Positions 1 through 64,000 are shown, counted from the first letter of the stretch. The stretch: DNA of 64,000 nt from an uncultured Oscillospiraceae bacterium (GCA_900540305.1 UQFL01000001.1:45144-109143); one strand, 5' to 3'. Translations and numbers: made by a program. The notes: generated by a model from the letters alone, not told the origin.

Positions 1-707
1 ACGACAGTTATATTTCCGTAAACGAAGCGCTCAAGCACGGCGGAATTTCAACACGCTCTGCCGTTGATATTCATTGGATAGATTCAGAAACGCTTGAGGG
101 CGATGATGTTGATATTGACGCTGTTCTCGGAGATATGGACGGAATACTTGTTCCCGGCGGTTTCGGAAGCAGAGGCATAGAGGGCAAAATCAGAGCTGCA
201 AAATACGCAAGGGAAAATAATATCCCGTATCTCGGCATATGCCTTGGTATGCAGATTGCAATTATTGAATTTGCAAGGGATGTTCTCGGACTTGCGGACG
301 CTAACTCTGCGGAGATAAACCCCGAAACCACCAACCCTGTTATTGATATTATGCCTGCGCAGAAGGCTGTTGAGGAAATGGGCGGAACAATGCGCCTCGG
401 TCAGTATCCGTGCGTGCTCAATCCTGAATCAAAAGCGTATGAGCTTTACGGTGCGTCAATGATTTATGAGCGCCACCGCCACCGTTATGAGGTAAATAAC
501 GATTACAGGGAAGAACTTCTCAACGCAGGCGTTATCTTTGCGGGTACATCTCCTGATAATCATATTGTTGAGATGATAGAGCTTAAAAATCATCCGTGGT
601 TTGTGGCGTGCCAGTTCCACCCCGAATTTAAGAGCAGACCCAACAAGCCGCACCCTCTTTTCAGAGGTTTTGTAACTGCTGCGGCAAATAAAAAGGCAGA
701 AAAATAA
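1..707 (+). CDS. pyrG: CTP synthase, C-terminal glutamine amidotransferase domain. The 5' end is truncated by the window edge and the reading frame is open from position 3.
   Basis: Translation from nt 3 reads ...[25 protein letters not shown]...[21 protein letters not shown]...HPEF. This is a class-I GATase with the CTP synthase C-terminal signature. The ORF-track start at 135 is an internal Met. Confidence 0.9.
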
Positions 708-724
708 ATTTGCTTAATGCTTTT

Positions 725-765
725 CAGCGTGTGTAAACTCGGTTTATGCACGCTGTTTTTATTTG
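725..765 (+). terminator. Rho-independent terminator after pyrG
   Basis: Stem cagcgtg / cacgctg encloses an internally paired loop and is followed by TTTTTATTT. Confidence 0.7.
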
Positions 766-790
766 TGAAAATGCTTAGCCTATATTGGTA

Positions 791-819
791 TTGACAATTT
801 TTTTAGTTATGCCATAATA
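791..819 (+). promoter_or_regulatory. Sigma-A-type promoter for the MFS transporter gene
   Basis: TTGACA at 791-796, a 17 nt spacer, then ATAATA at 814-819. The RBS AAGGGGTG sits ahead of the ATG at 838. Confidence 0.5.
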
Positions 820-837
820 AAATCAAGGGGTGATTTT

Positions 838-2139
838 ATGGAAAGTAAACGAACAACAAAACTCTCTGCTAAAATCTGGGCAAGTATAATTATTTTCGGC
901 CTTGTGGGTCAGCTTGCGTGGGTAATTGAAAATATGTATTTCAATGTCTATCTGTTTGACGCTATCGGCGGCACGGCGGATGACATTGCGGCAATGGTTG
1001 CCGCATCTGCAATCACAGCCGCGCTTACAACTCTGCTAATGGGCGCGCTTTCCGATAAAATCGGCAAAAGAAAAGTATTTATAACAACGGGTTACATACT
1101 TTGGGGTATAGTTACAGCGTTATTCGGCTTTATTACGGTAGACAGTACTTCAAAAATATTCCATACGGCAAACGCAGTTGCAACAGCCGCAATGCTTGTC
1201 ATAGTTATGGATTGTATTATGACATTTTTCGGCTCAACTGCTTTTGACGCCGCCTTTAACAGCTGGGTAACGGATATTACGGACGATACCAACAGGGGCA
1301 GAGCGGAAACAGTATTACAGGCGCTTCCTCTTGCGGCTATGATTATTGTTTTCGGCGTGCTTGATTCTTTTAAGCAAAAAGGCGAGTGGAAAACATTTTT
1401 CCTGATTGTCGGAATTGCAACGATTATATGCGGTATCCTTGGAATTTTCGTTCTTAAAGACAGGGATAATATAGAAAAAAGCAACGAAAACTATTTTAAA
1501 AACATAATTTACGGCTTCAGACCTTCAACCGTTAAAAATAATAAAATGCTGTATCTTGCTTTCAGCGTTTTCTGTATTCTCAACATCGCATATCAGGTAT
1601 TTATGCCTTATATTATCATCTATCTTGAAAAATCACTCGGCATAACAAATTACGCAATACCGCTCGGCGGAATACTCGTTTTAGCGGCGGTTATTTCCGT
1701 ATTGTTCGGCAGGGTTATTGATAAAGTTGGCAAAATAAAATTTATGCTGCCGTCCTGCGCAGTGCTTATCATCGGCTTTATATGTATGTATTTTGCAAAC
1801 GGGGATAATCTTGTTGTTCTTATAATTATCGGAACGGTTATGATGGGCGCATATCTCGTAACATCTGCGGCAGTCTGCGCCGTGATAAGAGATTATACTC
1901 CAGCAGATAAAGTCGGACTGTTTCAGGGCGTAAGAATTGTTTTTCAGGTTCTTATCCCCATGGTTACGGGTCCGTATATCGGTGCGGCTGTTATTTCAAG
2001 CAATAATCAGACATATGTAGAACTCGGAACGGTTAAAACAATCCCAACTCCGCACATCTTTCTTGCGTCTGCCGCAGTTGCTGTATTTGCGTTTATACCG
2101 CTTTTTGTGCTCATCAAAAAACAAAAAAGCAAAAAATAA
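838..2139 (+). CDS. MFS-type membrane transporter, about 12 TM segments, substrate unknown
   Basis: 433 aa, highly hydrophobic, with repeated TM helices and MFS-like loops. No closer family assignment is possible by eye. Confidence 0.7.
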   Translation: MESKRTTKLSAKIWASIIIFGLVGQLAWVIENMYFNVYLFDAIGGTADDIAAMVAASAITAALTTLLMGALSDKIGKRKVFITTGYILWGIVTALFGFITVDSTSKIFHTANAVATAAMLVIVMDCIMTFFGSTAFDAAFNSWVTDITDDTNRGRAETVLQALPLAAMIIVFGVLDSFKQKGEWKTFFLIVGIATIICGILGIFVLKDRDNIEKSNENYFKNIIYGFRPSTVKNNKMLYLAFSVFCILNIAYQVFMPYIIIYLEKSLGITNYAIPLGGILVLAAVISVLFGRVIDKVGKIKFMLPSCAVLIIGFICMYFANGDNLVVLIIIGTVMMGAYLVTSAAVCAVIRDYTPADKVGLFQGVRIVFQVLIPMVTGPYIGAAVISSNNQTYVELGTVKTIPTPHIFLASAAVAVFAFIPLFVLIKKQKSKK

Positions 2140-2153
2140 ATATAATATAGGCT

Positions 2154-2173
2154 GAGGCGACACGCCTTTTTGT
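2154..2173 (+). terminator. Weak rho-independent terminator after the MFS gene
   Basis: A 5-bp stem aggcg / cgcct with a short loop is followed by TTTTTGTT. The stem is short. Confidence 0.4.
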
Positions 2174-2299
2174 TAAGAATTAACAAACTTTGACAAATGG
2201 AAAAAAGTGCTTGATATTCTCAGCCAAACAGTATAAAATATATATCGATAAAATATTGTCAATCAATATTTTAAAATATTTTTTCGGAGGTATAATCCA

Positions 2300-3313
2300 A
2301 TGGTAAAAGTTGCTATTAATGGTTTCGGCCGTATCGGTCGTCTTGCTTTCCGCCAGATGTTCGGCGCTGAAGGCTACGAAGTAGTTGCTATCAACGACCT
2401 TACAAGCCCGAAAATGCTTGCTCATCTTCTTAAGTATGATTCATCACAGGGCAAGTATGCTCTTGCAGATAAAGTTGAGGCTACTGATGATTCAATCATC
2501 GTAGACGGCCAGGAAATCAAAATCTATGCAAAGGCTGACGCTTCTGAGCTTCCTTGGGGCGAACTTGGCGTAGATGTTGTTCTTGAGTGCACAGGTTTCT
2601 ATTGCTCAAAGGATAAGGCTTCTGCTCACATTAAGGCAGGCGCTCGCAAGGTTGTTATTTCTGCTCCTGCAGGCAATGACCTTCCCACAATCGTTTACAA
2701 TGTAAACCACGAGACACTTACAAAGGAAGACACAGTTATTTCTGCTGCTTCTTGCACAACTAACTGCCTTGCTCCTATGGCTAAGGCTCTTAACGATTAT
2801 GCACCTATCCAGAGCGGTATCATGTGCACAATCCACGCTTACACTGGCGATCAGATGACTCTTGACGGTCCTCAGAGAAAGGGCGATCTTCGTCGTTCTC
2901 GTGCAGCTGCTGTTAACATCGTTCCTAACTCAACAGGTGCTGCAAAGGCTATCGGTCTTGTTATTCCTGAGCTCAACGGCAAACTTATCGGTTCTGCTCA
3001 GCGTGTTCCTACCCCCACAGGTTCAACAACTATTCTTACAGCTGTTGTTAAGGGCAAGGACATCACTGTTGACGGCATCAACGCTGCTATGAAAGCTGCT
3101 CAGACAGAGAGCTTCGGCTACAACACAGACGAAATCGTTTCTTCTGATATCGTTGGTATGCGTTACGGCTCACTCTTCGATGCTACTCAGACAATGGTAC
3201 TTCCTCTTGGCGATGACCTCTTTGAGGTACAGGTTGTTTCTTGGTATGATAACGAGAACAGCTACACTTCACAGATGGTTCGCACAATCAAGTACTTCTC
3301 AGAGCTTGGCTAA
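2300..3313 (+). CDS. gap: Glyceraldehyde-3-phosphate dehydrogenase, type I
   Basis: N-terminal [13 protein letters not shown] Rossmann motif and the catalytic SCTTNC motif are present. Length is 337 aa. Confidence 0.95.
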
Positions 3314-3341
3314 GCCGAACACCATATAAGTGTAAAAAATT

Positions 3342-3370
3342 AAGCGAGGTCTTTGACCTCGCTTTTTTGT
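3342..3370 (+). terminator. Rho-independent terminator after gap
   Basis: A 10-bp perfect stem aagcgaggtc / gacctcgctt with loop tttg is followed by TTTTTTG. Confidence 0.85.
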
Positions 3371-3386
3371 TGCAATATATAAGCAT

Positions 3387-3419
3387 TAAAAAAGTTCCGA
3401 CTTCTCAGCCGGAACTTTT
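3387..3419 (-). terminator. Rho-independent terminator of the XRE/DUF4097 gene on the minus strand
   Basis: Stem aaaagttccg / cggaactttt. On the minus strand it is followed by a T-run (plus-strand A-run at 3387-3392). Confidence 0.7.
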
Positions 3420-3423
3420 TGTT

Positions 3424-4662
3424 TTATTGTGCTGTTGACTGAGCGGCATTTGTTGTCTGAACAGGCTGGGTTGTTTGCTCCGCCTGAGTAGTCTGCGGCA
3501 CAACCTCGCCCGCTTTCAAAATCAAATCTCCGCCCACAGATTCAAAGTCAATTGTGCAGAAAGAGTCTAAATATGTATAAGTTCCTCTTGAAGTGCCGCC
3601 GCTTCTTATCATATCAAAATCACTGATAATATCGCCCGAAACGGTTTCGTAATTAACTGTAAATCCGTCTATATCCTGCGGAAGTGTGAAAGTTATTTTT
3701 CCTCCCACACTGTTTGCGTCAATTTTCGACGGTGCATCTGTGCAATTAATATTAATGTTGCCTTTAGTTGATTCGGTGTCTACACTTGCGTATTTTCCGC
3801 TTGCCGAGATGTTTCCGCTTACGGTGCTTACATCAAGCTTGTTTGCACTTACCTCGTTTATTGTAACATCCGCATTGGTACTGCTTATTTCAAGTTCGCC
3901 AAGCTCTTTATCCCTCGGAATGTTAACTGTGAGGTCCTTGCTTTTGTTTCCTATGATTTTGCCTGAATCGCAAAATTCAATTTTAAGCTCCGTCCCCTCA
4001 ATTATGTAACGCATAGAGTATTCGTCATCAGCCGTTTTGTTTTCGCTGAAATTTATCGTGTTTCCGTCATAATACGCAACATTAACATTTCCGTTTATCC
4101 ATTCAACAGATATTTCATTTATGCTTTGTGCGTCTATGTCGGCGCCGCCTGCTGAATATGAAGCAGGGTCGTCATATTCAACTCTGTAATCCTTTTCTTC
4201 AAGCACATCTTCGGTGATGCTTAAAATGCTTATAACGATAAGCACAATTAAAACGCACGCCACGCCTGCGATTATTCTTATTCTTTTCTTTATCTTATCG
4301 GTGTCAACAGGATTATATTTTTTTGAATAGTTTTTCATATCTTCCGAATAAATCGGAATTTGATGTTTGACCGATTCGTGATTCTTATCATCAGGTGTTT
4401 TGTAATCATTGCCTGTGTTTTGTATGCTTTCATCTGAATTTTCAGCTGCGTCAGGCTTTTCGTCTCCCATTATAAGAGAGTCAACAGATACGCCGTAAAG
4501 CTTTGAAAGAGCAATAAGATTATCTGTGTCAGGGTTGCTTTCGCTTTTTTCCCACCGTGAAATTTCCTGTGGGGAAACTCCTATTTTTTCAGCAAGCTCT
4601 TCTTGTGTATAGCCGTTTGCTTTTCTGTATTCATAAAGTCTTTTAGCTGTTTGAGCATTCAT
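3424..4662 (-). CDS. Membrane-anchored one-component regulator with an N-terminal XRE-type HTH, one TM helix and a C-terminal extracytoplasmic beta-strand-repeat (DUF4097-like) domain
   Basis: The N-terminus YTQEELAEKIGVSPQEISRWEKSESNPDTDNLIALSKLYGVSVDSL is a canonical XRE HTH. A hydrophobic segment IIAGVACVLIVLIVISILSI follows. The C-terminus has repetitive V/I-x-V/N beta-strand periodicity typical of DUF4097-type putative adhesin/beta-helix domains. Confidence 0.75.
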   Translation of the reverse strand: MNAQTAKRLYEYRKANGYTQEELAEKIGVSPQEISRWEKSESNPDTDNLIALSKLYGVSVDSLIMGDEKPDAAENSDESIQNTGNDYKTPDDKNHESVKHQIPIYSEDMKNYSKKYNPVDTDKIKKRIRIIAGVACVLIVLIVISILSITEDVLEEKDYRVEYDDPASYSAGGADIDAQSINEISVEWINGNVNVAYYDGNTINFSENKTADDEYSMRYIIEGTELKIEFCDSGKIIGNKSKDLTVNIPRDKELGELEISSTNADVTINEVSANKLDVSTVSGNISASGKYASVDTESTKGNININCTDAPSKIDANSVGGKITFTLPQDIDGFTVNYETVSGDIISDFDMIRSGGTSRGTYTYLDSFCTIDFESVGGDLILKAGEVVPQTTQAEQTTQPVQTTNAAQSTAQ

Positions 4663-4720
4663 ATTATCACCTCGGTTTAATGTTGTTAGTGTGTTTTGTA
4701 GTTTTTATTGAAATTTCTGT

Positions 4721-5776
4721 TTATTCTACGCTGAATCTGAATTCAGTAACTGTTTTAAATTCTTCGTTCGGCTCAACATATTTAAACGGGAATTTTTCGG
4801 GGAAGTTAACGCTGTCGGGATAAAACTGAGTTTCAAGCGCCGCACCGCGTCTGTAAGTTACCTTGCCGTTTGCCTTTCCGGGGTTGCCGTCTTTTGCAAG
4901 CCATCCGCCGCAGTAAAGCTGAATACCCGGCAGGTCTGTATATACGCTGAGCTTTCTTCCGCTTTCGGGGTCGTAAAGTACTGCCGCCTCAGAAAATTCA
5001 CCTAAATTCTTTTTAAGGCAGTAGTTGTTGTCATAACCTATTCCGTCAATAACTGCGCTGAAAGGCTCGTCAATTTTTTCGCCTATTTTATGCATAACGG
5101 AAAAATCAAGCATTGTGCCTTTAAGTTCTTCAAGTTCGCCTGTCGGAAGCTGATTATCGTCTGTCTGTGTGAATTTGTCAGCGTTGATTTTAAGAAGATG
5201 ACCTTCAACTGTTTTTTCAGGGTCGCAAGAAAGATTGAAATAAGCGTGGTTTGTCGGGTTTGCAACTGTTTTCTTGTCGCTCAATACGCTGTATTCAACT
5301 CTCAAAACATTGTCATCATCAAAAGTGTATTTAATTTTCATTGTGAAATTGCCGGGGAAGCCGTCCTCCATATCGGGGGAAAACTTTTTGAGTGTTATTG
5401 AATTATCACTTGTGTCTTCAACATCCCAAACGGTAAAACTAAATCTGCCGCCGCCGTGAAGAGTCCAAGTGCCCTGATTTGCAGGGGTATGATATGTAAC
5501 GCCGTCAATTTCAAATTTAGCGTCTCTTATTCTGTTAGCCACTCTGCCCACGGCAAGACCCTGATAACCAAGGTCTCCGTCTACATAGTAGTTAGGGTCG
5601 TCAAAGCCGAGCACAACATCGCCGAGATTTGAGTTTCTGTCAGGAACATTAATCGACTGTATTCCTGCGCCAAGCGTCTGGATTGAAACGCTCGCTCCGT
5701 TTTTATTAGTTATGGTATAAAGCATAACTGTGTCTTTATTCTCAAGTTTGCCGAATTCTTTTTTAGCAATACTCAT
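4721..5776 (-). CDS. galM: Aldose 1-epimerase (galactose mutarotase)
   Basis: 351 aa with galactose-mutarotase fold signatures, including GAGIQSINVPDRNSNLGDVVLGFD, the HGG motif and YPDSVNFPE. Confidence 0.85.
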   Translation of the reverse strand: MSIAKKEFGKLENKDTVMLYTITNKNGASVSIQTLGAGIQSINVPDRNSNLGDVVLGFDDPNYYVDGDLGYQGLAVGRVANRIRDAKFEIDGVTYHTPANQGTWTLHGGGRFSFTVWDVEDTSDNSITLKKFSPDMEDGFPGNFTMKIKYTFDDDNVLRVEYSVLSDKKTVANPTNHAYFNLSCDPEKTVEGHLLKINADKFTQTDDNQLPTGELEELKGTMLDFSVMHKIGEKIDEPFSAVIDGIGYDNNYCLKKNLGEFSEAAVLYDPESGRKLSVYTDLPGIQLYCGGWLAKDGNPGKANGKVTYRRGAALETQFYPDSVNFPEKFPFKYVEPNEEFKTVTEFRFSVE

Positions 5777-5959
5777 AATAGCACCCGCCTATAAAATTAA
5801 TGATTTTATTAACTTGAGTATAACCCGAAATGTAAATAAATTCAACAGAATCTTGACTTTTTAAAATATAAAATATATCCTTATTATGTGATTAAATGCC
5901 TATACGGCGTTAATATATATTTCTATATAAACTATAATGTAAATCAAGGAGTGTTCTTT

Positions 5960-6706
5960 TTGGACGGTATTATAGAATCCTTAACCTCTGTTATGAGATA
6001 TGCAATGCCCGCAGTGGCAGTTATTGTTATTTTCACCTGTGTTATTTCTCTTTTCAGAAACAGACCAAGAATCCATAAGCTTGCACAGCTTGTTGATGAA
6101 AATAACGGCGATATCATTGAGATAAACCATTGGGAAACATCAATAGGCAAATCAAAATCAAACGATATTGTTTTGCCGCTTCCCTCCGTTTCAAGATTTC
6201 ATGCGGTTATCGCTAAAAAGAAAAGGGATTGGATTGTTACGGATACCTTTTCAAAAAACGGAATTCTCGTAAACGGTGAAAAAATAGAGGGCAAAGCTGT
6301 TATTGAGGATGGCGACCTCATTTCTATCGGCACTGTTCCTCTTCGTTTTCAGTGTGCGGACGCTATTTCCGTTGAAACTAAAAAGCAGATTAGAAATTCT
6401 GCTTCACAGGGCGGAAAAATTGCGTATGCCGTTCTTGTGGATGTCAACACACGCAAGCCTGTTTATCTTATGAGAAACGATGTTCTTATCGGCAGAGGGG
6501 AAAACTGCCATATCAGAATATTGTCCGACACGGTGTCATCTGAACACGCAAGAATTTATAAAACAACAAGAGGATGGGCGCTGTGCGACCTTGATTCGCA
6601 TAACGGAACAAAGCTTAACGGCAGGTATCTCACCCAAACTCAGCTTATTTTTGACGAGGATACAATTACCTTCGGCGACCGTGTTTTTGTCTTTTACGAA
6701 AAATAA
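5960..6706 (+). CDS. Membrane-anchored protein with two FHA (forkhead-associated) domains
   Basis: After an N-terminal TM helix (AMPAVAVIVIFTCVISLF) there are two FHA-type segments. The first is IGKSKSNDIVLPLPSVSRFHAVIAKKKRDWIVTDTFSKNGILVNGEKI. The second is IGRGENCHIRILSDTVSSEHARIYKTTRGWALCDLDSHNGTKLNGRYL. The start is assigned to the TTG at 5960, 8 nt after the AAGGAG RBS at 5946-5951. The ORF-track ATG at 5888 has no RBS, and the ATG at 5990 is an alternative. Confidence 0.7.
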   Translation: MDGIIESLTSVMRYAMPAVAVIVIFTCVISLFRNRPRIHKLAQLVDENNGDIIEINHWETSIGKSKSNDIVLPLPSVSRFHAVIAKKKRDWIVTDTFSKNGILVNGEKIEGKAVIEDGDLISIGTVPLRFQCADAISVETKKQIRNSASQGGKIAYAVLVDVNTRKPVYLMRNDVLIGRGENCHIRILSDTVSSEHARIYKTTRGWALCDLDSHNGTKLNGRYLTQTQLIFDEDTITFGDRVFVFYEK

Positions 6707-6742
6707 CGGTTTTGAGTAATACATTAAAGAGAGGTTCGATAA

Positions 6743-8008
6743 ATGGCTAAAAACAAACAGAAAAGGGTGCCGAAGATAAAACCCGTAAACAATTTTCTGC
6801 TAATGACTTTTGTAACGGTTTTTCAGCTTGTTACGGCGTTTATTTCGGCTAATTCGGGCGATACTTTTGAAATTAAAGTTATGGCTGCAATGCTTATTCT
6901 AATTGTTGTTGAATGGGCATATCTTATATTTTTCTATACGGCGTTTCACAGAAGAAATTTTGAACTTGAAGTTATTGCATTTTTCCTGTGCTCAACGGGC
7001 ATAGCAACTATCGGTTCAATAGACGCAGGCGCGGCGCTTAAACAGTGCCTTATGATTATTGCCGGCGTTATTGCGTATATCGTTTTGGTATTTTTGCTCG
7101 GCAATGTTGATTTGTGTATGAAACTAAGACTTCCCGTTGCCATTGCGGCGCTTGCGCTTTTGCTCGTCAATCTTGTAATTGCGAAAACAACAAACGGCGC
7201 AAGAAACTGGATAGAGATTTTCGGCATAACTTTTCAGCCGTCTGAATTTGTAAAAATAGCGTTTATTTTCGTCGGTGCGGCAACGCTTGAAAAAATTCAG
7301 ACAAGTAAAAATATTTTTGCTTACATCGGTTTTTCGGTTGCCTGCGTGGGAACACTTATATTGATTAAGGATTTCGGAACGGCGCTCATTTTCTTTGTAA
7401 CATTTCTTATAATTGCTTTTATGACTTCGGGCGATATAAAAACAATTATCCTCGCTGTCGCTTCAGCGGTTCTCGGTGCAGGAATCGTGCTCAAATATAA
7501 GTCTTATGTAACAAAGCGTTTTGCCGTTTACAGGCATGTTTGGGAGGCTGATTATTACAATACAAGCGGCTATCAGCAGACAAGAACGCTTGTTGGTTTA
7601 GCATCGGGCGGTCTGCTCGGTCTCGGAATAGGAAACGGAAACACAAGAAATGTTTACGCTTCTACAACAGACCTTATTTTCGGCGTTATCTGCGAGGAAT
7701 GGGGATTCATTTTCGCCGTTATTCTTGTGCTTTCATTTGCGGCAATCGCCGTGTCGGCACTCGTAAATTCAATAGCGGCACGCTCCACATTTTATTCAAT
7801 CGCCGCAGTTGCAGGCGCAGGTATGCTCCTTTTCCAGACGGCGCTCAATATTTTCGGTATTACGGATGTTCTGCCTCTCACGGGCGTTACGCTTCCGTTT
7901 GTAAGCCAGGGCGGTTCATCAATGATTTGCTGTTGGGCTGTTCTTGCATATATAAAGGCGTCCGATGTGCGCACCTATAATTATCTGGGAGGTGCAAGGA
8001 AGAAATGA
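6743..8008 (+). CDS. SEDS-family peptidoglycan glycosyltransferase (FtsW/RodA/SpoVE family)
   Basis: A polytopic membrane protein with the SEDS hallmark ...FQPSEFVKIAFIF... and a C-terminal PLTGVTLPFVSQGGSS motif. Its stop overlaps the PBP gene start as ATGA. Confidence 0.85.
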   Translation: MAKNKQKRVPKIKPVNNFLLMTFVTVFQLVTAFISANSGDTFEIKVMAAMLILIVVEWAYLIFFYTAFHRRNFELEVIAFFLCSTGIATIGSIDAGAALKQCLMIIAGVIAYIVLVFLLGNVDLCMKLRLPVAIAALALLLVNLVIAKTTNGARNWIEIFGITFQPSEFVKIAFIFVGAATLEKIQTSKNIFAYIGFSVACVGTLILIKDFGTALIFFVTFLIIAFMTSGDIKTIILAVASAVLGAGIVLKYKSYVTKRFAVYRHVWEADYYNTSGYQQTRTLVGLASGGLLGLGIGNGNTRNVYASTTDLIFGVICEEWGFIFAVILVLSFAAIAVSALVNSIAARSTFYSIAAVAGAGMLLFQTALNIFGITDVLPLTGVTLPFVSQGGSSMICCWAVLAYIKASDVRTYNYLGGARKK

Positions 8009-9408
8009 AAACAATAACAAAAAGAGGCATTTTTCTCTGGATTCTCTGTGTGCTTTTCATAGGCGGAATAGTTTTCCTTTCATACAGCCTTGTTGCAGAC
8101 GGCTCCGAATGGGTTATGAAAACCTATAACCGCCATGTTTATAGTGACGGCCAGCTTATAGCCGCAGGCGCTATCAAAGATAAAAACGGCGTTGTTTTAT
8201 CTGAATCAGAGGACGGCGAGAGAGTTTACAGCGATGATAAAGATACAAGGCTTTCAACTCTTCATGTTATAGGCGACCCGAGAGGATTTATCTCAACAGG
8301 TGTTCAGTCTGCTTTTGAATCACAGCTTGTTGGTTACGATGTTCTCAACGGCGTTTACGAGATTAAGAAAAACGGCGGCGGAAACGACCTCGTTTTAACT
8401 ATTGACAGTGAGATTAATAAGGTTGCGTATGAAGCGCTCGGCGATAAAAAGGGTACAATCGCCGTTGTAAACTATAAAACTGGCGATATTGTTTGTATGG
8501 TATCAACCCCGAGTTATGATGTTGACAATGTGCCGTCAAATCTTGAGAGCAGCGATAAGTATGAGGGTGTGTATATAAACAGATTTTTGACAGGCCTTTA
8601 TACTCCAGGCTCAACTTTTAAGGTTGTAACTGCAATATGTGCTCTTCAAAATATGGGTAGCAGCATTTATGACAGAACATGGAAATGCGAAGGCGTTTAT
8701 GATGTTGACGGTATTAAAGAAGATGAAATCATCTGTAACGCCACCCACGGCAAAATTAATTTTGAAAATGCGCTCGCAAAAAGCTGTAACTCAACTTTCG
8801 GTCAGATTGCGATTGAACTCGGCCCCGAAAAACTTGCACAGACGGTTGAGAGTATCGGTTTAACTTCATCTGTTTCAATAAGCGGTGAAATACATTCTGC
8901 AGAGGGAAGATTTTTCCTTGAAGAGGGCGACGCTGACGCATATGTAGGCTGGACGGGTATCGGACAGGGCGATACCCTTGTTTGCCCCGCCGCAATGCTT
9001 CGTCTTATGTGCGCAATTGCAAATGACGGCACGGCTGTTTCGTTCAATATTGTAGACAGATTTGAAAATAAATCAGGCGAATCATTCACGCTTAATCTTG
9101 ATTTGAATGAAACTCAGATTCTCAGCACAGATGTTGCGTCTCAGATGAAAACCTTAATGAGAAACAATGTAAAAAAGCAGTACGGAGACAGCAAATATAA
9201 GGGTCTCAACCTTTGCGCTAAGTCGGGAACTGCTCAGATAGATGAAGTGGACGCCCACAACACCGCTTGGTTTGTTGGCTTTATGGATGATGAGGAAAAT
9301 CCCTATGCATTCGTTGTAGTTGCTGAAAAGGGAAATTCAGGCTCTAAAACAGCAGGTCCTATGGCTAACAAAGTGCTTCAGGCGATTGTGGACAGTAATG
9401 AGGATTAA
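8005..9408 (+). CDS. Class B penicillin-binding protein (PBP2/PBP3-type transpeptidase)
   Basis: An N-terminal TM helix, then a PBP dimerisation-like region, then a transpeptidase domain with the active-site motifs STFK (GSTFKVV), SxN (SCNSTF) and KSGT (AKSGTA). Confidence 0.9.
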   Translation: MKTITKRGIFLWILCVLFIGGIVFLSYSLVADGSEWVMKTYNRHVYSDGQLIAAGAIKDKNGVVLSESEDGERVYSDDKDTRLSTLHVIGDPRGFISTGVQSAFESQLVGYDVLNGVYEIKKNGGGNDLVLTIDSEINKVAYEALGDKKGTIAVVNYKTGDIVCMVSTPSYDVDNVPSNLESSDKYEGVYINRFLTGLYTPGSTFKVVTAICALQNMGSSIYDRTWKCEGVYDVDGIKEDEIICNATHGKINFENALAKSCNSTFGQIAIELGPEKLAQTVESIGLTSSVSISGEIHSAEGRFFLEEGDADAYVGWTGIGQGDTLVCPAAMLRLMCAIANDGTAVSFNIVDRFENKSGESFTLNLDLNETQILSTDVASQMKTLMRNNVKKQYGDSKYKGLNLCAKSGTAQIDEVDAHNTAWFVGFMDDEENPYAFVVVAEKGNSGSKTAGPMANKVLQAIVDSNED

Positions 9409-9417
9409 TTGATATAA

Positions 9418-10680
9418 ATGTCAGAAACAAAATTTACAAATATAAGTAGTGGCGACGAAGAGGAAAAAGCACTTCTGATTTCCGTTGATACGGGCGAATT
9501 TGACGCCGAGGTGTCTGCCGCAGAGCTTGAGGAGCTTGCCTCAACGGCAGGCGCACGAGTGCTCGCCTGTATGATACAAAAAAGAGAAGCACCCACCGCT
9601 TCGTCATATGTAGGAGCAGGCAGACTGCGTGAAATAAGCGATTTCTGCGGCTCTAACGATGTTGATTTAATTATTGCCGACGGCGAGCTTTCACCCGTTC
9701 AGGTGAGAAATATTGAGGACAGCACAGGCGTCAGAGTAATTGACAGAACAACGCTGATTCTTGATATATTCGCTAAAAGGGCACGCTCGGCAGAGGGTAA
9801 AATTCAGGTTGAGCTGGCTCAGCTTAAATATTCGCTTCCCCGCCTTACGGGAAAAGGCACAAGTCTTTCAAGGCTCGGAGGCGGAATAGGAACAAGAGGC
9901 CCAGGCGAAACAAAACTTGAAACAGATAAACGCCATATCAGGCGCAGGATTCAGTGTCTTAACGAAAGTCTTGATAAAATAGAACGCCGCCGTCTTGCAA
10001 TGCACCGCAGACGGCAGAAAAACGGCGTTGAGGCTGTTGCGATTGTAGGATATACAAATGTCGGCAAATCAACGCTTATGAACAGGCTTACAAGCGCAGG
10101 TGTGCTTGAGGAAAACAAGCTGTTTGCAACCCTTGACCCAACTGCAAGAAAACTCACCCTGACTGACGGCAGAGAAATTATGCTTATTGATACGGTAGGA
10201 CTTGTGCGCAGACTTCCTCATCAGCTTGTGGACGCTTTCCGCTCAACTCTTGAAGAGGCGCTATGGGCAGATGTTATTTTGAATGTGTGCGATGCTTCAA
10301 GCCCTGAATGTAACGAGCATATTAAGGTTACAAACGATTTGCTGTCCTCGCTTGGATGTGACGGCAAGCCTGTTATAAATGTTATGAACAAATGCGACCT
10401 TGTGCCCGAACTTCTCGATTATCCGCTCATAGGCAGAAGCGTGTGCGTAAGCGCAAAAACAGGGCTCGGAATAGACGAACTCCTTGAGGAAATTTCAACG
10501 GCTTTGCCTTACAAAAGGCGCAGGGTAACTGTTCTTGTTCCGTTTTCAGACGGCTCTGTTCTTTCTGAAATCAGAAAAAACGGCGTTGTCTATTCTGAGG
10601 AATATCTTGAAAACGGAGTAAAAATAGACGCTCTTGCCGATGTTGCCTATCTTGATAAAATAAAAGATTATATTTTATAA
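9418..10680 (+). CDS. hflX: GTPase HflX
   Basis: An HflX N-terminal domain is followed by a G domain with GYTNVGKSTLMN (G1), DTVG (G3) and NKCD (G4). Confidence 0.9.
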   Translation: MSETKFTNISSGDEEEKALLISVDTGEFDAEVSAAELEELASTAGARVLACMIQKREAPTASSYVGAGRLREISDFCGSNDVDLIIADGELSPVQVRNIEDSTGVRVIDRTTLILDIFAKRARSAEGKIQVELAQLKYSLPRLTGKGTSLSRLGGGIGTRGPGETKLETDKRHIRRRIQCLNESLDKIERRRLAMHRRRQKNGVEAVAIVGYTNVGKSTLMNRLTSAGVLEENKLFATLDPTARKLTLTDGREIMLIDTVGLVRRLPHQLVDAFRSTLEEALWADVILNVCDASSPECNEHIKVTNDLLSSLGCDGKPVINVMNKCDLVPELLDYPLIGRSVCVSAKTGLGIDELLEEISTALPYKRRRVTVLVPFSDGSVLSEIRKNGVVYSEEYLENGVKIDALADVAYLDKIKDYIL

Positions 10681-10734
10681 TTTGTGATTATATTTTCGTT
10701 TGCCGCCTCATAAGATTTTTTATGAGGTGGTATT

Positions 10735-11205
10735 ATGAAAATGTTTACTTTAAGGCTTAAGCCGAAAACTATTTTCGGGCTTATTCTTATTGTTACGGGC
10801 ATTGTTGTTATAGCTATTACTTTCTTTTCAAACCATGTGGAGGACAGCAGACAGGCGGCAAATTCCGTTGCGGTTGCCACAAACGAGGAAAGAGAACAGT
10901 ATTTAACTTCGCTCGGATGGGAATTTAATATCGAGTGTACTGAAAAGGAAATTATTATTCCTCAGCAGTTCAACGATACATATCAGCAATATAATGAAAT
11001 TCAAAAAGCGCAGGGCTTTAATTTAGAGGATTACAAGGGGCAGAGCGCCGTTGTATATACATATAACATTACTAATTACGAGGGCTACGAAAACAGAGAT
11101 TGCATTTTTGCAAATCTTATTGTCTGCGAGGGAAAACTTATCGGCGGAGATGTCTGCTCCACTTCCGTTTCGGACGGTTTTATGCAGGGACTTCAAAAAC
11201 AGTAA
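10735..11205 (+). CDS. Small N-terminally membrane-anchored protein of unknown function, possibly DUF4830 family
   Basis: 156 aa with a TM helix at residues 12-32 followed by a soluble domain. The family assignment is from memory of DUF4830-type proteins common in Clostridia and is low confidence. Confidence 0.45.
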   Translation: MKMFTLRLKPKTIFGLILIVTGIVVIAITFFSNHVEDSRQAANSVAVATNEEREQYLTSLGWEFNIECTEKEIIIPQQFNDTYQQYNEIQKAQGFNLEDYKGQSAVVYTYNITNYEGYENRDCIFANLIVCEGKLIGGDVCSTSVSDGFMQGLQKQ

Positions 11206-11250
11206 TTTATCCGCCGCTCGCTTTAAAGCTCTTTTATACGGATTTTTTAA

Positions 11251-11964
11251 ATGGATAGAATAGATAAAATAATATCCTCGTCGCTTTCTATAACAAGAAG
11301 CGAAGCGAGGGACGCCGTAAAGCACGGCAGGGTTTGTGTAAACGGAAAAACCGTGAAATCACCTGCCGAAAAGGCGGATGCTCAAAAAGATAAGATAACC
11401 GTTGATAATAACGAAATAGTCTTTTGCGAATTTGTGTATATTATGATGAATAAGCCTAAGGGCGTTATTTCGTCAACGGACGGGAAAAAGACAAACGAAA
11501 AAACAGTTATTGATATTCTGCCTGAAAATATGAAAAGAAGAAATCTTTTTCCCGCAGGCAGGCTTGATAAGAATACTACGGGTTTTATCCTCATAACTGA
11601 TGACGGAAAATTTGCCCACGATATTCTAAGCCCGAAAAAGCATATAAGCAAAACTTATATAGCTGAACTGGACAAACCGTTTGACAGCGAAGTGGAAACG
11701 GCGTTTTCAAAGGGCGTTGTAATCGGGGAAGATGTTTGTCTTCCTGCACTGCTTGAAAGCGTAAACGATAGCAGAACAACTGCAAGGGTTACTATATCTC
11801 AGGGAATGTATCATCAGATAAAAAGAATGTTCTCAGTGTTCGGAATTGAAGTTGTAGAACTCAAAAGAATAAAAATGGGAAAGCTTGAACTTGATGAAAA
11901 TCTGCTCCCCGGGGAGTGCCGTTACCTCTCAAAGGAAGAATTAAACCTTATCAAAGAACGATGA
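11251..11964 (+). CDS. rRNA pseudouridine synthase, RsuA/RluB family (S4 domain plus catalytic domain)
   Basis: An N-terminal S4-like RNA-binding region (RIDKIISSSLSITRSEARDAVKHGRVCVNG) is followed by the catalytic block containing the NKPKGVISS...GRLDKNTTGFILITDDG motif with the catalytic Asp. Confidence 0.85.
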   Translation: MDRIDKIISSSLSITRSEARDAVKHGRVCVNGKTVKSPAEKADAQKDKITVDNNEIVFCEFVYIMMNKPKGVISSTDGKKTNEKTVIDILPENMKRRNLFPAGRLDKNTTGFILITDDGKFAHDILSPKKHISKTYIAELDKPFDSEVETAFSKGVVIGEDVCLPALLESVNDSRTTARVTISQGMYHQIKRMFSVFGIEVVELKRIKMGKLELDENLLPGECRYLSKEELNLIKER

Positions 11965-11984
11965 AATATGTGTTAAAATGTCGT

Positions 11985-12012
11985 CAAACCACTATATATT
12001 GTGGTTTTTGGC
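11985..12012 (+). terminator. Rho-independent terminator after the pseudouridine synthase gene
   Basis: Stem aaaccac / gtggttt with loop tatatatt is followed by TTTTTGG. Confidence 0.7.
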
Positions 12013-12071
12013 GGCATTTTTGTTGCTTTATGCAAGTTAAACAAAAAAATACAGAAATTGTTGGAAAAAGC

Positions 12072-12100
12072 TTGCAAAATGATGAAGAGCCTTGTATAAT
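12072..12100 (+). promoter_or_regulatory. Sigma-A-type promoter with an extended -10 element for the PucR-like regulator gene
   Basis: TTGCAA at 12072-12077, a 17 nt spacer, then TGTTATAAT at 12093-12100. Confidence 0.55.
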
Positions 12101-12204
12101 ATGAACAAGAGAATTGAAACGCTTTTGTGCAATATTTTATTTGCATTTTATAAAGAGGGTAAATTCTGTTCAGTATTATGTTATATTAAGAGGGAGGGAT
12201 TCTT

Positions 12205-13290
12205 TTGCCTAACAGATTATTTCAGGGCATTGTGAATCAGATGAGAGATACTATGGACCGTAATGTCGGCGTTGTCGATGAAAGCGGTACCGTAATTGCC
12301 TGCTCGGAGCTTGGCCAGATAGGCGAAATCCGCAAGGGCGTTGTTTCAGCTGGTGTTTTTGCCGGACTTCAAACTTGTGTTGACGGCTTTACTTATAAAG
12401 CGTTCGGTAGCTCGGTTCACCCCGAATACGCCGTTTGCGTTGAGGGTACGGACGATATGAGCAAGCGTTACGCTGATATTATTTCCGTTGCCTTAAATCA
12501 GATTAAGCAGAATAATGATGAAAAGTTTGATCGCTCAAATTTCGTTAAGAATGTTATTCTTGATAATATTCTTCCCGGCGATATTTATATCAAGAGCAGG
12601 GAACTTCATTTTAATAACGACGCAACAAGAGTTGTTTTCATTATCAGAGTTCCCGATAAAACCGATGTTTCCGTATACGATGTTATTCAGAATTTCTTCC
12701 CCGATAAAACTAAGGATTTCGTTATAAATGTCAACGAAACGGATATTGCACTTGTTAAAGAAGTGCGCCCGAATGTTGAGATGAAAGACCTTGAAAAGCT
12801 TGCCCGTTCAATCTGCGATACTCTTTCAACAGAGTTTTACTGCAACGCCGTTGTCGGCATAGGCACTTGTGTTACGGGTGTAAAAGACCTTGCACGCTCA
12901 TTCAAGGAAGCTCAGGTTTCTCTTGAGGTTGGCAAAGTATTTGATACCGAACAGCCGATAGCAAGCTATGAAAATCTCGGTATTGCAAGACTTATCTATC
13001 AGCTTCCCACAACTCTTTGCGAGATGTATCTCAAGGAAGTTTTCAAAACGGGTTCAATTGAATCACTTGACCAGGAAACACTTTTCACTATTCAAAAGTT
13101 CTTTGAAAACAACCTCAATGTTTCCGAAACAAGCCGTAAGCTTTTCGTTCATAGAAATACACTTGTTTACAGACTTGAAAAAATCAAGAAGATTACAGGC
13201 CTTGACCTCAGAGAGTTTGATGACGCTATCGTTTTCAAAGTTGCTCTTATGGTTAATAAGTACCTTGAATCAAGTCCTATTAAATATTAA
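12205..13290 (+). CDS. PucR/CdaR-family transcriptional regulator with a C-terminal PucR-type HTH
   Basis: TTG start preceded by the RBS AGGGAGGG. The C-terminus ...SETSRKLFVHRNTLVYRLEKIKKITGLDLREFDD... is a typical PucR C-terminal HTH. The N-terminal domain is unassigned. Confidence 0.65.
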   Translation: MPNRLFQGIVNQMRDTMDRNVGVVDESGTVIACSELGQIGEIRKGVVSAGVFAGLQTCVDGFTYKAFGSSVHPEYAVCVEGTDDMSKRYADIISVALNQIKQNNDEKFDRSNFVKNVILDNILPGDIYIKSRELHFNNDATRVVFIIRVPDKTDVSVYDVIQNFFPDKTKDFVINVNETDIALVKEVRPNVEMKDLEKLARSICDTLSTEFYCNAVVGIGTCVTGVKDLARSFKEAQVSLEVGKVFDTEQPIASYENLGIARLIYQLPTTLCEMYLKEVFKTGSIESLDQETLFTIQKFFENNLNVSETSRKLFVHRNTLVYRLEKIKKITGLDLREFDDAIVFKVALMVNKYLESSPIKY

Positions 13291-13538
13291 AAAATTCCGG
13301 AATTTAATATTTCCGGTAATATCTGCTAAAATTCCGGTAATACATAATTGTGTTGCCGGATTTTTTCATATACATTTGAAAATCAATTCTTGTGTTTACA
13401 AAAGCGTTACATAATTTACAAAAAAGCAACAAATATAACTTGATTTATATCTCGATTTGTTTTATTATATATTAGAGAAAATTTAAAGAATTTTATTCTT
13501 CCGCTATTGCGGAATGTTAAGTTAAGAGGTAAAAAATA

Positions 13539-14369
13539 GTGATTGAATTTCGTGATGTTACCAAAGTTTACGGAAGCAACGGAACAAAAGCTCTCAACAA
13601 TGTAAATATAAAAGTTGAGGACGGGGAATTCGTTTTTGTTGTAGGTTCTTCCGGAGCAGGTAAAAGTACATTTTTAAAGCTTATTATGCACGAGGAAAAG
13701 CCCACAAGCGGCGTTGTTGTTGTCGGCGATTATTCCTCTGATACCATTAAGAAAAAACAGGTGCCTTATTACAGAAGAACTATGGGCATTGTTTTTCAGG
13801 ATTTCCGCTTGATACCCAAAATGAGCGTTTATGATAATGTTGCGTTTGCAATGCGTGTTATCGGCGCAAAGGAAAAGGAAATCAGAAAAAGAGTGCCTTA
13901 TATTCTCCAGCTTGTAGGTCTTTCCCACAAGGCACGCTCAATGCCGAATGAGCTTTCAGGCGGTGAGCAGCAGCGTGTTTCACTCGCAAGAGCGCTTGTA
14001 AATAACCCCAAGCTTATCGTTGCGGACGAGCCTACGGGAAATGTAGACCCTGAAATGAGCCACGAGATTGTTGAAATGCTTACTAAAATCAACAATAACG
14101 GCACAACGGTTATCATGGTAACGCATGAGCATTCTCTTGTTAAGGCGTTTCCTCGCAGAGTAATTGTTATTAAAAACGGCGAAGTTGTTTCGGATACTCC
14201 CGACCCCACTCACGCACGCTTTGAATCGGACGAGCCTCAGAAAGCAACGGATATGTATTTCTTCAATGAAAATGTCAAACTCGGAAATGAGATTGAAGAT
14301 ATTTTTGATTCCATTGAAGACGGAGATTCCGATAATTCAGAAGACGGTGAAAACGGGGGTGAGGCATAA
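13539..14369 (+). CDS. ftsE: Cell-division ABC transporter ATP-binding protein FtsE, with an acidic C-terminal extension
   Basis: GTG start after the RBS AAGAGGTAAAAAAT. Walker A GSSGAGKST, ABC signature LSGGEQQRV and Walker B LIVADEP are present. The last ~50 aa are Asp/Glu-rich (EDIFDSIEDGDSDNSEDGENGGEA). Confidence 0.9.
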   Translation: MIEFRDVTKVYGSNGTKALNNVNIKVEDGEFVFVVGSSGAGKSTFLKLIMHEEKPTSGVVVVGDYSSDTIKKKQVPYYRRTMGIVFQDFRLIPKMSVYDNVAFAMRVIGAKEKEIRKRVPYILQLVGLSHKARSMPNELSGGEQQRVSLARALVNNPKLIVADEPTGNVDPEMSHEIVEMLTKINNNGTTVIMVTHEHSLVKAFPRRVIVIKNGEVVSDTPDPTHARFESDEPQKATDMYFFNENVKLGNEIEDIFDSIEDGDSDNSEDGENGGEA

Positions 14370-15289
14370 TGACAAGTTCGAGTTTAAATTACCTCTTTAA
14401 AGAGGGCTTCAGAAATATCTGGTCAAACAGAATGATGAGTATTGCCTCAATCTGTGTTCTTATGAGCTGTCTTGTTCTTATAGGCTGCGCTTCAATGATC
14501 TTTCTGAATATTGAATCTTTGCTCGGCAAAATGGAAGAGCAGAATGTAATCATGGTTTATATAGAGGACGATACTCCGGACGCTGACATTGAAGCTATGG
14601 GTACTTCTCTTAAAAATATGAACAACATAAAAGAAGTTGAATTTGTATCAAAAGAATCAGCTTGGGAAGAACAGCTTTCAACAATGGAAGAGGCTCAGGC
14701 TCAGTTCTTTACCGAAATAAGCTCGGATATTCCGCTTCCTGATGCTTACAAGGTTACTGTTGATGATTTAACTTATTTTGACGATACGGTAAATGAAATA
14801 AAACAGCTTCAGCATATTGATACAATCAGGGAAAATAAGGACCTTGCAGAAAAGCTTCTTACTATACGCCACGGCGTTGAGGTTATTTCCATAATTATTG
14901 TTGCAGTATTGCTTGCAATAAGCGTATTTATTATTTCAAACACAATCAAGCTTACGGTTTACTCAAGAAGACTTGAAATTAGCATTATGAAATCGGTTGG
15001 TGCTACAAACAGTTTTGTAAGATTCCCGTTTGTTGTTGAAGGTATGATTTTGGGAATTATTTCCGGTATTATATCGCTCGGTCTTGTGTGGGCGTTCTAT
15101 GAATTTGCCGTTAAGCAGTTTGGCGATTTGCTCACTTCGCTTCAGCTTGAGGCGCTTAATTTCGCTGATTTTGCACTCCCCATGCTCGGTATCTTTATCG
15201 GCATAGGTATAATTACGGGTGTAGGCGGCGCATTGATTTCAATGGGCAAATATCTTAACAAGGAAGGTAGTGAGATAAGTGGCATCTAA
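14369..15289 (+). CDS. ftsX: Cell-division permease FtsX
   Basis: Overlaps ftsE as ATGA. It has four TM segments with a large extracytoplasmic loop between TM1 and TM2, and an FtsX-like C-terminal TM bundle. Confidence 0.85.
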   Translation: MTSSSLNYLFKEGFRNIWSNRMMSIASICVLMSCLVLIGCASMIFLNIESLLGKMEEQNVIMVYIEDDTPDADIEAMGTSLKNMNNIKEVEFVSKESAWEEQLSTMEEAQAQFFTEISSDIPLPDAYKVTVDDLTYFDDTVNEIKQLQHIDTIRENKDLAEKLLTIRHGVEVISIIIVAVLLAISVFIISNTIKLTVYSRRLEISIMKSVGATNSFVRFPFVVEGMILGIISGIISLGLVWAFYEFAVKQFGDLLTSLQLEALNFADFALPMLGIFIGIGIITGVGGALISMGKYLNKEGSEISGI

Positions 15290-16514
15290 AAATTTAGTAA
15301 AAGTTTTTTGTGTAATTTTAAGTGTGTTCATGATGCTTTCTTCTTCCGTTTCAGTTTATGCTGAATCCATTTCGGATTTAAATGATAAAATCGACAAGAT
15401 GGAAGAGGAGAACAAGGAACTTGAAAAAGAGCTTAAACAGCTTGAAAGCCAAAAGGCAGATAAAGAAGCATATGCAAATGTACTTATGCAGAAGGTTAAT
15501 GTTCTTAAAGATAAGCTTGATGCACTTGAAGATAGTAAATCAGCTCTTGAAAGTGAAATCGACAAAATTGAGGCTGATATAGAACAAACTGTTAAAGAGA
15601 TTGATGCGGCTCAAAAGGAGATAGACGCTAAGGAAAAAGAGTTTGAAGGTATTTACTATGAATACTGCCAGCGCCTCAGAGCTATGTATATCTCAGGCAA
15701 TGTTACAACCCTTGAAATTCTTCTTGAAAGCGGCGATATAGGCTCAGTTCTCACTCGTGCAGAAATGGTAAAATGCGTTTCTGAGCAGGACAGCGATACT
15801 CTTGATTCTCTTATGAAGAAAATGCAGGAGATTCAGGACAAAAAACACGAGATAGAAAAGAACAAGCTTGCTCTTGAGGAAAACAAGAAAACGCTTGATA
15901 CAAGAAAAGAGGAGCTTCAGGCTTCTATTGATGATTACAGTGCTTCTAAAAAAGAACTTGATGCTGAGGTAGCTGAATGTAATGCTGCAATTAAGTCGCT
16001 TGATTCAACAAAATCAGAGATTAAGGAAACCATTTCAGCTAACGAAGAAGAGATGAGGCAGATTGATAACGAAATCAATCAGGCTTTGAATGGCTCAGGA
16101 GCAAACAACCCCGGAAGCGATAATTATAACCCCGGAACAGGTCAGCTTGCATATCCCACAAGTTACAGAACTATTTCTGCAGGCTATCCCAATTACAGCA
16201 GCGGCGCTTATCACGGCGGTGTAGACTGGCCTTGTCCCACAGGAACTGCGGTTCATGCGGCGGATTCAGGTGTTGTTGTTATTGCTAAAAGGCTTACATA
16301 CAGCTACGGCCAGTATATTGTTATTGACCACGGCAACGGTCTTTCAACACTCTATGCTCATAACAGCTCACTTTGCGTAAGCGTTGGTGACAAGGTATCA
16401 AAGGGTCAGCTCATTTCATATTCAGGTTCAACGGGTAACTCAACAGGTCCTCACCTCCATTTTGAGGTAAGACTTAACGGTACAAGAGTAAATCCGATGA
16501 ATTATCTTGGCTGA
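15279..16514 (+). CDS. Secreted coiled-coil M23 (LytM-type) peptidoglycan metalloendopeptidase, EnvC/PcsB-like, paralogue 1
   Basis: Overlaps ftsX by 11 nt. It has a signal peptide, a ~250 aa heptad-rich coiled coil containing RLRAMYISG...LTRAEMVK, and a C-terminal M23 domain with intact HxxxD (HGGVD) and HxH (GPHLHFE) motifs. Confidence 0.85.
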   Translation: MASKNLVKVFCVILSVFMMLSSSVSVYAESISDLNDKIDKMEEENKELEKELKQLESQKADKEAYANVLMQKVNVLKDKLDALEDSKSALESEIDKIEADIEQTVKEIDAAQKEIDAKEKEFEGIYYEYCQRLRAMYISGNVTTLEILLESGDIGSVLTRAEMVKCVSEQDSDTLDSLMKKMQEIQDKKHEIEKNKLALEENKKTLDTRKEELQASIDDYSASKKELDAEVAECNAAIKSLDSTKSEIKETISANEEEMRQIDNEINQALNGSGANNPGSDNYNPGTGQLAYPTSYRTISAGYPNYSSGAYHGGVDWPCPTGTAVHAADSGVVVIAKRLTYSYGQYIVIDHGNGLSTLYAHNSSLCVSVGDKVSKGQLISYSGSTGNSTGPHLHFEVRLNGTRVNPMNYLG

Positions 16515-16605
16515 TGATTTAAAATTTAATATTCTTAAAGGCAAATAATATTTACAACATTGTAAATAATATTTACATAACTTATTTAATAATATATAAT
16601 AGGAT

Positions 16606-18006
16606 GTGGAGTCAATGAAACTTGATAATATGCTAAAAAAAGGCGTATGCGGTTTATTGGCTTCACTATTTCTTTTTTCAGCAGTATTTTTAATTCAACC
16701 GTCTAAAATAATAACTGCTCAAGGTTCTGATATGACTGCTCAGCAGGAAAAAGCAGCTTTGGAGCAACGAATTAAGGAGACTGAAAATAAACTCAGCGAA
16801 CTGAGAGAGCAGTCCTCCAATACGCAGGAGTACTTAAATACGCTGACAAATAAAATATCTTACCTCAACGAGCAGTATGATTTAGTAAGCAGTGAGGTTG
16901 AGAACGATAAAAAGCAGATAGAAACTTTAAAAAAAACTTATTCAGAAAATGAGAAATCAATAGCAACGGCTAAAGAAAATCTTGTAACGCTTCAGGCGGA
17001 CTATGATACGGCCGTTGAAGATTTCAACGAAAGTTACGATATATATGCTCAGAGAATGAGAGCAATGTATATCAGCGGCGAAACGAATATCATTGTTTTT
17101 CTCATTACAAGCCAGGATATTTCCCAGCTTTTAACACGCCTTGAAATGATAAAGCGCATTTCCGAAATGGATGCAAAACTTCTCTCTCAAATCGACAGCG
17201 AGATAGAGAACATTCAGCTTTCAAAGGAAAACATTTCCAAGGAACAGCAGGAACTTGAGCAGTCGCAGATAAATCTGAAAAATACACAGACGGCTCTTGA
17301 AAAAGCGCTTCCCGAGCTTGAGGAAAAGCAAAACGAGCTTGCAGATAAAAAAACAGAGCTTGATAAAGAACGCTCAGAGGCAAATTCGCTTTTGCTTTCG
17401 CTCAATGAAGAAACGGGAAATTATACGGAATTTTTGATAGATGATAAAGCGGCTATGGCGGAGATTGACGCCGCTATTGAAGACGCCGCAGACAAATATC
17501 AGGACGAAACAACAACTCAAAAGCCCACCGAAGGCGGCGGGGATGACTCTCAGCAGACAACCGCAAAGCCTGATACGGGCAGTAAATATATCAGCTTAAC
17601 ATATCCCGTCCCCTCCCAAACTAAAATAACCTGCGCATTTGGGGAATACTCAGGTCACAGCGGAGTGGATTTCAGTTGCCCCACGGGCTCTGATGTTGTG
17701 GCGGCTGAATCGGGAACTGTAATTATTTCCGCAGACCTAAAAAATCCTGACGGAACTTACAGAAGCTACGGCAGATATATTGTTATAATGCACGATAAAA
17801 CAACTTCATCGGGCGACGCGGTTTATACACTGTACGCCCACAACTCCGAAAGGCTTGTTTCTGCCGGAACTTATGTTCAAAAAGGGCAGAAGATAGCCGA
17901 ATCGGGCTCTACGGGAAATTCAACGGGTCCGCATTGTCATTTTGAAGTGCGTACTCCAAATTCAAGCTATTCAGCCTGCAAAGACCCTGCGATTTATCTC
18001 CCGTAA
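16606..18006 (+). CDS. Secreted coiled-coil M23 metalloendopeptidase, paralogue 2
   Basis: It has a signal peptide, a coiled coil with the conserved RMRAMYISG...LTRLEMIK block, and an M23 domain (HSGVD ... GPHCHFE). The start is either the GTG at 16606 or the ATG at 16615. Confidence 0.85.
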   Translation: MESMKLDNMLKKGVCGLLASLFLFSAVFLIQPSKIITAQGSDMTAQQEKAALEQRIKETENKLSELREQSSNTQEYLNTLTNKISYLNEQYDLVSSEVENDKKQIETLKKTYSENEKSIATAKENLVTLQADYDTAVEDFNESYDIYAQRMRAMYISGETNIIVFLITSQDISQLLTRLEMIKRISEMDAKLLSQIDSEIENIQLSKENISKEQQELEQSQINLKNTQTALEKALPELEEKQNELADKKTELDKERSEANSLLLSLNEETGNYTEFLIDDKAAMAEIDAAIEDAADKYQDETTTQKPTEGGGDDSQQTTAKPDTGSKYISLTYPVPSQTKITCAFGEYSGHSGVDFSCPTGSDVVAAESGTVIISADLKNPDGTYRSYGRYIVIMHDKTTSSGDAVYTLYAHNSERLVSAGTYVQKGQKIAESGSTGNSTGPHCHFEVRTPNSSYSACKDPAIYLP

Positions 18007-18029
18007 AAATTTTTAAGGGGTGCTTTGCC

Positions 18030-19463
18030 ATGATACACGGTAAGCGTTTAAAGTTAACAGCACTTGTTTTGGCGGTTATTATTGCCGTAACACCTGTTGC
18101 TTCAGGCGGTGTTTTCGCATCGGGGGCGGAAACTAAGCCTACAAATACAACTGAGACTACTACTCAGAGTGAAGAAGAAAAAAGGCTTGAAGCTCAGAAA
18201 AAGCTTGAGGAAACTATGGAGATGCTCAATGCAGACCTTAAAGCTTCCGAAGAAAAGCTTTTACAGCTCGGAGAGCAGTCAAAAAACACTCAGGAATATA
18301 TTGATATTCTTGACCAAAAAATAGGAATTTTAAACGAACAGCTTACCTTGCTTGATACTCAGATAACAGATTATGAAGAGGATATAAAAGTTCTTCAGGA
18401 AAGTATTGATACAAATCAGCAGGAGGCGGATAAGCTTCAGGGTGAAGTTGATAAGGTCCAGACAGTTCTTGATGATTTGAATAAGAGATTTATGGCAAAA
18501 TATGAGGCTTACTGCCTTCGTATGAGAGCCATTTACATATCGGGTAATTTTAATATTCTTACCGCTCTTTTAACTTGTTCGGATATTTCAAGTTTCCTTA
18601 CAAGATACGAAATGGTAAAGGCAGTTTCAAAGAGCGATACTGAGTTGCTTCAGGAAATTCAAGCGCAAACAGATGAAATTTTACAGCAGGAAGAGGATTT
18701 GAATGCAAAGAAATCCTCGCTTGACAATGTTAAAATGACTCTTATGTCTCAGCAGACTGAACTGCAGCATAAGCAGGATTCGTTAACTGCCGCACAGGAA
18801 GATATGGCGGCGAAAAAGATAACTCTCGCTCAGGATAAGGCAGAAAGCGACCAGCTTTTTGCACAGCTTACAGCCGAAACAGGTATGTATACTGAATTCA
18901 GAAATGAGGATAAGGAACTTACAGAGCTTGCTGAACAGCAGATTCAAGACCTTATTAACGGCGTTATTTCTCCCGATGAGGTATCGGAAATAACAACGAG
19001 CGACAGAGATGAAAAGCCTACGGTTATTTATAATGAAACAGATGTATATAATAAATCCGACGGCGTTTATAATATGACATATCCCGTGCCGGGTCATTAT
19101 ACAATTTCGGCAGGCTTCCCGAATTACAGTAACGGCTCATATCACGGCGGAATAGATTTCCCGTGTCCCACGGGCTCAAAGGTAGTTGCGGCACAAAGGG
19201 GCGTTGTTGCAGGCGTTCAAAAGCTCAATTACAGTTACGGCTATTATGTTCTTATTTACCACGGCACAGATGCTGACGGTAAGCAGGTGTTCACGCTTTA
19301 TGCGCACAATTCAGAAATACTTGTTTCTCCCGGAGATTCGGTATATAAGGGTCAGCAGATAGCAAAATCAGGCTCAACGGGCAATTCAACAGGTCCTCAC
19401 TGCCATTTTGAAATCAGAGTGGGAAATACAAAAATCAACCCCACAAACTATCTCAGCAAATGA
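18030..19463 (+). CDS. Secreted coiled-coil M23 metalloendopeptidase, paralogue 3
   Basis: It has a signal peptide, a coiled coil with RMRAIYISG...LTRYEMVK, and an M23 domain (HGGID ... GPHCHFE). Confidence 0.85.
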   Translation: MIHGKRLKLTALVLAVIIAVTPVASGGVFASGAETKPTNTTETTTQSEEEKRLEAQKKLEETMEMLNADLKASEEKLLQLGEQSKNTQEYIDILDQKIGILNEQLTLLDTQITDYEEDIKVLQESIDTNQQEADKLQGEVDKVQTVLDDLNKRFMAKYEAYCLRMRAIYISGNFNILTALLTCSDISSFLTRYEMVKAVSKSDTELLQEIQAQTDEILQQEEDLNAKKSSLDNVKMTLMSQQTELQHKQDSLTAAQEDMAAKKITLAQDKAESDQLFAQLTAETGMYTEFRNEDKELTELAEQQIQDLINGVISPDEVSEITTSDRDEKPTVIYNETDVYNKSDGVYNMTYPVPGHYTISAGFPNYSNGSYHGGIDFPCPTGSKVVAAQRGVVAGVQKLNYSYGYYVLIYHGTDADGKQVFTLYAHNSEILVSPGDSVYKGQQIAKSGSTGNSTGPHCHFEIRVGNTKINPTNYLSK

Positions 19464-19493
19464 TGTTTTAAAACAGTTAAAAGCGAAATTAAA

Positions 19494-20141
19494 ATGAACA
19501 AAATAAATTACAGCAAAAAAACAGAATCAATTATTGAGATTAATAAGAGAGAGCATATTTTGCCCTCTCTTTTAATTCATGCGTGTTGTGCTCCGTGTTC
19601 AAGCGCCTGCCTTGAATATCTCAATAAATATTTTGATATAACGGTGTTTTACTATAACCCAAATATCTCTCCTGAAAGTGAGTTTGAAAAACGACTTTCG
19701 GAGGAAAAAAGACTTTTGGCTGAAATGCCGTTTGAAAACAAAGTTTCAATCATTGACGGCGAATATGATTACAATGAATTTCTCGAAATGTCAAAGGGTC
19801 TTGAAGATGTGCCTGAGGGAGGCGAGCGTTGCTTTAAATGTTATCGCCTCAGACTTGAAAAAACGGCACAGCTTGCAAAGGAAAGGGGCTTTGATTATTT
19901 CTGCACCACTCTTTCTATAAGTCCGCTTAAAAACTCTCAGAAAATTAATGAGATAGGTTATGAGATTGAAGAGAAATACGGCGTAAAATGGCTTCCGTCC
20001 GATTTCAAGAAGAAAGAGGGCTATAAACGCTCAATAGAGCTTTCGGCTGAATATAATTTATACCGCCAGAATTTCTGTGGCTGTGAATTTTCAAAAAAAG
20101 AGGCTCAGCGCCGAGAAAGGCAGGGTGAAGCAAATGAATAA
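19494..20141 (+). CDS. queH: Epoxyqueuosine reductase QueH (DUF208 family)
   Basis: The HACCAPCSS motif and the downstream Cys pattern (CFKCY ... FCGCEF) are characteristic of QueH. Length is 215 aa. Confidence 0.7.
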   Translation: MNKINYSKKTESIIEINKREHILPSLLIHACCAPCSSACLEYLNKYFDITVFYYNPNISPESEFEKRLSEEKRLLAEMPFENKVSIIDGEYDYNEFLEMSKGLEDVPEGGERCFKCYRLRLEKTAQLAKERGFDYFCTTLSISPLKNSQKINEIGYEIEEKYGVKWLPSDFKKKEGYKRSIELSAEYNLYRQNFCGCEFSKKEAQRRERQGEANE

Positions 20142-21396
20142 TCCGCTTGCGTCAAGAATAAGACCCACAGAGTTATCTCAGGTTGTCGGCCAGCGTCATT
20201 TGCTTGAGCCTGGAAAACCTCTTTACAATATGATTGAAAGCGGCAATATTCCGAATTTGATTTTTTACGGCCCGTCAGGTACGGGTAAAACAACGGTAGC
20301 TTCAATCATAGCTAATAAAACAAACCGCACTTTGCGCAGGCTTAACGGCACAAATGCTTCAACGCAGGATATAAAGAATATTGTTGCAGAGCTTGATACT
20401 TTTGAAACTCCAAACGGAGTATTGCTCTACCTTGACGAAATTCAGTATTTTAATAAAAGGCAGCAGCAAAGCCTGCTTGAATACATAGAAAACGGAAAAA
20501 TAACCCTCATTGCCTCCACTACGGAAAATCCGTATTTTTATATCTATCCAGCCGTGCTTTCACGCTCAACGGTTTTTGAGTTTAAAAGCGTTGAGTGGCA
20601 GGATATGATTCCTGCAATAAGCAGGGGGCTTGATTTTCTCGCTGATGAATACTCGCTCAAAGCCTCTGCTCAGGACGGCGTTTTTGAGAAAATCGCAAGG
20701 GGATGCGGAGGAGATGTCCGTAAGGCGCTAAACAGCATTGAAAACTGTTTCTTCGCTTCAAAAACGGAAAACGGCGAAAAGATTATAACGCTTGAAACTG
20801 CCGCCGAACTCACACAGAAAAGCGCAGTCAAATATGACCGTGAGGGCGATGAGCATTACGATATTATTTCGGCGTATCAAAAAAGTATGAGAGGTTCAGA
20901 CCCCGATGCGGCGCTTCATTATCTTTCAAGACTGCTTGAAGCAGGCGATTTGCCCTCTGCGTGCAGAAGGCTTCTTGTGTGCGCCTGCGAAGATGTGGGT
21001 CTTGCCTACCCTCAGATTATTCCCATCGTTAAGGCGGCGGTGGATTCTGCTCTTATGCTCGGTATGCCCGAGGCTAGAATACCGCTTGCAGATGCAGTTG
21101 TGCTTGTTGCAATGTCGCCTAAAAGCAACGCCGCTTATATGGCTGTAAATCAGGCGATGAGCGATGTAAAAAACGGCAATTACGGCCCTATACCGAGAAC
21201 ACTTCAAAACAAGCATTTTGACGGGGAGGACGCAGTCGTTAAAGGGCAGTTTTATCAGTATCCTCACGATTTTGAGCATCATTGGGTAAAACAGCAGTAT
21301 CTGCCCGACATAATCAAAAATAAGAAATATTACACGCCGGGCGACAATAAAAACGAGCAGTCGTTTAAGGCGTACTGGGACAAATACAAAAAATAA
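20134..21396 (+). CDS. rarA: Replication-associated recombination protein A (AAA+ ATPase RarA/MgsA)
   Basis: MNNPLASRIRPTELSQVVGQ.HLL ... Walker A GPSGTGKTT and a MgsA C-terminal domain. The start is set at the ATG at 20134, which overlaps queH by 8 nt. The ORF-track start at 20077 lies inside queH. Confidence 0.9.
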   Translation: MNNPLASRIRPTELSQVVGQRHLLEPGKPLYNMIESGNIPNLIFYGPSGTGKTTVASIIANKTNRTLRRLNGTNASTQDIKNIVAELDTFETPNGVLLYLDEIQYFNKRQQQSLLEYIENGKITLIASTTENPYFYIYPAVLSRSTVFEFKSVEWQDMIPAISRGLDFLADEYSLKASAQDGVFEKIARGCGGDVRKALNSIENCFFASKTENGEKIITLETAAELTQKSAVKYDREGDEHYDIISAYQKSMRGSDPDAALHYLSRLLEAGDLPSACRRLLVCACEDVGLAYPQIIPIVKAAVDSALMLGMPEARIPLADAVVLVAMSPKSNAAYMAVNQAMSDVKNGNYGPIPRTLQNKHFDGEDAVVKGQFYQYPHDFEHHWVKQQYLPDIIKNKKYYTPGDNKNEQSFKAYWDKYKK

Positions 21397-21416
21397 GCAG
21401 AAAAGGGGAGCTCTGT

Positions 21417-22052
21417 ATGACTAAAAAAGAAAGAGCGCTCAAAGCTGTGGAGATATTAAAGGAGCTTTATCCCGAGGCGATTTGTTCGCTCAATTACAGC
21501 AATCCGTTTGAGCTTCTTGTGGCTGTGCGCCTTTCAGCGCAGTGCACTGACGCAAGGGTAAACCTTGTAACTCCCGCTCTTTTTGAAAAATATAAAACAC
21601 CTGCGGATTTTGCAGCTGCAAATGTAGAGGATATTGAAAAGCTCATATATTCCTGCGGGTTTTATAAAAGCAAGGCGCAGTCCATTGTTGAAATGGCGCA
21701 GAAAATAATAACCGAATTCAATAATGAAGTGCCTGATACTATTGAAAAACTTATAACCCTGCCGGGTGTCGGCAGAAAAACGGCAAACTTAATTGTTGGC
21801 GATGTATACGGCAAAGAAGCAATTGTTGTTGATACACATTGCATAAGAATTTCTAACCGCTTAGGTCTTGTTGCAGAAAAAGACCCGAAAAAGATTGAGT
21901 TTGCTCTTAAAAAGATAATTCCGCCCGAGGAGGGCTCGGATTTTTGCCACAGAATCGTTCTTTTCGGGCGTGATGTGTGCACGGCAAGAAAGCCGAAATG
22001 CTCTGAATGTAAATTGAGCGAAATATGCAAAAAAACAGGAGTTGCTAAATGA
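21417..22052 (+). CDS. nth: Endonuclease III (DNA glycosylase/AP lyase)
   Basis: An HhH-GPD motif (LPGVGRKTANLI) and the C-terminal 4Fe-4S cluster motif C-x6-C-x2-C-x5-C (CTARKPKCSECKLSEIC) are present. Confidence 0.9.
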   Translation: MTKKERALKAVEILKELYPEAICSLNYSNPFELLVAVRLSAQCTDARVNLVTPALFEKYKTPADFAAANVEDIEKLIYSCGFYKSKAQSIVEMAQKIITEFNNEVPDTIEKLITLPGVGRKTANLIVGDVYGKEAIVVDTHCIRISNRLGLVAEKDPKKIEFALKKIIPPEEGSDFCHRIVLFGRDVCTARKPKCSECKLSEICKKTGVAK

Positions 22053-22579
22053 AAACGGCAAAAATAAGCGAAGAAAACATAATTTTAATAGGAATGCCGG
22101 GCTCAGGCAAGTCAACCTGCGGCGTGCTTGCGGCAAAACTTCTTTTGAAAAATTTTTTTGATACAGATCTGCTCATTCAAAGTCTTGAAAACAAAAGACT
22201 TCAGCAGATAATAGACGAGAGAGGAACGGCTGAGTTCAAAAAGGCTGAGGAAGCGGCCATACTTTCCCTCAACATCAAGGGCACCGTTATTGCAACCGGC
22301 GGCAGTGTGGTTTACAGCCAAAAAGCTATGGAACACCTTAAAAAAATGGGTGTTGTCATCTATCTGCATTTAAGCTATGAGGAAATGAAAAGCCGAATAA
22401 AAAATCTCAGCACAAGGGGAATTGCCCTTGAAAAAGGTGAAACACTTATTGATATGTATAATGAGCGTTTGCCCCTTTATGAGAAATATGCTGACGCCGT
22501 TATAGAGTGCGACAAAAGCACTGTAGACAGCACAGTTGAAAAAATAGTTGAGGCTGTTCAAAAAATAACACTTGAATAA
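22049..22579 (+). CDS. aroK: Shikimate kinase
   Basis: Overlaps nth as ATGA. P-loop GMPGSGKST is present. Length is 176 aa. Confidence 0.8.
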   Translation: MKTAKISEENIILIGMPGSGKSTCGVLAAKLLLKNFFDTDLLIQSLENKRLQQIIDERGTAEFKKAEEAAILSLNIKGTVIATGGSVVYSQKAMEHLKKMGVVIYLHLSYEEMKSRIKNLSTRGIALEKGETLIDMYNERLPLYEKYADAVIECDKSTVDSTVEKIVEAVQKITLE

Positions 22580-22608
22580 ATGTGTTAAACTGTGATATTA
22601 TAATTTAA

Positions 22609-24120
<1,512 letters not shown>

Positions 24121-24135
24121 TTTTTTCGAAGAAAG

Positions 24136-24171
24136 AGGCGTTAAACGGTTTCGTTTAATGCCTTTTTTTGA
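24136..24171 (+). terminator. Rho-independent terminator after guaB
   Basis: Stem aggcgttaaacg / gtttaatgcct is followed by TTTTTTTG. Confidence 0.75.
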
Positions 24172-24185
24172 ATTGAGGTTTTTAG

Positions 24186-25022
24186 ATGGCAGAAAAAGTT
24201 TCTCGATGGAAAAAGTTCAAGAGATTTTTAAAAAGAAATATGACTCCCACATGGGCACGGCATTTTGCGTATCAGGCTATTTCTTTTATTATTTCGGTTG
24301 CTATTGTTATTTCTGTTGCAACATATGCCGTTACTAAAAACTATGAGGAAAGGACGCTGAAATTTGTGGATGGTTTCACGATTACTGCACATACAGGCGC
24401 TTTCGGTACGGAGGAAAACTCCATTGAATCTGTAATAGCGGCAGTTAACAACAATGTTGAAATTCTTGAAATTGATGTGCGCCAGAGACCTGACGGCACT
24501 CTTGTTATGAATCACGATATTGTTGTTACAAATAACGAGGGTGTTCTCCTTTCAGAGGCGTTTGATATTATTAAAGAAGACGATTGCCTGATTAATCTTG
24601 ATATTAAAGACACAAGCACACTCAATGCGCTTCACGATATGCTTATCGAATTTAATCTTATGGGCAGGGCGTTTCTTACGGGAATTGACCAATTAAATAT
24701 AAAAGCGCTCAAGGCGTCTTCGTGCAGGGATATGGAATATTATCTAAACTGTCAGCCGTCCAGAATTAAAATATTCAGCGCAGATTATCAGCAAAAGATT
24801 ATCGATTTGCTTGAGGAGACGGGGGCTGTAGGCGTAAACTGCAATTATAAATACGCAAGTTCAACGCTTTCCACCGTTTTGCACGAAAACGGATATAAGC
24901 TTTCGGTGTGGACGGTTAATTCAACATTTACAATGAAAAGGGCGCTTACGCTGTCTCCCGACAATATTACTACGAAAGAATATGACCGCCTTATTTCGGT
25001 TATAGATAACTGGGGTGAATAA
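24186..25022 (+). CDS. Membrane-anchored glycerophosphodiester phosphodiesterase (GDPD)-family protein
   Basis: An N-terminal TM helix is followed by GDPD-like motifs (ITAHTG..., E.D..., NHD). It is a divergent member of the family. Confidence 0.6.
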   Translation: MAEKVSRWKKFKRFLKRNMTPTWARHFAYQAISFIISVAIVISVATYAVTKNYEERTLKFVDGFTITAHTGAFGTEENSIESVIAAVNNNVEILEIDVRQRPDGTLVMNHDIVVTNNEGVLLSEAFDIIKEDDCLINLDIKDTSTLNALHDMLIEFNLMGRAFLTGIDQLNIKALKASSCRDMEYYLNCQPSRIKIFSADYQQKIIDLLEETGAVGVNCNYKYASSTLSTVLHENGYKLSVWTVNSTFTMKRALTLSPDNITTKEYDRLISVIDNWGE

Positions 25023-25027
25023 GTTTT

Positions 25028-25840
25028 ATGACAAATGAAGAATATCTCAAAGCGATAGATGTTCGCTGTTCTCGCAGAACATTTAAAAATTCATTTCTCG
25101 ATGACGATACAAAACAGGTTATCAGGGATATGATTGATTATGTAAATAAAAAAGCAAATTTAAATTTTGTGTTTTTTGACGATGCCCGTTTTGCTTTTAA
25201 TATTCATTCCGGAATGACGAGTATGATTGCCGTTTGCGGACCCGATACAATACCCGCAAGAGAGGCGTGCGGATATTACGGCGAAACAATCGTTTTGCAG
25301 TGCGCATATCACTCAATAGGCACCTGCTGGGTTGGCACATTTAATGAAAACAAGGTGCTTGAAAAACTTGATTTGCCTAAAGGAATTAGGCTTTATTGCG
25401 TAATAGCGCTAGGTAAAGTAGGGCAGAGCAAAAGCTTTAAAGAGAAAATGATGTATAAAGCAACTCATAAAAACTGCAAACCCTATCAGAAGATGTTTGA
25501 GGTGTGTGACGAAAAACTGCCCGATGAAATTGTTTTTGCAATGAAGCAGGTTGAAAAAGCGCCAAGCGCAGTAAACAGACGACCTGTCAAATTCAAATAC
25601 GAAAACGGCGTTATGTCCGCCTATGTTGATGAGCCGTATTCAGACAAAAGCATTGATTTCGGAATTGCACAGCTTCACTATCAGCTCGGAATGTCCGCTC
25701 AGGGCGTTAAGGGCGAATGGGCAAACGGAAAGTTCGTTGTAGATACGGAAAGAAGAATAGAATTTCCTAATAAACAAAATACCGATGAAACTCGGCAAGA
25801 GAAATATTGTGAAATAAATGAGGAGAATGAAGATGAATGA
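25028..25840 (+). CDS. Nitroreductase-family protein
   Basis: An N-terminal RCSRRTFK motif and overall nitroreductase-like length and organisation. The precise subfamily is unknown. Confidence 0.55.
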   Translation: MTNEEYLKAIDVRCSRRTFKNSFLDDDTKQVIRDMIDYVNKKANLNFVFFDDARFAFNIHSGMTSMIAVCGPDTIPAREACGYYGETIVLQCAYHSIGTCWVGTFNENKVLEKLDLPKGIRLYCVIALGKVGQSKSFKEKMMYKATHKNCKPYQKMFEVCDEKLPDEIVFAMKQVEKAPSAVNRRPVKFKYENGVMSAYVDEPYSDKSIDFGIAQLHYQLGMSAQGVKGEWANGKFVVDTERRIEFPNKQNTDETRQEKYCEINEENEDE

Positions 25841-26699
25841 TAATTCTGCTAAAAAGAAAATGAGCAAGAAAAAGAAGATAATAATTATTGTTGCTTCAGT
25901 AATCGCCGCGCTCCTTGTAATCGTAGTTTGCGCAGGCGTTGCCGCTCTTAATTGGTATTGCAAAACCCCCGAATATACCGTTTATCAGACTGATGCAGAT
26001 GTGGAGCTTGTAGCCCACAGAGGTTTCAGAGCAGTTGCTCCCGAAAATACCGTTCCTGCTTTTGAGGAGGCAGGCGAAGCAGGCTTTTACGGTGCAGAAT
26101 GTGACCTTTACAGAACATCCGACGGTGTGTGGGTTGTTCATCACGATTTCAACACTTACAGAATGACGGACGGCATGAGCACAATAGAGAATAAGACATA
26201 TTCAGAGCTTATGAATGAAACTGTTGACAATGGTTCTAATGTGGCTGATTATCCGAATCTTAAAATGTGCACATTAGAAGAATATCTCGATATTTGCAGC
26301 GAATATTCAATGGTGCCCGTAATTGAGCTTAAAAGTGCAAACAATACAGAAAATTATGGCGAAATCATTGAAATACTCGGCGAATACAGCGATTTAAACC
26401 CTGTATTCATTTCTTTCCACCTTGAGAATTTAAAGGCAATGAGAGCCGTTACAGACGCTCCCTGCTGGTATCTCGTTCAGAAAATTACTGAGGAGGAAAT
26501 AGAAAACGCTCTTTCAATAGGCGGAGACTGCGGTATAGACTTCAATTATGCAAAAGAAGAAAATACTGATGAAATGATTATGAAGTGCGTAAACACGGGA
26601 ATGTCAGTGGGCGCTTGGACTGTAAATGAGCCTGAAGCTGTAACACGCCTTTCAAATCTCGGGGTAAATTATATAACCACCGACTGCATTACATATTGA
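25833..26699 (+). CDS. Membrane-anchored glycerophosphodiester phosphodiesterase
   Basis: A TM helix is followed by the canonical GDPD motifs HRG (VAHRGF), ENT and ECD.YRTSDGVWVVHHD. The start is set at the ATG at 25833, 8 nt after the AGGAG RBS. Confidence 0.8.
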   Translation: MNDNSAKKKMSKKKKIIIIVASVIAALLVIVVCAGVAALNWYCKTPEYTVYQTDADVELVAHRGFRAVAPENTVPAFEEAGEAGFYGAECDLYRTSDGVWVVHHDFNTYRMTDGMSTIENKTYSELMNETVDNGSNVADYPNLKMCTLEEYLDICSEYSMVPVIELKSANNTENYGEIIEILGEYSDLNPVFISFHLENLKAMRAVTDAPCWYLVQKITEEEIENALSIGGDCGIDFNYAKEENTDEMIMKCVNTGMSVGAWTVNEPEAVTRLSNLGVNYITTDCITY

Positions 26700-26710
26700 T
26701 TGAAATAAGA

Positions 26711-26750
26711 CAAAAAAGGCTGAACGCATTTGCGTTCAGCCTTTTTATAT
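26711..26750. terminator. Bidirectional rho-independent terminator between the GDPD gene (+) and the L,D-transpeptidase gene (-)
   Basis: A 14-bp stem aaaggctgaacgca / tgcgttcagccttt is flanked by an A-run upstream and a T-run downstream. Confidence 0.85.
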
Positions 26751-26758
26751 ATTGAGTT

Positions 26759-27742
26759 TTAATTATTCCACGGATTGTTTTTATCGGGGTCTGTGGGGTC
26801 CCAACCTCTTCGTGAGTCATCCGTGTCAATTCTTATCGGTGTGGGTTTATCAAGTGGTTCTTTCTCATCGCTGTCATAAATTATAACTGTTGTGCCAGAC
26901 GGACAGTTGTCCTTTATCCATTTTGAATCTTCAGCGCTGAGCCTTACACAGCCAAGTGAAGCCGCCTCGCCCAGCTTGTTGTATTCGTCATATTCAAGGT
27001 CTGATTTGTCCTGTGTATAATACGGTACGGAATGAAACAGTATGTGCGCCGTTATTCTTGTGGCGTACTGCCCGTAAACATTGCCCTCAAGAAGCCGCCA
27101 GTTATATCTGTCGCTGGTGTAAAAGATACCTCTCGGTGTGTTGTTGCCCGTGCCTACCGAGCAAACCATCGCTTTTTTTGCAACGGTGTACTTACCGTTT
27201 GAATCTTTTTCATAAACTATAACAATGTTTTGAGTTCTGTTTACCTTTATGAGATAGGGTGATGAATATTTTATTTTAGGCGTTTTGTCTGTCAGCTGAG
27301 ACGCTTTCACATAACCTGTAGTGGACTTGTAAACAACCTCTACCCAACTGCCTTTTTGTGAAACAACAGGAAGATATGTGTTTCTGCCAACCTTGCCGAG
27401 ACTTTTGGAATCGGAACTTGCCGATTTTCTGATTGTAGTCCATTCATCCGTTGTATACAGCACATCTTCGCTGTCAAACTCAGCGCTTTCGGTGGTTGTC
27501 TGTGTTGTCGGTGCAGTTGTTTGCGTGGTCTGTGTGGTTTGCGTCGTCTGAGTGGTTTGAGTTGTCTGTGTGGTTTGTGAAGTCTGTGTTTGTGATGTGC
27601 TTATGTCTGAAACATTTTGCTGTGAATGGGTGCTGGCTTTTTCAAAGGCAAACACGCATATTAAAACGCAAATAACAACTGCAGCACATACTGACACAGC
27701 TATCTTAATTTTCTTTTGTTTGTCTTTATTCGGTTCGTCCAT
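26759..27742 (-). CDS. L,D-transpeptidase (YkuD/ErfK family) with an N-terminal TM anchor, a TTQ-repeat linker and an SH3-like domain
   Basis: The C-terminal catalytic domain has a His (HSVPYY) and the Cys motif SLGCVRL. The low-complexity linker is SQTQTSQTTQTTQTTQTTQTTQTTQTTAPTTQTTT, encoded by a DNA-level tandem repeat at about 27480-27580. Confidence 0.85.
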   Translation of the reverse strand: MDEPNKDKQKKIKIAVSVCAAVVICVLICVFAFEKASTHSQQNVSDISTSQTQTSQTTQTTQTTQTTQTTQTTQTTAPTTQTTTESAEFDSEDVLYTTDEWTTIRKSASSDSKSLGKVGRNTYLPVVSQKGSWVEVVYKSTTGYVKASQLTDKTPKIKYSSPYLIKVNRTQNIVIVYEKDSNGKYTVAKKAMVCSVGTGNNTPRGIFYTSDRYNWRLLEGNVYGQYATRITAHILFHSVPYYTQDKSDLEYDEYNKLGEAASLGCVRLSAEDSKWIKDNCPSGTTVIIYDSDEKEPLDKPTPIRIDTDDSRRGWDPTDPDKNNPWNN

Positions 27743-27775
27743 ATTCAGTTCCTCTTTTTATACCGTTTGCTCAAA

Positions 27776-29149
27776 TCATATTCCAAGCATAACAGATGCA
27801 AATGCAATATAAATAAGCAGTGATACAGCGTCAACGATAGTTGTTATAAACGGGCTTGCCATAACCGCAGGGTCAAATCCGCACTTCTTTGCAAGAATGG
27901 GAAGCGTACAGCCTATGATTTTGGCGAAAATTATTTCAATTAATATTGTAAAGCATATTACAAGCGCAACAATAATGGTTATTTCGGAGTTTCCGAGAAT
28001 GAATCTGTCAAACAGCATCAGTTTTACAAAGCATACAACTCCGAGAGTTACGCCGCAGACAACGCCTACTCGTATCTCTTTCCATATAATCTTAAATATA
28101 TCTTTAAGTGATATTTCGCCAAGTGACAGCGCACGGATAATTGTAACGCTTGACTGACCGCCCGAATTACCGCCCGTGTCCATAAGCATTGGGATAAAAG
28201 CAATAAGAACGGTAACTGAAGCAAGTTTGCTTTCAAATGTAGTCAAAATCTGGCTCGTTATGGTAGCTGATACCATTAACAGCAAAAGCCACGGAATTCT
28301 TTTCTTGAATGTTTCAAAAACACCTGTTTTAAGATAAGGCGTGTCCGTGGGCACGATAGCCGCCATTTTCTGAATGTCTTCGGTGTTTTCTTCCTGAAGT
28401 ACATCCATAGCGTCATCGACTGTGATGATACCTACAAGGCGGTTTTCCATATCTACTACTGGGAGTGCAAGAAAGTCATACTTTGAAAGCAGAGTGGACG
28501 CTTTTTCCTGGTCGTCAAGAGTGTTTACGGAGATGACATTTTTCTCCATAAGTTCCTCAATTTCGTCCTCGTAATCGTGAAGCAAAAGCTCTTTTACAGT
28601 TGTAACGCCTAACAGATGCCTTGATTCATCTGTAACATAGCAGGTGTAAATTGTCTCTTTGTCCACACCTGTTCTTCTTATTCTCTTGAAAGCGTCTTCA
28701 ACCGTCATATCCCTTTTAAGGTCAACGAATTCGGGCGTCATAATGGAGCCTGCCGAATCCTCAGGATATTTGAGAATTGAGTTTATCGCTTCTCTTGTTT
28801 CGGGGTCTGTGTTTTTAAGAATTCGCTTTACAACAGAAGCGGGCATTTCTTCAATAATGTCAGCCGCATCGTCAACATAAAGCTCGTCCAATACCTCTTT
28901 AAGCTCTGTATCGGAAAAAGAACTGATTAAGTTTTCCTGAGTGTCGCCGTCAAATTCAACGAATGTTTCGGCGGCGTTTTCTTTTGTCAGCATTCTGAAA
29001 AGAAAGACTCGCGTTCGCTCGTCGTTTATCTGTTCCAACAGCTGTGCAATATCGGCGGGGTTAATATCGTTCAGAAAACTTTTAAGTTCTCTTATATTGC
29101 GCTGTGTGTGGAGCATTTCAATGTGTTCAAGCATTTCTTCCATTTCCAT
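27776..29149 (-). CDS. mgtE: Magnesium transporter MgtE
   Basis: An MgtE N-domain, tandem CBS domains and a C-terminal 5-TM MgtE channel domain. Length is 457 aa. Confidence 0.9.
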   Translation of the reverse strand: MEMEEMLEHIEMLHTQRNIRELKSFLNDINPADIAQLLEQINDERTRVFLFRMLTKENAAETFVEFDGDTQENLISSFSDTELKEVLDELYVDDAADIIEEMPASVVKRILKNTDPETREAINSILKYPEDSAGSIMTPEFVDLKRDMTVEDAFKRIRRTGVDKETIYTCYVTDESRHLLGVTTVKELLLHDYEDEIEELMEKNVISVNTLDDQEKASTLLSKYDFLALPVVDMENRLVGIITVDDAMDVLQEENTEDIQKMAAIVPTDTPYLKTGVFETFKKRIPWLLLLMVSATITSQILTTFESKLASVTVLIAFIPMLMDTGGNSGGQSSVTIIRALSLGEISLKDIFKIIWKEIRVGVVCGVTLGVVCFVKLMLFDRFILGNSEITIIVALVICFTILIEIIFAKIIGCTLPILAKKCGFDPAVMASPFITTIVDAVSLLIYIAFASVMLGI

Positions 29150-29193
29150 ATGCTCACATCCTTTCAGAATAATGCGCCCTTAAAGGGCGCTGT

Positions 29194-30036
29194 TTAATCA
29201 GTGGTCTTGTAAAATTCTTTTTCTTCCTCATCATAAGGATTAACAGCAATGCGTTTTATTATTACATATAAAACGGCAATTACTAATATTCCGCCTGCAA
29301 CGGCGCCTGCTGAAATTATAAAAACAGGCTTTTGATAGAAAAGTTCGCCCTCAACGAAAGATTCGTAGTCAGAACTTTCCATTTCTTTTTGAACCTCTGC
29401 AACGGTTTTGTTTACTCTTTTGATTTTAAAAATATATTTCTTTGTGCTTGAATCGGAAGCTGTAACAGTAATGGGTATTTCTGTTTCCTGACCCTCGCGC
29501 AAGGTTATTGTAATCGGAGCGGCGTAAGCGTTAATGTCCTGAGTTACAGGCGTTATAACAAGCTCTGTAAGGTCGCTCGGTATATAAAGCTTATACGCAG
29601 TGTCGCCCGAATTAATACCTGGCTGAACTTCTCCGTATTCACAGTTTAAAGACTGAAGATTTGCGTTATTTGAAACAGAATAATTTTCTGCATTTGAATA
29701 GAGGAAAGTGTATATAATACTGCCGCTTGCAAAATTGAGCGTAATTACCATACCTGTTTGGTGGTTGGAATCGTCATAAGTGTAATTTACAAACATTTTG
29801 CAGTTTCCGTTTATTGAGTATTTTCCTAAAACTGCGCTTTCCTTGGGGTCGTCAAGAGTAAGGGTGAAAAATGTTTCTCCCTGTTTGAAACCGCCGTCTA
29901 TCTCTGCGTTTACGAAAGATACATCCTCAAGGTAAGGGGCGTTTTGAATAGGCGCTTCTGCCGCATATGCTGAAAACCCTGAAGCTGTAATAAGTATGCA
30001 CAAAATAATGCCGATTATTTTTTTCATATCATTCAC
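29194..30036 (-). CDS. Secreted, C-terminally membrane-anchored protein with two cadherin-like beta-sandwich-type domains; function unknown
   Basis: It has a signal peptide ending ...SAYA-AEA, two ~90 aa repeats with the L..L.v..G.l.P.F.....Y.l.V pattern, a C-terminal TM helix (VFIISAGAVAGGILVIAVLYVII) and a short charged tail. Confidence 0.5.
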   Translation of the reverse strand: MNDMKKIIGIILCILITASGFSAYAAEAPIQNAPYLEDVSFVNAEIDGGFKQGETFFTLTLDDPKESAVLGKYSINGNCKMFVNYTYDDSNHQTGMVITLNFASGSIIYTFLYSNAENYSVSNNANLQSLNCEYGEVQPGINSGDTAYKLYIPSDLTELVITPVTQDINAYAAPITITLREGQETEIPITVTASDSSTKKYIFKIKRVNKTVAEVQKEMESSDYESFVEGELFYQKPVFIISAGAVAGGILVIAVLYVIIKRIAVNPYDEEEKEFYKTTD

Positions 30037-31186
30037 GGCAGAGAATAAATGATTTAACTCCGCCTTCCTCCAAAATTCTTCTTATCTGCGTTGTGTCCGC
30101 GTCTGACTCAACTGTTATACAGTAAACTTTGTTGTTGTTCATATCTCCCGGCAAAAGTTCGGTAATGTTTACTTTAGGCTCAGTGGTTTCTTTCTCACTG
30201 CTTTCAGTATCTTCGCTGTCCGTTTCTCTCGAACTTTCGGTTGTTTCTTCTTCATCTTCCTGCTCGATACCCAGCATATCGTTGGTTAATTCAAAGTCAA
30301 CAGCTTCAAGCAGTTTTATGTCTGTGCCCAAATCGGAATAGAGCCTTTGTGCTAAATAGTCAAACCCGTCGTTATATTTGTCCGCGATGTTTTCAGGCAA
30401 ATCAGTGCCGTCAAGCACAAATACGGTAATTCCCATATCCATCGCTTCGGCAATAATATCTTTTATATATTTATATGCTATTTCAGAGTCGGGGTTGAGA
30501 TAGGCGTTTCCTTTTTTGTCCGTATATGGAACGGAGTTGCTGTTGAGAATCGCCGCAGAATGGTCTTTCTCGGGAGTAAGATTGTCAAGATAACAGTAAA
30601 CCCTTGCAACTGCAAGAATGTCCTGCTCGGCAAGCTTGGCAACGGAACCTCTCAAATCCGTTGCAGGGAACGCTACTGCGCCGTATGTGTCAACAGTTGC
30701 AATAGAACTTTTGTAGCCTATTGAGCCGTCGCTTCTCTTTATGTCAAACATAACGCTGTTGCAGCCGCTTGAAAGCAGGTCTGATGTAACGGAATCAAGC
30801 ATAACAGAGCCGTCAAGGGAAATGCTCTGTGTAAATTCGCCGTTTAAATCGAGCGCAACTTCGTTGAACAGACTTTCTGACTCGGGCTTAACATCTTCAT
30901 AGTTTACGGGCATGGCATTTCTGTCCATATAAACGCCCATAAATGTGTAGCCTACGGAAATAACAGCGTAACAAAGCACTGCAATTCCGATGCCTTTAAG
31001 TACCTTGCGCGCCTTTATCTTGTTGCGGCGCTTTTTCTTGGTTTTGGGGCGCATATAATCATATTTGTCCGAATATATGCCCTCGTCAGTTGCGTATTTA
31101 TCCGCAAATTCTACGGGGTATCCCTTTTCCTCTTCTGTCCATTTCTGGTTGCGCTTTATATTTTTATAAAAGCGCTTTTTCTTCAT
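30029..31186 (-). CDS. Single-pass membrane protein with a basic cytoplasmic N-terminus and a large extracytoplasmic domain; possibly glycoside-hydrolase-like (DUF4015-type), with an acidic S/T/E-rich C-terminal segment
   Basis: 385 aa. The cytoplasmic tail is K/R-rich (KKKRRNKIKARK), followed by a TM helix and a ~250 aa extracytoplasmic domain. The family assignment is tentative. It overlaps the downstream gene by 8 nt and lies 3 nt after rpe. Confidence 0.45.
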   Translation of the reverse strand: MKKKRFYKNIKRNQKWTEEEKGYPVEFADKYATDEGIYSDKYDYMRPKTKKKRRNKIKARKVLKGIGIAVLCYAVISVGYTFMGVYMDRNAMPVNYEDVKPESESLFNEVALDLNGEFTQSISLDGSVMLDSVTSDLLSSGCNSVMFDIKRSDGSIGYKSSIATVDTYGAVAFPATDLRGSVAKLAEQDILAVARVYCYLDNLTPEKDHSAAILNSNSVPYTDKKGNAYLNPDSEIAYKYIKDIIAEAMDMGITVFVLDGTDLPENIADKYNDGFDYLAQRLYSDLGTDIKLLEAVDFELTNDMLGIEQEDEEETTESSRETDSEDTESSEKETTEPKVNITELLPGDMNNNKVYCITVESDADTTQIRRILEEGGVKSFILCRE

Positions 31187-31189
31187 TTT

Positions 31190-31840
31190 TTATCCCACAC
31201 TTTTTGCGTTTTCTTTAAGCTGAATTATTGTTTCTTTCGGGTTTTCGCTTTTGAATACGGCGCTGCCCGCAACAAAAACATTTGCGCCTGCTTTTGAGCA
31301 GGTCTTTATTGTTTCGGGGTTTATGCCGCCGTCAACCTGAATGTCAATATGTGGAAAATCTTTGCGAAGCTTTTCAATTTTCGGCATCATATCTTCCATA
31401 AAGCTCTGACCGCCGAAGCCTGGTTCAACAGTCATTACAAGCACCATTGAAAGTCTGTCTATATACGGATAAACAGCTTCAATAGGTGTTGCGGGTTTTA
31501 CTGCAAGGCCTGCTTTACAGCCGCAGTGGATTATTTCGTTTACCGTTTCGTTTATATCGCTGTCGCACTCAACATGAAAGGTTATAATATCCGCTCCGGC
31601 GTCGGCAAAATCCTCAATGTATTTCAGCGGCTCTGAAATCATAAGGTGCACATCAAAATCAATGTCGCAAACGGCATTCATAGCTTTGATAACGGGCGCG
31701 CCTATCGTTATGTTGGGAACGAAATGGCCGTCCATTACATCAAGGTGAATTAAATCCGCGCTTTCACATTTTTTAAGCTCGCTTTCAATATTTGCAAAAT
31801 CGCAGGCGAGCATTGAGGGAGATATTTTAACCATAATCAA
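31190..31840 (-). CDS. rpe: Ribulose-phosphate 3-epimerase
   Basis: SPSMLACDF ... HLDVMDGHFVPNIT ... and the metal-binding His/Asp motifs of Rpe are present. Confidence 0.9.
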   Translation of the reverse strand: MIMVKISPSMLACDFANIESELKKCESADLIHLDVMDGHFVPNITIGAPVIKAMNAVCDIDFDVHLMISEPLKYIEDFADAGADIITFHVECDSDINETVNEIIHCGCKAGLAVKPATPIEAVYPYIDRLSMVLVMTVEPGFGGQSFMEDMMPKIEKLRKDFPHIDIQVDGGINPETIKTCSKAGANVFVAGSAVFKSENPKETIIQLKENAKSVG

Positions 31841-31997
31841 TCAACCTTCTGTCAAAAATTGAGCTTTTTCGCAAAGCTCTTACTAATAAATTATTATTAT
31901 AAGTATTATACAATCGGCAATGCTTAAAATCAACCTAATTTATAAATAATTAGTACTTGTTTTTATATAATAAGTGTAGTAAAATATAGCAGGTCAA

Positions 31998-32030
31998 AAT
32001 GGAAATTGCACGCTTTTTCAGCGGCTTATA
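31998..32030 (+). promoter_or_regulatory. Candidate 10-codon upstream ORF (MEIARFFSGL) in the 5' leader of the ABC-F gene
   Basis: The sequence ATG GAA ATT GCA CGC TTT TTC AGC GGC TTA TAA ends 19 nt before the ABC-F ATG. A weak RBS (AGGTCAAA) precedes it. Confidence 0.3.
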
Positions 32031-32049
32031 ATATTTTGGAGGATTAGCT

Positions 32050-33657
32050 ATGATTCAGGCAAATAATGTTACTGTTCAGTTCGGCGGCAGAGCGCTGTTT
32101 GAAAGAGTTAATGTTGTTTTTTCAGCAGGCAACTGCTACGGAATTATCGGCGCAAACGGCGCAGGCAAATCAACTTTTCTCAAGGTTTTGAGCGGCGAGC
32201 TTGAGCCTCAAAAGGGCGAGGTAGCTATTACCCCCGGCGAAAGGCTTTCTGTTCTTGAACAGGACCACTTTAAATATGACGAGTATGAGGTTGTCCGCAC
32301 CGTTCTTATGGGCAATCCCAGACTTATCGAGATAATGGAAGAAAAAGACGCTCTTTACGCAAAACCCGATTTTTCAGAAGAAGACGGCATTAGAGCAGGC
32401 GAACTTGAGGCTGAATTTGCAGACCTTGACGGCTGGAATGCTGAGAGCGACGCTGAATTTATGCTCAATAAACTCGGTGTTACTGACGAATATCACTATC
32501 TCAAAATGGCAGAGCTTCCCTCAGATTTAAAGGTTAAGGTGTTGCTCGCAAAAGCGCTTTTCGGCAATCCCGATATCCTTTTGCTCGACGAGCCTACAAA
32601 CCATCTTGATTTGTCTGCTATTCGCTGGCTCGAAAACTTCCTGCTCGATTTTGAAAACACAGTTATCGTTGTATCTCATGACAGACATTTCCTCAATAAA
32701 GTTTGTACTCATATCTGCGATGTTGATTTCGGTAAAATTCAGATGTACGCAGGAAACTATGATTTCTGGTACGAGTATACTCAGATGAGACAGCGTCAGA
32801 TGAGAGACCAAAACAAGAAAAACGAGCAGAAAATCAAGGAACTTCAGGATTTCATTCAGCGTTTCTCGGCAAACGCTTCAAAATCCAAGCAGGCTACAAG
32901 CCGTAAAAAACAGCTTGACGCTCTTGAAATGTTTGAAATGCCCGTTTCTTCACGCCGTTTTCCGTATGTTGATTTCAAACCCGACAGGGAATGCGGAAAC
33001 GACCTTCTTCGTGTAGACCATATCTCAAAAACAATTGGCGACAGAAAAGTGCTTGACGATGTTTCTTTTGTAATTCATCCCAGAGAAAAGGTTGCTTTTG
33101 TTGGCTCAGACGCTGTTGCTAAAACAACTCTTTTCAGAATCATTATGGGTGAGATGGAGCCTGATGAGGGCGAATTCAAATGGGGCGTTACCACTTCTCA
33201 AAGCTATTTCCCAAGCGACAACAGCAGTTATTTTGACGGCGTTGACCTCTCTCTCGTTGACTGGCTTCGTCAGTATACAACTCAGACGCTTGAGGCTGAT
33301 ATAAGAGGCTGGCTCGGCAGAATGCTTTTCAGCGGTGATGAGGCGCTCAAAAAAGCAACCGTTCTTTCAGGTGGCGAGAGAGTTAGATGTATGCTCTGCA
33401 AAATGATGCTCAGCGGCGCAAATGTGCTTGTGCTTGACGAGCCTACCAACCACCTTGACCTTGAATCTATCACGGCGCTTAACAACGGACTTATAAGATA
33501 CCCTGAAACAGTGCTTTTCACTTCTCACGACCATCAGTTTATTCAGACTATCGCAGACAGAATTATTGATATTTCAGATGGTTCAATCACAGACTTCAAG
33601 GGCACATATGATGATTTCCTTGAAAACTTTGATGAGGATAAGCTTAAAAAATATTAA
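32050..33657 (+). CDS. ABC-F family ATPase: two tandem ABC domains and no TM domain, as in ribosome-associated translation factors and ARE-type resistance proteins
   Basis: Two NBDs, each with Walker A (GANGAGKST; the second is degenerate GSDAVAKTT), an ABC signature (LSGGE) and Walker B (LLLDEPTNHLD / LVLDEPTNHLD). The inter-domain linker region is KKNEQKIKELQDFIQRFSANASKSKQATSRKKQLD. Length is 535 aa. Confidence 0.85.
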   Translation: MIQANNVTVQFGGRALFERVNVVFSAGNCYGIIGANGAGKSTFLKVLSGELEPQKGEVAITPGERLSVLEQDHFKYDEYEVVRTVLMGNPRLIEIMEEKDALYAKPDFSEEDGIRAGELEAEFADLDGWNAESDAEFMLNKLGVTDEYHYLKMAELPSDLKVKVLLAKALFGNPDILLLDEPTNHLDLSAIRWLENFLLDFENTVIVVSHDRHFLNKVCTHICDVDFGKIQMYAGNYDFWYEYTQMRQRQMRDQNKKNEQKIKELQDFIQRFSANASKSKQATSRKKQLDALEMFEMPVSSRRFPYVDFKPDRECGNDLLRVDHISKTIGDRKVLDDVSFVIHPREKVAFVGSDAVAKTTLFRIIMGEMEPDEGEFKWGVTTSQSYFPSDNSSYFDGVDLSLVDWLRQYTTQTLEADIRGWLGRMLFSGDEALKKATVLSGGERVRCMLCKMMLSGANVLVLDEPTNHLDLESITALNNGLIRYPETVLFTSHDHQFIQTIADRIIDISDGSITDFKGTYDDFLENFDEDKLKKY

Positions 33658-33671
33658 TCGTAAAATGATAA

Positions 33672-33705
33672 ACGCCCGAGGCTGTTATGCCTCGGGCATT
33701 TTTTA
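33672..33705. terminator. Bidirectional rho-independent terminator between the ABC-F gene (+) and the GH36 gene (-)
   Basis: Stem gcccgaggc / gcctcgggc is followed by a T-run. Confidence 0.85.
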
Positions 33706-33707
33706 TG

Positions 33708-35795
33708 TTATTTGATTTTTTTGAGCACAAATATTTCGGCTTCAAGCGGTTTTTCGTATTTTATGTCAAGACCCTTGCTCATAAAATATGCGCCGCTCTT
33801 TTCATATTCTCTGTACTCTGATTTTGCACGGTAAACGGCATTTTCGTCAAGACCTCTGAAACGAAGCGTAACAAATTTATCTGCAAAAAACGAATTTGCA
33901 CCCGTGCAGGCAAAATAAACAGCCTGCGATTTGTCTTTGTTTACATATCCGTTGAGATAAATTCCATCGTCCTCATAATTCATTATGCGGTAAAGGTTTC
34001 CGAATTGTACTGTATTTCTGATCTCTTTATACAGGGAAATGTATTTTTTGCAGATTTCAAGCTCTTTTTCGCTGTATTCGCCAAGATTTGAGCCTATTGA
34101 TAAGGAACCCTGCATTGAAACTGCCAAACGGAATTGCAGAGAAGTCGGGCGTGTGTTATCGTTTGTCTGTGTAACCCACGCGCGCATACATTTTATAGGG
34201 TAAATGAGGCTGTATCCTCTTTGAATATCAAGCCTGTCAACGGGGTCCGTGTTGTCTGACGGCCACACCATATCGTAATGTGAAAGAGCGCCTAAATCAG
34301 TTCTTCCGCCGCCGCTTGCGCACGCTTCAAACTGAACGGATGGGTGTTTTTTTCTAAGCCTGTCAAGTACTGCAAAAACGCCCTCGCTGTGGCGCACCCA
34401 AAGTTCTTTTTGGTTTTCAAGATTTTCAGCGCCTATTTCAGAAAAAGGTCTGTTCATATCCCATTTAATGTATTTTATGTTGTTCTCGCTCAGCATACTG
34501 TCCATAAAGCCGAAAACATATTCCTGAACCTCTGGCTTTGTCATGTTGAGCACAATCTGATTACGCAGCAGGTTCGGAGTTCTTGCGTCATAGTGGTATG
34601 CCCATTCGGGGTGTTCTTCATAAAGGCGTGATTTCGGGTTAACCATTTCAGGCTCAAACCAAAGCCCGAAATCCATTCCCAGAGCGTTTACACCCTCGAT
34701 TAGCGGAGTAAGACCCTCAGGGAATTTTTGTGTGTTTATGTCCCAGTCGCCGAGACCCGATTGGTCGTTGTTTCTGCTTGAAAACCAGCCGTCATCCATA
34801 ACGAAAAGTTCACAGCCGATTTCCGCCGCCTTTTTCGCAAGTTCAAGCTGATGCTTTTCGTTAACATCAAAGCCCGTAGCCTCCCAGCTGTTATATAAAA
34901 CGGGGAGTTCTTTGTCTGCAAAATTTTTAGGCAAAACATTTGAAACGGCAAATTCGTTCAGCATATTGCTCATATCCCCGAGACCGTCGGAAATTCCGCA
35001 ATATACGGATGGTGTAACAAATTCCTCTCCCGAATGAAGCGTGTGTGAAAAATCAAAGCTGTTTATTCCCAAAATTGCTCTTGTTCTGCCTGTGAAATCT
35101 CTCTCAGCCTCAACGCAGAAATTACCGCTGAAAGCTAAAACGGCAAAATAAATTTTTCCGTATTCTTCCTGAGGGTCGGTGCCTGCTATCAGTGCTGGCA
35201 TATGGTGATGCCCCGTTGTGCCTTTTCTGCTCTCAAAGCGAATCTCACCGCCTTTAAGCGATTGCTTTGTCATTCTGAATTCTGCGCCCCAAGAGCCGTT
35301 TGAGTTAATGATTGTGTAAGGCTTTGTCTCGGGCAGATTTATCTCTGCGCTTACGGCTTTTTCAAGCGTAATGCAGTTTTCGCCGAGGTTTTTGATAATC
35401 GTATATCTTTCAATAATATCGCTGTTTTCAAAAATTTTGTAAACAAGTGTAACGGCAAGCGGATAATGCTTGTCGCAAAGGGCTATTTCAAGTGTGTTGC
35501 CGTTGATTTTGTAATCCTGATATTTAAGCACAGTATCACGGCATCCGTCTGAAAATACGCATTTAAGAGCGCATTCACGGTACATTGTTGAGCCGAAAGG
35601 TATGTATTCCGTTTTTGCAAAATCAAGGGCAGGGTGGTTTGAGTTTTCCTCATGGTAATGCGGAATTTCAAAGTCTTCAATTCTGCATTTGTCACCCCAG
35701 TGAAGATGATATACACCTGTTTCGTCAGCGCTTATTGCATACTGAAGATTTTTTGTTTCCAAAATAAAAATGCTGTCTTTTTGCAAAATTCCCAT
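33708..35795 (-). CDS. Alpha-galactosidase, glycoside hydrolase family 36 (melibiase/raffinose-type)
   Basis: 695 aa with GH36 hallmarks, including ...LYNSWEATGFDVNE... and CELFVMDDGWF. Confidence 0.85.
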   Translation of the reverse strand: MGILQKDSIFILETKNLQYAISADETGVYHLHWGDKCRIEDFEIPHYHEENSNHPALDFAKTEYIPFGSTMYRECALKCVFSDGCRDTVLKYQDYKINGNTLEIALCDKHYPLAVTLVYKIFENSDIIERYTIIKNLGENCITLEKAVSAEINLPETKPYTIINSNGSWGAEFRMTKQSLKGGEIRFESRKGTTGHHHMPALIAGTDPQEEYGKIYFAVLAFSGNFCVEAERDFTGRTRAILGINSFDFSHTLHSGEEFVTPSVYCGISDGLGDMSNMLNEFAVSNVLPKNFADKELPVLYNSWEATGFDVNEKHQLELAKKAAEIGCELFVMDDGWFSSRNNDQSGLGDWDINTQKFPEGLTPLIEGVNALGMDFGLWFEPEMVNPKSRLYEEHPEWAYHYDARTPNLLRNQIVLNMTKPEVQEYVFGFMDSMLSENNIKYIKWDMNRPFSEIGAENLENQKELWVRHSEGVFAVLDRLRKKHPSVQFEACASGGGRTDLGALSHYDMVWPSDNTDPVDRLDIQRGYSLIYPIKCMRAWVTQTNDNTRPTSLQFRLAVSMQGSLSIGSNLGEYSEKELEICKKYISLYKEIRNTVQFGNLYRIMNYEDDGIYLNGYVNKDKSQAVYFACTGANSFFADKFVTLRFRGLDENAVYRAKSEYREYEKSGAYFMSKGLDIKYEKPLEAEIFVLKKIK

Positions 35796-35922
35796 GGCTG
35801 TTCACCTGCATATTTCAAAATTATTTTACGATGTAATAATATCAAATCTTTTAATAATTGACAAGATTTTATTATCTTGTTATACTTAATAATGTAATAT
35901 TGTCTATATTAGATAAACGGAT

Positions 35923-36279
35923 GTGATTGTTATGCAGAGAAATAAGGTTCAGATAAAAATTTGCGGAGCAACTTACTCAATTTTAACGGAGGACAGCCCC
36001 GAATATGTTGAGGAGCTCGGCGATTTTATAGATTCCGAAATGAAGAATATTTCAGCCTCAAATCCAAGCCTTTCATCAATTCAGTGCGCAGTGCTTGTTG
36101 CGCTTGACCAGGCTGATTCAAACAGAAAGGCAACGGCGTCTGCCGATAATCTTCGTGCACAGATAAAGGATTATCTTGAGGACAGCGCAAGAGCCCGTAT
36201 GGAGGTTGATGTTGCCCGCCGTGAAATCGAAAGACTCAACAGGGAAATATCAAATCTTCGTGAAAAGCTCAACGGTTGA
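35923..36279 (+). CDS. zapA: Cell division protein ZapA
   Basis: ~115 aa. It begins ...KVQIKICGATYSILTEDSPEYVEELGDFIDSEM... and ends in a coiled coil, matching ZapA topology. The start is either the GTG at 35923 or the ATG at 35932. Confidence 0.7.
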   Translation: MIVMQRNKVQIKICGATYSILTEDSPEYVEELGDFIDSEMKNISASNPSLSSIQCAVLVALDQADSNRKATASADNLRAQIKDYLEDSARARMEVDVARREIERLNREISNLREKLNG

Positions 36280-36300
36280 TATAAGGGTGTTTAATATAAT

Positions 36301-38304
36301 ATGAAATTTGAAATTTTGGCTCCTGCAGGCTCGCAGGAGGCACTGATTGCCGGCGTAAGATGCGGTGCAAATGCGGTTTATCTTGGTGGTAAGGCGCTTA
36401 ACGCACGCAGAAATGCCGGCAATTTTGATGAAAAAGAACTTGAAAATGCAATAAATTACTGCCACGCAAGGGAAGTTAAGGTCTATATGACTGTAAATAC
36501 TCTCTGCCGTGACGATGAAATTGAAACGGCTTACGAGCTTGTGGGAAATGCCGTTCGACTCGGCGTTGACGCCTTTATTGTTCAGGATTTGGGCGTTGCG
36601 CAGATGATAAGGCAGTGCTATCCGCAGGCAAGGCTTCACGCTTCAACACAGACAAGTGTTATGACTGTCTCGGGCGTAAAAGAATTGGCTGACGCAGGCT
36701 TTAAAAGGGTAGTGCTTCCCCGTGAAATGAGTGCATCTGAAACAGAAGAAATCAGACGGGGTACAGATACTGAAATTGAAATCTTTGTTCACGGTGCGCT
36801 TTGTATGAGCGTTTCGGGGCAGTGTTTTTTATCCGCAATGCTTGGCGGCAGAAGCGGAAACAGGGGGCTTTGCGCACAGCCGTGCAGGCTTAATTTTTCG
36901 GCGGATAAAACTCCCGCCTGCGATTTAAGCCTTAAAGACCTCAGCCTTATAGAGCATCTTAAAGAAATAGAAACCCTCGGCGTGACAAGTCTGAAGATAG
37001 AGGGCAGAATGAAACGCCCTGAGTATGTTGCGGCGGCGGTTACTGCTGTTAAAAGAGCAATCAACGGCTCTATAAATGAAAAGGACGAAACTGCGCTTAA
37101 AAGCGTTTTCAGCCGCAGCGGGTTTACTGACGGATATTTTACGGCGAAAACAGGCGCCGCTATGTTCGGCACTCGTAAAAAGGAAGATGTTGTAGCCGCT
37201 GAAAAGGTGCTGAAAGAGCTTTCACATCTTTATGATAACGAAAATCCGCTTGTGCCGATGAATATTGATTTCACCTGTAAAACAGGCGCTCCCTGCCGTC
37301 TTGAGGCTTCTGCGCTCGGTAAAACAGTTACAGTAACGGGGGATATTCCCGAAACAGCGATAAATAAACCTATGACTGTGGATTCGCTCACGCAGAGACT
37401 TTCAAAACTCGGCGGAACTCAGTTTTATGCGGATAAAATAAATGTTGAAACAGACGAGGGCCTTATAGTCCCTGCGTCGTCTATAAATGCTATGCGCCGT
37501 GAGGCTGTTGAAAAACTTTCACAGACCGAAAAACGGGAACTTATCAAAAATCCTTTGCCCGTATTTTCAGGCAGGGGCAAAAACGCTGTGCCTTATTATA
37601 CTGCAAGATTTGAAAATCCTGAGGCAATACCCGACAGGCATCCGTTTGAACGAGTTTTTATTCCAATATGGTCATCAATAGAGGATTTTGTTGATAACCG
37701 TGCAGGGGTAGAGATTCCGAGGGGAATGTTCGGATCAGAAAAGCGCATTGCCAAGGAGCTTGAACGGCTAAAAAAAGCAGGCGTTACAAATGCGCTCTGC
37801 CCAAATATCGGAGCGGTGCGCCTTGCCCGTGATATGGGATTTGAGGTGTACGGCGATTTCGGTCTTAATGTGTTTAACAGCATTCACGCTCAGCAGTATA
37901 AATCAACCGTTTTGTCTTTTGAGCTTACTTTGGAGCAGGCAAACGCAATAAACGCACCGTCAACGGGTATAATCGTTTATGGCAGACTGCCTCTTATGCT
38001 AACAAGAAACTGCCCTGTTAAAAGCCGTGTCGACTGTGAGCGATGCGGAGCAAAAGGCACTCTGACTGACAGAAAAGGCATTCGCTTTCCTGTTAAATGC
38101 TCTCCGTATCCCTGCGTTGAGGTGCGCAATTCCGTTCCTCTTTATATGGGAGACAGAATGAAAGAGGTAAAAACTGATTTTGCGCAGTTCTATTTTACGG
38201 ACGAATCAAAAGAGCAGGTTGAAAAAATCATATCCCTTTATCAAAAAGGCGCAAAAGCCGATTTTGATTACACAAGGGGTCTTTATTACAGAGGTGTACT
38301 TTAA
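36301..38304 (+). CDS. Peptidase U32 family protein (collagenase-like/PrtC-type) with a C-terminal extension
   Basis: N-terminal ...FEILAPAGSQEALIAGVRCGANAVYLGG ... and E.FVHGALC motifs of the U32 family. Length is 667 aa. Confidence 0.8.
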   Translation: MKFEILAPAGSQEALIAGVRCGANAVYLGGKALNARRNAGNFDEKELENAINYCHAREVKVYMTVNTLCRDDEIETAYELVGNAVRLGVDAFIVQDLGVAQMIRQCYPQARLHASTQTSVMTVSGVKELADAGFKRVVLPREMSASETEEIRRGTDTEIEIFVHGALCMSVSGQCFLSAMLGGRSGNRGLCAQPCRLNFSADKTPACDLSLKDLSLIEHLKEIETLGVTSLKIEGRMKRPEYVAAAVTAVKRAINGSINEKDETALKSVFSRSGFTDGYFTAKTGAAMFGTRKKEDVVAAEKVLKELSHLYDNENPLVPMNIDFTCKTGAPCRLEASALGKTVTVTGDIPETAINKPMTVDSLTQRLSKLGGTQFYADKINVETDEGLIVPASSINAMRREAVEKLSQTEKRELIKNPLPVFSGRGKNAVPYYTARFENPEAIPDRHPFERVFIPIWSSIEDFVDNRAGVEIPRGMFGSEKRIAKELERLKKAGVTNALCPNIGAVRLARDMGFEVYGDFGLNVFNSIHAQQYKSTVLSFELTLEQANAINAPSTGIIVYGRLPLMLTRNCPVKSRVDCERCGAKGTLTDRKGIRFPVKCSPYPCVEVRNSVPLYMGDRMKEVKTDFAQFYFTDESKEQVEKIISLYQKGAKADFDYTRGLYYRGVL

Positions 38305-38867
38305 TGATAGATAAAAAAATTATCCTCGCCTCAAAATCACCAAGGCGCAGAGAGCTTATGTCGCTCATTACTGCAAATTTTGAGGTGTGCTCGGCTGATG
38401 TCGACGAAACTCTTGAAAATGGGATAACTCCCGAAAATGCGGTTTTGTATCTGTCTGAAATAAAGGCAAATCCGTTTTCAAATCTTGCGTGTGATGATAC
38501 TGTTGTTATAGGCGCTGATACGGTTGTTGCCGTAGACGGAAAAATTTTAGGCAAGCCAAAGGATAACGCAGACGCTTTTAAGATGCTTAAAAGCCTAAGC
38601 GGAAAAGAGCACAGCGTTTTTACGGGCGTTACGATTTTGAGCGGCAATATCAAAAAATCATTTTATGAGGAAACAAAAGTCTGCTTTTATCCTCTTTCAG
38701 ATGATGAGATAAACGAGTATATTTCAACGGGTGAATGTTCCGACAAAGCGGGAGCATATGGAATACAGGGAAAAGGCTCGCTTCTTGTAAAGTGCATTAA
38801 AGGCGATTATTTCAATGTAGTAGGACTTCCCGTTTCAAGGCTTTACAGGCAGCTGAAAACCCTCTGA
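38304..38867 (+). CDS. maf: Maf-like nucleoside triphosphate pyrophosphatase (septum formation protein Maf)
   Basis: ILASKSPRRRELM ... GADTVV motif. Length is 187 aa. It overlaps the U32 gene stop by 1 nt (TAATG). Confidence 0.85.
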   Translation: MIDKKIILASKSPRRRELMSLITANFEVCSADVDETLENGITPENAVLYLSEIKANPFSNLACDDTVVIGADTVVAVDGKILGKPKDNADAFKMLKSLSGKEHSVFTGVTILSGNIKKSFYEETKVCFYPLSDDEINEYISTGECSDKAGAYGIQGKGSLLVKCIKGDYFNVVGLPVSRLYRQLKTL

Positions 38868-38938
38868 TTTTTGTGAAAATAGTAAAAAATTTTCACTAAT
38901 CTATTGGTTGATTTGACAAACTTCGGCGCATTTGCTAT

Positions 38939-38967
38939 TGAAACATTGTGCTATTAGTGATATAATG
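38939..38967 (+). promoter_or_regulatory. Consensus sigma-A promoter upstream of the PHP-domain gene
   Basis: TTGAAA at 38939-38944, a 17 nt spacer, then TATAAT at 38962-38967. A ~70 nt leader containing a C4...G5 hairpin follows. Confidence 0.6.
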
Positions 38968-39038
38968 GTTATATTAAGTCACTTTGCCCCTTTTTTCGTT
39001 GCCGGGGGTAGTTAAGTATTAGTAAAAGGAGAGATGTT

Positions 39039-39929
39039 ATGGCTGCGGATTTACATTGCCACACTAAATTGAGTGACGGCTCTGTCGGAATAGAAGACCT
39101 TATAGTTATTGCAAAGAAAAGCGGAATTGATACTATCGCCATAACAGATCACGATTGTATTGCGGGCACAGTCAGAGGTCAGGTTATAGGAAAGCGTTAC
39201 GGCGTAACGGTTATTTCAGGCGTTGAGATTTCAGCGTTTGACTTTGAGGCGGGTAAAAAGGTTCATATCCTTTCATATCTTGCCGATTCACCTAACAGAC
39301 TTGAGGCTGTTTGCAGGCGCACTTCGGTTGCCCGTAAGCGTGCAGGTCAGATTATGATGCTTAAGGTAGCAAGCCGTTTTCCAATTACTTCCGATTTCAT
39401 AATCAGCCACGCATCAGGTTCAACAAATCTTTTTAAACAGCATATTATGCACGCTCTTATGGACGCAGGCTATACTGATAAAATTTTCGGCGAGCTTTTT
39501 GATGCTCTTTTCAATGAAAACAGCGAAACAAATGTGCTTGCCCCCACAAAGTACCCCAGCGTTGAAGAGGTTATTGAGGAAATTCACGGCGCAGGCGGAA
39601 TAGCAGTTCTTGCCCATCCTACCAAATTCGACAATTTTGATGAAATAGATAAATATATCGGCATGGGTCTTGACGGTATCGAGGTTTGGCATCCCATGGC
39701 TGACGAGGAAACTGTTGAAAAGCTTTCCGCAATCTGCAAGAAGAATAAGCTTCTTCTCACAGGCGGTTCTGATTTCCACGGAATTTACGGAGATAAAACC
39801 GTAACTCTCGGTGCGTGCTCTACTCCACAGGAGCATTTAGACAAGCTTCTCGGCTACAAGGCAAAAAAGAAAAGAGCACAACGCAAGCTTGAAAAAGCCG
39901 CCGCTGCCGCTGCTGAATCAAATGAATAA
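39039..39929 (+). CDS. PHP-domain (polymerase/histidinol-phosphatase-like) metal-dependent phosphoesterase
   Basis: The N-terminus DLHCHTKLSDGS... and further His/Asp motifs (ITDHD, HP..., GGSDFHG) of the PHP superfamily are present. Confidence 0.75.
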   Translation: MAADLHCHTKLSDGSVGIEDLIVIAKKSGIDTIAITDHDCIAGTVRGQVIGKRYGVTVISGVEISAFDFEAGKKVHILSYLADSPNRLEAVCRRTSVARKRAGQIMMLKVASRFPITSDFIISHASGSTNLFKQHIMHALMDAGYTDKIFGELFDALFNENSETNVLAPTKYPSVEEVIEEIHGAGGIAVLAHPTKFDNFDEIDKYIGMGLDGIEVWHPMADEETVEKLSAICKKNKLLLTGGSDFHGIYGDKTVTLGACSTPQEHLDKLLGYKAKKKRAQRKLEKAAAAAAESNE

Positions 39930-39935
39930 TATTAT

Positions 39936-39966
39936 AAACGCTTCCGTTAAGGAAGCGTTTTTTTGT
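39936..39966 (+). terminator. Rho-independent terminator after the PHP gene
   Basis: Stem aaacgcttcc / ggaagcgttt with loop gttaa is followed by TTTTTTTG. Confidence 0.85.
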
Positions 39967-39968
39967 TA

Positions 39969-39996
39969 TTGACACTTAGAGGTATATAAGTATAAT
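39969..39996 (+). promoter_or_regulatory. Sigma-A-type promoter for the GH27/GH29 gene pair
   Basis: TTGACA at 39969-39974, a 16 nt spacer, then TATAAT at 39991-39996. Confidence 0.55.
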
Positions 39997-40033
39997 TTTA
40001 TTATAACGATTATTTAAAATAAGAGGTATTATT

Positions 40034-41338
40034 ATGTATAAAAAACCTGCGAAAACCCCGCCGCTTGGGTGGAACAGCTGGGACTGTTTCGGCGCTGCGG
40101 TAAATGAAAAACAGCTTCGTGAAAATGCCGATTATATGGCTAAGTATTTAAAGCCGTACGGCTGGGAATATATCGTGTGCGATATTCAGTGGTATGAGCC
40201 GAATGCGCACAGCAACGATTATAATAATTTCACCGAGCTCAATATGGATGAATACGGCAGACTTATGCCTGCTGAAAACCGTTTTCCGAGCGCTAAAGGC
40301 GGAAAAGGCTTTAAAGAAATTGCAGATTACTGCCACTCCCTCGGTCTTAAGTTCGGCATACATATTATGAGAGGCGTGCCGAGAGCGGCTGTTCATAAAA
40401 ATCTGCCGATTAAAAACAGCTATTCATCTTGCAGAGATATTGCCCACCATTTTTCCGTTTGCTCTTGGAATACGGATATGTACGGGTGCAGAAATACTTC
40501 TGCGGCACAGGAGTATTATAATTCTATTATTGAGCTTTACGCTTCATGGGGCGTTGATTTTATCAAGTGCGATGATATTTGCGTAACAGAATTCAGACAG
40601 TGGGATACACCGTATTCTGCTGATTATGAGGTGGAAATGCTCAGAAACGCCATTGATAACTGCGGCAGAGAAATTGTGCTTTCTCTTTCTCCCGGCCCTG
40701 CGCATATTGAAAACGCTCAGCACCTTAAACAGCACGCAGATATGTGGCGAATGACGGGCGATTTCTGGGATGATTGGGGCAAGCTTCACGATATGTTTTC
40801 GAAATGCAGACTGTGGCAGAACGAAGTCGGAAACGGCTCTTGGCCGGACTGCGATATGCTGCCGCTAGGCAGACTTTCAAAAAATGCGCCGTGCCACGGT
40901 GATAAAAACAGGTATACTCAGTTTACCAAAGCAGAGCAGATTACAATGATGACGCTTTGGGGGATTTTCAGAAGTCCGCTTATGTTCGGCGGAAATATGC
41001 CCGAAAACGATGAATGGACGCTTTCTCTTTTGACAAACAGGGAATATATGAAAATGCATTCCTCATCATTCGGTGCCAGAGAAATCATTTGCGATGAGAA
41101 AAACGGCAAAGGAACTATTGTGTGGCAGAGCAACGGCAAAAAGTGCAAATACCTCGCAATTTTCAACACCAAAGATAAGGACGCTGATGTTTTTTTTGAT
41201 ATCACAAGAATTCTTATGCCGGATGAAAAATACAGTCTTCTTGACATTTGGAGCGGTGAAAAGACCGAAAATGTAAAAAACAAATTCAAGGTTAATATAC
41301 CTGCTCACGGGGCAAAACTTTATAAAATCACACAATAA
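40034..41338 (+). CDS. Alpha-galactosidase (or alpha-N-acetylgalactosaminidase), glycoside hydrolase family 27; no signal peptide
   Basis: The GH27 hallmark PPLGWNSWD is near the N-terminus, with a catalytic region ...DFIKCDD... . Length is 434 aa. Confidence 0.8.
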   Translation: MYKKPAKTPPLGWNSWDCFGAAVNEKQLRENADYMAKYLKPYGWEYIVCDIQWYEPNAHSNDYNNFTELNMDEYGRLMPAENRFPSAKGGKGFKEIADYCHSLGLKFGIHIMRGVPRAAVHKNLPIKNSYSSCRDIAHHFSVCSWNTDMYGCRNTSAAQEYYNSIIELYASWGVDFIKCDDICVTEFRQWDTPYSADYEVEMLRNAIDNCGREIVLSLSPGPAHIENAQHLKQHADMWRMTGDFWDDWGKLHDMFSKCRLWQNEVGNGSWPDCDMLPLGRLSKNAPCHGDKNRYTQFTKAEQITMMTLWGIFRSPLMFGGNMPENDEWTLSLLTNREYMKMHSSSFGAREIICDEKNGKGTIVWQSNGKKCKYLAIFNTKDKDADVFFDITRILMPDEKYSLLDIWSGEKTENVKNKFKVNIPAHGAKLYKITQ

Positions 41339-41367
41339 TAAAAACACTTTATCAGGCGGAAAAATTT

Positions 41368-42843
41368 ATGACAAAGCAGGAATATCTTGATTTAATAGAC
41401 AGCGTAAACGAAAACGGAAAATATAAAGCAAACTGGGCGTCGCTTTCAAACCACAAAGTGCCCGAATGGTATATGTACGGCAAGGTGGGTGTGTTTATAC
41501 ACTGGGGCATTTACAGTGTGCCGGCATATGGAAACGAATGGTATTCAAGAAATATGTATGATAAAAACTGCCGTGAATACTGCCACCATATAAAAACATA
41601 CGGCAACCATAAAGATTTCGGCTACAAGGATTTTATTCCTATGTTCAAAGGCGAAAAATTCAGCGCTGCCGAATGGGTAAAACTCTTTAAAGACGCAGGG
41701 ATAAAATATGTAATGCCTGTTGCTGAGCATCATGACGGCTTTGCGATGTATGATACTCAGTTTAACCGCTGGAATGCAACAAAAATGGGCCCCTGCCGTG
41801 ATGTTACGGGCGAGATTAAAGCTCAGTGTGAGGAACAGGGACTGACTTTCTGCGCCTCCACACACAGAGCAGAGCACTATTTCTTTATGAATATGGGCAG
41901 AACTTTTGACAGCGATGTTAACAATGAGGAGTATGCCGATTTTTACGGCCCTGCAGTATACCGCAAGGAGTTCAGCTCATCATTGCTCCATCAGTATTCA
42001 GCCGATACTTATTCTGTCGGAGCAAGCAAAGAATGGCTTGAGGACTGGCTTGTGCGCACCTGTGAGCTGATAGACAAATATCAGCCTGCCGTTTTATATT
42101 TTGACTGGTGGATACATAACCATTCGTTTAAGCCGTATTTGAAAAAGCTAGCGGCGTATTACTATAACAGAGCTGATGAATGGGGAAAAGAGGTCACAAT
42201 AAATTATAAGCACGAGGCGTTTCCCCCCACTGTTGCAACATTTGATGTTGAGCGCGGTGCATTGAGCGGTATATCGCCTGTTTATTGGCAGACGGATACG
42301 GCTATCGGCAAATGGTCTTGGGGCTATACTGCCGATAATGAGTTTAAAAGCGCAAGGCAGATAATTTGCGACCTTGTTGACATAGTCAGCAAAAACGGAA
42401 ATATGCTGATAAATGTCGGCCCGAAAGCGGACGGAACGATAACCGAAGAAGAAACAAATGTACTTCTTGATATGGGTAAGTGGCTTAAAATCAACGGTGA
42501 GGGCATTTACGGAACATCCTGCTGGAAAACTTACGGCGAGGGTAAAGTGAATGCCGAAGAGGGCTTTTTCAAGGATTCAAAAGAAAAGGCGTTTACGGAT
42601 AAGGATTTTAGATTTACTTATAAAAACGGCTGTATTTATGCATTTCAAATGCGCCCGTCAAAGGGTGTTAAGATTAAGTCGCTCGCCAAAAAGAGCAGTC
42701 ACGATTTTATCATCAAAAATGTGGAACTTCTTTCTAGCGAGGAAAACATTGCATATATCCGCAGCGAAAAAGGGCTTGAAATTTATCTCAAAAACGAGCC
42801 TGAAAACGATTTGCCGCAGTGCTTTAAAATTACTATCGACTGA
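41368..42843 (+). CDS. Alpha-L-fucosidase, glycoside hydrolase family 29
   Basis: GVFIHWGIYSVPAYGNEWY near the N-terminus is typical of GH29, and a C-terminal beta-sandwich domain follows. Length is 491 aa. Confidence 0.8.
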   Translation: MTKQEYLDLIDSVNENGKYKANWASLSNHKVPEWYMYGKVGVFIHWGIYSVPAYGNEWYSRNMYDKNCREYCHHIKTYGNHKDFGYKDFIPMFKGEKFSAAEWVKLFKDAGIKYVMPVAEHHDGFAMYDTQFNRWNATKMGPCRDVTGEIKAQCEEQGLTFCASTHRAEHYFFMNMGRTFDSDVNNEEYADFYGPAVYRKEFSSSLLHQYSADTYSVGASKEWLEDWLVRTCELIDKYQPAVLYFDWWIHNHSFKPYLKKLAAYYYNRADEWGKEVTINYKHEAFPPTVATFDVERGALSGISPVYWQTDTAIGKWSWGYTADNEFKSARQIICDLVDIVSKNGNMLINVGPKADGTITEEETNVLLDMGKWLKINGEGIYGTSCWKTYGEGKVNAEEGFFKDSKEKAFTDKDFRFTYKNGCIYAFQMRPSKGVKIKSLAKKSSHDFIIKNVELLSSEENIAYIRSEKGLEIYLKNEPENDLPQCFKITID

Positions 42844-42849
42844 TAAACA

Positions 42850-42886
42850 AAAAAACGACCGAATCAAAATTCGGTCGTTTTTCTTT
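42850..42886. terminator. Bidirectional rho-independent terminator
   Basis: Stem aacgaccgaat / attcggtcgtt is followed by TTTTCTTT. Confidence 0.85.
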
Positions 42887-42894
42887 AATGTTTT

Positions 42895-43470
42895 TTAAAT
42901 GTTATAAGTCATAACAGTTTGGAAAAACTGCGTGTTAAGATACTGCCTGCCGTATCCTATTTCAAATCCGTTTTTCTCAAACAGAGGAATGAATCTTTTT
43001 GAAAATGTTTCGTAAATTAAAACAAAATTTTCTTCGTCTGCTTTTTTCTTACAGATTCTAATTATTTCATTAATCTCCTCTGCCGTAACCTCAGGTCCGG
43101 CAAAGATATTTAGCAAACGCTTTTTCATTTGCAGCGGAACAACAATGTTTACAATATTCTCAACAACATCCTTGTGCACTTGGATATTAGACGAATATCT
43201 GCCGTATCTTAACCCCTTTAGTCCTGATGCTTTATTTTCCAAATTATCTGCGTCGATAAGAGTTCCCACAACATTTTTGCTGTTTATATTAATAAGTTCG
43301 CCGTTTTGCTCCCATTTTGTAAGATTACATTGAAAGTATTTTTCAATAAACTGAGAGCGATTTGACTTTTGAGGGCAGAGAAACATAAAAAGAGGGTCTT
43401 TTACAAAAATTCTTGAATAGGCCCTTGAAAAAGCTTTGATATTTTGCGTGCTTTCTTTTTTGCTTGTCAT
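42895..43470 (-). CDS. Hypothetical protein, possibly GNAT-type acetyltransferase-like
   Basis: 191 aa. The C-terminus ...FIPLFEKNGFEIGY resembles GNAT motif B/C-terminal strands. The assignment is weak. Confidence 0.3.
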   Translation of the reverse strand: MTSKKESTQNIKAFSRAYSRIFVKDPLFMFLCPQKSNRSQFIEKYFQCNLTKWEQNGELININSKNVVGTLIDADNLENKASGLKGLRYGRYSSNIQVHKDVVENIVNIVVPLQMKKRLLNIFAGPEVTAEEINEIIRICKKKADEENFVLIYETFSKRFIPLFEKNGFEIGYGRQYLNTQFFQTVMTYNI

Positions 43471-43571
43471 ATTATCCTCGCTTTAACATTTTATTTTTAC
43501 AACATATAATATTATACTATAATTATTCATATATTCAACATAATTGTGGAAAAGTTAATAAATAAACTGAA

Positions 43572-44951
43572 TTATATTATCTCGGGATGAAAATTCGGGT
43601 CTTTTTTCAGCCTTGATACAGTTATTGCAAACATTATCGGAGCAAGCACAATACAAACAATGTCGGCAACAGGCTGAGCGAAAACAATTCCGTTAAACTG
43701 GAACAAATAATTCATTATTATTGCAAGCGGAAGGAAGATTATTCCCTGTCTGCCGAATGAAAGTATAAGGCTTGGGATTGATTTTCCCATACCCTGGAAT
43801 GCAAAGTTGTATGTGAACATAATTCCGATGAACGGTCCGGAAATCATTAATCCTCTGAGGATTTTAATGCCGTATTCCGTTACTAACGGGTCCTGCTCAC
43901 CGTTAAACGCATTTATAATTTGCGTTGAGAAGCACAGATAGAGAATTGTAAGTATCGTTCCCAAAATAAATGTGCACAGCATTGTGAATTTCATTGTGGA
44001 GCGCAGTCGCTTTATGTTTCTTGCACCGAATGAATATCCTATAAGCGGCTGAACGCCTATGCCTATACCCATCTGAACAAAAGTGATAAGCATATTAACT
44101 TTCATTGCAATGCCGAGTGCTGCAACAGCTGCTTCACCGTAATCTTTCATAAAGTTGTTGAGTATTATATTTGAAAGGCTCATAAGAATGTTGTTGATAG
44201 CTGCAGGAATACCTACGGGCACAACATTTTTAAATATTCCGTCTCTAACGGAAAATCTCTTTATATTTACTGAAAGAGATGAATTGCCCTTTATGATATA
44301 AATTGCGTAATAAATAACAGAGGCGATGTTCCCTATAACCGTTGCTATTGCGGCGCCGCCTACGCCCATATCCATTGCAAGAATCATAATGGGGTCAAGA
44401 ATGATGTTTGTAACGGTTCCTATCATCATTCCTATCATAGATTCCTTTGCGGCGCCCTCGCCCCTGATAAGATTGCTGACGGTGATTGATGTAACGATAA
44501 ACGGGCCGCCAAGAGCGATGTATTTAAGATAATCGTATGAGTAGCCTGTTACAATATCATTTGTTGAGCCAAGCGCAATGATAATTGGATTGATGCAGGC
44601 AAGAATTATTGCCATGAGAACAGCGCCTGAGATTATTGATGAATAAATTGCAAAAGAGCTGATTTTTTTAACTCTGTCTTTTCTGCCTTCGCCCATTGAA
44701 CGGGAGATATATGCCGAGCCGCCTACGCCGAAAATGTTTCCGAAAGCAACGAAAAATAAAAATACGGGCATTGTAAGTGAAACGGCGGCGGTTGCGTTTG
44801 TGTTTTTCATAAGGCTTACGAAATAAGTATCCGCCATATTATAAATAACATTTACAATACTTGAAAGCACTGACGGAATAGCAAGCGCTGCAACAGCCTT
44901 AGGTATCGGGTATGATGAAAATATTTTTTCTCTTTTTTCTTTTGTAGCCAT
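43572..44951 (-). CDS. MATE-family efflux transporter
   Basis: 459 aa with 12 TM helices. MATE-like N-terminal PIPKAVAALAIPSVLSSIVNVIYNMADTYFV and an internal repeat are present. Confidence 0.8.
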   Translation of the reverse strand: MATKEKREKIFSSYPIPKAVAALAIPSVLSSIVNVIYNMADTYFVSLMKNTNATAAVSLTMPVFLFFVAFGNIFGVGGSAYISRSMGEGRKDRVKKISSFAIYSSIISGAVLMAIILACINPIIIALGSTNDIVTGYSYDYLKYIALGGPFIVTSITVSNLIRGEGAAKESMIGMMIGTVTNIILDPIMILAMDMGVGGAAIATVIGNIASVIYYAIYIIKGNSSLSVNIKRFSVRDGIFKNVVPVGIPAAINNILMSLSNIILNNFMKDYGEAAVAALGIAMKVNMLITFVQMGIGIGVQPLIGYSFGARNIKRLRSTMKFTMLCTFILGTILTILYLCFSTQIINAFNGEQDPLVTEYGIKILRGLMISGPFIGIMFTYNFAFQGMGKSIPSLILSFGRQGIIFLPLAIIMNYLFQFNGIVFAQPVADIVCIVLAPIMFAITVSRLKKDPNFHPEII

Positions 44952-45014
44952 TCTAATTCCTTTCTTTTATTTTTATATTTAAGTTTGATAAGTGTAATTA
45001 ATTTTTATCCATAA

Positions 45015-45863
45015 TTAAAGTAGTTGTGAAAGTCTGCCAAAGTCCTCCATAGTAAAGGTTTCGGCTCTGTCTTTTTCGCCTTTCCCGATTTCTGCAAGCG
45101 CGTCCAGCACTTCTGCCTTTGTTACAGTCAGCGCGGCAGAAAGGCAGTTAACTGCTGTTTTTCTTCTTTGTGAAAACGCCGCTTTTACGATTTTAAAGAA
45201 ATGCTCTTCGTTTTGTACTGAAACGGCGGGCGTTTTTCTTATGCTGAATTTGATAACTGCACTGTCAACTTTAGGAGAGGGCATAAAACTTTCTTTGCCC
45301 ACATCAAATAATTTTTCTGTTTCTGCGTAATAATTCGCCGCCACAGTAAGCGCACCGCAGTTTCTTGAGCCGACTGCGCTTGTAAGCCTGTCCGCCGCTT
45401 CTTTCTGCACCATAACAACTATTGTGTCTATTGAAAGTCTGCTTTCAAGCAGTTTCATAATTATGGGAGAAGTGATATAGTAGGGCAGATTAGCGCAAAT
45501 TTTAACGCTTTTCATACCGCTGAATTTATCTTTGATAAGGGCGTTGAGGTCAAGCTTTAATGCGTCACCCTCAACTATTTCAAGGTTGTCACAGCCGCAA
45601 AGCGTTTCATCCAAAACAGGAAACAGTCTTTTGTCAAGCTCAATTGTGACTACCTTACCCGCAACGGCACAAAGCTCTTTTGTCAGAACGCCTATTCCGG
45701 GCCCGATTTCGAGTACGCCCGTTTGCGAATCTGCACCCAAACTGTTTGCCATAGCAGGGCAAACCTCGGGATTTATTAAAAAATTTTGCCCCAAAGCTTT
45801 TGAAAAAGTAAAGCCGTGTTTAGTGAGTATTTTATTTATAGTATTATAATCATATAAATTCAT
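45015..45863 (-). CDS. rsmA: 16S rRNA (adenine1518/1519-N6)-dimethyltransferase
   Basis: The LGQNFL motif, SAM-binding LEIGPGIGVLT and the NLPY motif are present. Confidence 0.9.
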   Translation of the reverse strand: MNLYDYNTINKILTKHGFTFSKALGQNFLINPEVCPAMANSLGADSQTGVLEIGPGIGVLTKELCAVAGKVVTIELDKRLFPVLDETLCGCDNLEIVEGDALKLDLNALIKDKFSGMKSVKICANLPYYITSPIIMKLLESRLSIDTIVVMVQKEAADRLTSAVGSRNCGALTVAANYYAETEKLFDVGKESFMPSPKVDSAVIKFSIRKTPAVSVQNEEHFFKIVKAAFSQRRKTAVNCLSAALTVTKAEVLDALAEIGKGEKDRAETFTMEDFGRLSQLL

Positions 45864-45927
45864 ATATTAATTACCTCAATTCAATGGGCTATTCTAACAC
45901 ATTAAAAAATAATTTACAATATTGTTG

Positions 45928-45955
45928 TTGACTTTTTGGCAACTTGTGCTAAAAT
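45928..45955 (+). promoter_or_regulatory. Sigma-A-type promoter for the marR / ABC exporter operon
   Basis: TTGACT at 45928-45933, a 16 nt spacer, then TAAAAT at 45950-45955. Confidence 0.5.
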
Positions 45956-45959
45956 ATCA

Positions 45960-45986
45960 TTTAGTCGGCTAACTTTAGTCGGCTAA
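45960..45986 (+). promoter_or_regulatory. Tandem 13-bp near-palindromic repeat (TTTAGTCGGCTAA, two copies); candidate MarR operator overlapping the transcription start region
   Basis: Exact copies lie at 45960-45972 and 45974-45986. Each unit is an imperfect inverted repeat (TTAG-CGGC-CTAA pattern) and sits immediately downstream of the predicted -10. Confidence 0.5.
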
Positions 45987-46083
45987 ATTAACGATATTAA
46001 AGTTAAAAATATTGTTGTATAATAATATAGAAACGCATAAACAGTGTGTTTCTTTTATACAACTAAGCTAAGGAAGTTTTATT

Positions 46084-46548
46084 ATGTGTGACAAAATGCC
46101 TATGGCAGTTCCGCCCGACGGACTTATAGGTCCAAGGGTTAATTTTCTGTCTAAGCGAATCAGAAAGGCCTTTAACAAGGCGGCTTCTGAAGAGGGGCTG
46201 TTCTCCGGCCAGCAGGATTTATTGTTGTTCCTTGTTATGAATGAGGGCGCAACATTAAGCGAGCTTACCGCAGAACTCAATGTTTCTGCGGCAACTGTTT
46301 CCGTGTCCGTTAAAAGAATGGAAAAAGCAGGTTTTCTTATTAAGAAAACTGATGAAACAGACGGTAGAATAACAAGAATTTACCCCACTGAAAAAGCTAA
46401 AAAAACTCCCGAAAACATACGCAAAAAAATGGATGTTCTTGAGGAGAAGCTTAAAAAGGGAATGAGCGAAGAAGAAGTTCAAACCCTTTGCGACTTGCTT
46501 GGAAAAGCAATAATGAATATGCTTGAGGAGGAAAATGCAAATGGTTAA
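46084..46548 (+). CDS. MarR-family transcriptional regulator
   Basis: The winged-HTH core ...LSELTAELNVSAATVSVSVKRMEKAGFLIKKTDETDGRITRIYPTEKA... is present. Length is 154 aa. Confidence 0.85.
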   Translation: MCDKMPMAVPPDGLIGPRVNFLSKRIRKAFNKAASEEGLFSGQQDLLLFLVMNEGATLSELTAELNVSAATVSVSVKRMEKAGFLIKKTDETDGRITRIYPTEKAKKTPENIRKKMDVLEEKLKKGMSEEEVQTLCDLLGKAIMNMLEEENANG

Positions 46549-48292
46549 AAAACTTGCAAGTTACATGAAAGGGCTGTGGCATCTGGCAATCATCAGCGCC
46601 CTCGGAATGATTATCGAGGCAGTTTGCGAGTTGTCATTGCCTTCAATAGCCAACTATATTTATAATATAGTAAGTACGGCGTCCTCTCCCGAAGCGGTAA
46701 AGGGAGATGTAATCAAACTCGGTATTACTATGCTCGCACTTGCTATAATCGGTTTGATAGGCGGCGTTACAACTATGAAAACTTCAGCCGTATGCAGCCA
46801 GAACTTTGCGTACAGACTGAGAAATGATGTTTATAAAAAAATAAGCACATTTTCATTTAAAAACATAGATGAGTTTTCAACAGCGTCACTTACAACAAGA
46901 CTTACAAACGATATTACAATGCTTCAGAATGTTGTAATGATGAGCCTTAGAATTTTGGTAAGAGGTCCCGCTCTTCTTATTGTTGCGGCAATTCTCGCGG
47001 TTTCTATCAATGCAAAAATGAGCATGGTTTTGCTTGTTGTTCTTCCTGTTCTTATTGTAATAGTTGTTTTCATTCTTAAATTCGGTTTTCCGATGTTCCA
47101 GAAAATGCAGAAGAAAATAGATAATGTAAACAGAGTAGTTCAGGAAAACCTTATCGGTATAAGAGTTGTAAAGGCATTTGTTCGTGAAGAGCACGAAAAA
47201 ACTAAGTTCAAAGAAGCGTCTGATGATCTTGCAAAACAGGGTAGTAAAGCGTCAGGACTTGTTGTAACAATTATGCCCATTATGATGCTTATACTCAATG
47301 CCGTTGTTGTTTTTGTTTACTATAAAGGCGGTATTGACGCAAGCAACGGTGTTATGGATGTAGGTCAGATTTCCGTATTTGCTTCTTATATTCTTCAGGT
47401 TCTTATGAACCTTATGATGATTTCAATAATGCTTCTTCAGCTTGCCAGAGGTAAGGCTTGCGGAGACCGTGTTGTTGAAGTTCTCAATACAGAAGTTGAT
47501 ATTAAAAATCCCGAAAACGCATATGTTCCAGATATGAAAACAGCAAAGGGTAAGGTCGAATTTAAGAATGTTAACTTTAAATACAACACTTCCGATGCTG
47601 GTGACAATATCATTCAAAATATTAACTTCACTGCTGAACCCGGCCAGGTTATCGGCGTTGTCGGCGGAACGGGCTGCGGAAAATCAAGTCTTGTAAATCT
47701 TATCCCAAGACTTTATGACGCAACAGAGGGCGAGGTTTTAATTGACGGAATAAATGTAAAGAATTATGACCTTGTGGCACTCAGAAATATGATAGGCGTT
47801 GTACTTCAGAAAAATGTTCTTTTCAGCGGTACGATAAAAGAAAATATCCGCTGGGGTAAAAAGGACGCTACTGATGAGGAAATTGAGCAGGCGTGCAAAT
47901 CCGCACAGGCTCACGATTTCGTACTTGCTCAGCCTAAGGGATATGACACCTATCTTGCTCAGGGAGGTCTTAATCTTTCGGGCGGTCAGAAACAGAGACT
48001 TTGTATTGCAAGGGCAATTATAAAACAGCCCAAAATTCTTATTCTTGACGACTCAACCTCAGCTGTAGATACTGCAACAGAGGCTAAGATCAGAGACAGT
48101 TTCTATAACGAACTTAAAGATACAACGGTATTCATTATTGCACAGCGTGTTTCCTCTGTTAAGGATGCGGATAAAATACTTGTTATTGATGACGGCGAAA
48201 TCAAGGGCATGGGAACACACGATGAATTACTTGCCAATAATGAAATTTATCAGGAAATTTATGCAACACAGCAGAAAGGAGTGAGCGAATAA
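46541..48292 (+). CDS. ABC transporter permease/ATP-binding protein (type I exporter half-transporter, subunit A)
   Basis: A 6-TM domain is followed by an NBD with Walker A GGTGCGKSS, signature LSGGQKQR and Walker B ILILDD. The start is set at the ATG at 46541, 9 nt after the GAGGAGG RBS. Confidence 0.85.
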   Translation: MVKKLASYMKGLWHLAIISALGMIIEAVCELSLPSIANYIYNIVSTASSPEAVKGDVIKLGITMLALAIIGLIGGVTTMKTSAVCSQNFAYRLRNDVYKKISTFSFKNIDEFSTASLTTRLTNDITMLQNVVMMSLRILVRGPALLIVAAILAVSINAKMSMVLLVVLPVLIVIVVFILKFGFPMFQKMQKKIDNVNRVVQENLIGIRVVKAFVREEHEKTKFKEASDDLAKQGSKASGLVVTIMPIMMLILNAVVVFVYYKGGIDASNGVMDVGQISVFASYILQVLMNLMMISIMLLQLARGKACGDRVVEVLNTEVDIKNPENAYVPDMKTAKGKVEFKNVNFKYNTSDAGDNIIQNINFTAEPGQVIGVVGGTGCGKSSLVNLIPRLYDATEGEVLIDGINVKNYDLVALRNMIGVVLQKNVLFSGTIKENIRWGKKDATDEEIEQACKSAQAHDFVLAQPKGYDTYLAQGGLNLSGGQKQRLCIARAIIKQPKILILDDSTSAVDTATEAKIRDSFYNELKDTTVFIIAQRVSSVKDADKILVIDDGEIKGMGTHDELLANNEIYQEIYATQQKGVSE

Positions 48293-50151
48293 TGAAGGGA
48301 CCAATGGGACCGAAACACGGAGAACACGGTTATGCAAAACCGAAGGACGCCAAAAAAACATTCGGGCGCATACTTCAGTATATGGGAAGAAGCAAGCTTT
48401 TTCTTGCCGTAGTATTTATTTGCCTTGTTTTGAGCACGGTATGCCAGCTTGCCGCTTCTTATTGGCTCAAACCTATACTGAATGATATTGAAACATCAAT
48501 TGCAGCAGGCAACTTTATGACGGTAGGTATAAAACAGCTTGTTCAGAACCTTATAATTGTTGCTGCGTTTTATTTGGGAATGGCGCTTTTCACATTCATT
48601 CAAAGCCGCGTAATGGTAACTATTGCTTATAAGACAACAAACCTTATAAGAAAAGAACTTTTCAACCATATGCAGTCGCTCCCTCTCAGATATTTTGACA
48701 GTCAGACACACGGCGAAATAATGAGCCGTTTTACAAACGATGTAGATAATATCCAAATGATGCTTGAGCAGTCTATGGTTCAGCTTGTTTCTTCTGTTTT
48801 CACTTTTACAGGCATCATAGTAATGATGATTTATTTAAGTCCGAAATTGTTTATCATTTCTCTTGTATTTCTTATCATTATGGTTGTCAGTGTTAGTCAG
48901 GTGGGAAAGAAATCAAGAAAATATTTCCAAAAACAGCAGAGCAAACTCGGCGAAATGAACGGAAATATCGAGGAAACAATCGAGGGCATGAGAGTAGTAA
49001 AAGTTTTCAACCACGAAGACGCTGCTATCAGTGTGTTTGACGAAAAGAACAATGATTTTAGAAAAGCCGCAACAAATGCAAACTTCTTTGCGGGAATTAT
49101 GGGTCCTTGTTCAATGGGTATCAATAACGCAAGCTATGCAACACTTGCTCTTGCAGGCGGACTTTTGACACTTACAACAGGACTTGACATAGGCACATAT
49201 TTCGCATATTTAAGTTACGCTAAACAGTTTACACAGCCTATTAACCAGATAGCAAACCAGATGAACACTATATTCTCAGCGCTTGCAGGTGCAGAGCGTG
49301 TATTTGAGATTATGGATATGAGCGCAGAGGTTGACGAGGGTACGGTAACTCTTGAAACTAAAGAGGAAAACGGCGAAACAAAGAGATATTGGAATGACGG
49401 CGGAAAACTCATTCCGGTTGAAGGAAATGTTGTATTCGACAATGTTTATTTCTCTTATGTAGAAGGCAAAACTGTCCTTAAAGATATAAACCTTTACGCA
49501 AAGCACGGTCAAAAGATTGCTTTTGTAGGTTCAACTGGTGCAGGTAAAACTACTATTACAAATCTTATTAACAGATTTTACGATATTCAGGAAGGCACTA
49601 TAACCTATGACGGTATAGACATTAAGCGCATTAAGAAGGATGATTTGAGAAAATCGCTTTCAATAGTTCTTCAGGATACGCACCTTTTCACCGGTACGGT
49701 TATGGACAATATAAGATACGGCAGACTTGAAGCTACTGATGAAGAGTGTATTGCGGCGGCAAGGCTTGCTTCTGCTCATTCATTTATCAGGCGTTTGCCC
49801 GATGGCTATAACACGGTTATTTCAGGCGACGGCGGCAACCTTTCACAGGGTCAGCGTCAGTTGCTTGCAATAGCAAGAGCGGCTGTTGCAAAACCGGTTG
49901 TTCTTATTCTTGACGAGGCAACATCTTCAGTTGATACAAGAACCGAGCTCCATATTGAACACGGTATGGATAGACTAATGGAGGGAAGAACGGTATTTGT
50001 AATCGCCCACAGACTTTCAACCGTTAGGAACTCAAACGCAATTATGGTACTTGAAAACGGTGTTATAATTGAGCGCGGAGATCATGATGTTCTTATGGAA
50101 AATAAAGGAAGATATTATGAACTTTGCACCGGAAAGGCGCAGTTGTCATAG
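48292..50151 (+). CDS. ABC transporter permease/ATP-binding protein (type I exporter half-transporter, subunit B)
   Basis: Overlaps the upstream gene as ATGA. A 6-TM domain is followed by an NBD with Walker A GSTGAGKTT, signature LSQGQRQL and Walker B LILDEATSSVD. This is probably the heterodimeric partner of the preceding gene. Confidence 0.85.
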   Translation: MKGPMGPKHGEHGYAKPKDAKKTFGRILQYMGRSKLFLAVVFICLVLSTVCQLAASYWLKPILNDIETSIAAGNFMTVGIKQLVQNLIIVAAFYLGMALFTFIQSRVMVTIAYKTTNLIRKELFNHMQSLPLRYFDSQTHGEIMSRFTNDVDNIQMMLEQSMVQLVSSVFTFTGIIVMMIYLSPKLFIISLVFLIIMVVSVSQVGKKSRKYFQKQQSKLGEMNGNIEETIEGMRVVKVFNHEDAAISVFDEKNNDFRKAATNANFFAGIMGPCSMGINNASYATLALAGGLLTLTTGLDIGTYFAYLSYAKQFTQPINQIANQMNTIFSALAGAERVFEIMDMSAEVDEGTVTLETKEENGETKRYWNDGGKLIPVEGNVVFDNVYFSYVEGKTVLKDINLYAKHGQKIAFVGSTGAGKTTITNLINRFYDIQEGTITYDGIDIKRIKKDDLRKSLSIVLQDTHLFTGTVMDNIRYGRLEATDEECIAAARLASAHSFIRRLPDGYNTVISGDGGNLSQGQRQLLAIARAAVAKPVVLILDEATSSVDTRTELHIEHGMDRLMEGRTVFVIAHRLSTVRNSNAIMVLENGVIIERGDHDVLMENKGRYYELCTGKAQLS

Positions 50152-50284
50152 TTTTGTATCAAATATTGCAAACAAAAGATTGAAAAAAATTAATAAAACA
50201 TCTTTACAAAATATATTTTAGATGGTATAATTCAACTGTATTATATTTCAGTAATTATATTACTTTGATTAATGAGGTGTTTTT

Positions 50285-50830
50285 ATGAAAAAGTTATTAT
50301 CAGTAATCATTTCGGTTATTGCCGTAGTTGCTGTATGTGCTTCTTTTGCAATTCCTTCAATGGCAGCAATAAATGTTTACAGCCCCGAAGGAGAGGTTAT
50401 CGTTCATAGACTTAACGAGCCTACAGTAAACGGTGAAAAGTCAACAAAGATCGGCGCTGCTCAGAGTAGTACAGACAGTGACACATTTACTTTCACTTTC
50501 TCAGGCACAGAAAAGCTTCTCGGCTGGAACTTGATTGACAAAAACGGCAAGGAAATCGCTTTGAGCGACAGTGATGCAAGCTATAAAATCGTAGCTAAGG
50601 AAGGCAAAACCCTTACTATTAAAATCCTTGACTGGACATATTTTGAAGCTCCTGACGGATATACTGTAAACGCTTTGGTTGAAGCAGATTCAACAGGCGG
50701 CACTGCTGACAAGGACGATTCTTCTAAAGCTCCCGAAACAGGTGCAGTTTCAATCGCTCTTGCTTCTGTAGCAGCAGCAGGCGCTGGCGCAGCTGTTCTT
50801 GCTCTTTCAAAAAAGAAAGATGCTGAATAA
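50285..50830 (+). CDS. Small secreted protein with a C-terminal sortase sorting signal (APETG, then a hydrophobic stretch, then a KKKD tail); probable sortase substrate
   Basis: It has a signal peptide and a ~120 aa mature domain. The C-terminus is ...SSKAPETG-AVSIALASVAAAGAGAAVLAL-SKKKDAE, the classic tripartite cell-wall sorting signal with an xPxTG-type motif. Confidence 0.65.
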   Translation: MKKLLSVIISVIAVVAVCASFAIPSMAAINVYSPEGEVIVHRLNEPTVNGEKSTKIGAAQSSTDSDTFTFTFSGTEKLLGWNLIDKNGKEIALSDSDASYKIVAKEGKTLTIKILDWTYFEAPDGYTVNALVEADSTGGTADKDDSSKAPETGAVSIALASVAAAGAGAAVLALSKKKDAE

Positions 50831-50848
50831 TTATAATTAATACTATTA

Positions 50849-50885
50849 AAAAACCTGTTTCCTGTGGGTAACAGGTTTTTTTAAT
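50849..50885 (+). terminator. Rho-independent terminator after the sortase-substrate gene
   Basis: Stem aacctgtt / aacaggtt is followed by TTTTTTTAATG. Confidence 0.8.
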
Positions 50886-50955
50886 GTTTATGAGTTGATG
50901 AAATAGAAAATATATTCTCGAAGCAAATGTACGAATAAGAAATTGCGGTGTAGTA

Positions 50956-51729
50956 ATGAAAGATAATAAAAAGTCAAATTCAATAAGAATTGTGTTGATA
51001 ATTGTTTTTGCAATCATTTTTGTTTGCTGCTGTGTATATATAGGTTTTTATTTATATAATTCAAGTCGTGCTGAAACGGAATATACAACCATTTCCACTT
51101 CTGCACAGACAACAACCCAGGGTGCGCTTGCGGATAATCCTGTTGATTTTGAATCGCTTCAGGCGCAGAATGATGAAATTTATGCATGGATAAAAATTGA
51201 TGATACGGATGTTGACTATCCTATTGTCCAAAGCAAAAATGATGATAATTTTTATCTTAATCACAGCGCTATTGATAAATCTTGGCTCGCAAGCGGAGCG
51301 ATTTATACGCAGGGCTGCAACAGCATTGATTTTTCAGACCCGATAACTCTTGTTTACGGTCATAACGGATATAAGGAAACAATGTTTACAACGCTTCATA
51401 AATTTGAAGACGCTGATTTCTTTAATTCACACGAATATTTTTATATTTATCTTCCCGGCAGAAAGTTGACTTATCAGGTTATATCAGCCTTTAAATATGA
51501 TGACAGACATATAATGAATTCGTTCAATTTTGCTGATGCTAATGACCTGAAAACATTTCAGAATACGGTTACAAATCCAACATCTGCTCTTAAAAATGTT
51601 AGAACAGACCTTGATACAGAAATAAATGAAAACAGCAAAATCGTTGTTTTATCAACTTGTATAACTAATCAAAAAAGTAACAGATATCTTGTATGCGGAG
51701 TGTTAGTAAAAGATGAGCAAACCAATTGA
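50956..51729 (+). CDS. srtB: Class B sortase (SrtB-type cysteine transpeptidase)
   Basis: An N-terminal TM anchor is present. SrtB-like blocks are ...YAWIKIDDTDVDYPIVQSKNDDNFYLNH..., the His loop LVYGHN, the catalytic Cys in VVLSTC and the conserved Arg in NRYLVCGVLV. Confidence 0.75.
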   Translation: MKDNKKSNSIRIVLIIVFAIIFVCCCVYIGFYLYNSSRAETEYTTISTSAQTTTQGALADNPVDFESLQAQNDEIYAWIKIDDTDVDYPIVQSKNDDNFYLNHSAIDKSWLASGAIYTQGCNSIDFSDPITLVYGHNGYKETMFTTLHKFEDADFFNSHEYFYIYLPGRKLTYQVISAFKYDDRHIMNSFNFADANDLKTFQNTVTNPTSALKNVRTDLDTEINENSKIVVLSTCITNQKSNRYLVCGVLVKDEQTN

Positions 51730-52963
51730 TCCAAATCTTAATTCGGATGAACTTTTCAATCCCGATAATAAAGATATTAATACAACGGCTGACAGTGTGC
51801 AGGAAAATACGCAAAAATCAGATTTTTCCGTGTTGGAGGTAGATAAGGGAGAATATACTCCGAGCAGACATCATCATTCTCACAGCTCAAGTCATTCTCA
51901 TTCTCACAGTCACCACCATCATCACAGGCATCATTCAAGCCGTTCAAAAAAGAAGAAAAAACCGCTTTGGTTTAGAATTTTAATAATTATTATAGCAATT
52001 ATTTTTGCGGCTGTTGCAATAGTCGGCGGCACATATATTTATCTTCGTGATAAGGGTCAGAAAGAGCTTGTGGTTGAGCCTGCAAACCCGAAATATGAGG
52101 AAACTATTGAGTACAATGGTCATACCTATATATATGATAAAAACAAGGTAGCTTTTGCTTTCATCGGCGTAGACCGTGAAAATATTGCTCCTGAAGGCGG
52201 CAGTGTAATCGGAAATGCAGGACAGGCTGATACGGATATTGTCGGCGTTATTGATACGGCAACAGGAAAAGTAAGCCTTATCACTATTCCGAGAGATACA
52301 ATGGTTGATATTGACCTTTACTCTGCGTCAGGCGAATTTGTAAGAACTGAAAAAATGCAGCTTTGCCTTTCCTATGCTTACGGTGACGGCGGTGAGAAAT
52401 CCTGCAAGAATGTTACAACTGCTATGAGCCGTATTCTCGGAAATGTTCCGATAGAAAATTATTTTGCTCTTGATCTCGGCGGAATCGCACCTCTCAATGA
52501 CGCAATAGGCGGCGTAACTGTAACTTCGCTTTATGATTTCCCGCAGGAGGGGATTAGCAAGGGTGATACCATTACTATTAAAGGCGACTTTGCAGAAACC
52601 TATGTTCGTTACAGAAGCCTTGATACAATAGACGCTTCTTTAAACAGAACAGAGCGTCAGACTCAGTATATTAAAGCGTATGCTCAGCAACTCAGAACAG
52701 CTGTAACAAACGATTTCTCGGTTGTTTCCAAGCTTTACAATACGGCGGCTGAATACAGCCAAACAAATATTTCATTAAGTTCTGTAACTTATCTTGCTTC
52801 TGTTGTTCTTTCACACGGAATAACTGATATACAGCAATATACGCTTGAGGGAGAAATGAAAGCTTCCAGCGAGGTTACAGAGGATGTATTTGCGGAATAC
52901 TATGTTGACGAGGATTCTGTAATGGATGTTGTAGTTAACTGCTTTTATCAGCAGGTAAATTAA
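51713..52963 (+). CDS. LytR-CpsA-Psr (LCP) family glycopolymer phosphotransferase with a His/Ser-rich cytoplasmic N-terminal tail
   Basis: Overlaps the sortase gene by 17 nt. The N-terminal ~95 aa are cytoplasmic and contain SRHHHSHSSSHSHSHSHHHHHRHHSSRSKKKKK. A TM helix follows, then an LCP catalytic domain (...FAFIGVDRE... DTDIVGVIDTATGKVSLITIPRDT...). Confidence 0.75.
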   Translation: MSKPIDPNLNSDELFNPDNKDINTTADSVQENTQKSDFSVLEVDKGEYTPSRHHHSHSSSHSHSHSHHHHHRHHSSRSKKKKKPLWFRILIIIIAIIFAAVAIVGGTYIYLRDKGQKELVVEPANPKYEETIEYNGHTYIYDKNKVAFAFIGVDRENIAPEGGSVIGNAGQADTDIVGVIDTATGKVSLITIPRDTMVDIDLYSASGEFVRTEKMQLCLSYAYGDGGEKSCKNVTTAMSRILGNVPIENYFALDLGGIAPLNDAIGGVTVTSLYDFPQEGISKGDTITIKGDFAETYVRYRSLDTIDASLNRTERQTQYIKAYAQQLRTAVTNDFSVVSKLYNTAAEYSQTNISLSSVTYLASVVLSHGITDIQQYTLEGEMKASSEVTEDVFAEYYVDEDSVMDVVVNCFYQQVN

Positions 52964-52980
52964 TATTAAAGGAGTTTACA

Positions 52981-53820
52981 ATGAACAGTGAATTGAAAAG
53001 GGAACTTCAGATTTACGCAACCCAGATAAGAATGGGTATTATAGAAGGTACCTATAATGCAAAAGCAGGTCATCCGGGCGGAAGCCTTTCATCTGCTGAT
53101 GTTCTTGCTTATCTTTACGGCGTTAAGATGAAGTATGATGTTAAAAATCCCAAGGATGAAAACAGAGACAGATTTGTTCTTTCAAAGGGTCACGGCGCTC
53201 CTGCGCTTTACAGTGCGCTTGCATACAAGGGCTTTTTCCCCGTTGAGGATTTGAAAACACTCCGTCATATCGGTTCTTATCTTCAGGGCCATCCCAATAT
53301 GAACACCGTTCCCGGTGTTGATATGAGCACAGGCTCTCTCGGTCAGGGCATCAGCGCCGCTTGCGGAATGGCAAAGGGTGCAAAAATGCTCTCAAAGGAT
53401 ATTAAGGTTTATACACTTCTCGGCGACGGTGAAATCGAAGAGGGTCAGGTTTGGGAGGCTATGATGTTTGCTTCTCAGTATAAGCTTGACAATCTCTGCG
53501 TTATCATTGATGTAAACGGACTTCAGATTGACGGCAAATGCTGTGATGTTATGAGTGCTGAGCCTATTGATGAAAAGGTTAAGGCGTTTGGATTTGATTA
53601 TATTGTAATCAACGGAAATGATTTTGACGAGTTTGAAAAAGCTTTTGACGCTTTTGACAAGAGCGATAAACCGTTTGCAATTATTATGAAGACTGTAAAA
53701 GGTCTCGGCGTTTCTTATATGGAAAATGCTGTTGATTGGCACGGTAAAGCTCCGAATACAGAAGAATATGAAATAGCAATGGCAGAGCTTAGTGAAAAGC
53801 TTGCGGAATTGGAGGCGTAA
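52981..53820 (+). CDS. Transketolase, N-terminal (TPP-binding) subunit
   Basis: ...GHPGGSLSSADVLAYLY... and GDGEIEEGQVWEA are transketolase N-terminal half motifs. Length is 279 aa. Confidence 0.9.
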   Translation: MNSELKRELQIYATQIRMGIIEGTYNAKAGHPGGSLSSADVLAYLYGVKMKYDVKNPKDENRDRFVLSKGHGAPALYSALAYKGFFPVEDLKTLRHIGSYLQGHPNMNTVPGVDMSTGSLGQGISAACGMAKGAKMLSKDIKVYTLLGDGEIEEGQVWEAMMFASQYKLDNLCVIIDVNGLQIDGKCCDVMSAEPIDEKVKAFGFDYIVINGNDFDEFEKAFDAFDKSDKPFAIIMKTVKGLGVSYMENAVDWHGKAPNTEEYEIAMAELSEKLAELEA

Positions 53821-53822
53821 GA

Positions 53823-54767
53823 ATGGCTGAAGTAAAATGTGTGGCAACCCGTGAAAGCTACGGAAACGCTCTTAAAGAGCTTGCGGCAGAGGGTGCAGAT
53901 AATCTTGTAGTGCTTGACGCAGACCTTTCCGCCGCTACAAAAACAGGTATATTCAAAAAAGCTTATCCCGATCGTCATATCAACTGCGGTATTGCAGAGT
54001 CTAATATGATGAGCGTTGCAGCTGGTCTCAGCACAATGGGCATGGTTCCGTTTGCTTCAAGCTTCGCAATGTTCGCTGCGGGCAGAGCTTTTGAGCAGAT
54101 TAGAAACTCAATCGGTTATCCCCATCTTAATGTAAAAATCGGTGCTACTCACGCAGGTATTTCAGTTGGTGAGGACGGCGCTTCTCATCAGTGCTGTGAG
54201 GATTTTGCTCTTATGAGATCAATCCCAGGTATGGTAGTTATCTGCCCCGCTGACGATGTAGAGGCAAAACAGGCTGTTAAAGCTGCTTATAAGTATGAGG
54301 GCCCCGTTTATCTCAGATTCGGCAGACTTGCTGTTCCGGTTTTCCACAGCGAGGATTATAAATTTGAAATCGGCAAGGGCGAAGTTGTTAAAGAGGGTAA
54401 AGATGTTACCATTATTGCAAACGGCCTTATGGTTGCTGAGGCGGCAGACGCTGCAAATCAGCTTGCTGAGTGCGGTATAGACGCAGAAGTTATAAATATG
54501 GCAACAATCAAGCCGCTTGATGAAGAGCTTGTTATTAAATCTGCTTCAAAAACAGGTAAAGTAATCACAGTTGAGGAGCACAGCATAATCGGCGGCCTCG
54601 GAGAGGCTGTATGCGCCGCTCTTTCAACAAAGTGCCCCACTCCCGTGGTAAGAATAGGCATTAATGATGAATTCGGTCACAGCGGCCCTGCAAAGGATCT
54701 TCTTAAGCAGTTTGGTCTTTCTGCTGAAAACATTGTTAAAACAACAAAAGAGTTTTTGAATAAGTAA
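53823..54767 (+). CDS. Transketolase, C-terminal (pyrimidine-binding) subunit
   Basis: ...FNCGIAESNMMSVAAGL... and a C-terminal transketolase_C domain. Length is 314 aa. Confidence 0.9.
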   Translation: MAEVKCVATRESYGNALKELAAEGADNLVVLDADLSAATKTGIFKKAYPDRHINCGIAESNMMSVAAGLSTMGMVPFASSFAMFAAGRAFEQIRNSIGYPHLNVKIGATHAGISVGEDGASHQCCEDFALMRSIPGMVVICPADDVEAKQAVKAAYKYEGPVYLRFGRLAVPVFHSEDYKFEIGKGEVVKEGKDVTIIANGLMVAEAADAANQLAECGIDAEVINMATIKPLDEELVIKSASKTGKVITVEEHSIIGGLGEAVCAALSTKCPTPVVRIGINDEFGHSGPAKDLLKQFGLSAENIVKTTKEFLNK

Positions 54768-54786
54768 TTCAGAATTTCTGATAAGA

Positions 54787-54826
54787 AAAGCGATGTAAGG
54801 TTTTCCTTGCATCGCTTTATTTTTTA
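54787..54826 (+). terminator. Rho-independent terminator after the transketolase genes
   Basis: A long stem aaagcgatgtaagg / ccttgcatcgcttt is followed by a TTTATTTTTT run. Confidence 0.8.
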
Positions 54827-54960
54827 CTCGGATTTTACAAAACGAACAGAATCTTGACATAACCATAAAAAAATTTCCTGAATTTGACTTTAAGATAATT
54901 TGAATTTAACAGATAAGGTGCAGAATATGTAATGTAATAAATTAAAGGAGAAATATTGAT

Positions 54961-55161
54961 ATGAAATTATTTATTCATTACTTTTTGGTTTTCGTACTCT
55001 CGGTTGGAAGCATAGCAGGCGGTGTGTTTGCTATTTATAATTGCAGCGGTTTAAACTGCGTTTGGTATTATGCAGGTTCAGTTCTTTGCCTTGCAGGCGC
55101 ATGCGCAATCATTTCTGAAATAATCAAATTTGTAAACGTAAAAAGAGGTAAGCTTGTTTGA
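54961..55161 (+). CDS. Small (66 aa) two-TM membrane protein, hypothetical
   Basis: Two hydrophobic helices. Its stop overlaps the TTG start of the GtrA-like gene, which is consistent with translational coupling. Confidence 0.4.
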   Translation: MKLFIHYFLVFVLSVGSIAGGVFAIYNCSGLNCVWYYAGSVLCLAGACAIISEIIKFVNVKRGKLV

Positions 55162-55676
55162 AAACTAAAATTTTGGCTTTTACTGAAAAGCATTCAGAGA
55201 TATGGAAATTTGTAAAATTCACTTTTACGGGCGCAAGCACTTCTGTGCTTGAACTCGGCGTGTTTATGTTTTTGCAGTATGTAGTTTTTAAAAGTCTTAA
55301 CGAAGTCCCTGTAACAGATAATGCTGTTTTGTCATTCCTCGGTATTGAATATAAAGGATATTTGTATTCATATGCCGTATCTGCTATAATAGGTTATGCG
55401 GCGGCGTATATTATGAATAGAAAGCTTACTTTTAAAGCGGACGCCAATCCGTTCTTGTCTACCGTGATTTATGCCGTAATGGTTGTGTGCACAATAGCGT
55501 TTAACACTTGGTTCGGCGCTTTTCTCGGCACGCTGATTAAAAACGGTGGTTATGATACGGTAATTGTAGAAATGATTACAAAGGTTGTTGTAATGACTGT
55601 TCCAACAATCTGGACATATCCGCTCAACAGATTTGTAATCCATAGAAAGAAAAAGCCTGCTTTGGCAATGGCTTGA
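55158..55676 (+). CDS. GtrA-family membrane protein (polysaccharide-biosynthesis-associated)
   Basis: 172 aa with four TM helices. TTG start 7 nt after the AGAGG RBS. The N-terminus WKFVKFTFTGASTSVLELGVFMFL is GtrA-like. Confidence 0.55.
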   Translation: MKTKILAFTEKHSEIWKFVKFTFTGASTSVLELGVFMFLQYVVFKSLNEVPVTDNAVLSFLGIEYKGYLYSYAVSAIIGYAAAYIMNRKLTFKADANPFLSTVIYAVMVVCTIAFNTWFGAFLGTLIKNGGYDTVIVEMITKVVVMTVPTIWTYPLNRFVIHRKKKPALAMA

Positions 55677-55691
55677 AATGAGGAGTAAATT

Positions 55692-56522
55692 ATGGCTGTA
55701 ATTGCCTGCGACCTTGACGGAACTTTGCTTTCAGACTGCATAACTGTAAGTGAAGAAAATCTTGCGGCAATCGAAAGGCTTGCAAAAAAGGGAGTTACAC
55801 TTTGTATAGCAACGGGAAGAACATTTTATGAAATTCCTAAAATTCTTCTTGAAAACCCTTATATAAAATATTTTATATATTCAAACGGAGCGGGGATTTA
55901 CGAAAATTCAAAGGGGATTATTTACTCTTCTCCAATTGAAGCTGAAACAGCAAAAGAAGTTTTCGCACTGCTCAATTCATACAGCACATTTATAGAGGTG
56001 TACACAAACGGAAACCCTCTTGTTGACTCAGAAAAATTCAACGAAGCGGGATTTGCAAAATACAGAATAGACGAAAGCTTTTTGCCTGAGCTTTTAAGAA
56101 GCAGAAAACCCGTTGAAAATTTCATCGAAAAGATAAATAATGCACCTCGTGAAATAGAGATGTTTGATGTGTTTTTCAGGCATATGAGAGAGCGTGAGGA
56201 GTGCTTGAGCAAAATAAGGCACTGCTTTGGTCAACTCGAAACAACATCGTCTATGCGAAATAATCTTGAGATTATGAACAGCGGAATAAATAAAGGAAGC
56301 GCTCTTAAAAAATTGTGCGAAATTGCAGGCTTTTCAACTGCCGAGGTTATTGCCCTCGGGGACAGTAAAAACGATATTGCTATGTTTAACACAGCAGGAA
56401 AATGCTTTGCCGTTTCAAACGCCTGTGATGAATTAAAAGAGAGAAGCACTGCTGTTATTTGCAGTAATAAAGAAAATGTAATTTGCTATGTTGAGCAATA
56501 TTTAGAGGAAAACGGTTTTTGA
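55692..56522 (+). CDS. Cof-type HAD-IIB family phosphatase
   Basis: Motif I CDLDGTLL, motif II TGR, and motif III/IV ...ALGDSKNDIAMF... are present. Length is 276 aa. Confidence 0.8.
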   Translation: MAVIACDLDGTLLSDCITVSEENLAAIERLAKKGVTLCIATGRTFYEIPKILLENPYIKYFIYSNGAGIYENSKGIIYSSPIEAETAKEVFALLNSYSTFIEVYTNGNPLVDSEKFNEAGFAKYRIDESFLPELLRSRKPVENFIEKINNAPREIEMFDVFFRHMREREECLSKIRHCFGQLETTSSMRNNLEIMNSGINKGSALKKLCEIAGFSTAEVIALGDSKNDIAMFNTAGKCFAVSNACDELKERSTAVICSNKENVICYVEQYLEENGF

Positions 56523-56523
56523 T

Positions 56524-57378
56524 ATGCAGGATGCAATTCATTTTTTAAACACGGGTCATTCAGATTGTATAATTATTGAAAGCGGAGGCAGATTTGCAAT
56601 GGTAGACGCTGCGGAGGATAATGATTATCCTGCAAATAAGCCGATGTTAAAGCTTCAGGGGTATGAGGAGGAGGTTTGCAAATACCTCGTTGACAACTGC
56701 GCAGATGAAAACGGTGTTGTAACTCTTGATTTTATTCTCGGCACTCACGCCCATTCAGACCATATCGGCGGTTTTGATACGGTTATCAATCACCCTCAGA
56801 TTAAAGTAAAAAAAGCATTTCTTAAAAAGTATGTTGAAAAGGATATAAATTATTTTGAGCGTTCTCAATGGGATAATACTGAGGTTTATATGCAGATGTA
56901 TAATGCTCTTAAAAATAAAAATGTGGATATTGTAGAGGAGTTTAACGGCTGTTCTTTCAAATTCGGCAATTTCAACATTACCTTTTTCAACGGCACTCAT
57001 GAACGGCATTACCGTAAATGCGGCGAAAATGTAAATTCCGTTGTAACACTTGTTGAAAAGAACGGTTTGAGGGCGCTTTTGGCAGGGGATTTCAATACGA
57101 AATTTTTGTCCGAAAAAAAGCTTGCGCCCAAAATTGGCAAGGTGAATTTGCTCAAGGTTGCTCACCACTGTTATGCAGGCTCTTCTTCAAAAGTCTGGAT
57201 AAAAACTCTTAACCCCGATATTGCAGTAATAACAAATAGTCTTAAAAAAGCAGACAGCCGTGTTTTGGCACGCATAAAAAAATATGCTTCGCCAGAGGTG
57301 TATACTACGGTTGACTGCAACGGCGTAAAAGCCGTTTTAGGTGATACTGCTATTGAAATGATAAAGAATATTATGTAA
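56524..57378 (+). CDS. MBL-fold metallo-hydrolase
   Basis: The HAHSDHIGG metallo-beta-lactamase motif (HxHxDH) and downstream His/Asp ligands are present. Confidence 0.75.
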   Translation: MQDAIHFLNTGHSDCIIIESGGRFAMVDAAEDNDYPANKPMLKLQGYEEEVCKYLVDNCADENGVVTLDFILGTHAHSDHIGGFDTVINHPQIKVKKAFLKKYVEKDINYFERSQWDNTEVYMQMYNALKNKNVDIVEEFNGCSFKFGNFNITFFNGTHERHYRKCGENVNSVVTLVEKNGLRALLAGDFNTKFLSEKKLAPKIGKVNLLKVAHHCYAGSSSKVWIKTLNPDIAVITNSLKKADSRVLARIKKYASPEVYTTVDCNGVKAVLGDTAIEMIKNIM

Positions 57379-57420
57379 AAAAACAGAGATTGGTTTTGAT
57401 TCCAATCTCTGTTTTCTTAT
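57378..57420. terminator. Bidirectional rho-independent terminator between the MBL gene (+) and nrdG (-)
   Basis: A 13-bp stem aaacagagattgg / ccaatctctgttt is flanked by an A-run and a T-run. Confidence 0.85.
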
Positions 57421-57941
57421 TCCATATATAATACTATTTCAGAGCTTTCAAGAGTTTTCTTAACATCTATAACCCTCTGGTTTTCTGAGCCTCTGAATTT
57501 GAGCATTATGTTTTTAAGCTCCTTGTTGAATTTTCCGTCAACAAGAATATCAATATATTTCAGCATTTCAACCGAAATATCCGTGAATGCTCTGCTCGCC
57601 TTTTTACCCGTTATTTCCTCAAATGTAAAGCCGCTGTAACACCATACATTCTTTTGCGGATAGCGGTTTTTAAAATCTTTTAAAAGTTTTAAAAGCTCTT
57701 TTTGATTTTCAGGCTCAAACGGTTCGCCGCCTAAAAGGGAAAGCCCCGCAATCCACGGCGGCGCCATAGAATCAAGAATTTCCTGCTCCGTTTCTTCGCT
57801 CCAAGGTTTGCCGTATGAAAAATCCCACGCAATCTCATTGAAACAATCGGGGCAGTGATGGCGGCATCCTGAAACAAACAGCGATGTTCTTACGCCCTCG
57901 CCGTTTGCAATATCATTTGTTTTAATTTCAGCAACATTCAT
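57417..57941 (-). CDS. nrdG: Anaerobic ribonucleoside-triphosphate reductase activating protein (radical SAM)
   Basis: ...NDIANGEGVRTSLFVSGCRHHCPDCFN... contains the C-x3-C-x2-C radical-SAM cluster motif. The start is set at the ATG at 57941, after the RBS GGTGA. The ORF-track start at 57965 has no RBS. Confidence 0.85.
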   Translation of the reverse strand: MNVAEIKTNDIANGEGVRTSLFVSGCRHHCPDCFNEIAWDFSYGKPWSEETEQEILDSMAPPWIAGLSLLGGEPFEPENQKELLKLLKDFKNRYPQKNVWCYSGFTFEEITGKKASRAFTDISVEMLKYIDILVDGKFNKELKNIMLKFRGSENQRVIDVKKTLESSEIVLYME

Positions 57942-57994
57942 ATTTATCACCAAAAGAAGCGGCACAGCAGTGCCGCTTCGCCTTTTTTACAATA

Positions 57995-60178
57995 TTAAAG
58001 GTGAAGAACTCTGTCTCTGATTTCCTGAGTTCTGCCCTGATTCCAGAACTGAGTTCCTATGTAGCCGCAGGTGCGTCTTGCAACATTCAGTTTGTTCTGG
58101 TCCTCATTGCCGCAGTTGGGGCAACGCCAAACGAGCTTGCCGTCCTCTTCAACAATTTTGATTTCACCGTCATATCCGCAAACCTGGCAGTAGTCGCTCT
58201 TTGTGTTGAGCTCTGCATACATAATGTGGTTGTAGATATACTGCATAACGGAAAGAACAGCGGGAATATTGTCCTGCATATTCGGTACTTCAACATAGCT
58301 GATAGCGCCGCCGGGTGAAAGTTTCTGGAATTCAGCTTCAAATTCAAGCTTCTTGAAAGCGTCAATCGGCTCGGAAACATGAACATGATAGCTGTTTGTG
58401 ATGTAGTTTTTATCAGTAACGCCCGGAATTTTGCCGAATCTCTTCTGAAGGCACTTTGCAAATTTATATGTTGTAGATTCAAGCGGAGTGCCGTAAACAG
58501 AGAAGTCGATGTTTTCTTTTTCTTTCCATTCCTTGCACGCATCGTTAAGCTTCTGCATAACAGAGAGCGCAAAGCCTTTTGCTTCTTCGTCCGTATGGCT
58601 CTTTCCAGTCATATACTTAACGCACTCGTAAAGACCTGCGTAACCAAGAGATATTGTTGAGTATCCGCCGAAAAGAAGCTTGTCTATTGTTTCGCCCTTC
58701 TTAAGTCTTGCAAGAGCGCCGTACTGCCAAAGAATAGGAGCAACATCGCTCGGAGTGCCGAGAAGTCTGTTGTGGCGGCACATAAGAGCACGATAGCAAA
58801 GGTCAAGTCTTTCGTCAAATATCTTCCAAAACTTTGTCATATCGCCGCCTGAAGAGCAAGCAATGTCAACAAGGTTGATTGTAACAACGCCCTGATTAAA
58901 TCTGCCATAGTATTTGCCCTTGCCTGTTTTCGGGTCAACATAGGGGGTAAGGAATGAGCGGCAGCCCATGCAGGTGTAAACAGCAGAATTGCCGTTTTTG
59001 TCTATTTTCAGCTCACGCATTTTCTTTGCTGAAATATAGTCGGGAACCATTCTTTTTGCTGTGCACTGAGCGGCAAGGCAGGTGGTTTCCCAGTATTTTG
59101 AGCCCTCTGTGATATTGTCCTCGTCAAGAACATAAATAAGCTTCGGGAAAGCGGGTGTAATCCATACGCCGCTCTCATTTTTAACGCCCTTGATTCTCTG
59201 GCGCAATACCTCTTCAATGATAAGTTTAAGGTCGTCTCTTGTCTGTCCCTCGGGAACTTCGTCAAGATACATAAATACTGTTACGAACGGAGCCTGACCG
59301 TTTGTTGTCATAAGAGTGATAACCTGGTACTGAATCATCTGAACACCGCGGTTAATCTCTTCCTTAACTCTCATTTCGGTGATTTTGCTAATCTGCTCTT
59401 CATCAGGCTCTATTCCTGCTTCTTCAAGTTCAGCTTTAACTTCTTTTCTGAACTTCTGTCTGCTGAGGTCAACAAAAGGAGCAAGGTGAGAAAGGCTGAT
59501 GCTCTGTCCGCCATACTGGCTTGAAGCTATCTGTGCAATTATCTGTGTTGCGATGTTGCAAGCCGTTGAAAAGCTGTGCGGTTTTTCAATCATCGTTCCG
59601 CTGATAACCGTGCCGTTTTGAAGCATATCCTCAAGATTTACAAGGTCGCAGTTGTGCATATGCTGTGCAAAATAGTCTGCGTCGTGGAAATGGATAATTC
59701 CGTTTTCGTGCGCTTCAACTATATCCTGCGGTAAAAGAATTCTCTTTGTAAGGTCTTTTGAAACCTCGCCGGCCATATAGTCTCTCTGAACGCTGTTTAC
59801 AGTGGGGTTCTTGTTTGAATTTTCCTGTTTAACCTCTTCGTTGTTGCATTCAATAAGAGTTAAAATCTGCTCGTCCGTAGTGTTTGATTTACGGATAAGT
59901 GAGCGGTTGTAACGATATTTAACATATCTTTTTGCAACTTCAAAAGCGCCCTGCGCCATAATCTGGTTTTCTACTATATCCTGAATTTCTTCAACTGAAA
60001 GCGCACGAGCCGCTTTCATAATCTTAAATTCAACAAATTCAGCTATATCGCTGATTTGAGACGCTGTAAGCTCCTCTTTCTCGCAAGCGGCGTTTGCCTT
60101 TGTTACGGCTGCTACTATTTTGCTTAAATCAAATTCTGCTTCTGAGCCGTTTCTCTTTATAATCTTCATTTCATTCAC
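57995..60178 (-). CDS. nrdD: Anaerobic ribonucleoside-triphosphate reductase (class III RNR)
   Basis: 727 aa. An N-terminal ATP-cone-like region, a C-terminal Zn-ribbon (CQVCGY...CPNCGN) and the glycyl-radical motif RRTCGYIGT are present. Confidence 0.95.
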   Translation of the reverse strand: MNEMKIIKRNGSEAEFDLSKIVAAVTKANAACEKEELTASQISDIAEFVEFKIMKAARALSVEEIQDIVENQIMAQGAFEVAKRYVKYRYNRSLIRKSNTTDEQILTLIECNNEEVKQENSNKNPTVNSVQRDYMAGEVSKDLTKRILLPQDIVEAHENGIIHFHDADYFAQHMHNCDLVNLEDMLQNGTVISGTMIEKPHSFSTACNIATQIIAQIASSQYGGQSISLSHLAPFVDLSRQKFRKEVKAELEEAGIEPDEEQISKITEMRVKEEINRGVQMIQYQVITLMTTNGQAPFVTVFMYLDEVPEGQTRDDLKLIIEEVLRQRIKGVKNESGVWITPAFPKLIYVLDEDNITEGSKYWETTCLAAQCTAKRMVPDYISAKKMRELKIDKNGNSAVYTCMGCRSFLTPYVDPKTGKGKYYGRFNQGVVTINLVDIACSSGGDMTKFWKIFDERLDLCYRALMCRHNRLLGTPSDVAPILWQYGALARLKKGETIDKLLFGGYSTISLGYAGLYECVKYMTGKSHTDEEAKGFALSVMQKLNDACKEWKEKENIDFSVYGTPLESTTYKFAKCLQKRFGKIPGVTDKNYITNSYHVHVSEPIDAFKKLEFEAEFQKLSPGGAISYVEVPNMQDNIPAVLSVMQYIYNHIMYAELNTKSDYCQVCGYDGEIKIVEEDGKLVWRCPNCGNEDQNKLNVARRTCGYIGTQFWNQGRTQEIRDRVLHL

Positions 60179-60246
60179 CTCTGAAAAAAGTAACAGAAAT
60201 ATTACTGAGTTACAAATCTGTTACAGTTAAAGTCGACTGCTTTTAC

Positions 60247-60275
60247 ATAATATCAAAATATAGTTGCCTTGTCAA
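60247..60275 (-). promoter_or_regulatory. Sigma-A-type promoter for nrdDG (minus strand)
   Basis: On the minus strand: TTGACA (plus-strand coordinates 60270-60275), a 17 nt spacer, then TATTAT (plus-strand coordinates 60247-60252). Confidence 0.5.
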
Positions 60276-60292
60276 TAGAAATACGCAAAAAA

Positions 60293-60308
60293 ATACAATA
60301 TATAGTGC
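60293..60308. promoter_or_regulatory. Candidate NrdR box
   Basis: The site aTaCAATATATAGTGc matches the published NrdR box consensus acaCwAtATaTwGtgt at 14 of 16 positions. A weaker second candidate (caACAATATGTAGatt, core 9 of 10) lies at 60331-60346. Both are upstream of the nrdD -35 element. Confidence 0.4.
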
Positions 60309-60494
60309 AAAAAATGGACACTTAAAGAAAAATCAACAATATGTAGATTTTGGATTTTGAGGCGCTTTTGTTCGTTTTTTGGCTTTGCTGCGAGGTTTAG
60401 AGCGGTATTATGCCGCTTTTGTGATGATAAAGGTTACAAATTTACAAGTACAATTTGTATAATAAAAGTCAGACATTAAAACACCTGTTTTGTA

Positions 60495-60523
60495 TTGACA
60501 AAATACATCAAAGTATTTATAAT
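60495..60523 (+). promoter_or_regulatory. Consensus sigma-A promoter driving the TPP riboswitch and thiT
   Basis: TTGACA at 60495-60500, a 17 nt spacer, then TATAAT at 60518-60523. Confidence 0.7.
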
Positions 60524-60529
60524 ATGTAT

Positions 60530-60660
60530 AACTTAATAAGTCAGGGGTGCCGAAAGGCTGAGATTATACCCTTCGACCTGTCCGTTAGCACGGTCAGCGG
60601 AGACGATGTAATATTGCGTAATTGCGCCCCGTTCTGTTGTGAATGGGGCTTTTTCTTTTG
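60530..60660 (+). promoter_or_regulatory. TPP (THI-box) riboswitch with an intrinsic-terminator expression platform
   Basis: The aptamer contains the conserved elements GGGGUGCC, GGCUGAGA, ACCCUUCGACCUG and UCAGCGGAGA. It is followed by the hairpin gcgcccc...ggggc plus UUUUUCUUUU at 60624-60660. Confidence 0.8.
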
Positions 60661-60693
60661 GCTTGTTGAGAATATTATGAAAGGAGAAATAAA

Positions 60694-61284
60694 ATGGAAG
60701 TAACATCTATAAACAAAACAAGAAGAATTACTGAAACGGCAATAATGATTGCCCTTGCAACAGTTCTTTCTTATGTAGTATTTTCTAAACTTCCGATGGG
60801 CGGCAGTGTAACTCTTTTCAGTCAGGTTCCTATTATTATTATAGGTTATCGCTACGGACTTAAATGGGGTGCAGCGACAGGCGTTATCCACGGTCTTTTG
60901 CAGATGGTTCTTCAGGGACTTGAGAACTTCTCTTATGTAAAAGGAATCGGTTCTTACCTTATCCTTATTTTTGCCGATTATGTTGTTGCGTTTATGGTTC
61001 TCGGAATCGGCGGAGCATTGTTCAAGAAAGCAGTTAAAAATCAGGCTCTTGCCCTTGGTTTAGGTGCTGCGGTTGCAAGTGTACTTCGTTATCTTTGCCA
61101 CTTTGTTTCAGGTGCTACAATATGGAAAGAGTATGCAGGCGACCAGGCAGTTTGGTTTTACAGCTTAACTTATAACGCTACATATATGCTTCCTGAGTTA
61201 ATCATATCTGTAATCGGCGTTGTTTTGCTTGCAGTTGTGCTTGATTTCAACAGCCCAACTCTTATCAGAAAGAAGAAAGCGTAA
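60694..61284 (+). CDS. thiT: Thiamine transporter ThiT (ECF-type S component / YuaJ family)
   Basis: 196 aa with about six TM helices. It lies immediately downstream of a TPP riboswitch, the classic genomic context for thiT/yuaJ. Confidence 0.6.
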   Translation: MEVTSINKTRRITETAIMIALATVLSYVVFSKLPMGGSVTLFSQVPIIIIGYRYGLKWGAATGVIHGLLQMVLQGLENFSYVKGIGSYLILIFADYVVAFMVLGIGGALFKKAVKNQALALGLGAAVASVLRYLCHFVSGATIWKEYAGDQAVWFYSLTYNATYMLPELIISVIGVVLLAVVLDFNSPTLIRKKKA

Positions 61285-61299
61285 CAGAACGCAAAAATT

Positions 61300-61335
61300 A
61301 AGCGTGCCTTAGAAAAAAGGCACGCTTTTTTTATT
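61300..61335 (+). terminator. Rho-independent terminator after thiT
   Basis: Stem agcgtgcctt / aaggcacgct is followed by TTTTTTTATTTG. Confidence 0.85.
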
Positions 61336-61440
61336 TGTTAATAAATTTTGAATTTACAAACTAATTTTATTTGTTAAAATATTGACAAAAATATACAGCA
61401 TATGATACTATAAAAACATCAAATAACAGGAGGTTTAGTT

Positions 61441-62193
61441 ATGGAAGGTAATAATTATCAGCCTAATGACCAAAACAATCAGTATTATTCACAACCAAAC
61501 CCTCAGGAGCAGTATCAGAATCCAAATTATAATTATCAGTATCCAATGCCTCCTGTAGAACAAAAGGCAAATGTAGGTCTTGCAATTCTTTCATTTCTTA
61601 TTCCGATTGCAGGTCTTATCATTTTCCTTGTTGAAAAGGATAAGAAACCCAAAACAGCAAAGGCAAGCGGAATTTGCGCACTTGTAAGTTTTATTTTGTA
61701 CATCATATTCTATGTTGTTATGTTTGCTATCGGCGGCTGGGCTATATCCAATGCTCCTGAAGATGCTTTCTCTGACAGCGACTTTTCATATTACGAAGAG
61801 TTCGATGCAGAAGAGCCCTCAGATGACGGTACAGTATATGTGCAGGACGGTAATCTCGGCAATTTCGTATGCAATGTTAAAGAATCTGTAATCACAACAG
61901 ATTATGAAGGAAATCCCGCTCTTGTTGTTACATATGAATTTACAAATAATTCAGATGAAGCCTCAAGTTTTGATTTAAGTATTTCAGACACCGCTTTTCA
62001 AAATGGTGTGAGCCTTGAAATGGCATTTATGGATGACCTTGAATATGAAGACAAGCAAATAAAGCCGGGCGTTACAATTGATGTTCAGAAAGCTTATGTT
62101 CTTAACGATACTGAAAATTCAGTTGAAATAGAATTAAGCGAGCTTTTCAATATGGACAGCGCTACATCAGTAACAGTTATTGAACTTGTATAA
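61441..62193 (+). CDS. Membrane protein with a Q/N/Y/P-rich N-terminal low-complexity region, two TM helices (DUF4190-like) and a C-terminal extracytoplasmic beta-sandwich (DUF4352/DUF5067-like) domain; function unknown
   Basis: MEGNNYQPNDQNNQYYSQPNPQEQYQNPNYNYQYPMPP is followed by VGLAILSFLIPIAGLIIFLV and a second TM helix. A ~130 aa domain follows (...VVTYEFTNNSDEASSFDLSI...). Family names are from memory. Confidence 0.5.
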   Translation: MEGNNYQPNDQNNQYYSQPNPQEQYQNPNYNYQYPMPPVEQKANVGLAILSFLIPIAGLIIFLVEKDKKPKTAKASGICALVSFILYIIFYVVMFAIGGWAISNAPEDAFSDSDFSYYEEFDAEEPSDDGTVYVQDGNLGNFVCNVKESVITTDYEGNPALVVTYEFTNNSDEASSFDLSISDTAFQNGVSLEMAFMDDLEYEDKQIKPGVTIDVQKAYVLNDTENSVEIELSELFNMDSATSVTVIELV

Positions 62194-62211
62194 GACAAAA
62201 TAATATTAATT

Positions 62212-62247
62212 AGCAGGTAGGAAAATCTCCTGCCTGCTTTTTTTCTT
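62212..62247 (+). terminator. Rho-independent terminator
   Basis: Stem agcaggtagga / tcctgcctgct is followed by TTTTTTTCTTG. Confidence 0.8.
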
Positions 62248-62323
62248 GCAAAAGTAAAGGTTTATAGTATAATGAAGACAGATACTAATTTTCCCGCGCA
62301 TATATTTTATAAGAGGGTTGTTT

Positions 62324-63757
62324 ATGGGGCGCTTTCATTGCGATGGTCTTGTTATAAGAGATGAATTAAACAGGCAAAGAATATTCAGAGGGGTAAATGT
62401 CTGTTTAAAGGAACCACATTTAAAGGAAAAAGAACTGAGAAAACAGCTTTTAAATAAAAAGCAGTTTGAAGGCTTTGAAAAAACAGGCACTAATCTTATA
62501 AGACTGGGAGTAACCTGGGCGCTTCTTGAACCTGAAAAGGGTAAATATAATCTTGAAGCACTGAATGTTTTAGATGAATTTGCCGCAAAATGTGAAAAAC
62601 AGGGTATATTTATAATGCTTGATATGCATCAAGACCTGTTTTCGCACAGATTTCATGGTGACGGTGCGCCTGAGTGGGCGGTTGAATATATAAAAAAAGC
62701 CAAGCCGCCGTTTGCCGTGTGGGCGGAAGGTTATTTTTATATGTCGTCCGTTCAAACGGCGTTTTACGATTTTTGGAGCAACGCCTTTAATATGCAGGAC
62801 GATTTTTTCAGGTGTTGGGAAGTGTTTTCAAATGCGCTTTCAAACAGGGAAAATGTAATAGCATGCGATTATTTCAATGAGCCTTACCCGCATGAAAACG
62901 GCAGAAAACTATTCTTATCATTCCTGTCAGAGGTTTTGAATCTTGCGTACGGAAAAAGAATAAATTTCGAAAAGTATTTTAAAAATACAAATGAGCATTT
63001 TGCTTTTATAAAAACCGTTGCCAAGGCTGCGTCAATTATCAGAACTCCTAAAAGATTTGACAAGGCTATGGATAAAACGGAAAATATTTCGGAATTTTCG
63101 GATATAGGCAAATCACTTGAAAAGTATACTCAAAATTTTAACAGCAGATATTATGAGCCATTTTTTAAGCGTGCCTGTAACGATATAGGAAAAGATTGTT
63201 TGAATGCTTTTGAGCATAATTATTATTCAAATCTTGGTATACCATTTTATATAGATACAAGAAATATTGAAGAAAACTGTGTTTACAGTCCACACGCTTA
63301 TGATATATTTGTAGATTCTCCGCTGTATGATAAATACTGCTCAAACAGCCGTATTATAAGTATAATCAACACCATAAGGGATAACCAGTTGAATATGAAT
63401 GTGCCCGTAATTTTCGGTGAATGGGGCGCAAACGGAAAAGGGGAGATATTTGAAAATCACCTTTCCTGTATTATGGAGCTTTTTGAAAAATATCAGTGGA
63501 GCAGTACTTATTGGGGCTTTGATTTTAAAAACAAGGAACTTGAAAAAGTATTTAACAGACCGTATCCGAGCGCCGTTTGCGGCGATATTATAAGCATAAA
63601 TACGGATTATGAAGAACGCACATTTGAACTTGTATGGCGTCAAGAAAAGGCTTGCAGAGTTAATGATAAAGTGTGCAATGATATATATATACCTGACAGA
63701 GGCTTTGTTAAATTAGAGGGCAAAGCGGGCGAGAATATAATAAAAATTAACTACTGA
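62324..63757 (+). CDS. Glycoside hydrolase family 5 protein (cellulase superfamily; endoglycoceramidase-like architecture), apparently cytoplasmic (no signal peptide)
   Basis: The GH5 acid/base NEP (YFNEPYPH) and the nucleophile in IFGEWGANG are present. The start is set at the ATG at 62324, 6 nt after the AAGAGGG RBS. The ORF-track position 62318 is a TTG. Confidence 0.7.
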   Translation: MGRFHCDGLVIRDELNRQRIFRGVNVCLKEPHLKEKELRKQLLNKKQFEGFEKTGTNLIRLGVTWALLEPEKGKYNLEALNVLDEFAAKCEKQGIFIMLDMHQDLFSHRFHGDGAPEWAVEYIKKAKPPFAVWAEGYFYMSSVQTAFYDFWSNAFNMQDDFFRCWEVFSNALSNRENVIACDYFNEPYPHENGRKLFLSFLSEVLNLAYGKRINFEKYFKNTNEHFAFIKTVAKAASIIRTPKRFDKAMDKTENISEFSDIGKSLEKYTQNFNSRYYEPFFKRACNDIGKDCLNAFEHNYYSNLGIPFYIDTRNIEENCVYSPHAYDIFVDSPLYDKYCSNSRIISIINTIRDNQLNMNVPVIFGEWGANGKGEIFENHLSCIMELFEKYQWSSTYWGFDFKNKELEKVFNRPYPSAVCGDIISINTDYEERTFELVWRQEKACRVNDKVCNDIYIPDRGFVKLEGKAGENIIKINY

Positions 63758-63759
63758 AA

Positions 63760-63798
63760 CAAAAACAGGACTTGCAAATGCAAGTCCTGTTTCTTTTA
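63760..63798. terminator. Bidirectional rho-independent terminator
   Basis: A 13-bp perfect stem aacaggacttgca / tgcaagtcctgtt with flanking A/T runs. Confidence 0.85.
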
Positions 63799-64000
63799 AT
63801 AATATTTTGTAACCCATCCGTCTTTATCGGTTGCGGGTTCGTTTGATGAGGTGGGCTTTTCACCGTTTGGCTTAGTGGTGCTGTTTTTTTCACCTGTGCC
63901 TGATGAATTTCCACCCGGGAAGTTTACCGAATTGTCATCCTTACTGCCGCTTGATTTGTTTGCTGAAGAAGCAGTAGTTTTATCGGTGTTTTTATTAGTG
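63796..64000 (-). CDS. 3' end of a minus-strand CDS that continues beyond the window; C-terminal S/T/N/G/K-rich low-complexity tail; product unknown
   Basis: Manual translation of the minus strand gives ...TNKNTDKTTASSANKSSGSKDDNSVNFPGGNSSGTGEKNSTTKPNGEKPTSSNEPATDKDGWVTKYY* with a TAA stop (plus-strand TTA at 63796-63798). It was not in the ORF track because it is truncated by the window edge. Confidence 0.35.
   Translation of the reverse strand, partial: TNKNTDKTTASSANKSSGSKDDNSVNFPGGNSSGTGEKNSTTKPNGEKPTSSNEPATDKDGWVTKYY

Follow-up and report, generated by a model that had tools for sequence, protein, structure and literature searches.

A conserved three-gene cassette in an uncultured gut lineage of Clostridia, encoding a small sorting-signal protein and, in overlapping genes, a class B sortase and an LCP enzyme, with a putative role in glycopolymer display

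The 64,000-nucleotide stretch of DNA analyzed here (the window), from an uncultured gut lineage of Clostridia, carries a real and widely conserved unit of three genes, which encode a small wall-anchored protein, a class B sortase and an LCP (LytR-CpsA-Psr) glycopolymer transferase whose gene overlaps that of the sortase. We propose, with a probability of roughly one half, that this locus represents a conserved cassette which serves the sortase-dependent display of a cell-surface glycopolymer, and in which the LCP enzyme most likely loads the glycan onto the small protein. This reading is supported by the family assignments of the proteins, the constant gene order within the clade, the co-occurrence of the two partners of the sortase (71/3/0, see below), the presence of an LCP gene in 11/11 distant loci, and the homology to a locus of Mediterraneibacter gnavus with known mutant phenotypes; to these we add the existence of "mini" substrates, the invariant Asp and Arg residues of the LCP enzyme, and the precedent of Actinomyces oris (PMC6381275). 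The cassette adds a new member to a sortase/LCP system that is related to that of M. gnavus and as yet barely understood; it does not represent a new kind of sorting signal.

The cassette occupies positions 50285–52963 of the plus strand, on which all of its elements are located, with a secreted-protein gene, a class B sortase gene and an LCP gene in this order. The same layout, including a terminator of its own for the first gene, had been proposed in the first-pass annotation, and the open reading frames, the hairpin and the 17-nt gene overlap were all found where it had placed them. The intrinsic-terminator-like hairpin with its T7 run (about 50849–50885, stem core 50861–50875, -8.6 kcal/mol according to RNAfold) lies 3' of the substrate gene and ahead of srtB, and 66 of 73 related loci have a comparable hairpin with a T-run (-8 kcal/mol or lower) between these two genes. 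The 3' end of srtB and the start of the LCP gene share 17 nt (51713–51729), which suggests that their translation may be coupled. ABC exporter genes flank the cassette on one side and transketolase genes on the other; the split transketolase genes begin 17 nt past the LCP stop codon with no terminator in between, and because the LCP gene runs on to them in this way, operon membership alone is weak evidence here. Ahead of the substrate gene we also observed a promoter-like site that the first-pass annotation did not list (TTTACA-17-TATAAT with an upstream TG, 50203–50231). It matches the sigma-70-like consensus at 11 of 12 positions and has an extended -10 TG, which makes it the best site in the interval 50000–53200 as judged by consensus match alone; the scan of this interval revealed no comparable site directly ahead of the sortase gene.

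The first gene (50285–50830) encodes a small secreted protein of 181 aa, the predicted sortase substrate, which consists of a signal peptide (approximately aa 1–27), an Ig-like beta-sandwich (approximately aa 40–135), a stalk, the motif APETG, a membrane helix and the tail KKKDAE. Profile searches found no Pfam or NCBIfam match for it, and its 62 homologues, all 171–200 aa in length, are likewise without any Pfam domain. In the AlphaFold2 model the N-terminus forms a signal-peptide-like helix (helices are predicted at residues 2–26 and 166–179); the mean pLDDT of ten-residue blocks is 86–94 over residues 41–130 and 61 for residues 131–140, and residues 136–169 are below 50. The fold search returned weak Ig-like matches alone, with zero at E<=0.001. 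The mature N-terminus is conserved as V-Y-S-P-x-G, and the stalk is disordered and rich in Thr, Ser and Asp, with KDDSSK as the last residues before APETG. In two independent genomes (L013 and L016) we found "mini" substrates of 87–89 aa, which are reduced to the signal peptide, an N-terminus that reads VNSPSG, and the sorting signal preceded by a short stalk. Since these proteins do without the Ig-like domain, the constrained part of the substrate is the stalk with the anchor rather than the Ig-like domain.

The same observation bears on a reading in which the class B sortase would polymerize the small Ig-like protein into pilus-like fibres, as Spy0129 of Streptococcus pyogenes does with pilins, and the LCP gene would be incidental. 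Certain class B sortases do polymerize pilins (PMC3019223), the modelled fold of the substrate is Ig-like, and an M. gnavus mutant in the sortase gene srtB4 lacks the fibrous material of its surface (PMC13121745). We nevertheless consider pilus assembly very improbable, as the mini substrates are entirely devoid of the Ig-like domain, the Ig-like domain has no conserved Lys that could serve as the nucleophile (the invariant and near-invariant columns of our 42-sequence substrate alignment, A2, contain no Lys over residues 28–142), the locus has a single pilin-like gene and neither a tip nor a base pilin, and the M. gnavus mutant loses material with the staining of an acidic polysaccharide (PMC13121745).

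The sorting motif APETG (residues 149–153, 50729–50743) sits 28 residues from the C-terminus; after it come 23 residues that are hydrophobic or small, and then KKK, the membrane stretch and the charged tail KKKDAE together covering 50744–50827. As the marks of a cell-wall sorting signal we used a signal peptide, an xPxTG-type motif 17–45 residues from the C-terminus, a hydrophobic stretch and basic residues; the window protein has all of them (the signal peptide being predicted), in agreement with the earlier description of this gene as a sorting-signal substrate, and it is the only xPxTG substrate in the 64 kb. By analogy with SrtB from Clostridioides difficile, cleavage is predicted to occur between T and G (PMC4155245). 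Among 74 orthologous substrates the motif reads [S63/A11]-P74-x-T74-G74 and has a conserved T-rich run and K-K-[ND]-x-S-S-K ahead of it, with residues -7 to -1 conserved. The C-terminal tail is KK[KR]DAE in 46/74 orthologues, and K177, K178, D179, A180 and E181 are invariant in alignment A2. The suggestion that APETG represents a distinct specificity did not survive this comparison: with SPxTG in 63/74 and APxTG in 11/74 orthologues, the signal belongs to the (S/P)PXTG type, which C. difficile SrtB cleaves (PMC4155245), with a conservative variant of the first position, although the Ala of the window protein itself is neither Ser nor Pro. As judged from the alignments, APETG is an ordinary variant of [SA]PxTG, of the C. 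difficile SrtB type, and no new sorting signal.

The second gene (50956–51729) encodes a class B sortase of 257 aa, a type II membrane protein. Its catalytic residues, His136 (in LVYGHN, 51361–51363), Cys235 (in LSTC, 51658–51660) and Arg243 (51682–51684), are invariant in an 18-sequence alignment of relatives, have a TLxTC-type context and can be aligned to the equivalent parts of C. difficile SrtB. The protein scores 41.4 bits against the Pfam Sortase profile (PF04203, cut-off 26.6, E=1.5e-10) and 153.2 bits against the class B profile TIGR03064, which is 0.55 under the cut-off of 153.75; this alignment is full-length (3–235 of 235), and the models ranking after it score at most 71 bits. Relatives from the same type of cassette exceed the cut-off (L128, 182 bits; L084, 160 bits), and 15 of 15 PDB sequence matches are class B enzymes, including 4y4q, 5gyj, 4ux7, 5b23, 1rz2, 2oqw and 1ng5. 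Our profile-HMM analysis is therefore in accord with the original class B annotation, and on these sequence comparisons we regard the class assignment as unambiguous although the TIGR03064 score is marginally under its cut-off. C. difficile SrtB is matched with an E-value of about 1e-21 (~80 bits), while SrtB4 of the M. gnavus-type locus (L128) is much closer. We infer that the window sortase cleaves APETG.

The third gene (51713–52963) encodes an LCP family phosphotransferase of 416 aa, as had been annotated: it scores 71.4 bits against PF03816 (cut-off 24.6) and 62.1 bits against TIGR00350, marginally under the cut-off of 62.3, and its PDB sequence matches are all LCP proteins. From the cytoplasmic N-terminus onwards it comprises the motif PIDPNL, which is invariant, a run of acidic residues, a His/Ser-rich tract (aa 53–74, nt 51869–51934), poly-Lys and a membrane helix (approximately aa 85–107); the poly-Lys precedes a hydrophobic stretch that is at least 19 residues long, lies at residue 85 in the window and has the same position in 69 loci. 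The topology predicted from the sequence is that of an LCP enzyme, with a single N-terminal membrane helix and an extracellular catalytic domain (LCP domain aa 170–327, nt 52220–52693). Among 71 family members D154, D173, R194-D195, R299, R301, R312 and R315-Q316 are invariant, R194 being the Arg of the PRD motif and R299/R301 the R-x-R pair. The position of the first catalytic Arg is occupied by Gln in 60/71 members; in solved Firmicute LCP structures it is Arg in Lin1025 and Asn in BrpA and gbs0355, and in A. oris LcpA, which has R128, R149 and R266 as its three Arg residues, glycosylation was not lost upon the R128A change (PMC6381275). Cys218 is near-invariant (69/71), and its possible partners, Cys 231 and 410, are not conserved, unlike in A. 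oris LcpA, which has the stabilizing disulfide of actinobacterial enzymes. The nearest solved relatives are ordinary glycopolymer-to-peptidoglycan ligases of Firmicutes, namely Lmo1026, BrpA, TagV and TagU.

Conservation was analyzed in 80 species-level genomes with a sortase 55–81% identical to that of the window. The order substrate, srtB, LCP is kept across these loci, and the 17-nt overlap is present in 68/73 of them. At the 74 sortase loci in which both sides could be read, substrate and LCP genes are both present in 71 cases, both missing in 3, and in no case is one found alone. The three loci without them (the sisters L031 and L047, and L079) have an intact sortase gene directly between the ABC and transketolase genes; as genes on both sides of the sortase gene have been lost, two separate deletions are implied per lineage, in at least two lineages, although "absent from the locus" may also mean that both genes have been relocated elsewhere in the genome. 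Because the sortase persists in these genomes without substrate or LCP, it probably has further substrates and is not purely dedicated to the small protein.

Outside the clade, we examined the class B sortases with the highest scores for a profile built from relatives 33–46% identical to the window's sortase, which gave 11 distant loci. All 11 have an LCP gene directly downstream of the sortase gene, in unrelated flanks, with an overlap of 17 or 20 nt in 9/11, and ten encode a signal-peptide protein of 143–206 aa that ends with an SPxTG-like motif, a helix and a basic tail; in the remaining one (L150) no small SPxTG protein was found within 3.5 kb. One distant locus is from Adlercreutzia (Coriobacteriia), and four adjoin the capsule regulators Wzz, BY-kinase and CpsB. 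Since it is found again in about 90 independent loci, the arrangement is far beyond chance, and the view of the first-pass annotation that the juxtaposition of sortase and LCP is functionally meaningful is strengthened by its conservation over families and phyla in unrelated genomic contexts.

In the Lachnospiraceae member M. gnavus, capsule is abolished from the wall fraction both by deletion of srtB4 and by disruption of the LCP gene (RGna_12040); the study that showed this (Nat Commun 2026) presented no mechanism for the requirement of a sortase and assigned no role to the small protein (PMC13121745). We recovered an M. gnavus-type srtB4 locus (L128) by means of the primers given in that paper (PMC13121745), and found its SrtB4 to be 38% identical to the window sortase over 252 aa (E=1.5e-61) and its LCP protein 32% identical to that of the window over 305 aa (E=1e-55). 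Both organisms are gut Firmicutes, and as in the window, the M. gnavus cluster (RGna_12030-12060) has an LCP gene that directly follows and overlaps a class B sortase gene (by 14 nt in the M. gnavus-type locus vs 17 nt) and a small signal-peptide protein with an SPxTG-type sorting signal (L128, 7631–8233, ending with TSPQTG, a helix and RKKRA). The two loci differ in gene order, which is Wzz, SrtB4, LCP, VanZ, substrate, CpsB, BY-kinase within a large capsule synthesis cluster in the M. gnavus type, whereas in the window the substrate gene is upstream, followed by terminator, SrtB and LCP; the long His/Ser-rich cytoplasmic tail of the window LCP is also absent from the M. gnavus protein. A Pfam analysis of all ORFs of at least 150 aa detected neither genes of polysaccharide synthesis nor genes for Wzz, BY-kinase or CpsB within the 64-kb window, where BLAST likewise found no homologues of the Wzz, CpsB and CpsD proteins of L128. 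The sole candidate for capsule synthesis in the window is a GtrA-like protein (55158–55676). The earlier statement that coupling of sortase and LCP is not well described in Firmicutes thus no longer fully holds, since M. gnavus, in order to present its capsule, requires both srtB4 and an adjacent LCP gene (PMC13121745) that are homologous to the window's pair.

The M. gnavus phenotypes (PMC13121745) and the co-occurrence pattern would fit equally well a role of the anchored small protein as an accessory factor, which would scaffold, position or activate the LCP or export machinery or bind the polymer non-covalently, or whose helix and KKKDAE tail would, after cleavage, signal to the LCP N-terminus (PIDPNL). 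The KK[KR]DAE tail and the LCP N-terminus (M-x-K-P-I-D-P-N-L), both on the cytoplasmic side, are indeed unusually conserved. PIDPNL and KKKDAE are clade-specific, however, and the distant cassettes have tails such as RKKVSE and RSAKAK and other LCP N-termini, which argues that such a contact is no general feature; moreover, the mini substrates have almost no extracellular part for scaffolding. We therefore hold an accessory role to be improbable.

We also consider rather unlikely, if deserving of more weight, that the genes are co-expressed without a common substrate. The LCP enzyme would then ligate a glycopolymer to the MurNAc of peptidoglycan, the sortase would be a general housekeeping enzyme as in C. 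difficile and the small protein an ordinary neighbour. The genes would stay linked because both enzymes work at one site, on nascent peptidoglycan or lipid II, and require low expression at matching levels. The canonical catalytic residues of the LCP enzyme and its closest solved relatives, which are peptidoglycan ligases, agree with this, as do the apparent continuation of the operon into the transketolase genes and the intact sortase genes in loci from which substrate and LCP are missing, which suggest other substrates. For SrtB of C. difficile, proposed to be a housekeeping sortase, seven (S/P)PXTG substrates with diverse functions are predicted (PMC4155245). This enzyme shares with the window sortase the class B fold family, its structures 5gyj and 4ux7 being among the best sequence matches (PMC4155245, PMC5118464), and its motif type agrees with the SPxTG of most orthologues of the window substrate, with T|G cleavage expected. 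It differs in that its substrates are varied adhesins and hydrolases, and we found no sortase-LCP coupling in the papers on C. difficile that were consulted (PMC4155245, PMC5065235). Co-expression alone leaves unexplained why substrate and LCP are either both present or both missing and never occur singly, why 10/11 distant loci, whose flanks are unrelated, have a small SPxTG protein beside the pair, how the Ig-like domain could be lost while stalk and anchor are retained, and why deletion of the sortase removes capsule from the M. gnavus wall fraction (PMC13121745).

Several distant relatives of the cassette have the LCP gene beside Wzz (CpsC-like), BY-kinase (CpsD-like) and CpsB, as in cpsABCD modules, and the catalytic Asp and Arg are conserved both in the window LCP and in the CpsA-type ligases of streptococci and staphylococci. 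In the latter systems the capsule is attached straight to peptidoglycan, with no sortase or carrier protein. Unlike such modules, the unit described here has a sortase gene joined to it, and the window lacks the regulators.

In A. oris, as predicted for the window, a small sorting-signal protein is linked genetically to an LCP enzyme and anchored by a sortase. The A. oris sortase is the housekeeping SrtA, which recognizes a LAxTG-type signal and has not been described as belonging to the gspA-lcpA unit, whereas in the window the sortase gene is within the unit. The lcpA gene lies directly downstream of gspA, and LcpA glycosylates GspA, which is then anchored by SrtA (PMC6381275); this is the only documented case of LCP glycosylation of a protein (PMC6381275, review: PMC7831098). 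The analogy drawn in the first-pass annotation is reasonable in view of this arrangement (PMC6381275). The PDB sequence matches of the window LCP at E<=0.01 do not include A. oris LcpA. This and the poor conservation of the possible Cys partners lower the case for membership in the A. oris GspA/LcpA type, not for a similar mode of action.

Under the reading that we prefer, glycan loading of the small protein, the substrate gene would be strongly transcribed from its own promoter, with the majority of transcripts ending at the terminator, and srtB with the translationally coupled LCP gene would be expressed at low levels by read-through or from a weak promoter. After export of the small protein, its C-terminal helix and the KKKDAE tail would retain it in the membrane, and the class B sortase would cut it at [SA]PxT|G and join the Thr to a peptidoglycan precursor. 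In the same pathway the LCP enzyme would most likely transfer glycan-phosphate from a lipid-linked donor to a hydroxyl group of the Thr/Ser-rich stalk (the T-rich run and KK[ND]xSSK before the motif), a step for which the strict co-occurrence of substrate and LCP and the conserved Ser/Thr stalk are indirect evidence. The polysaccharide would thus reach the wall via a protein carrier, as in the modification of GspA by LcpA before SrtA anchoring. Counting against this are the peptidoglycan ligases as nearest solved LCP relatives, the lack of capsule genes in the 64 kb, the solitary sortase in three genomes, the locus L150 without an SPxTG protein and the different gene order in M. gnavus. We extend the proposal only tentatively, and at somewhat less than even odds, to the idea that in many gut Clostridia and Coriobacteriia the LCP enzyme loads polysaccharide onto the stalk of an SPxTG protein, which the coupled class B sortase anchors, instead of ligating it directly to peptidoglycan.

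LCP enzymes are textbook glycopolymer-to-peptidoglycan ligases, and the one actinobacterial case of protein glycosylation has been treated as unique. The comparative data reveal sortase, LCP and small SPxTG protein as a unit kept across families and two phyla; the window by itself is of more modest import, as a further member of the cassette. The capsule of the gut commensal M. gnavus is a factor in colonization and inflammation (PMC13121745), and a protein carrier for polysaccharide offers a concrete and testable explanation of why it is sortase-dependent. If the proposal is true, the dependence of the M. gnavus capsule on SrtB4 would be explained, the clade of the window would represent the minimal three-gene form of the pathway, and LCP protein glycosylation, so far known from A. 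oris GspA alone, would be in widespread use for the anchoring of polysaccharides.

The cassette consists of three genes on the forward strand. The first (50285–50830) encodes the 181-aa substrate, with a signal-peptide-like N-terminal helix, an APETG sorting motif (residues 149–153, nt 50729–50743), a 23-residue hydrophobic stretch and the tail KKKDAE. It is followed by a terminator-like hairpin with seven T residues (approximately 50849–50885, RNAfold -8.6 kcal/mol), the sortase gene srtB (50956–51729, Pfam Sortase E-value 1.5e-10) and the LCP gene (51713–52963, PF03816, 71 bits). Our analysis confirmed these four features of the first-pass annotation at the coordinates listed here, together with the overlap of exactly 17 nt between srtB and the LCP gene. 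The assignment of the sortase to class B was also supported by profile and structure-sequence searches: the class B model TIGR03064 covers the full length of the protein with 153.2 bits, which is 0.55 bit under the curated cut-off, while all other classes score far lower, and 15 out of 15 solved structures detectable by sequence are class B sortases, including SrtB from Clostridioides difficile. His136, Cys235 and Arg243 are invariant among the sortase relatives. Ahead of the substrate gene we found a putative near-consensus promoter with an extended -10 element (50203–50231), identified by its match to the consensus; the same scan found no comparable promoter directly ahead of srtB. The 5' leader of the substrate gene is approximately 50 nt long, and an Rfam scan of the window for riboswitches (e.g. 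of the c-di-GMP type that controls the C. difficile substrates) returned nothing at gathering thresholds.

Scanning a single genome for each species, we found 133 loci with a close relative of the sortase and analyzed the best 80. Nearly all of these are metagenome-assembled genomes labelled Eubacterium sp., Ruminococcaceae or Clostridiales, with sortases 55–81% identical to that of the window; the window itself has a G+C content of 40.7% and housekeeping genes of the anaerobic gut Firmicute type. Most of the 80 loci retain the order MarR, ABC, ABC, substrate, srtB, LCP, transketolase-N and transketolase-C, and in their more distant members the flanks differ while the three-gene core is constant. 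In 68 of 73 loci srtB and the LCP gene share exactly 17 nt, and a hairpin with a T-run separates the substrate gene from srtB in 66 of 73. Judged from the sequence, such an arrangement would give strong expression of the structural gene, with most transcripts ending at its own terminator, and low-level production of the presumably translationally coupled enzymes that follow.

The N-terminal cytoplasmic part of the LCP (residues 1–84, 51713–51964) begins with an invariant M-x-K-P-I-D-P-N-L motif, also found in this region in related loci L001–L078, followed by an acidic variable stretch, a His/Ser-rich low-complexity tract, poly-Lys and the membrane helix. This tract, with variants like HHSSS or HSHSHS repeats, contains 14 His residues in the window and 8–30 in 69 related loci; LCPs of the distant cassettes described below have only a basic stretch in its place. 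Our guess is that it binds metal or serves as a disordered spacer. At residue 171, the position of the first of the three canonical arginines, the window LCP has Gln. Gln also occupies this position in 60 of 71 family members and in GQSD of the M. gnavus-type LCP; Listeria Lin1025 carries Arg, and BrpA and gbs0355 carry Asn. We considered this Gln as a mark of altered chemistry and set the idea aside, since BrpA-type LCPs have Asn there.

Among 74 orthologous substrates the sorting motif reads [SA]-P-x-T-G (S in 63, A in 11), with P, T and G invariant and with S, A, K, D, G, E, N or P at position x. C. difficile SrtB cleaves signals of the (S/P)PXTG type between T and G (PMC4155245). The earlier view of APETG as a departure from known signals is therefore not borne out and a new specificity class is rejected, because most orthologs carry SPxTG; the window motif is a conservative variant within that family. 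Its surroundings are more unusual than the motif itself: in the orthologs it is directly preceded by a Thr-rich run and K-K-[N/D]-x-S-S-K, most cytoplasmic tails read KK[K/R]DAE, and the mature N-terminus is V-x-S-P-x-G. No further sorting-signal proteins, sortases or LCPs were found in the 64-kb window. Two regular-expression matches, LPLTG at the C-terminus of the FtsW/RodA protein (gene end 8008) and NPETI in ribulose-phosphate epimerase, were discarded as false positives.

The substrate matched no Pfam or NCBIfam family. Its predicted structure contains an Ig-like sandwich (residues 41–130, pLDDT block means 86–94), for which a fold search found nothing beyond generic Ig-like structures, all with E above 0.001, and gave no functional clue. 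A word-index search of limited sensitivity for proteins of other architecture with the same tail yielded 62 matches, all of them the same small protein, and so gave no sign of additional substrates. Two separate lineages encode mini substrates of 87–89 aa (L013:246–515 and L016:4625–4888), in which an in-frame deletion has removed the Ig-like domain, while the signal peptide, VNSPSG, a linker of approximately 15–20 residues, SPNTG or APPTG, the helix and KKKDAE are kept. Stalk and anchor thus look like the constrained part of the substrate. The mini substrates, together with the absence of a conserved Lys in the Ig-like domain, also led us to reject assembly of the small protein into pilus-like fibers, which we regard as highly improbable.

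Substrate and LCP are retained or absent together. In 74 loci readable on both sides of srtB, both genes are present in 71, neither in three, and one alone in none. In the three exceptions (L031:4906–5825, L047:4874–5809 and L079:4708–5679) the sortase gene is intact and directly abutted by the transketolase gene and by an upstream gene, which encodes the ABC exporter in L031 and L047 and belongs to a different flank in L079. Because the two missing genes lie on opposite sides of srtB, each exception requires two deletions, and because L079 branches apart from the sisters L031 and L047 in a tree of sortase plus transketolase, at least two independent events are indicated; the genes may, alternatively, have been relocated elsewhere in these genomes. 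Persistence of the sortase without them implies that it has further substrates. The sortases of these lineages are unusually diverged (64% identity between the sisters, whose transketolases are 85% identical).

Cassettes of this type extend beyond the clade. At E≤1e-30 an exhaustive search for the sortase gave 557 cluster representatives, and a profile built from 20 relatives 33–46% identical to the window sortase was used to gather further proteins. We examined 11 distant loci, selected solely on record length and source, one of which (L081) comes from Adlercreutzia sp. ZJ304 of the Coriobacteriia. In all 11 an LCP gene follows the sortase gene immediately, with an overlap of 17 or 20 nt in nine. 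Ten also encode a protein of 143–206 aa with a signal peptide, an SP-containing mature N-terminus, a sorting motif (SPKTG, SPATG, SPQTG, SPITG, APPTG or SPPTA), a helix and a basic tail; only L150 has no small protein nearby. The loci have unrelated flanks, among them genes for V-ATPase, NAD synthesis, glycolysis and histidine synthesis, and four adjoin the capsule-regulator genes Wzz, BY-kinase and CpsB. With an LCP directly after the sortase in 11 of 11 loci with unrelated flanks, the sortase-LCP coupling proposed in the first-pass annotation is real, and this part of its interpretation stands where the novelty of APETG does not. That sortase, LCP and small protein have independent functions and are merely co-expressed is rather unlikely.

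In the four capsule-regulator loci the small protein/SrtB/LCP unit lies directly beside these genes (L081:6065–8495, L082:962–3106, L083:910–3054, L147:1820–3446 and 5667–6299), which together with the LCP gene form a cpsABCD-like module with an inserted sortase. The mature N-terminus of the small protein always contains S-P soon after the predicted signal-peptidase site (window, L081–L087, L128 and L147–L149), e.g. VYSPEG in the window (50366–50400, residues 28–39) and APSP, DPSP, ESPTG, VSPAP, KSPNG or AAPS elsewhere. This N-terminal S-P recalls the C-terminal SPxTG, which also begins with "SP"; it may be modified, provide the context for a nucleophile or simply reflect a signal-peptidase preference.

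The split transketolase genes (52981–53820 for the N-terminal and 53823–54767 for the C-terminal half, region 52964–54767) start 17 nt past the LCP stop codon, with no terminator-like site in the gap. Most related loci show the same adjacency, so srtB, LCP and transketolase genes are probably co-transcribed. At 54961–55676 a 66-aa membrane protein gene overlaps one for a GtrA/DPMS-family membrane protein (PF04138), which is duplicated in several related loci (L002, L004–L006, L008, L009 and L011). Proteins of the GtrA type have been connected with sugars on lipid carriers, and no other candidate with a link to glycans lies close to the cassette. Elsewhere in the window, FtsE/FtsX genes (13539–15289) precede three tandem PcsB-like coiled-coil M23 peptidase paralogs (15279–16514, 16606–18006 and 18030–19463), an expanded FtsEX-controlled peptidoglycan hydrolase set (region 13539–19463). 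The region 5888–9408 encodes a double-FHA-domain protein, then an FtsW/RodA-family protein and a class B PBP transpeptidase (4-nt overlap, 8005–8008). Glycoside hydrolase genes at 33708–35795, 40034–42843 and 62318–63757 (GH36 alpha-galactosidase, melibiase-like, GH29 alpha-L-fucosidase, GH5) fit a gut glycan-degrading lifestyle.

A genetically characterized relative is srtB4 of Mediterraneibacter gnavus (RGna_12035, in cluster RGna_12030–12060; PMC13121745, 2026). Clean deletion of srtB4, like disruption of the LCP gene, left no capsule in the wall fraction and reduced gut fitness; the authors considered it unlikely that the sortase makes capsule directly and proposed no mechanism (PMC13121745). 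The primer sequences from that paper have perfect matches in 59 human-gut metagenome contigs, including L128, in which the order is Wzz, SrtB4, LCP, VanZ, small protein, CpsB and BY-kinase, with a SrtB4-LCP overlap of 14 nt and a small signal-peptide protein ending in TSPQTG, a helix and RKKRA. The window sortase is 38% identical to this SrtB4 (E-value 1.5e-61) and the window LCP 32% identical to its LCP (E-value 1e-55), similarities that greatly exceed those to C. difficile SrtB (E-value ~1e-21) or any solved LCP (E-value ~1e-14). This homology to a pair genetically required for capsule display is solid, as are the gene anatomy, the assignment to families and the conservation, and the window pair likely works in the same pathway.

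We regard sortase-dependent display of a surface glycopolymer as the best-supported reading of the cassette, with a probability of about 0.5 that combines the pathway claim and the carrier step. The latter is modelled on Actinomyces oris, where gspA is immediately followed by lcpA, whose product glycosylates GspA before anchoring by SrtA (PMC6381275), a case called unique in a 2021 review (PMC7831098). By analogy, the LCP would load a glycan onto the stalk of the small protein, and the sortase would then fix the conjugate to peptidoglycan. This carrier step, which we put forward tentatively, would explain the need of a sortase for capsule, the small SPxTG protein accompanying the pair, the joint retention or absence of substrate and LCP, and the dispensable Ig-like domain; we find it improbable that the small protein is instead an accessory or signalling factor. 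Against glycopolymer display speak the absence of polysaccharide genes within the window, the terminator-free run-on into the transketolase genes, locus L150, the M. gnavus gene order, which is not that of the window cassette, and the window LCP itself, which resembles ordinary peptidoglycan ligases and has no detectable sequence kinship to A. oris LcpA.

This type of cassette has been recognized recently, and the worth of the present locus is mainly comparative: it defines a minimal core of three genes and points to a specific mechanism.
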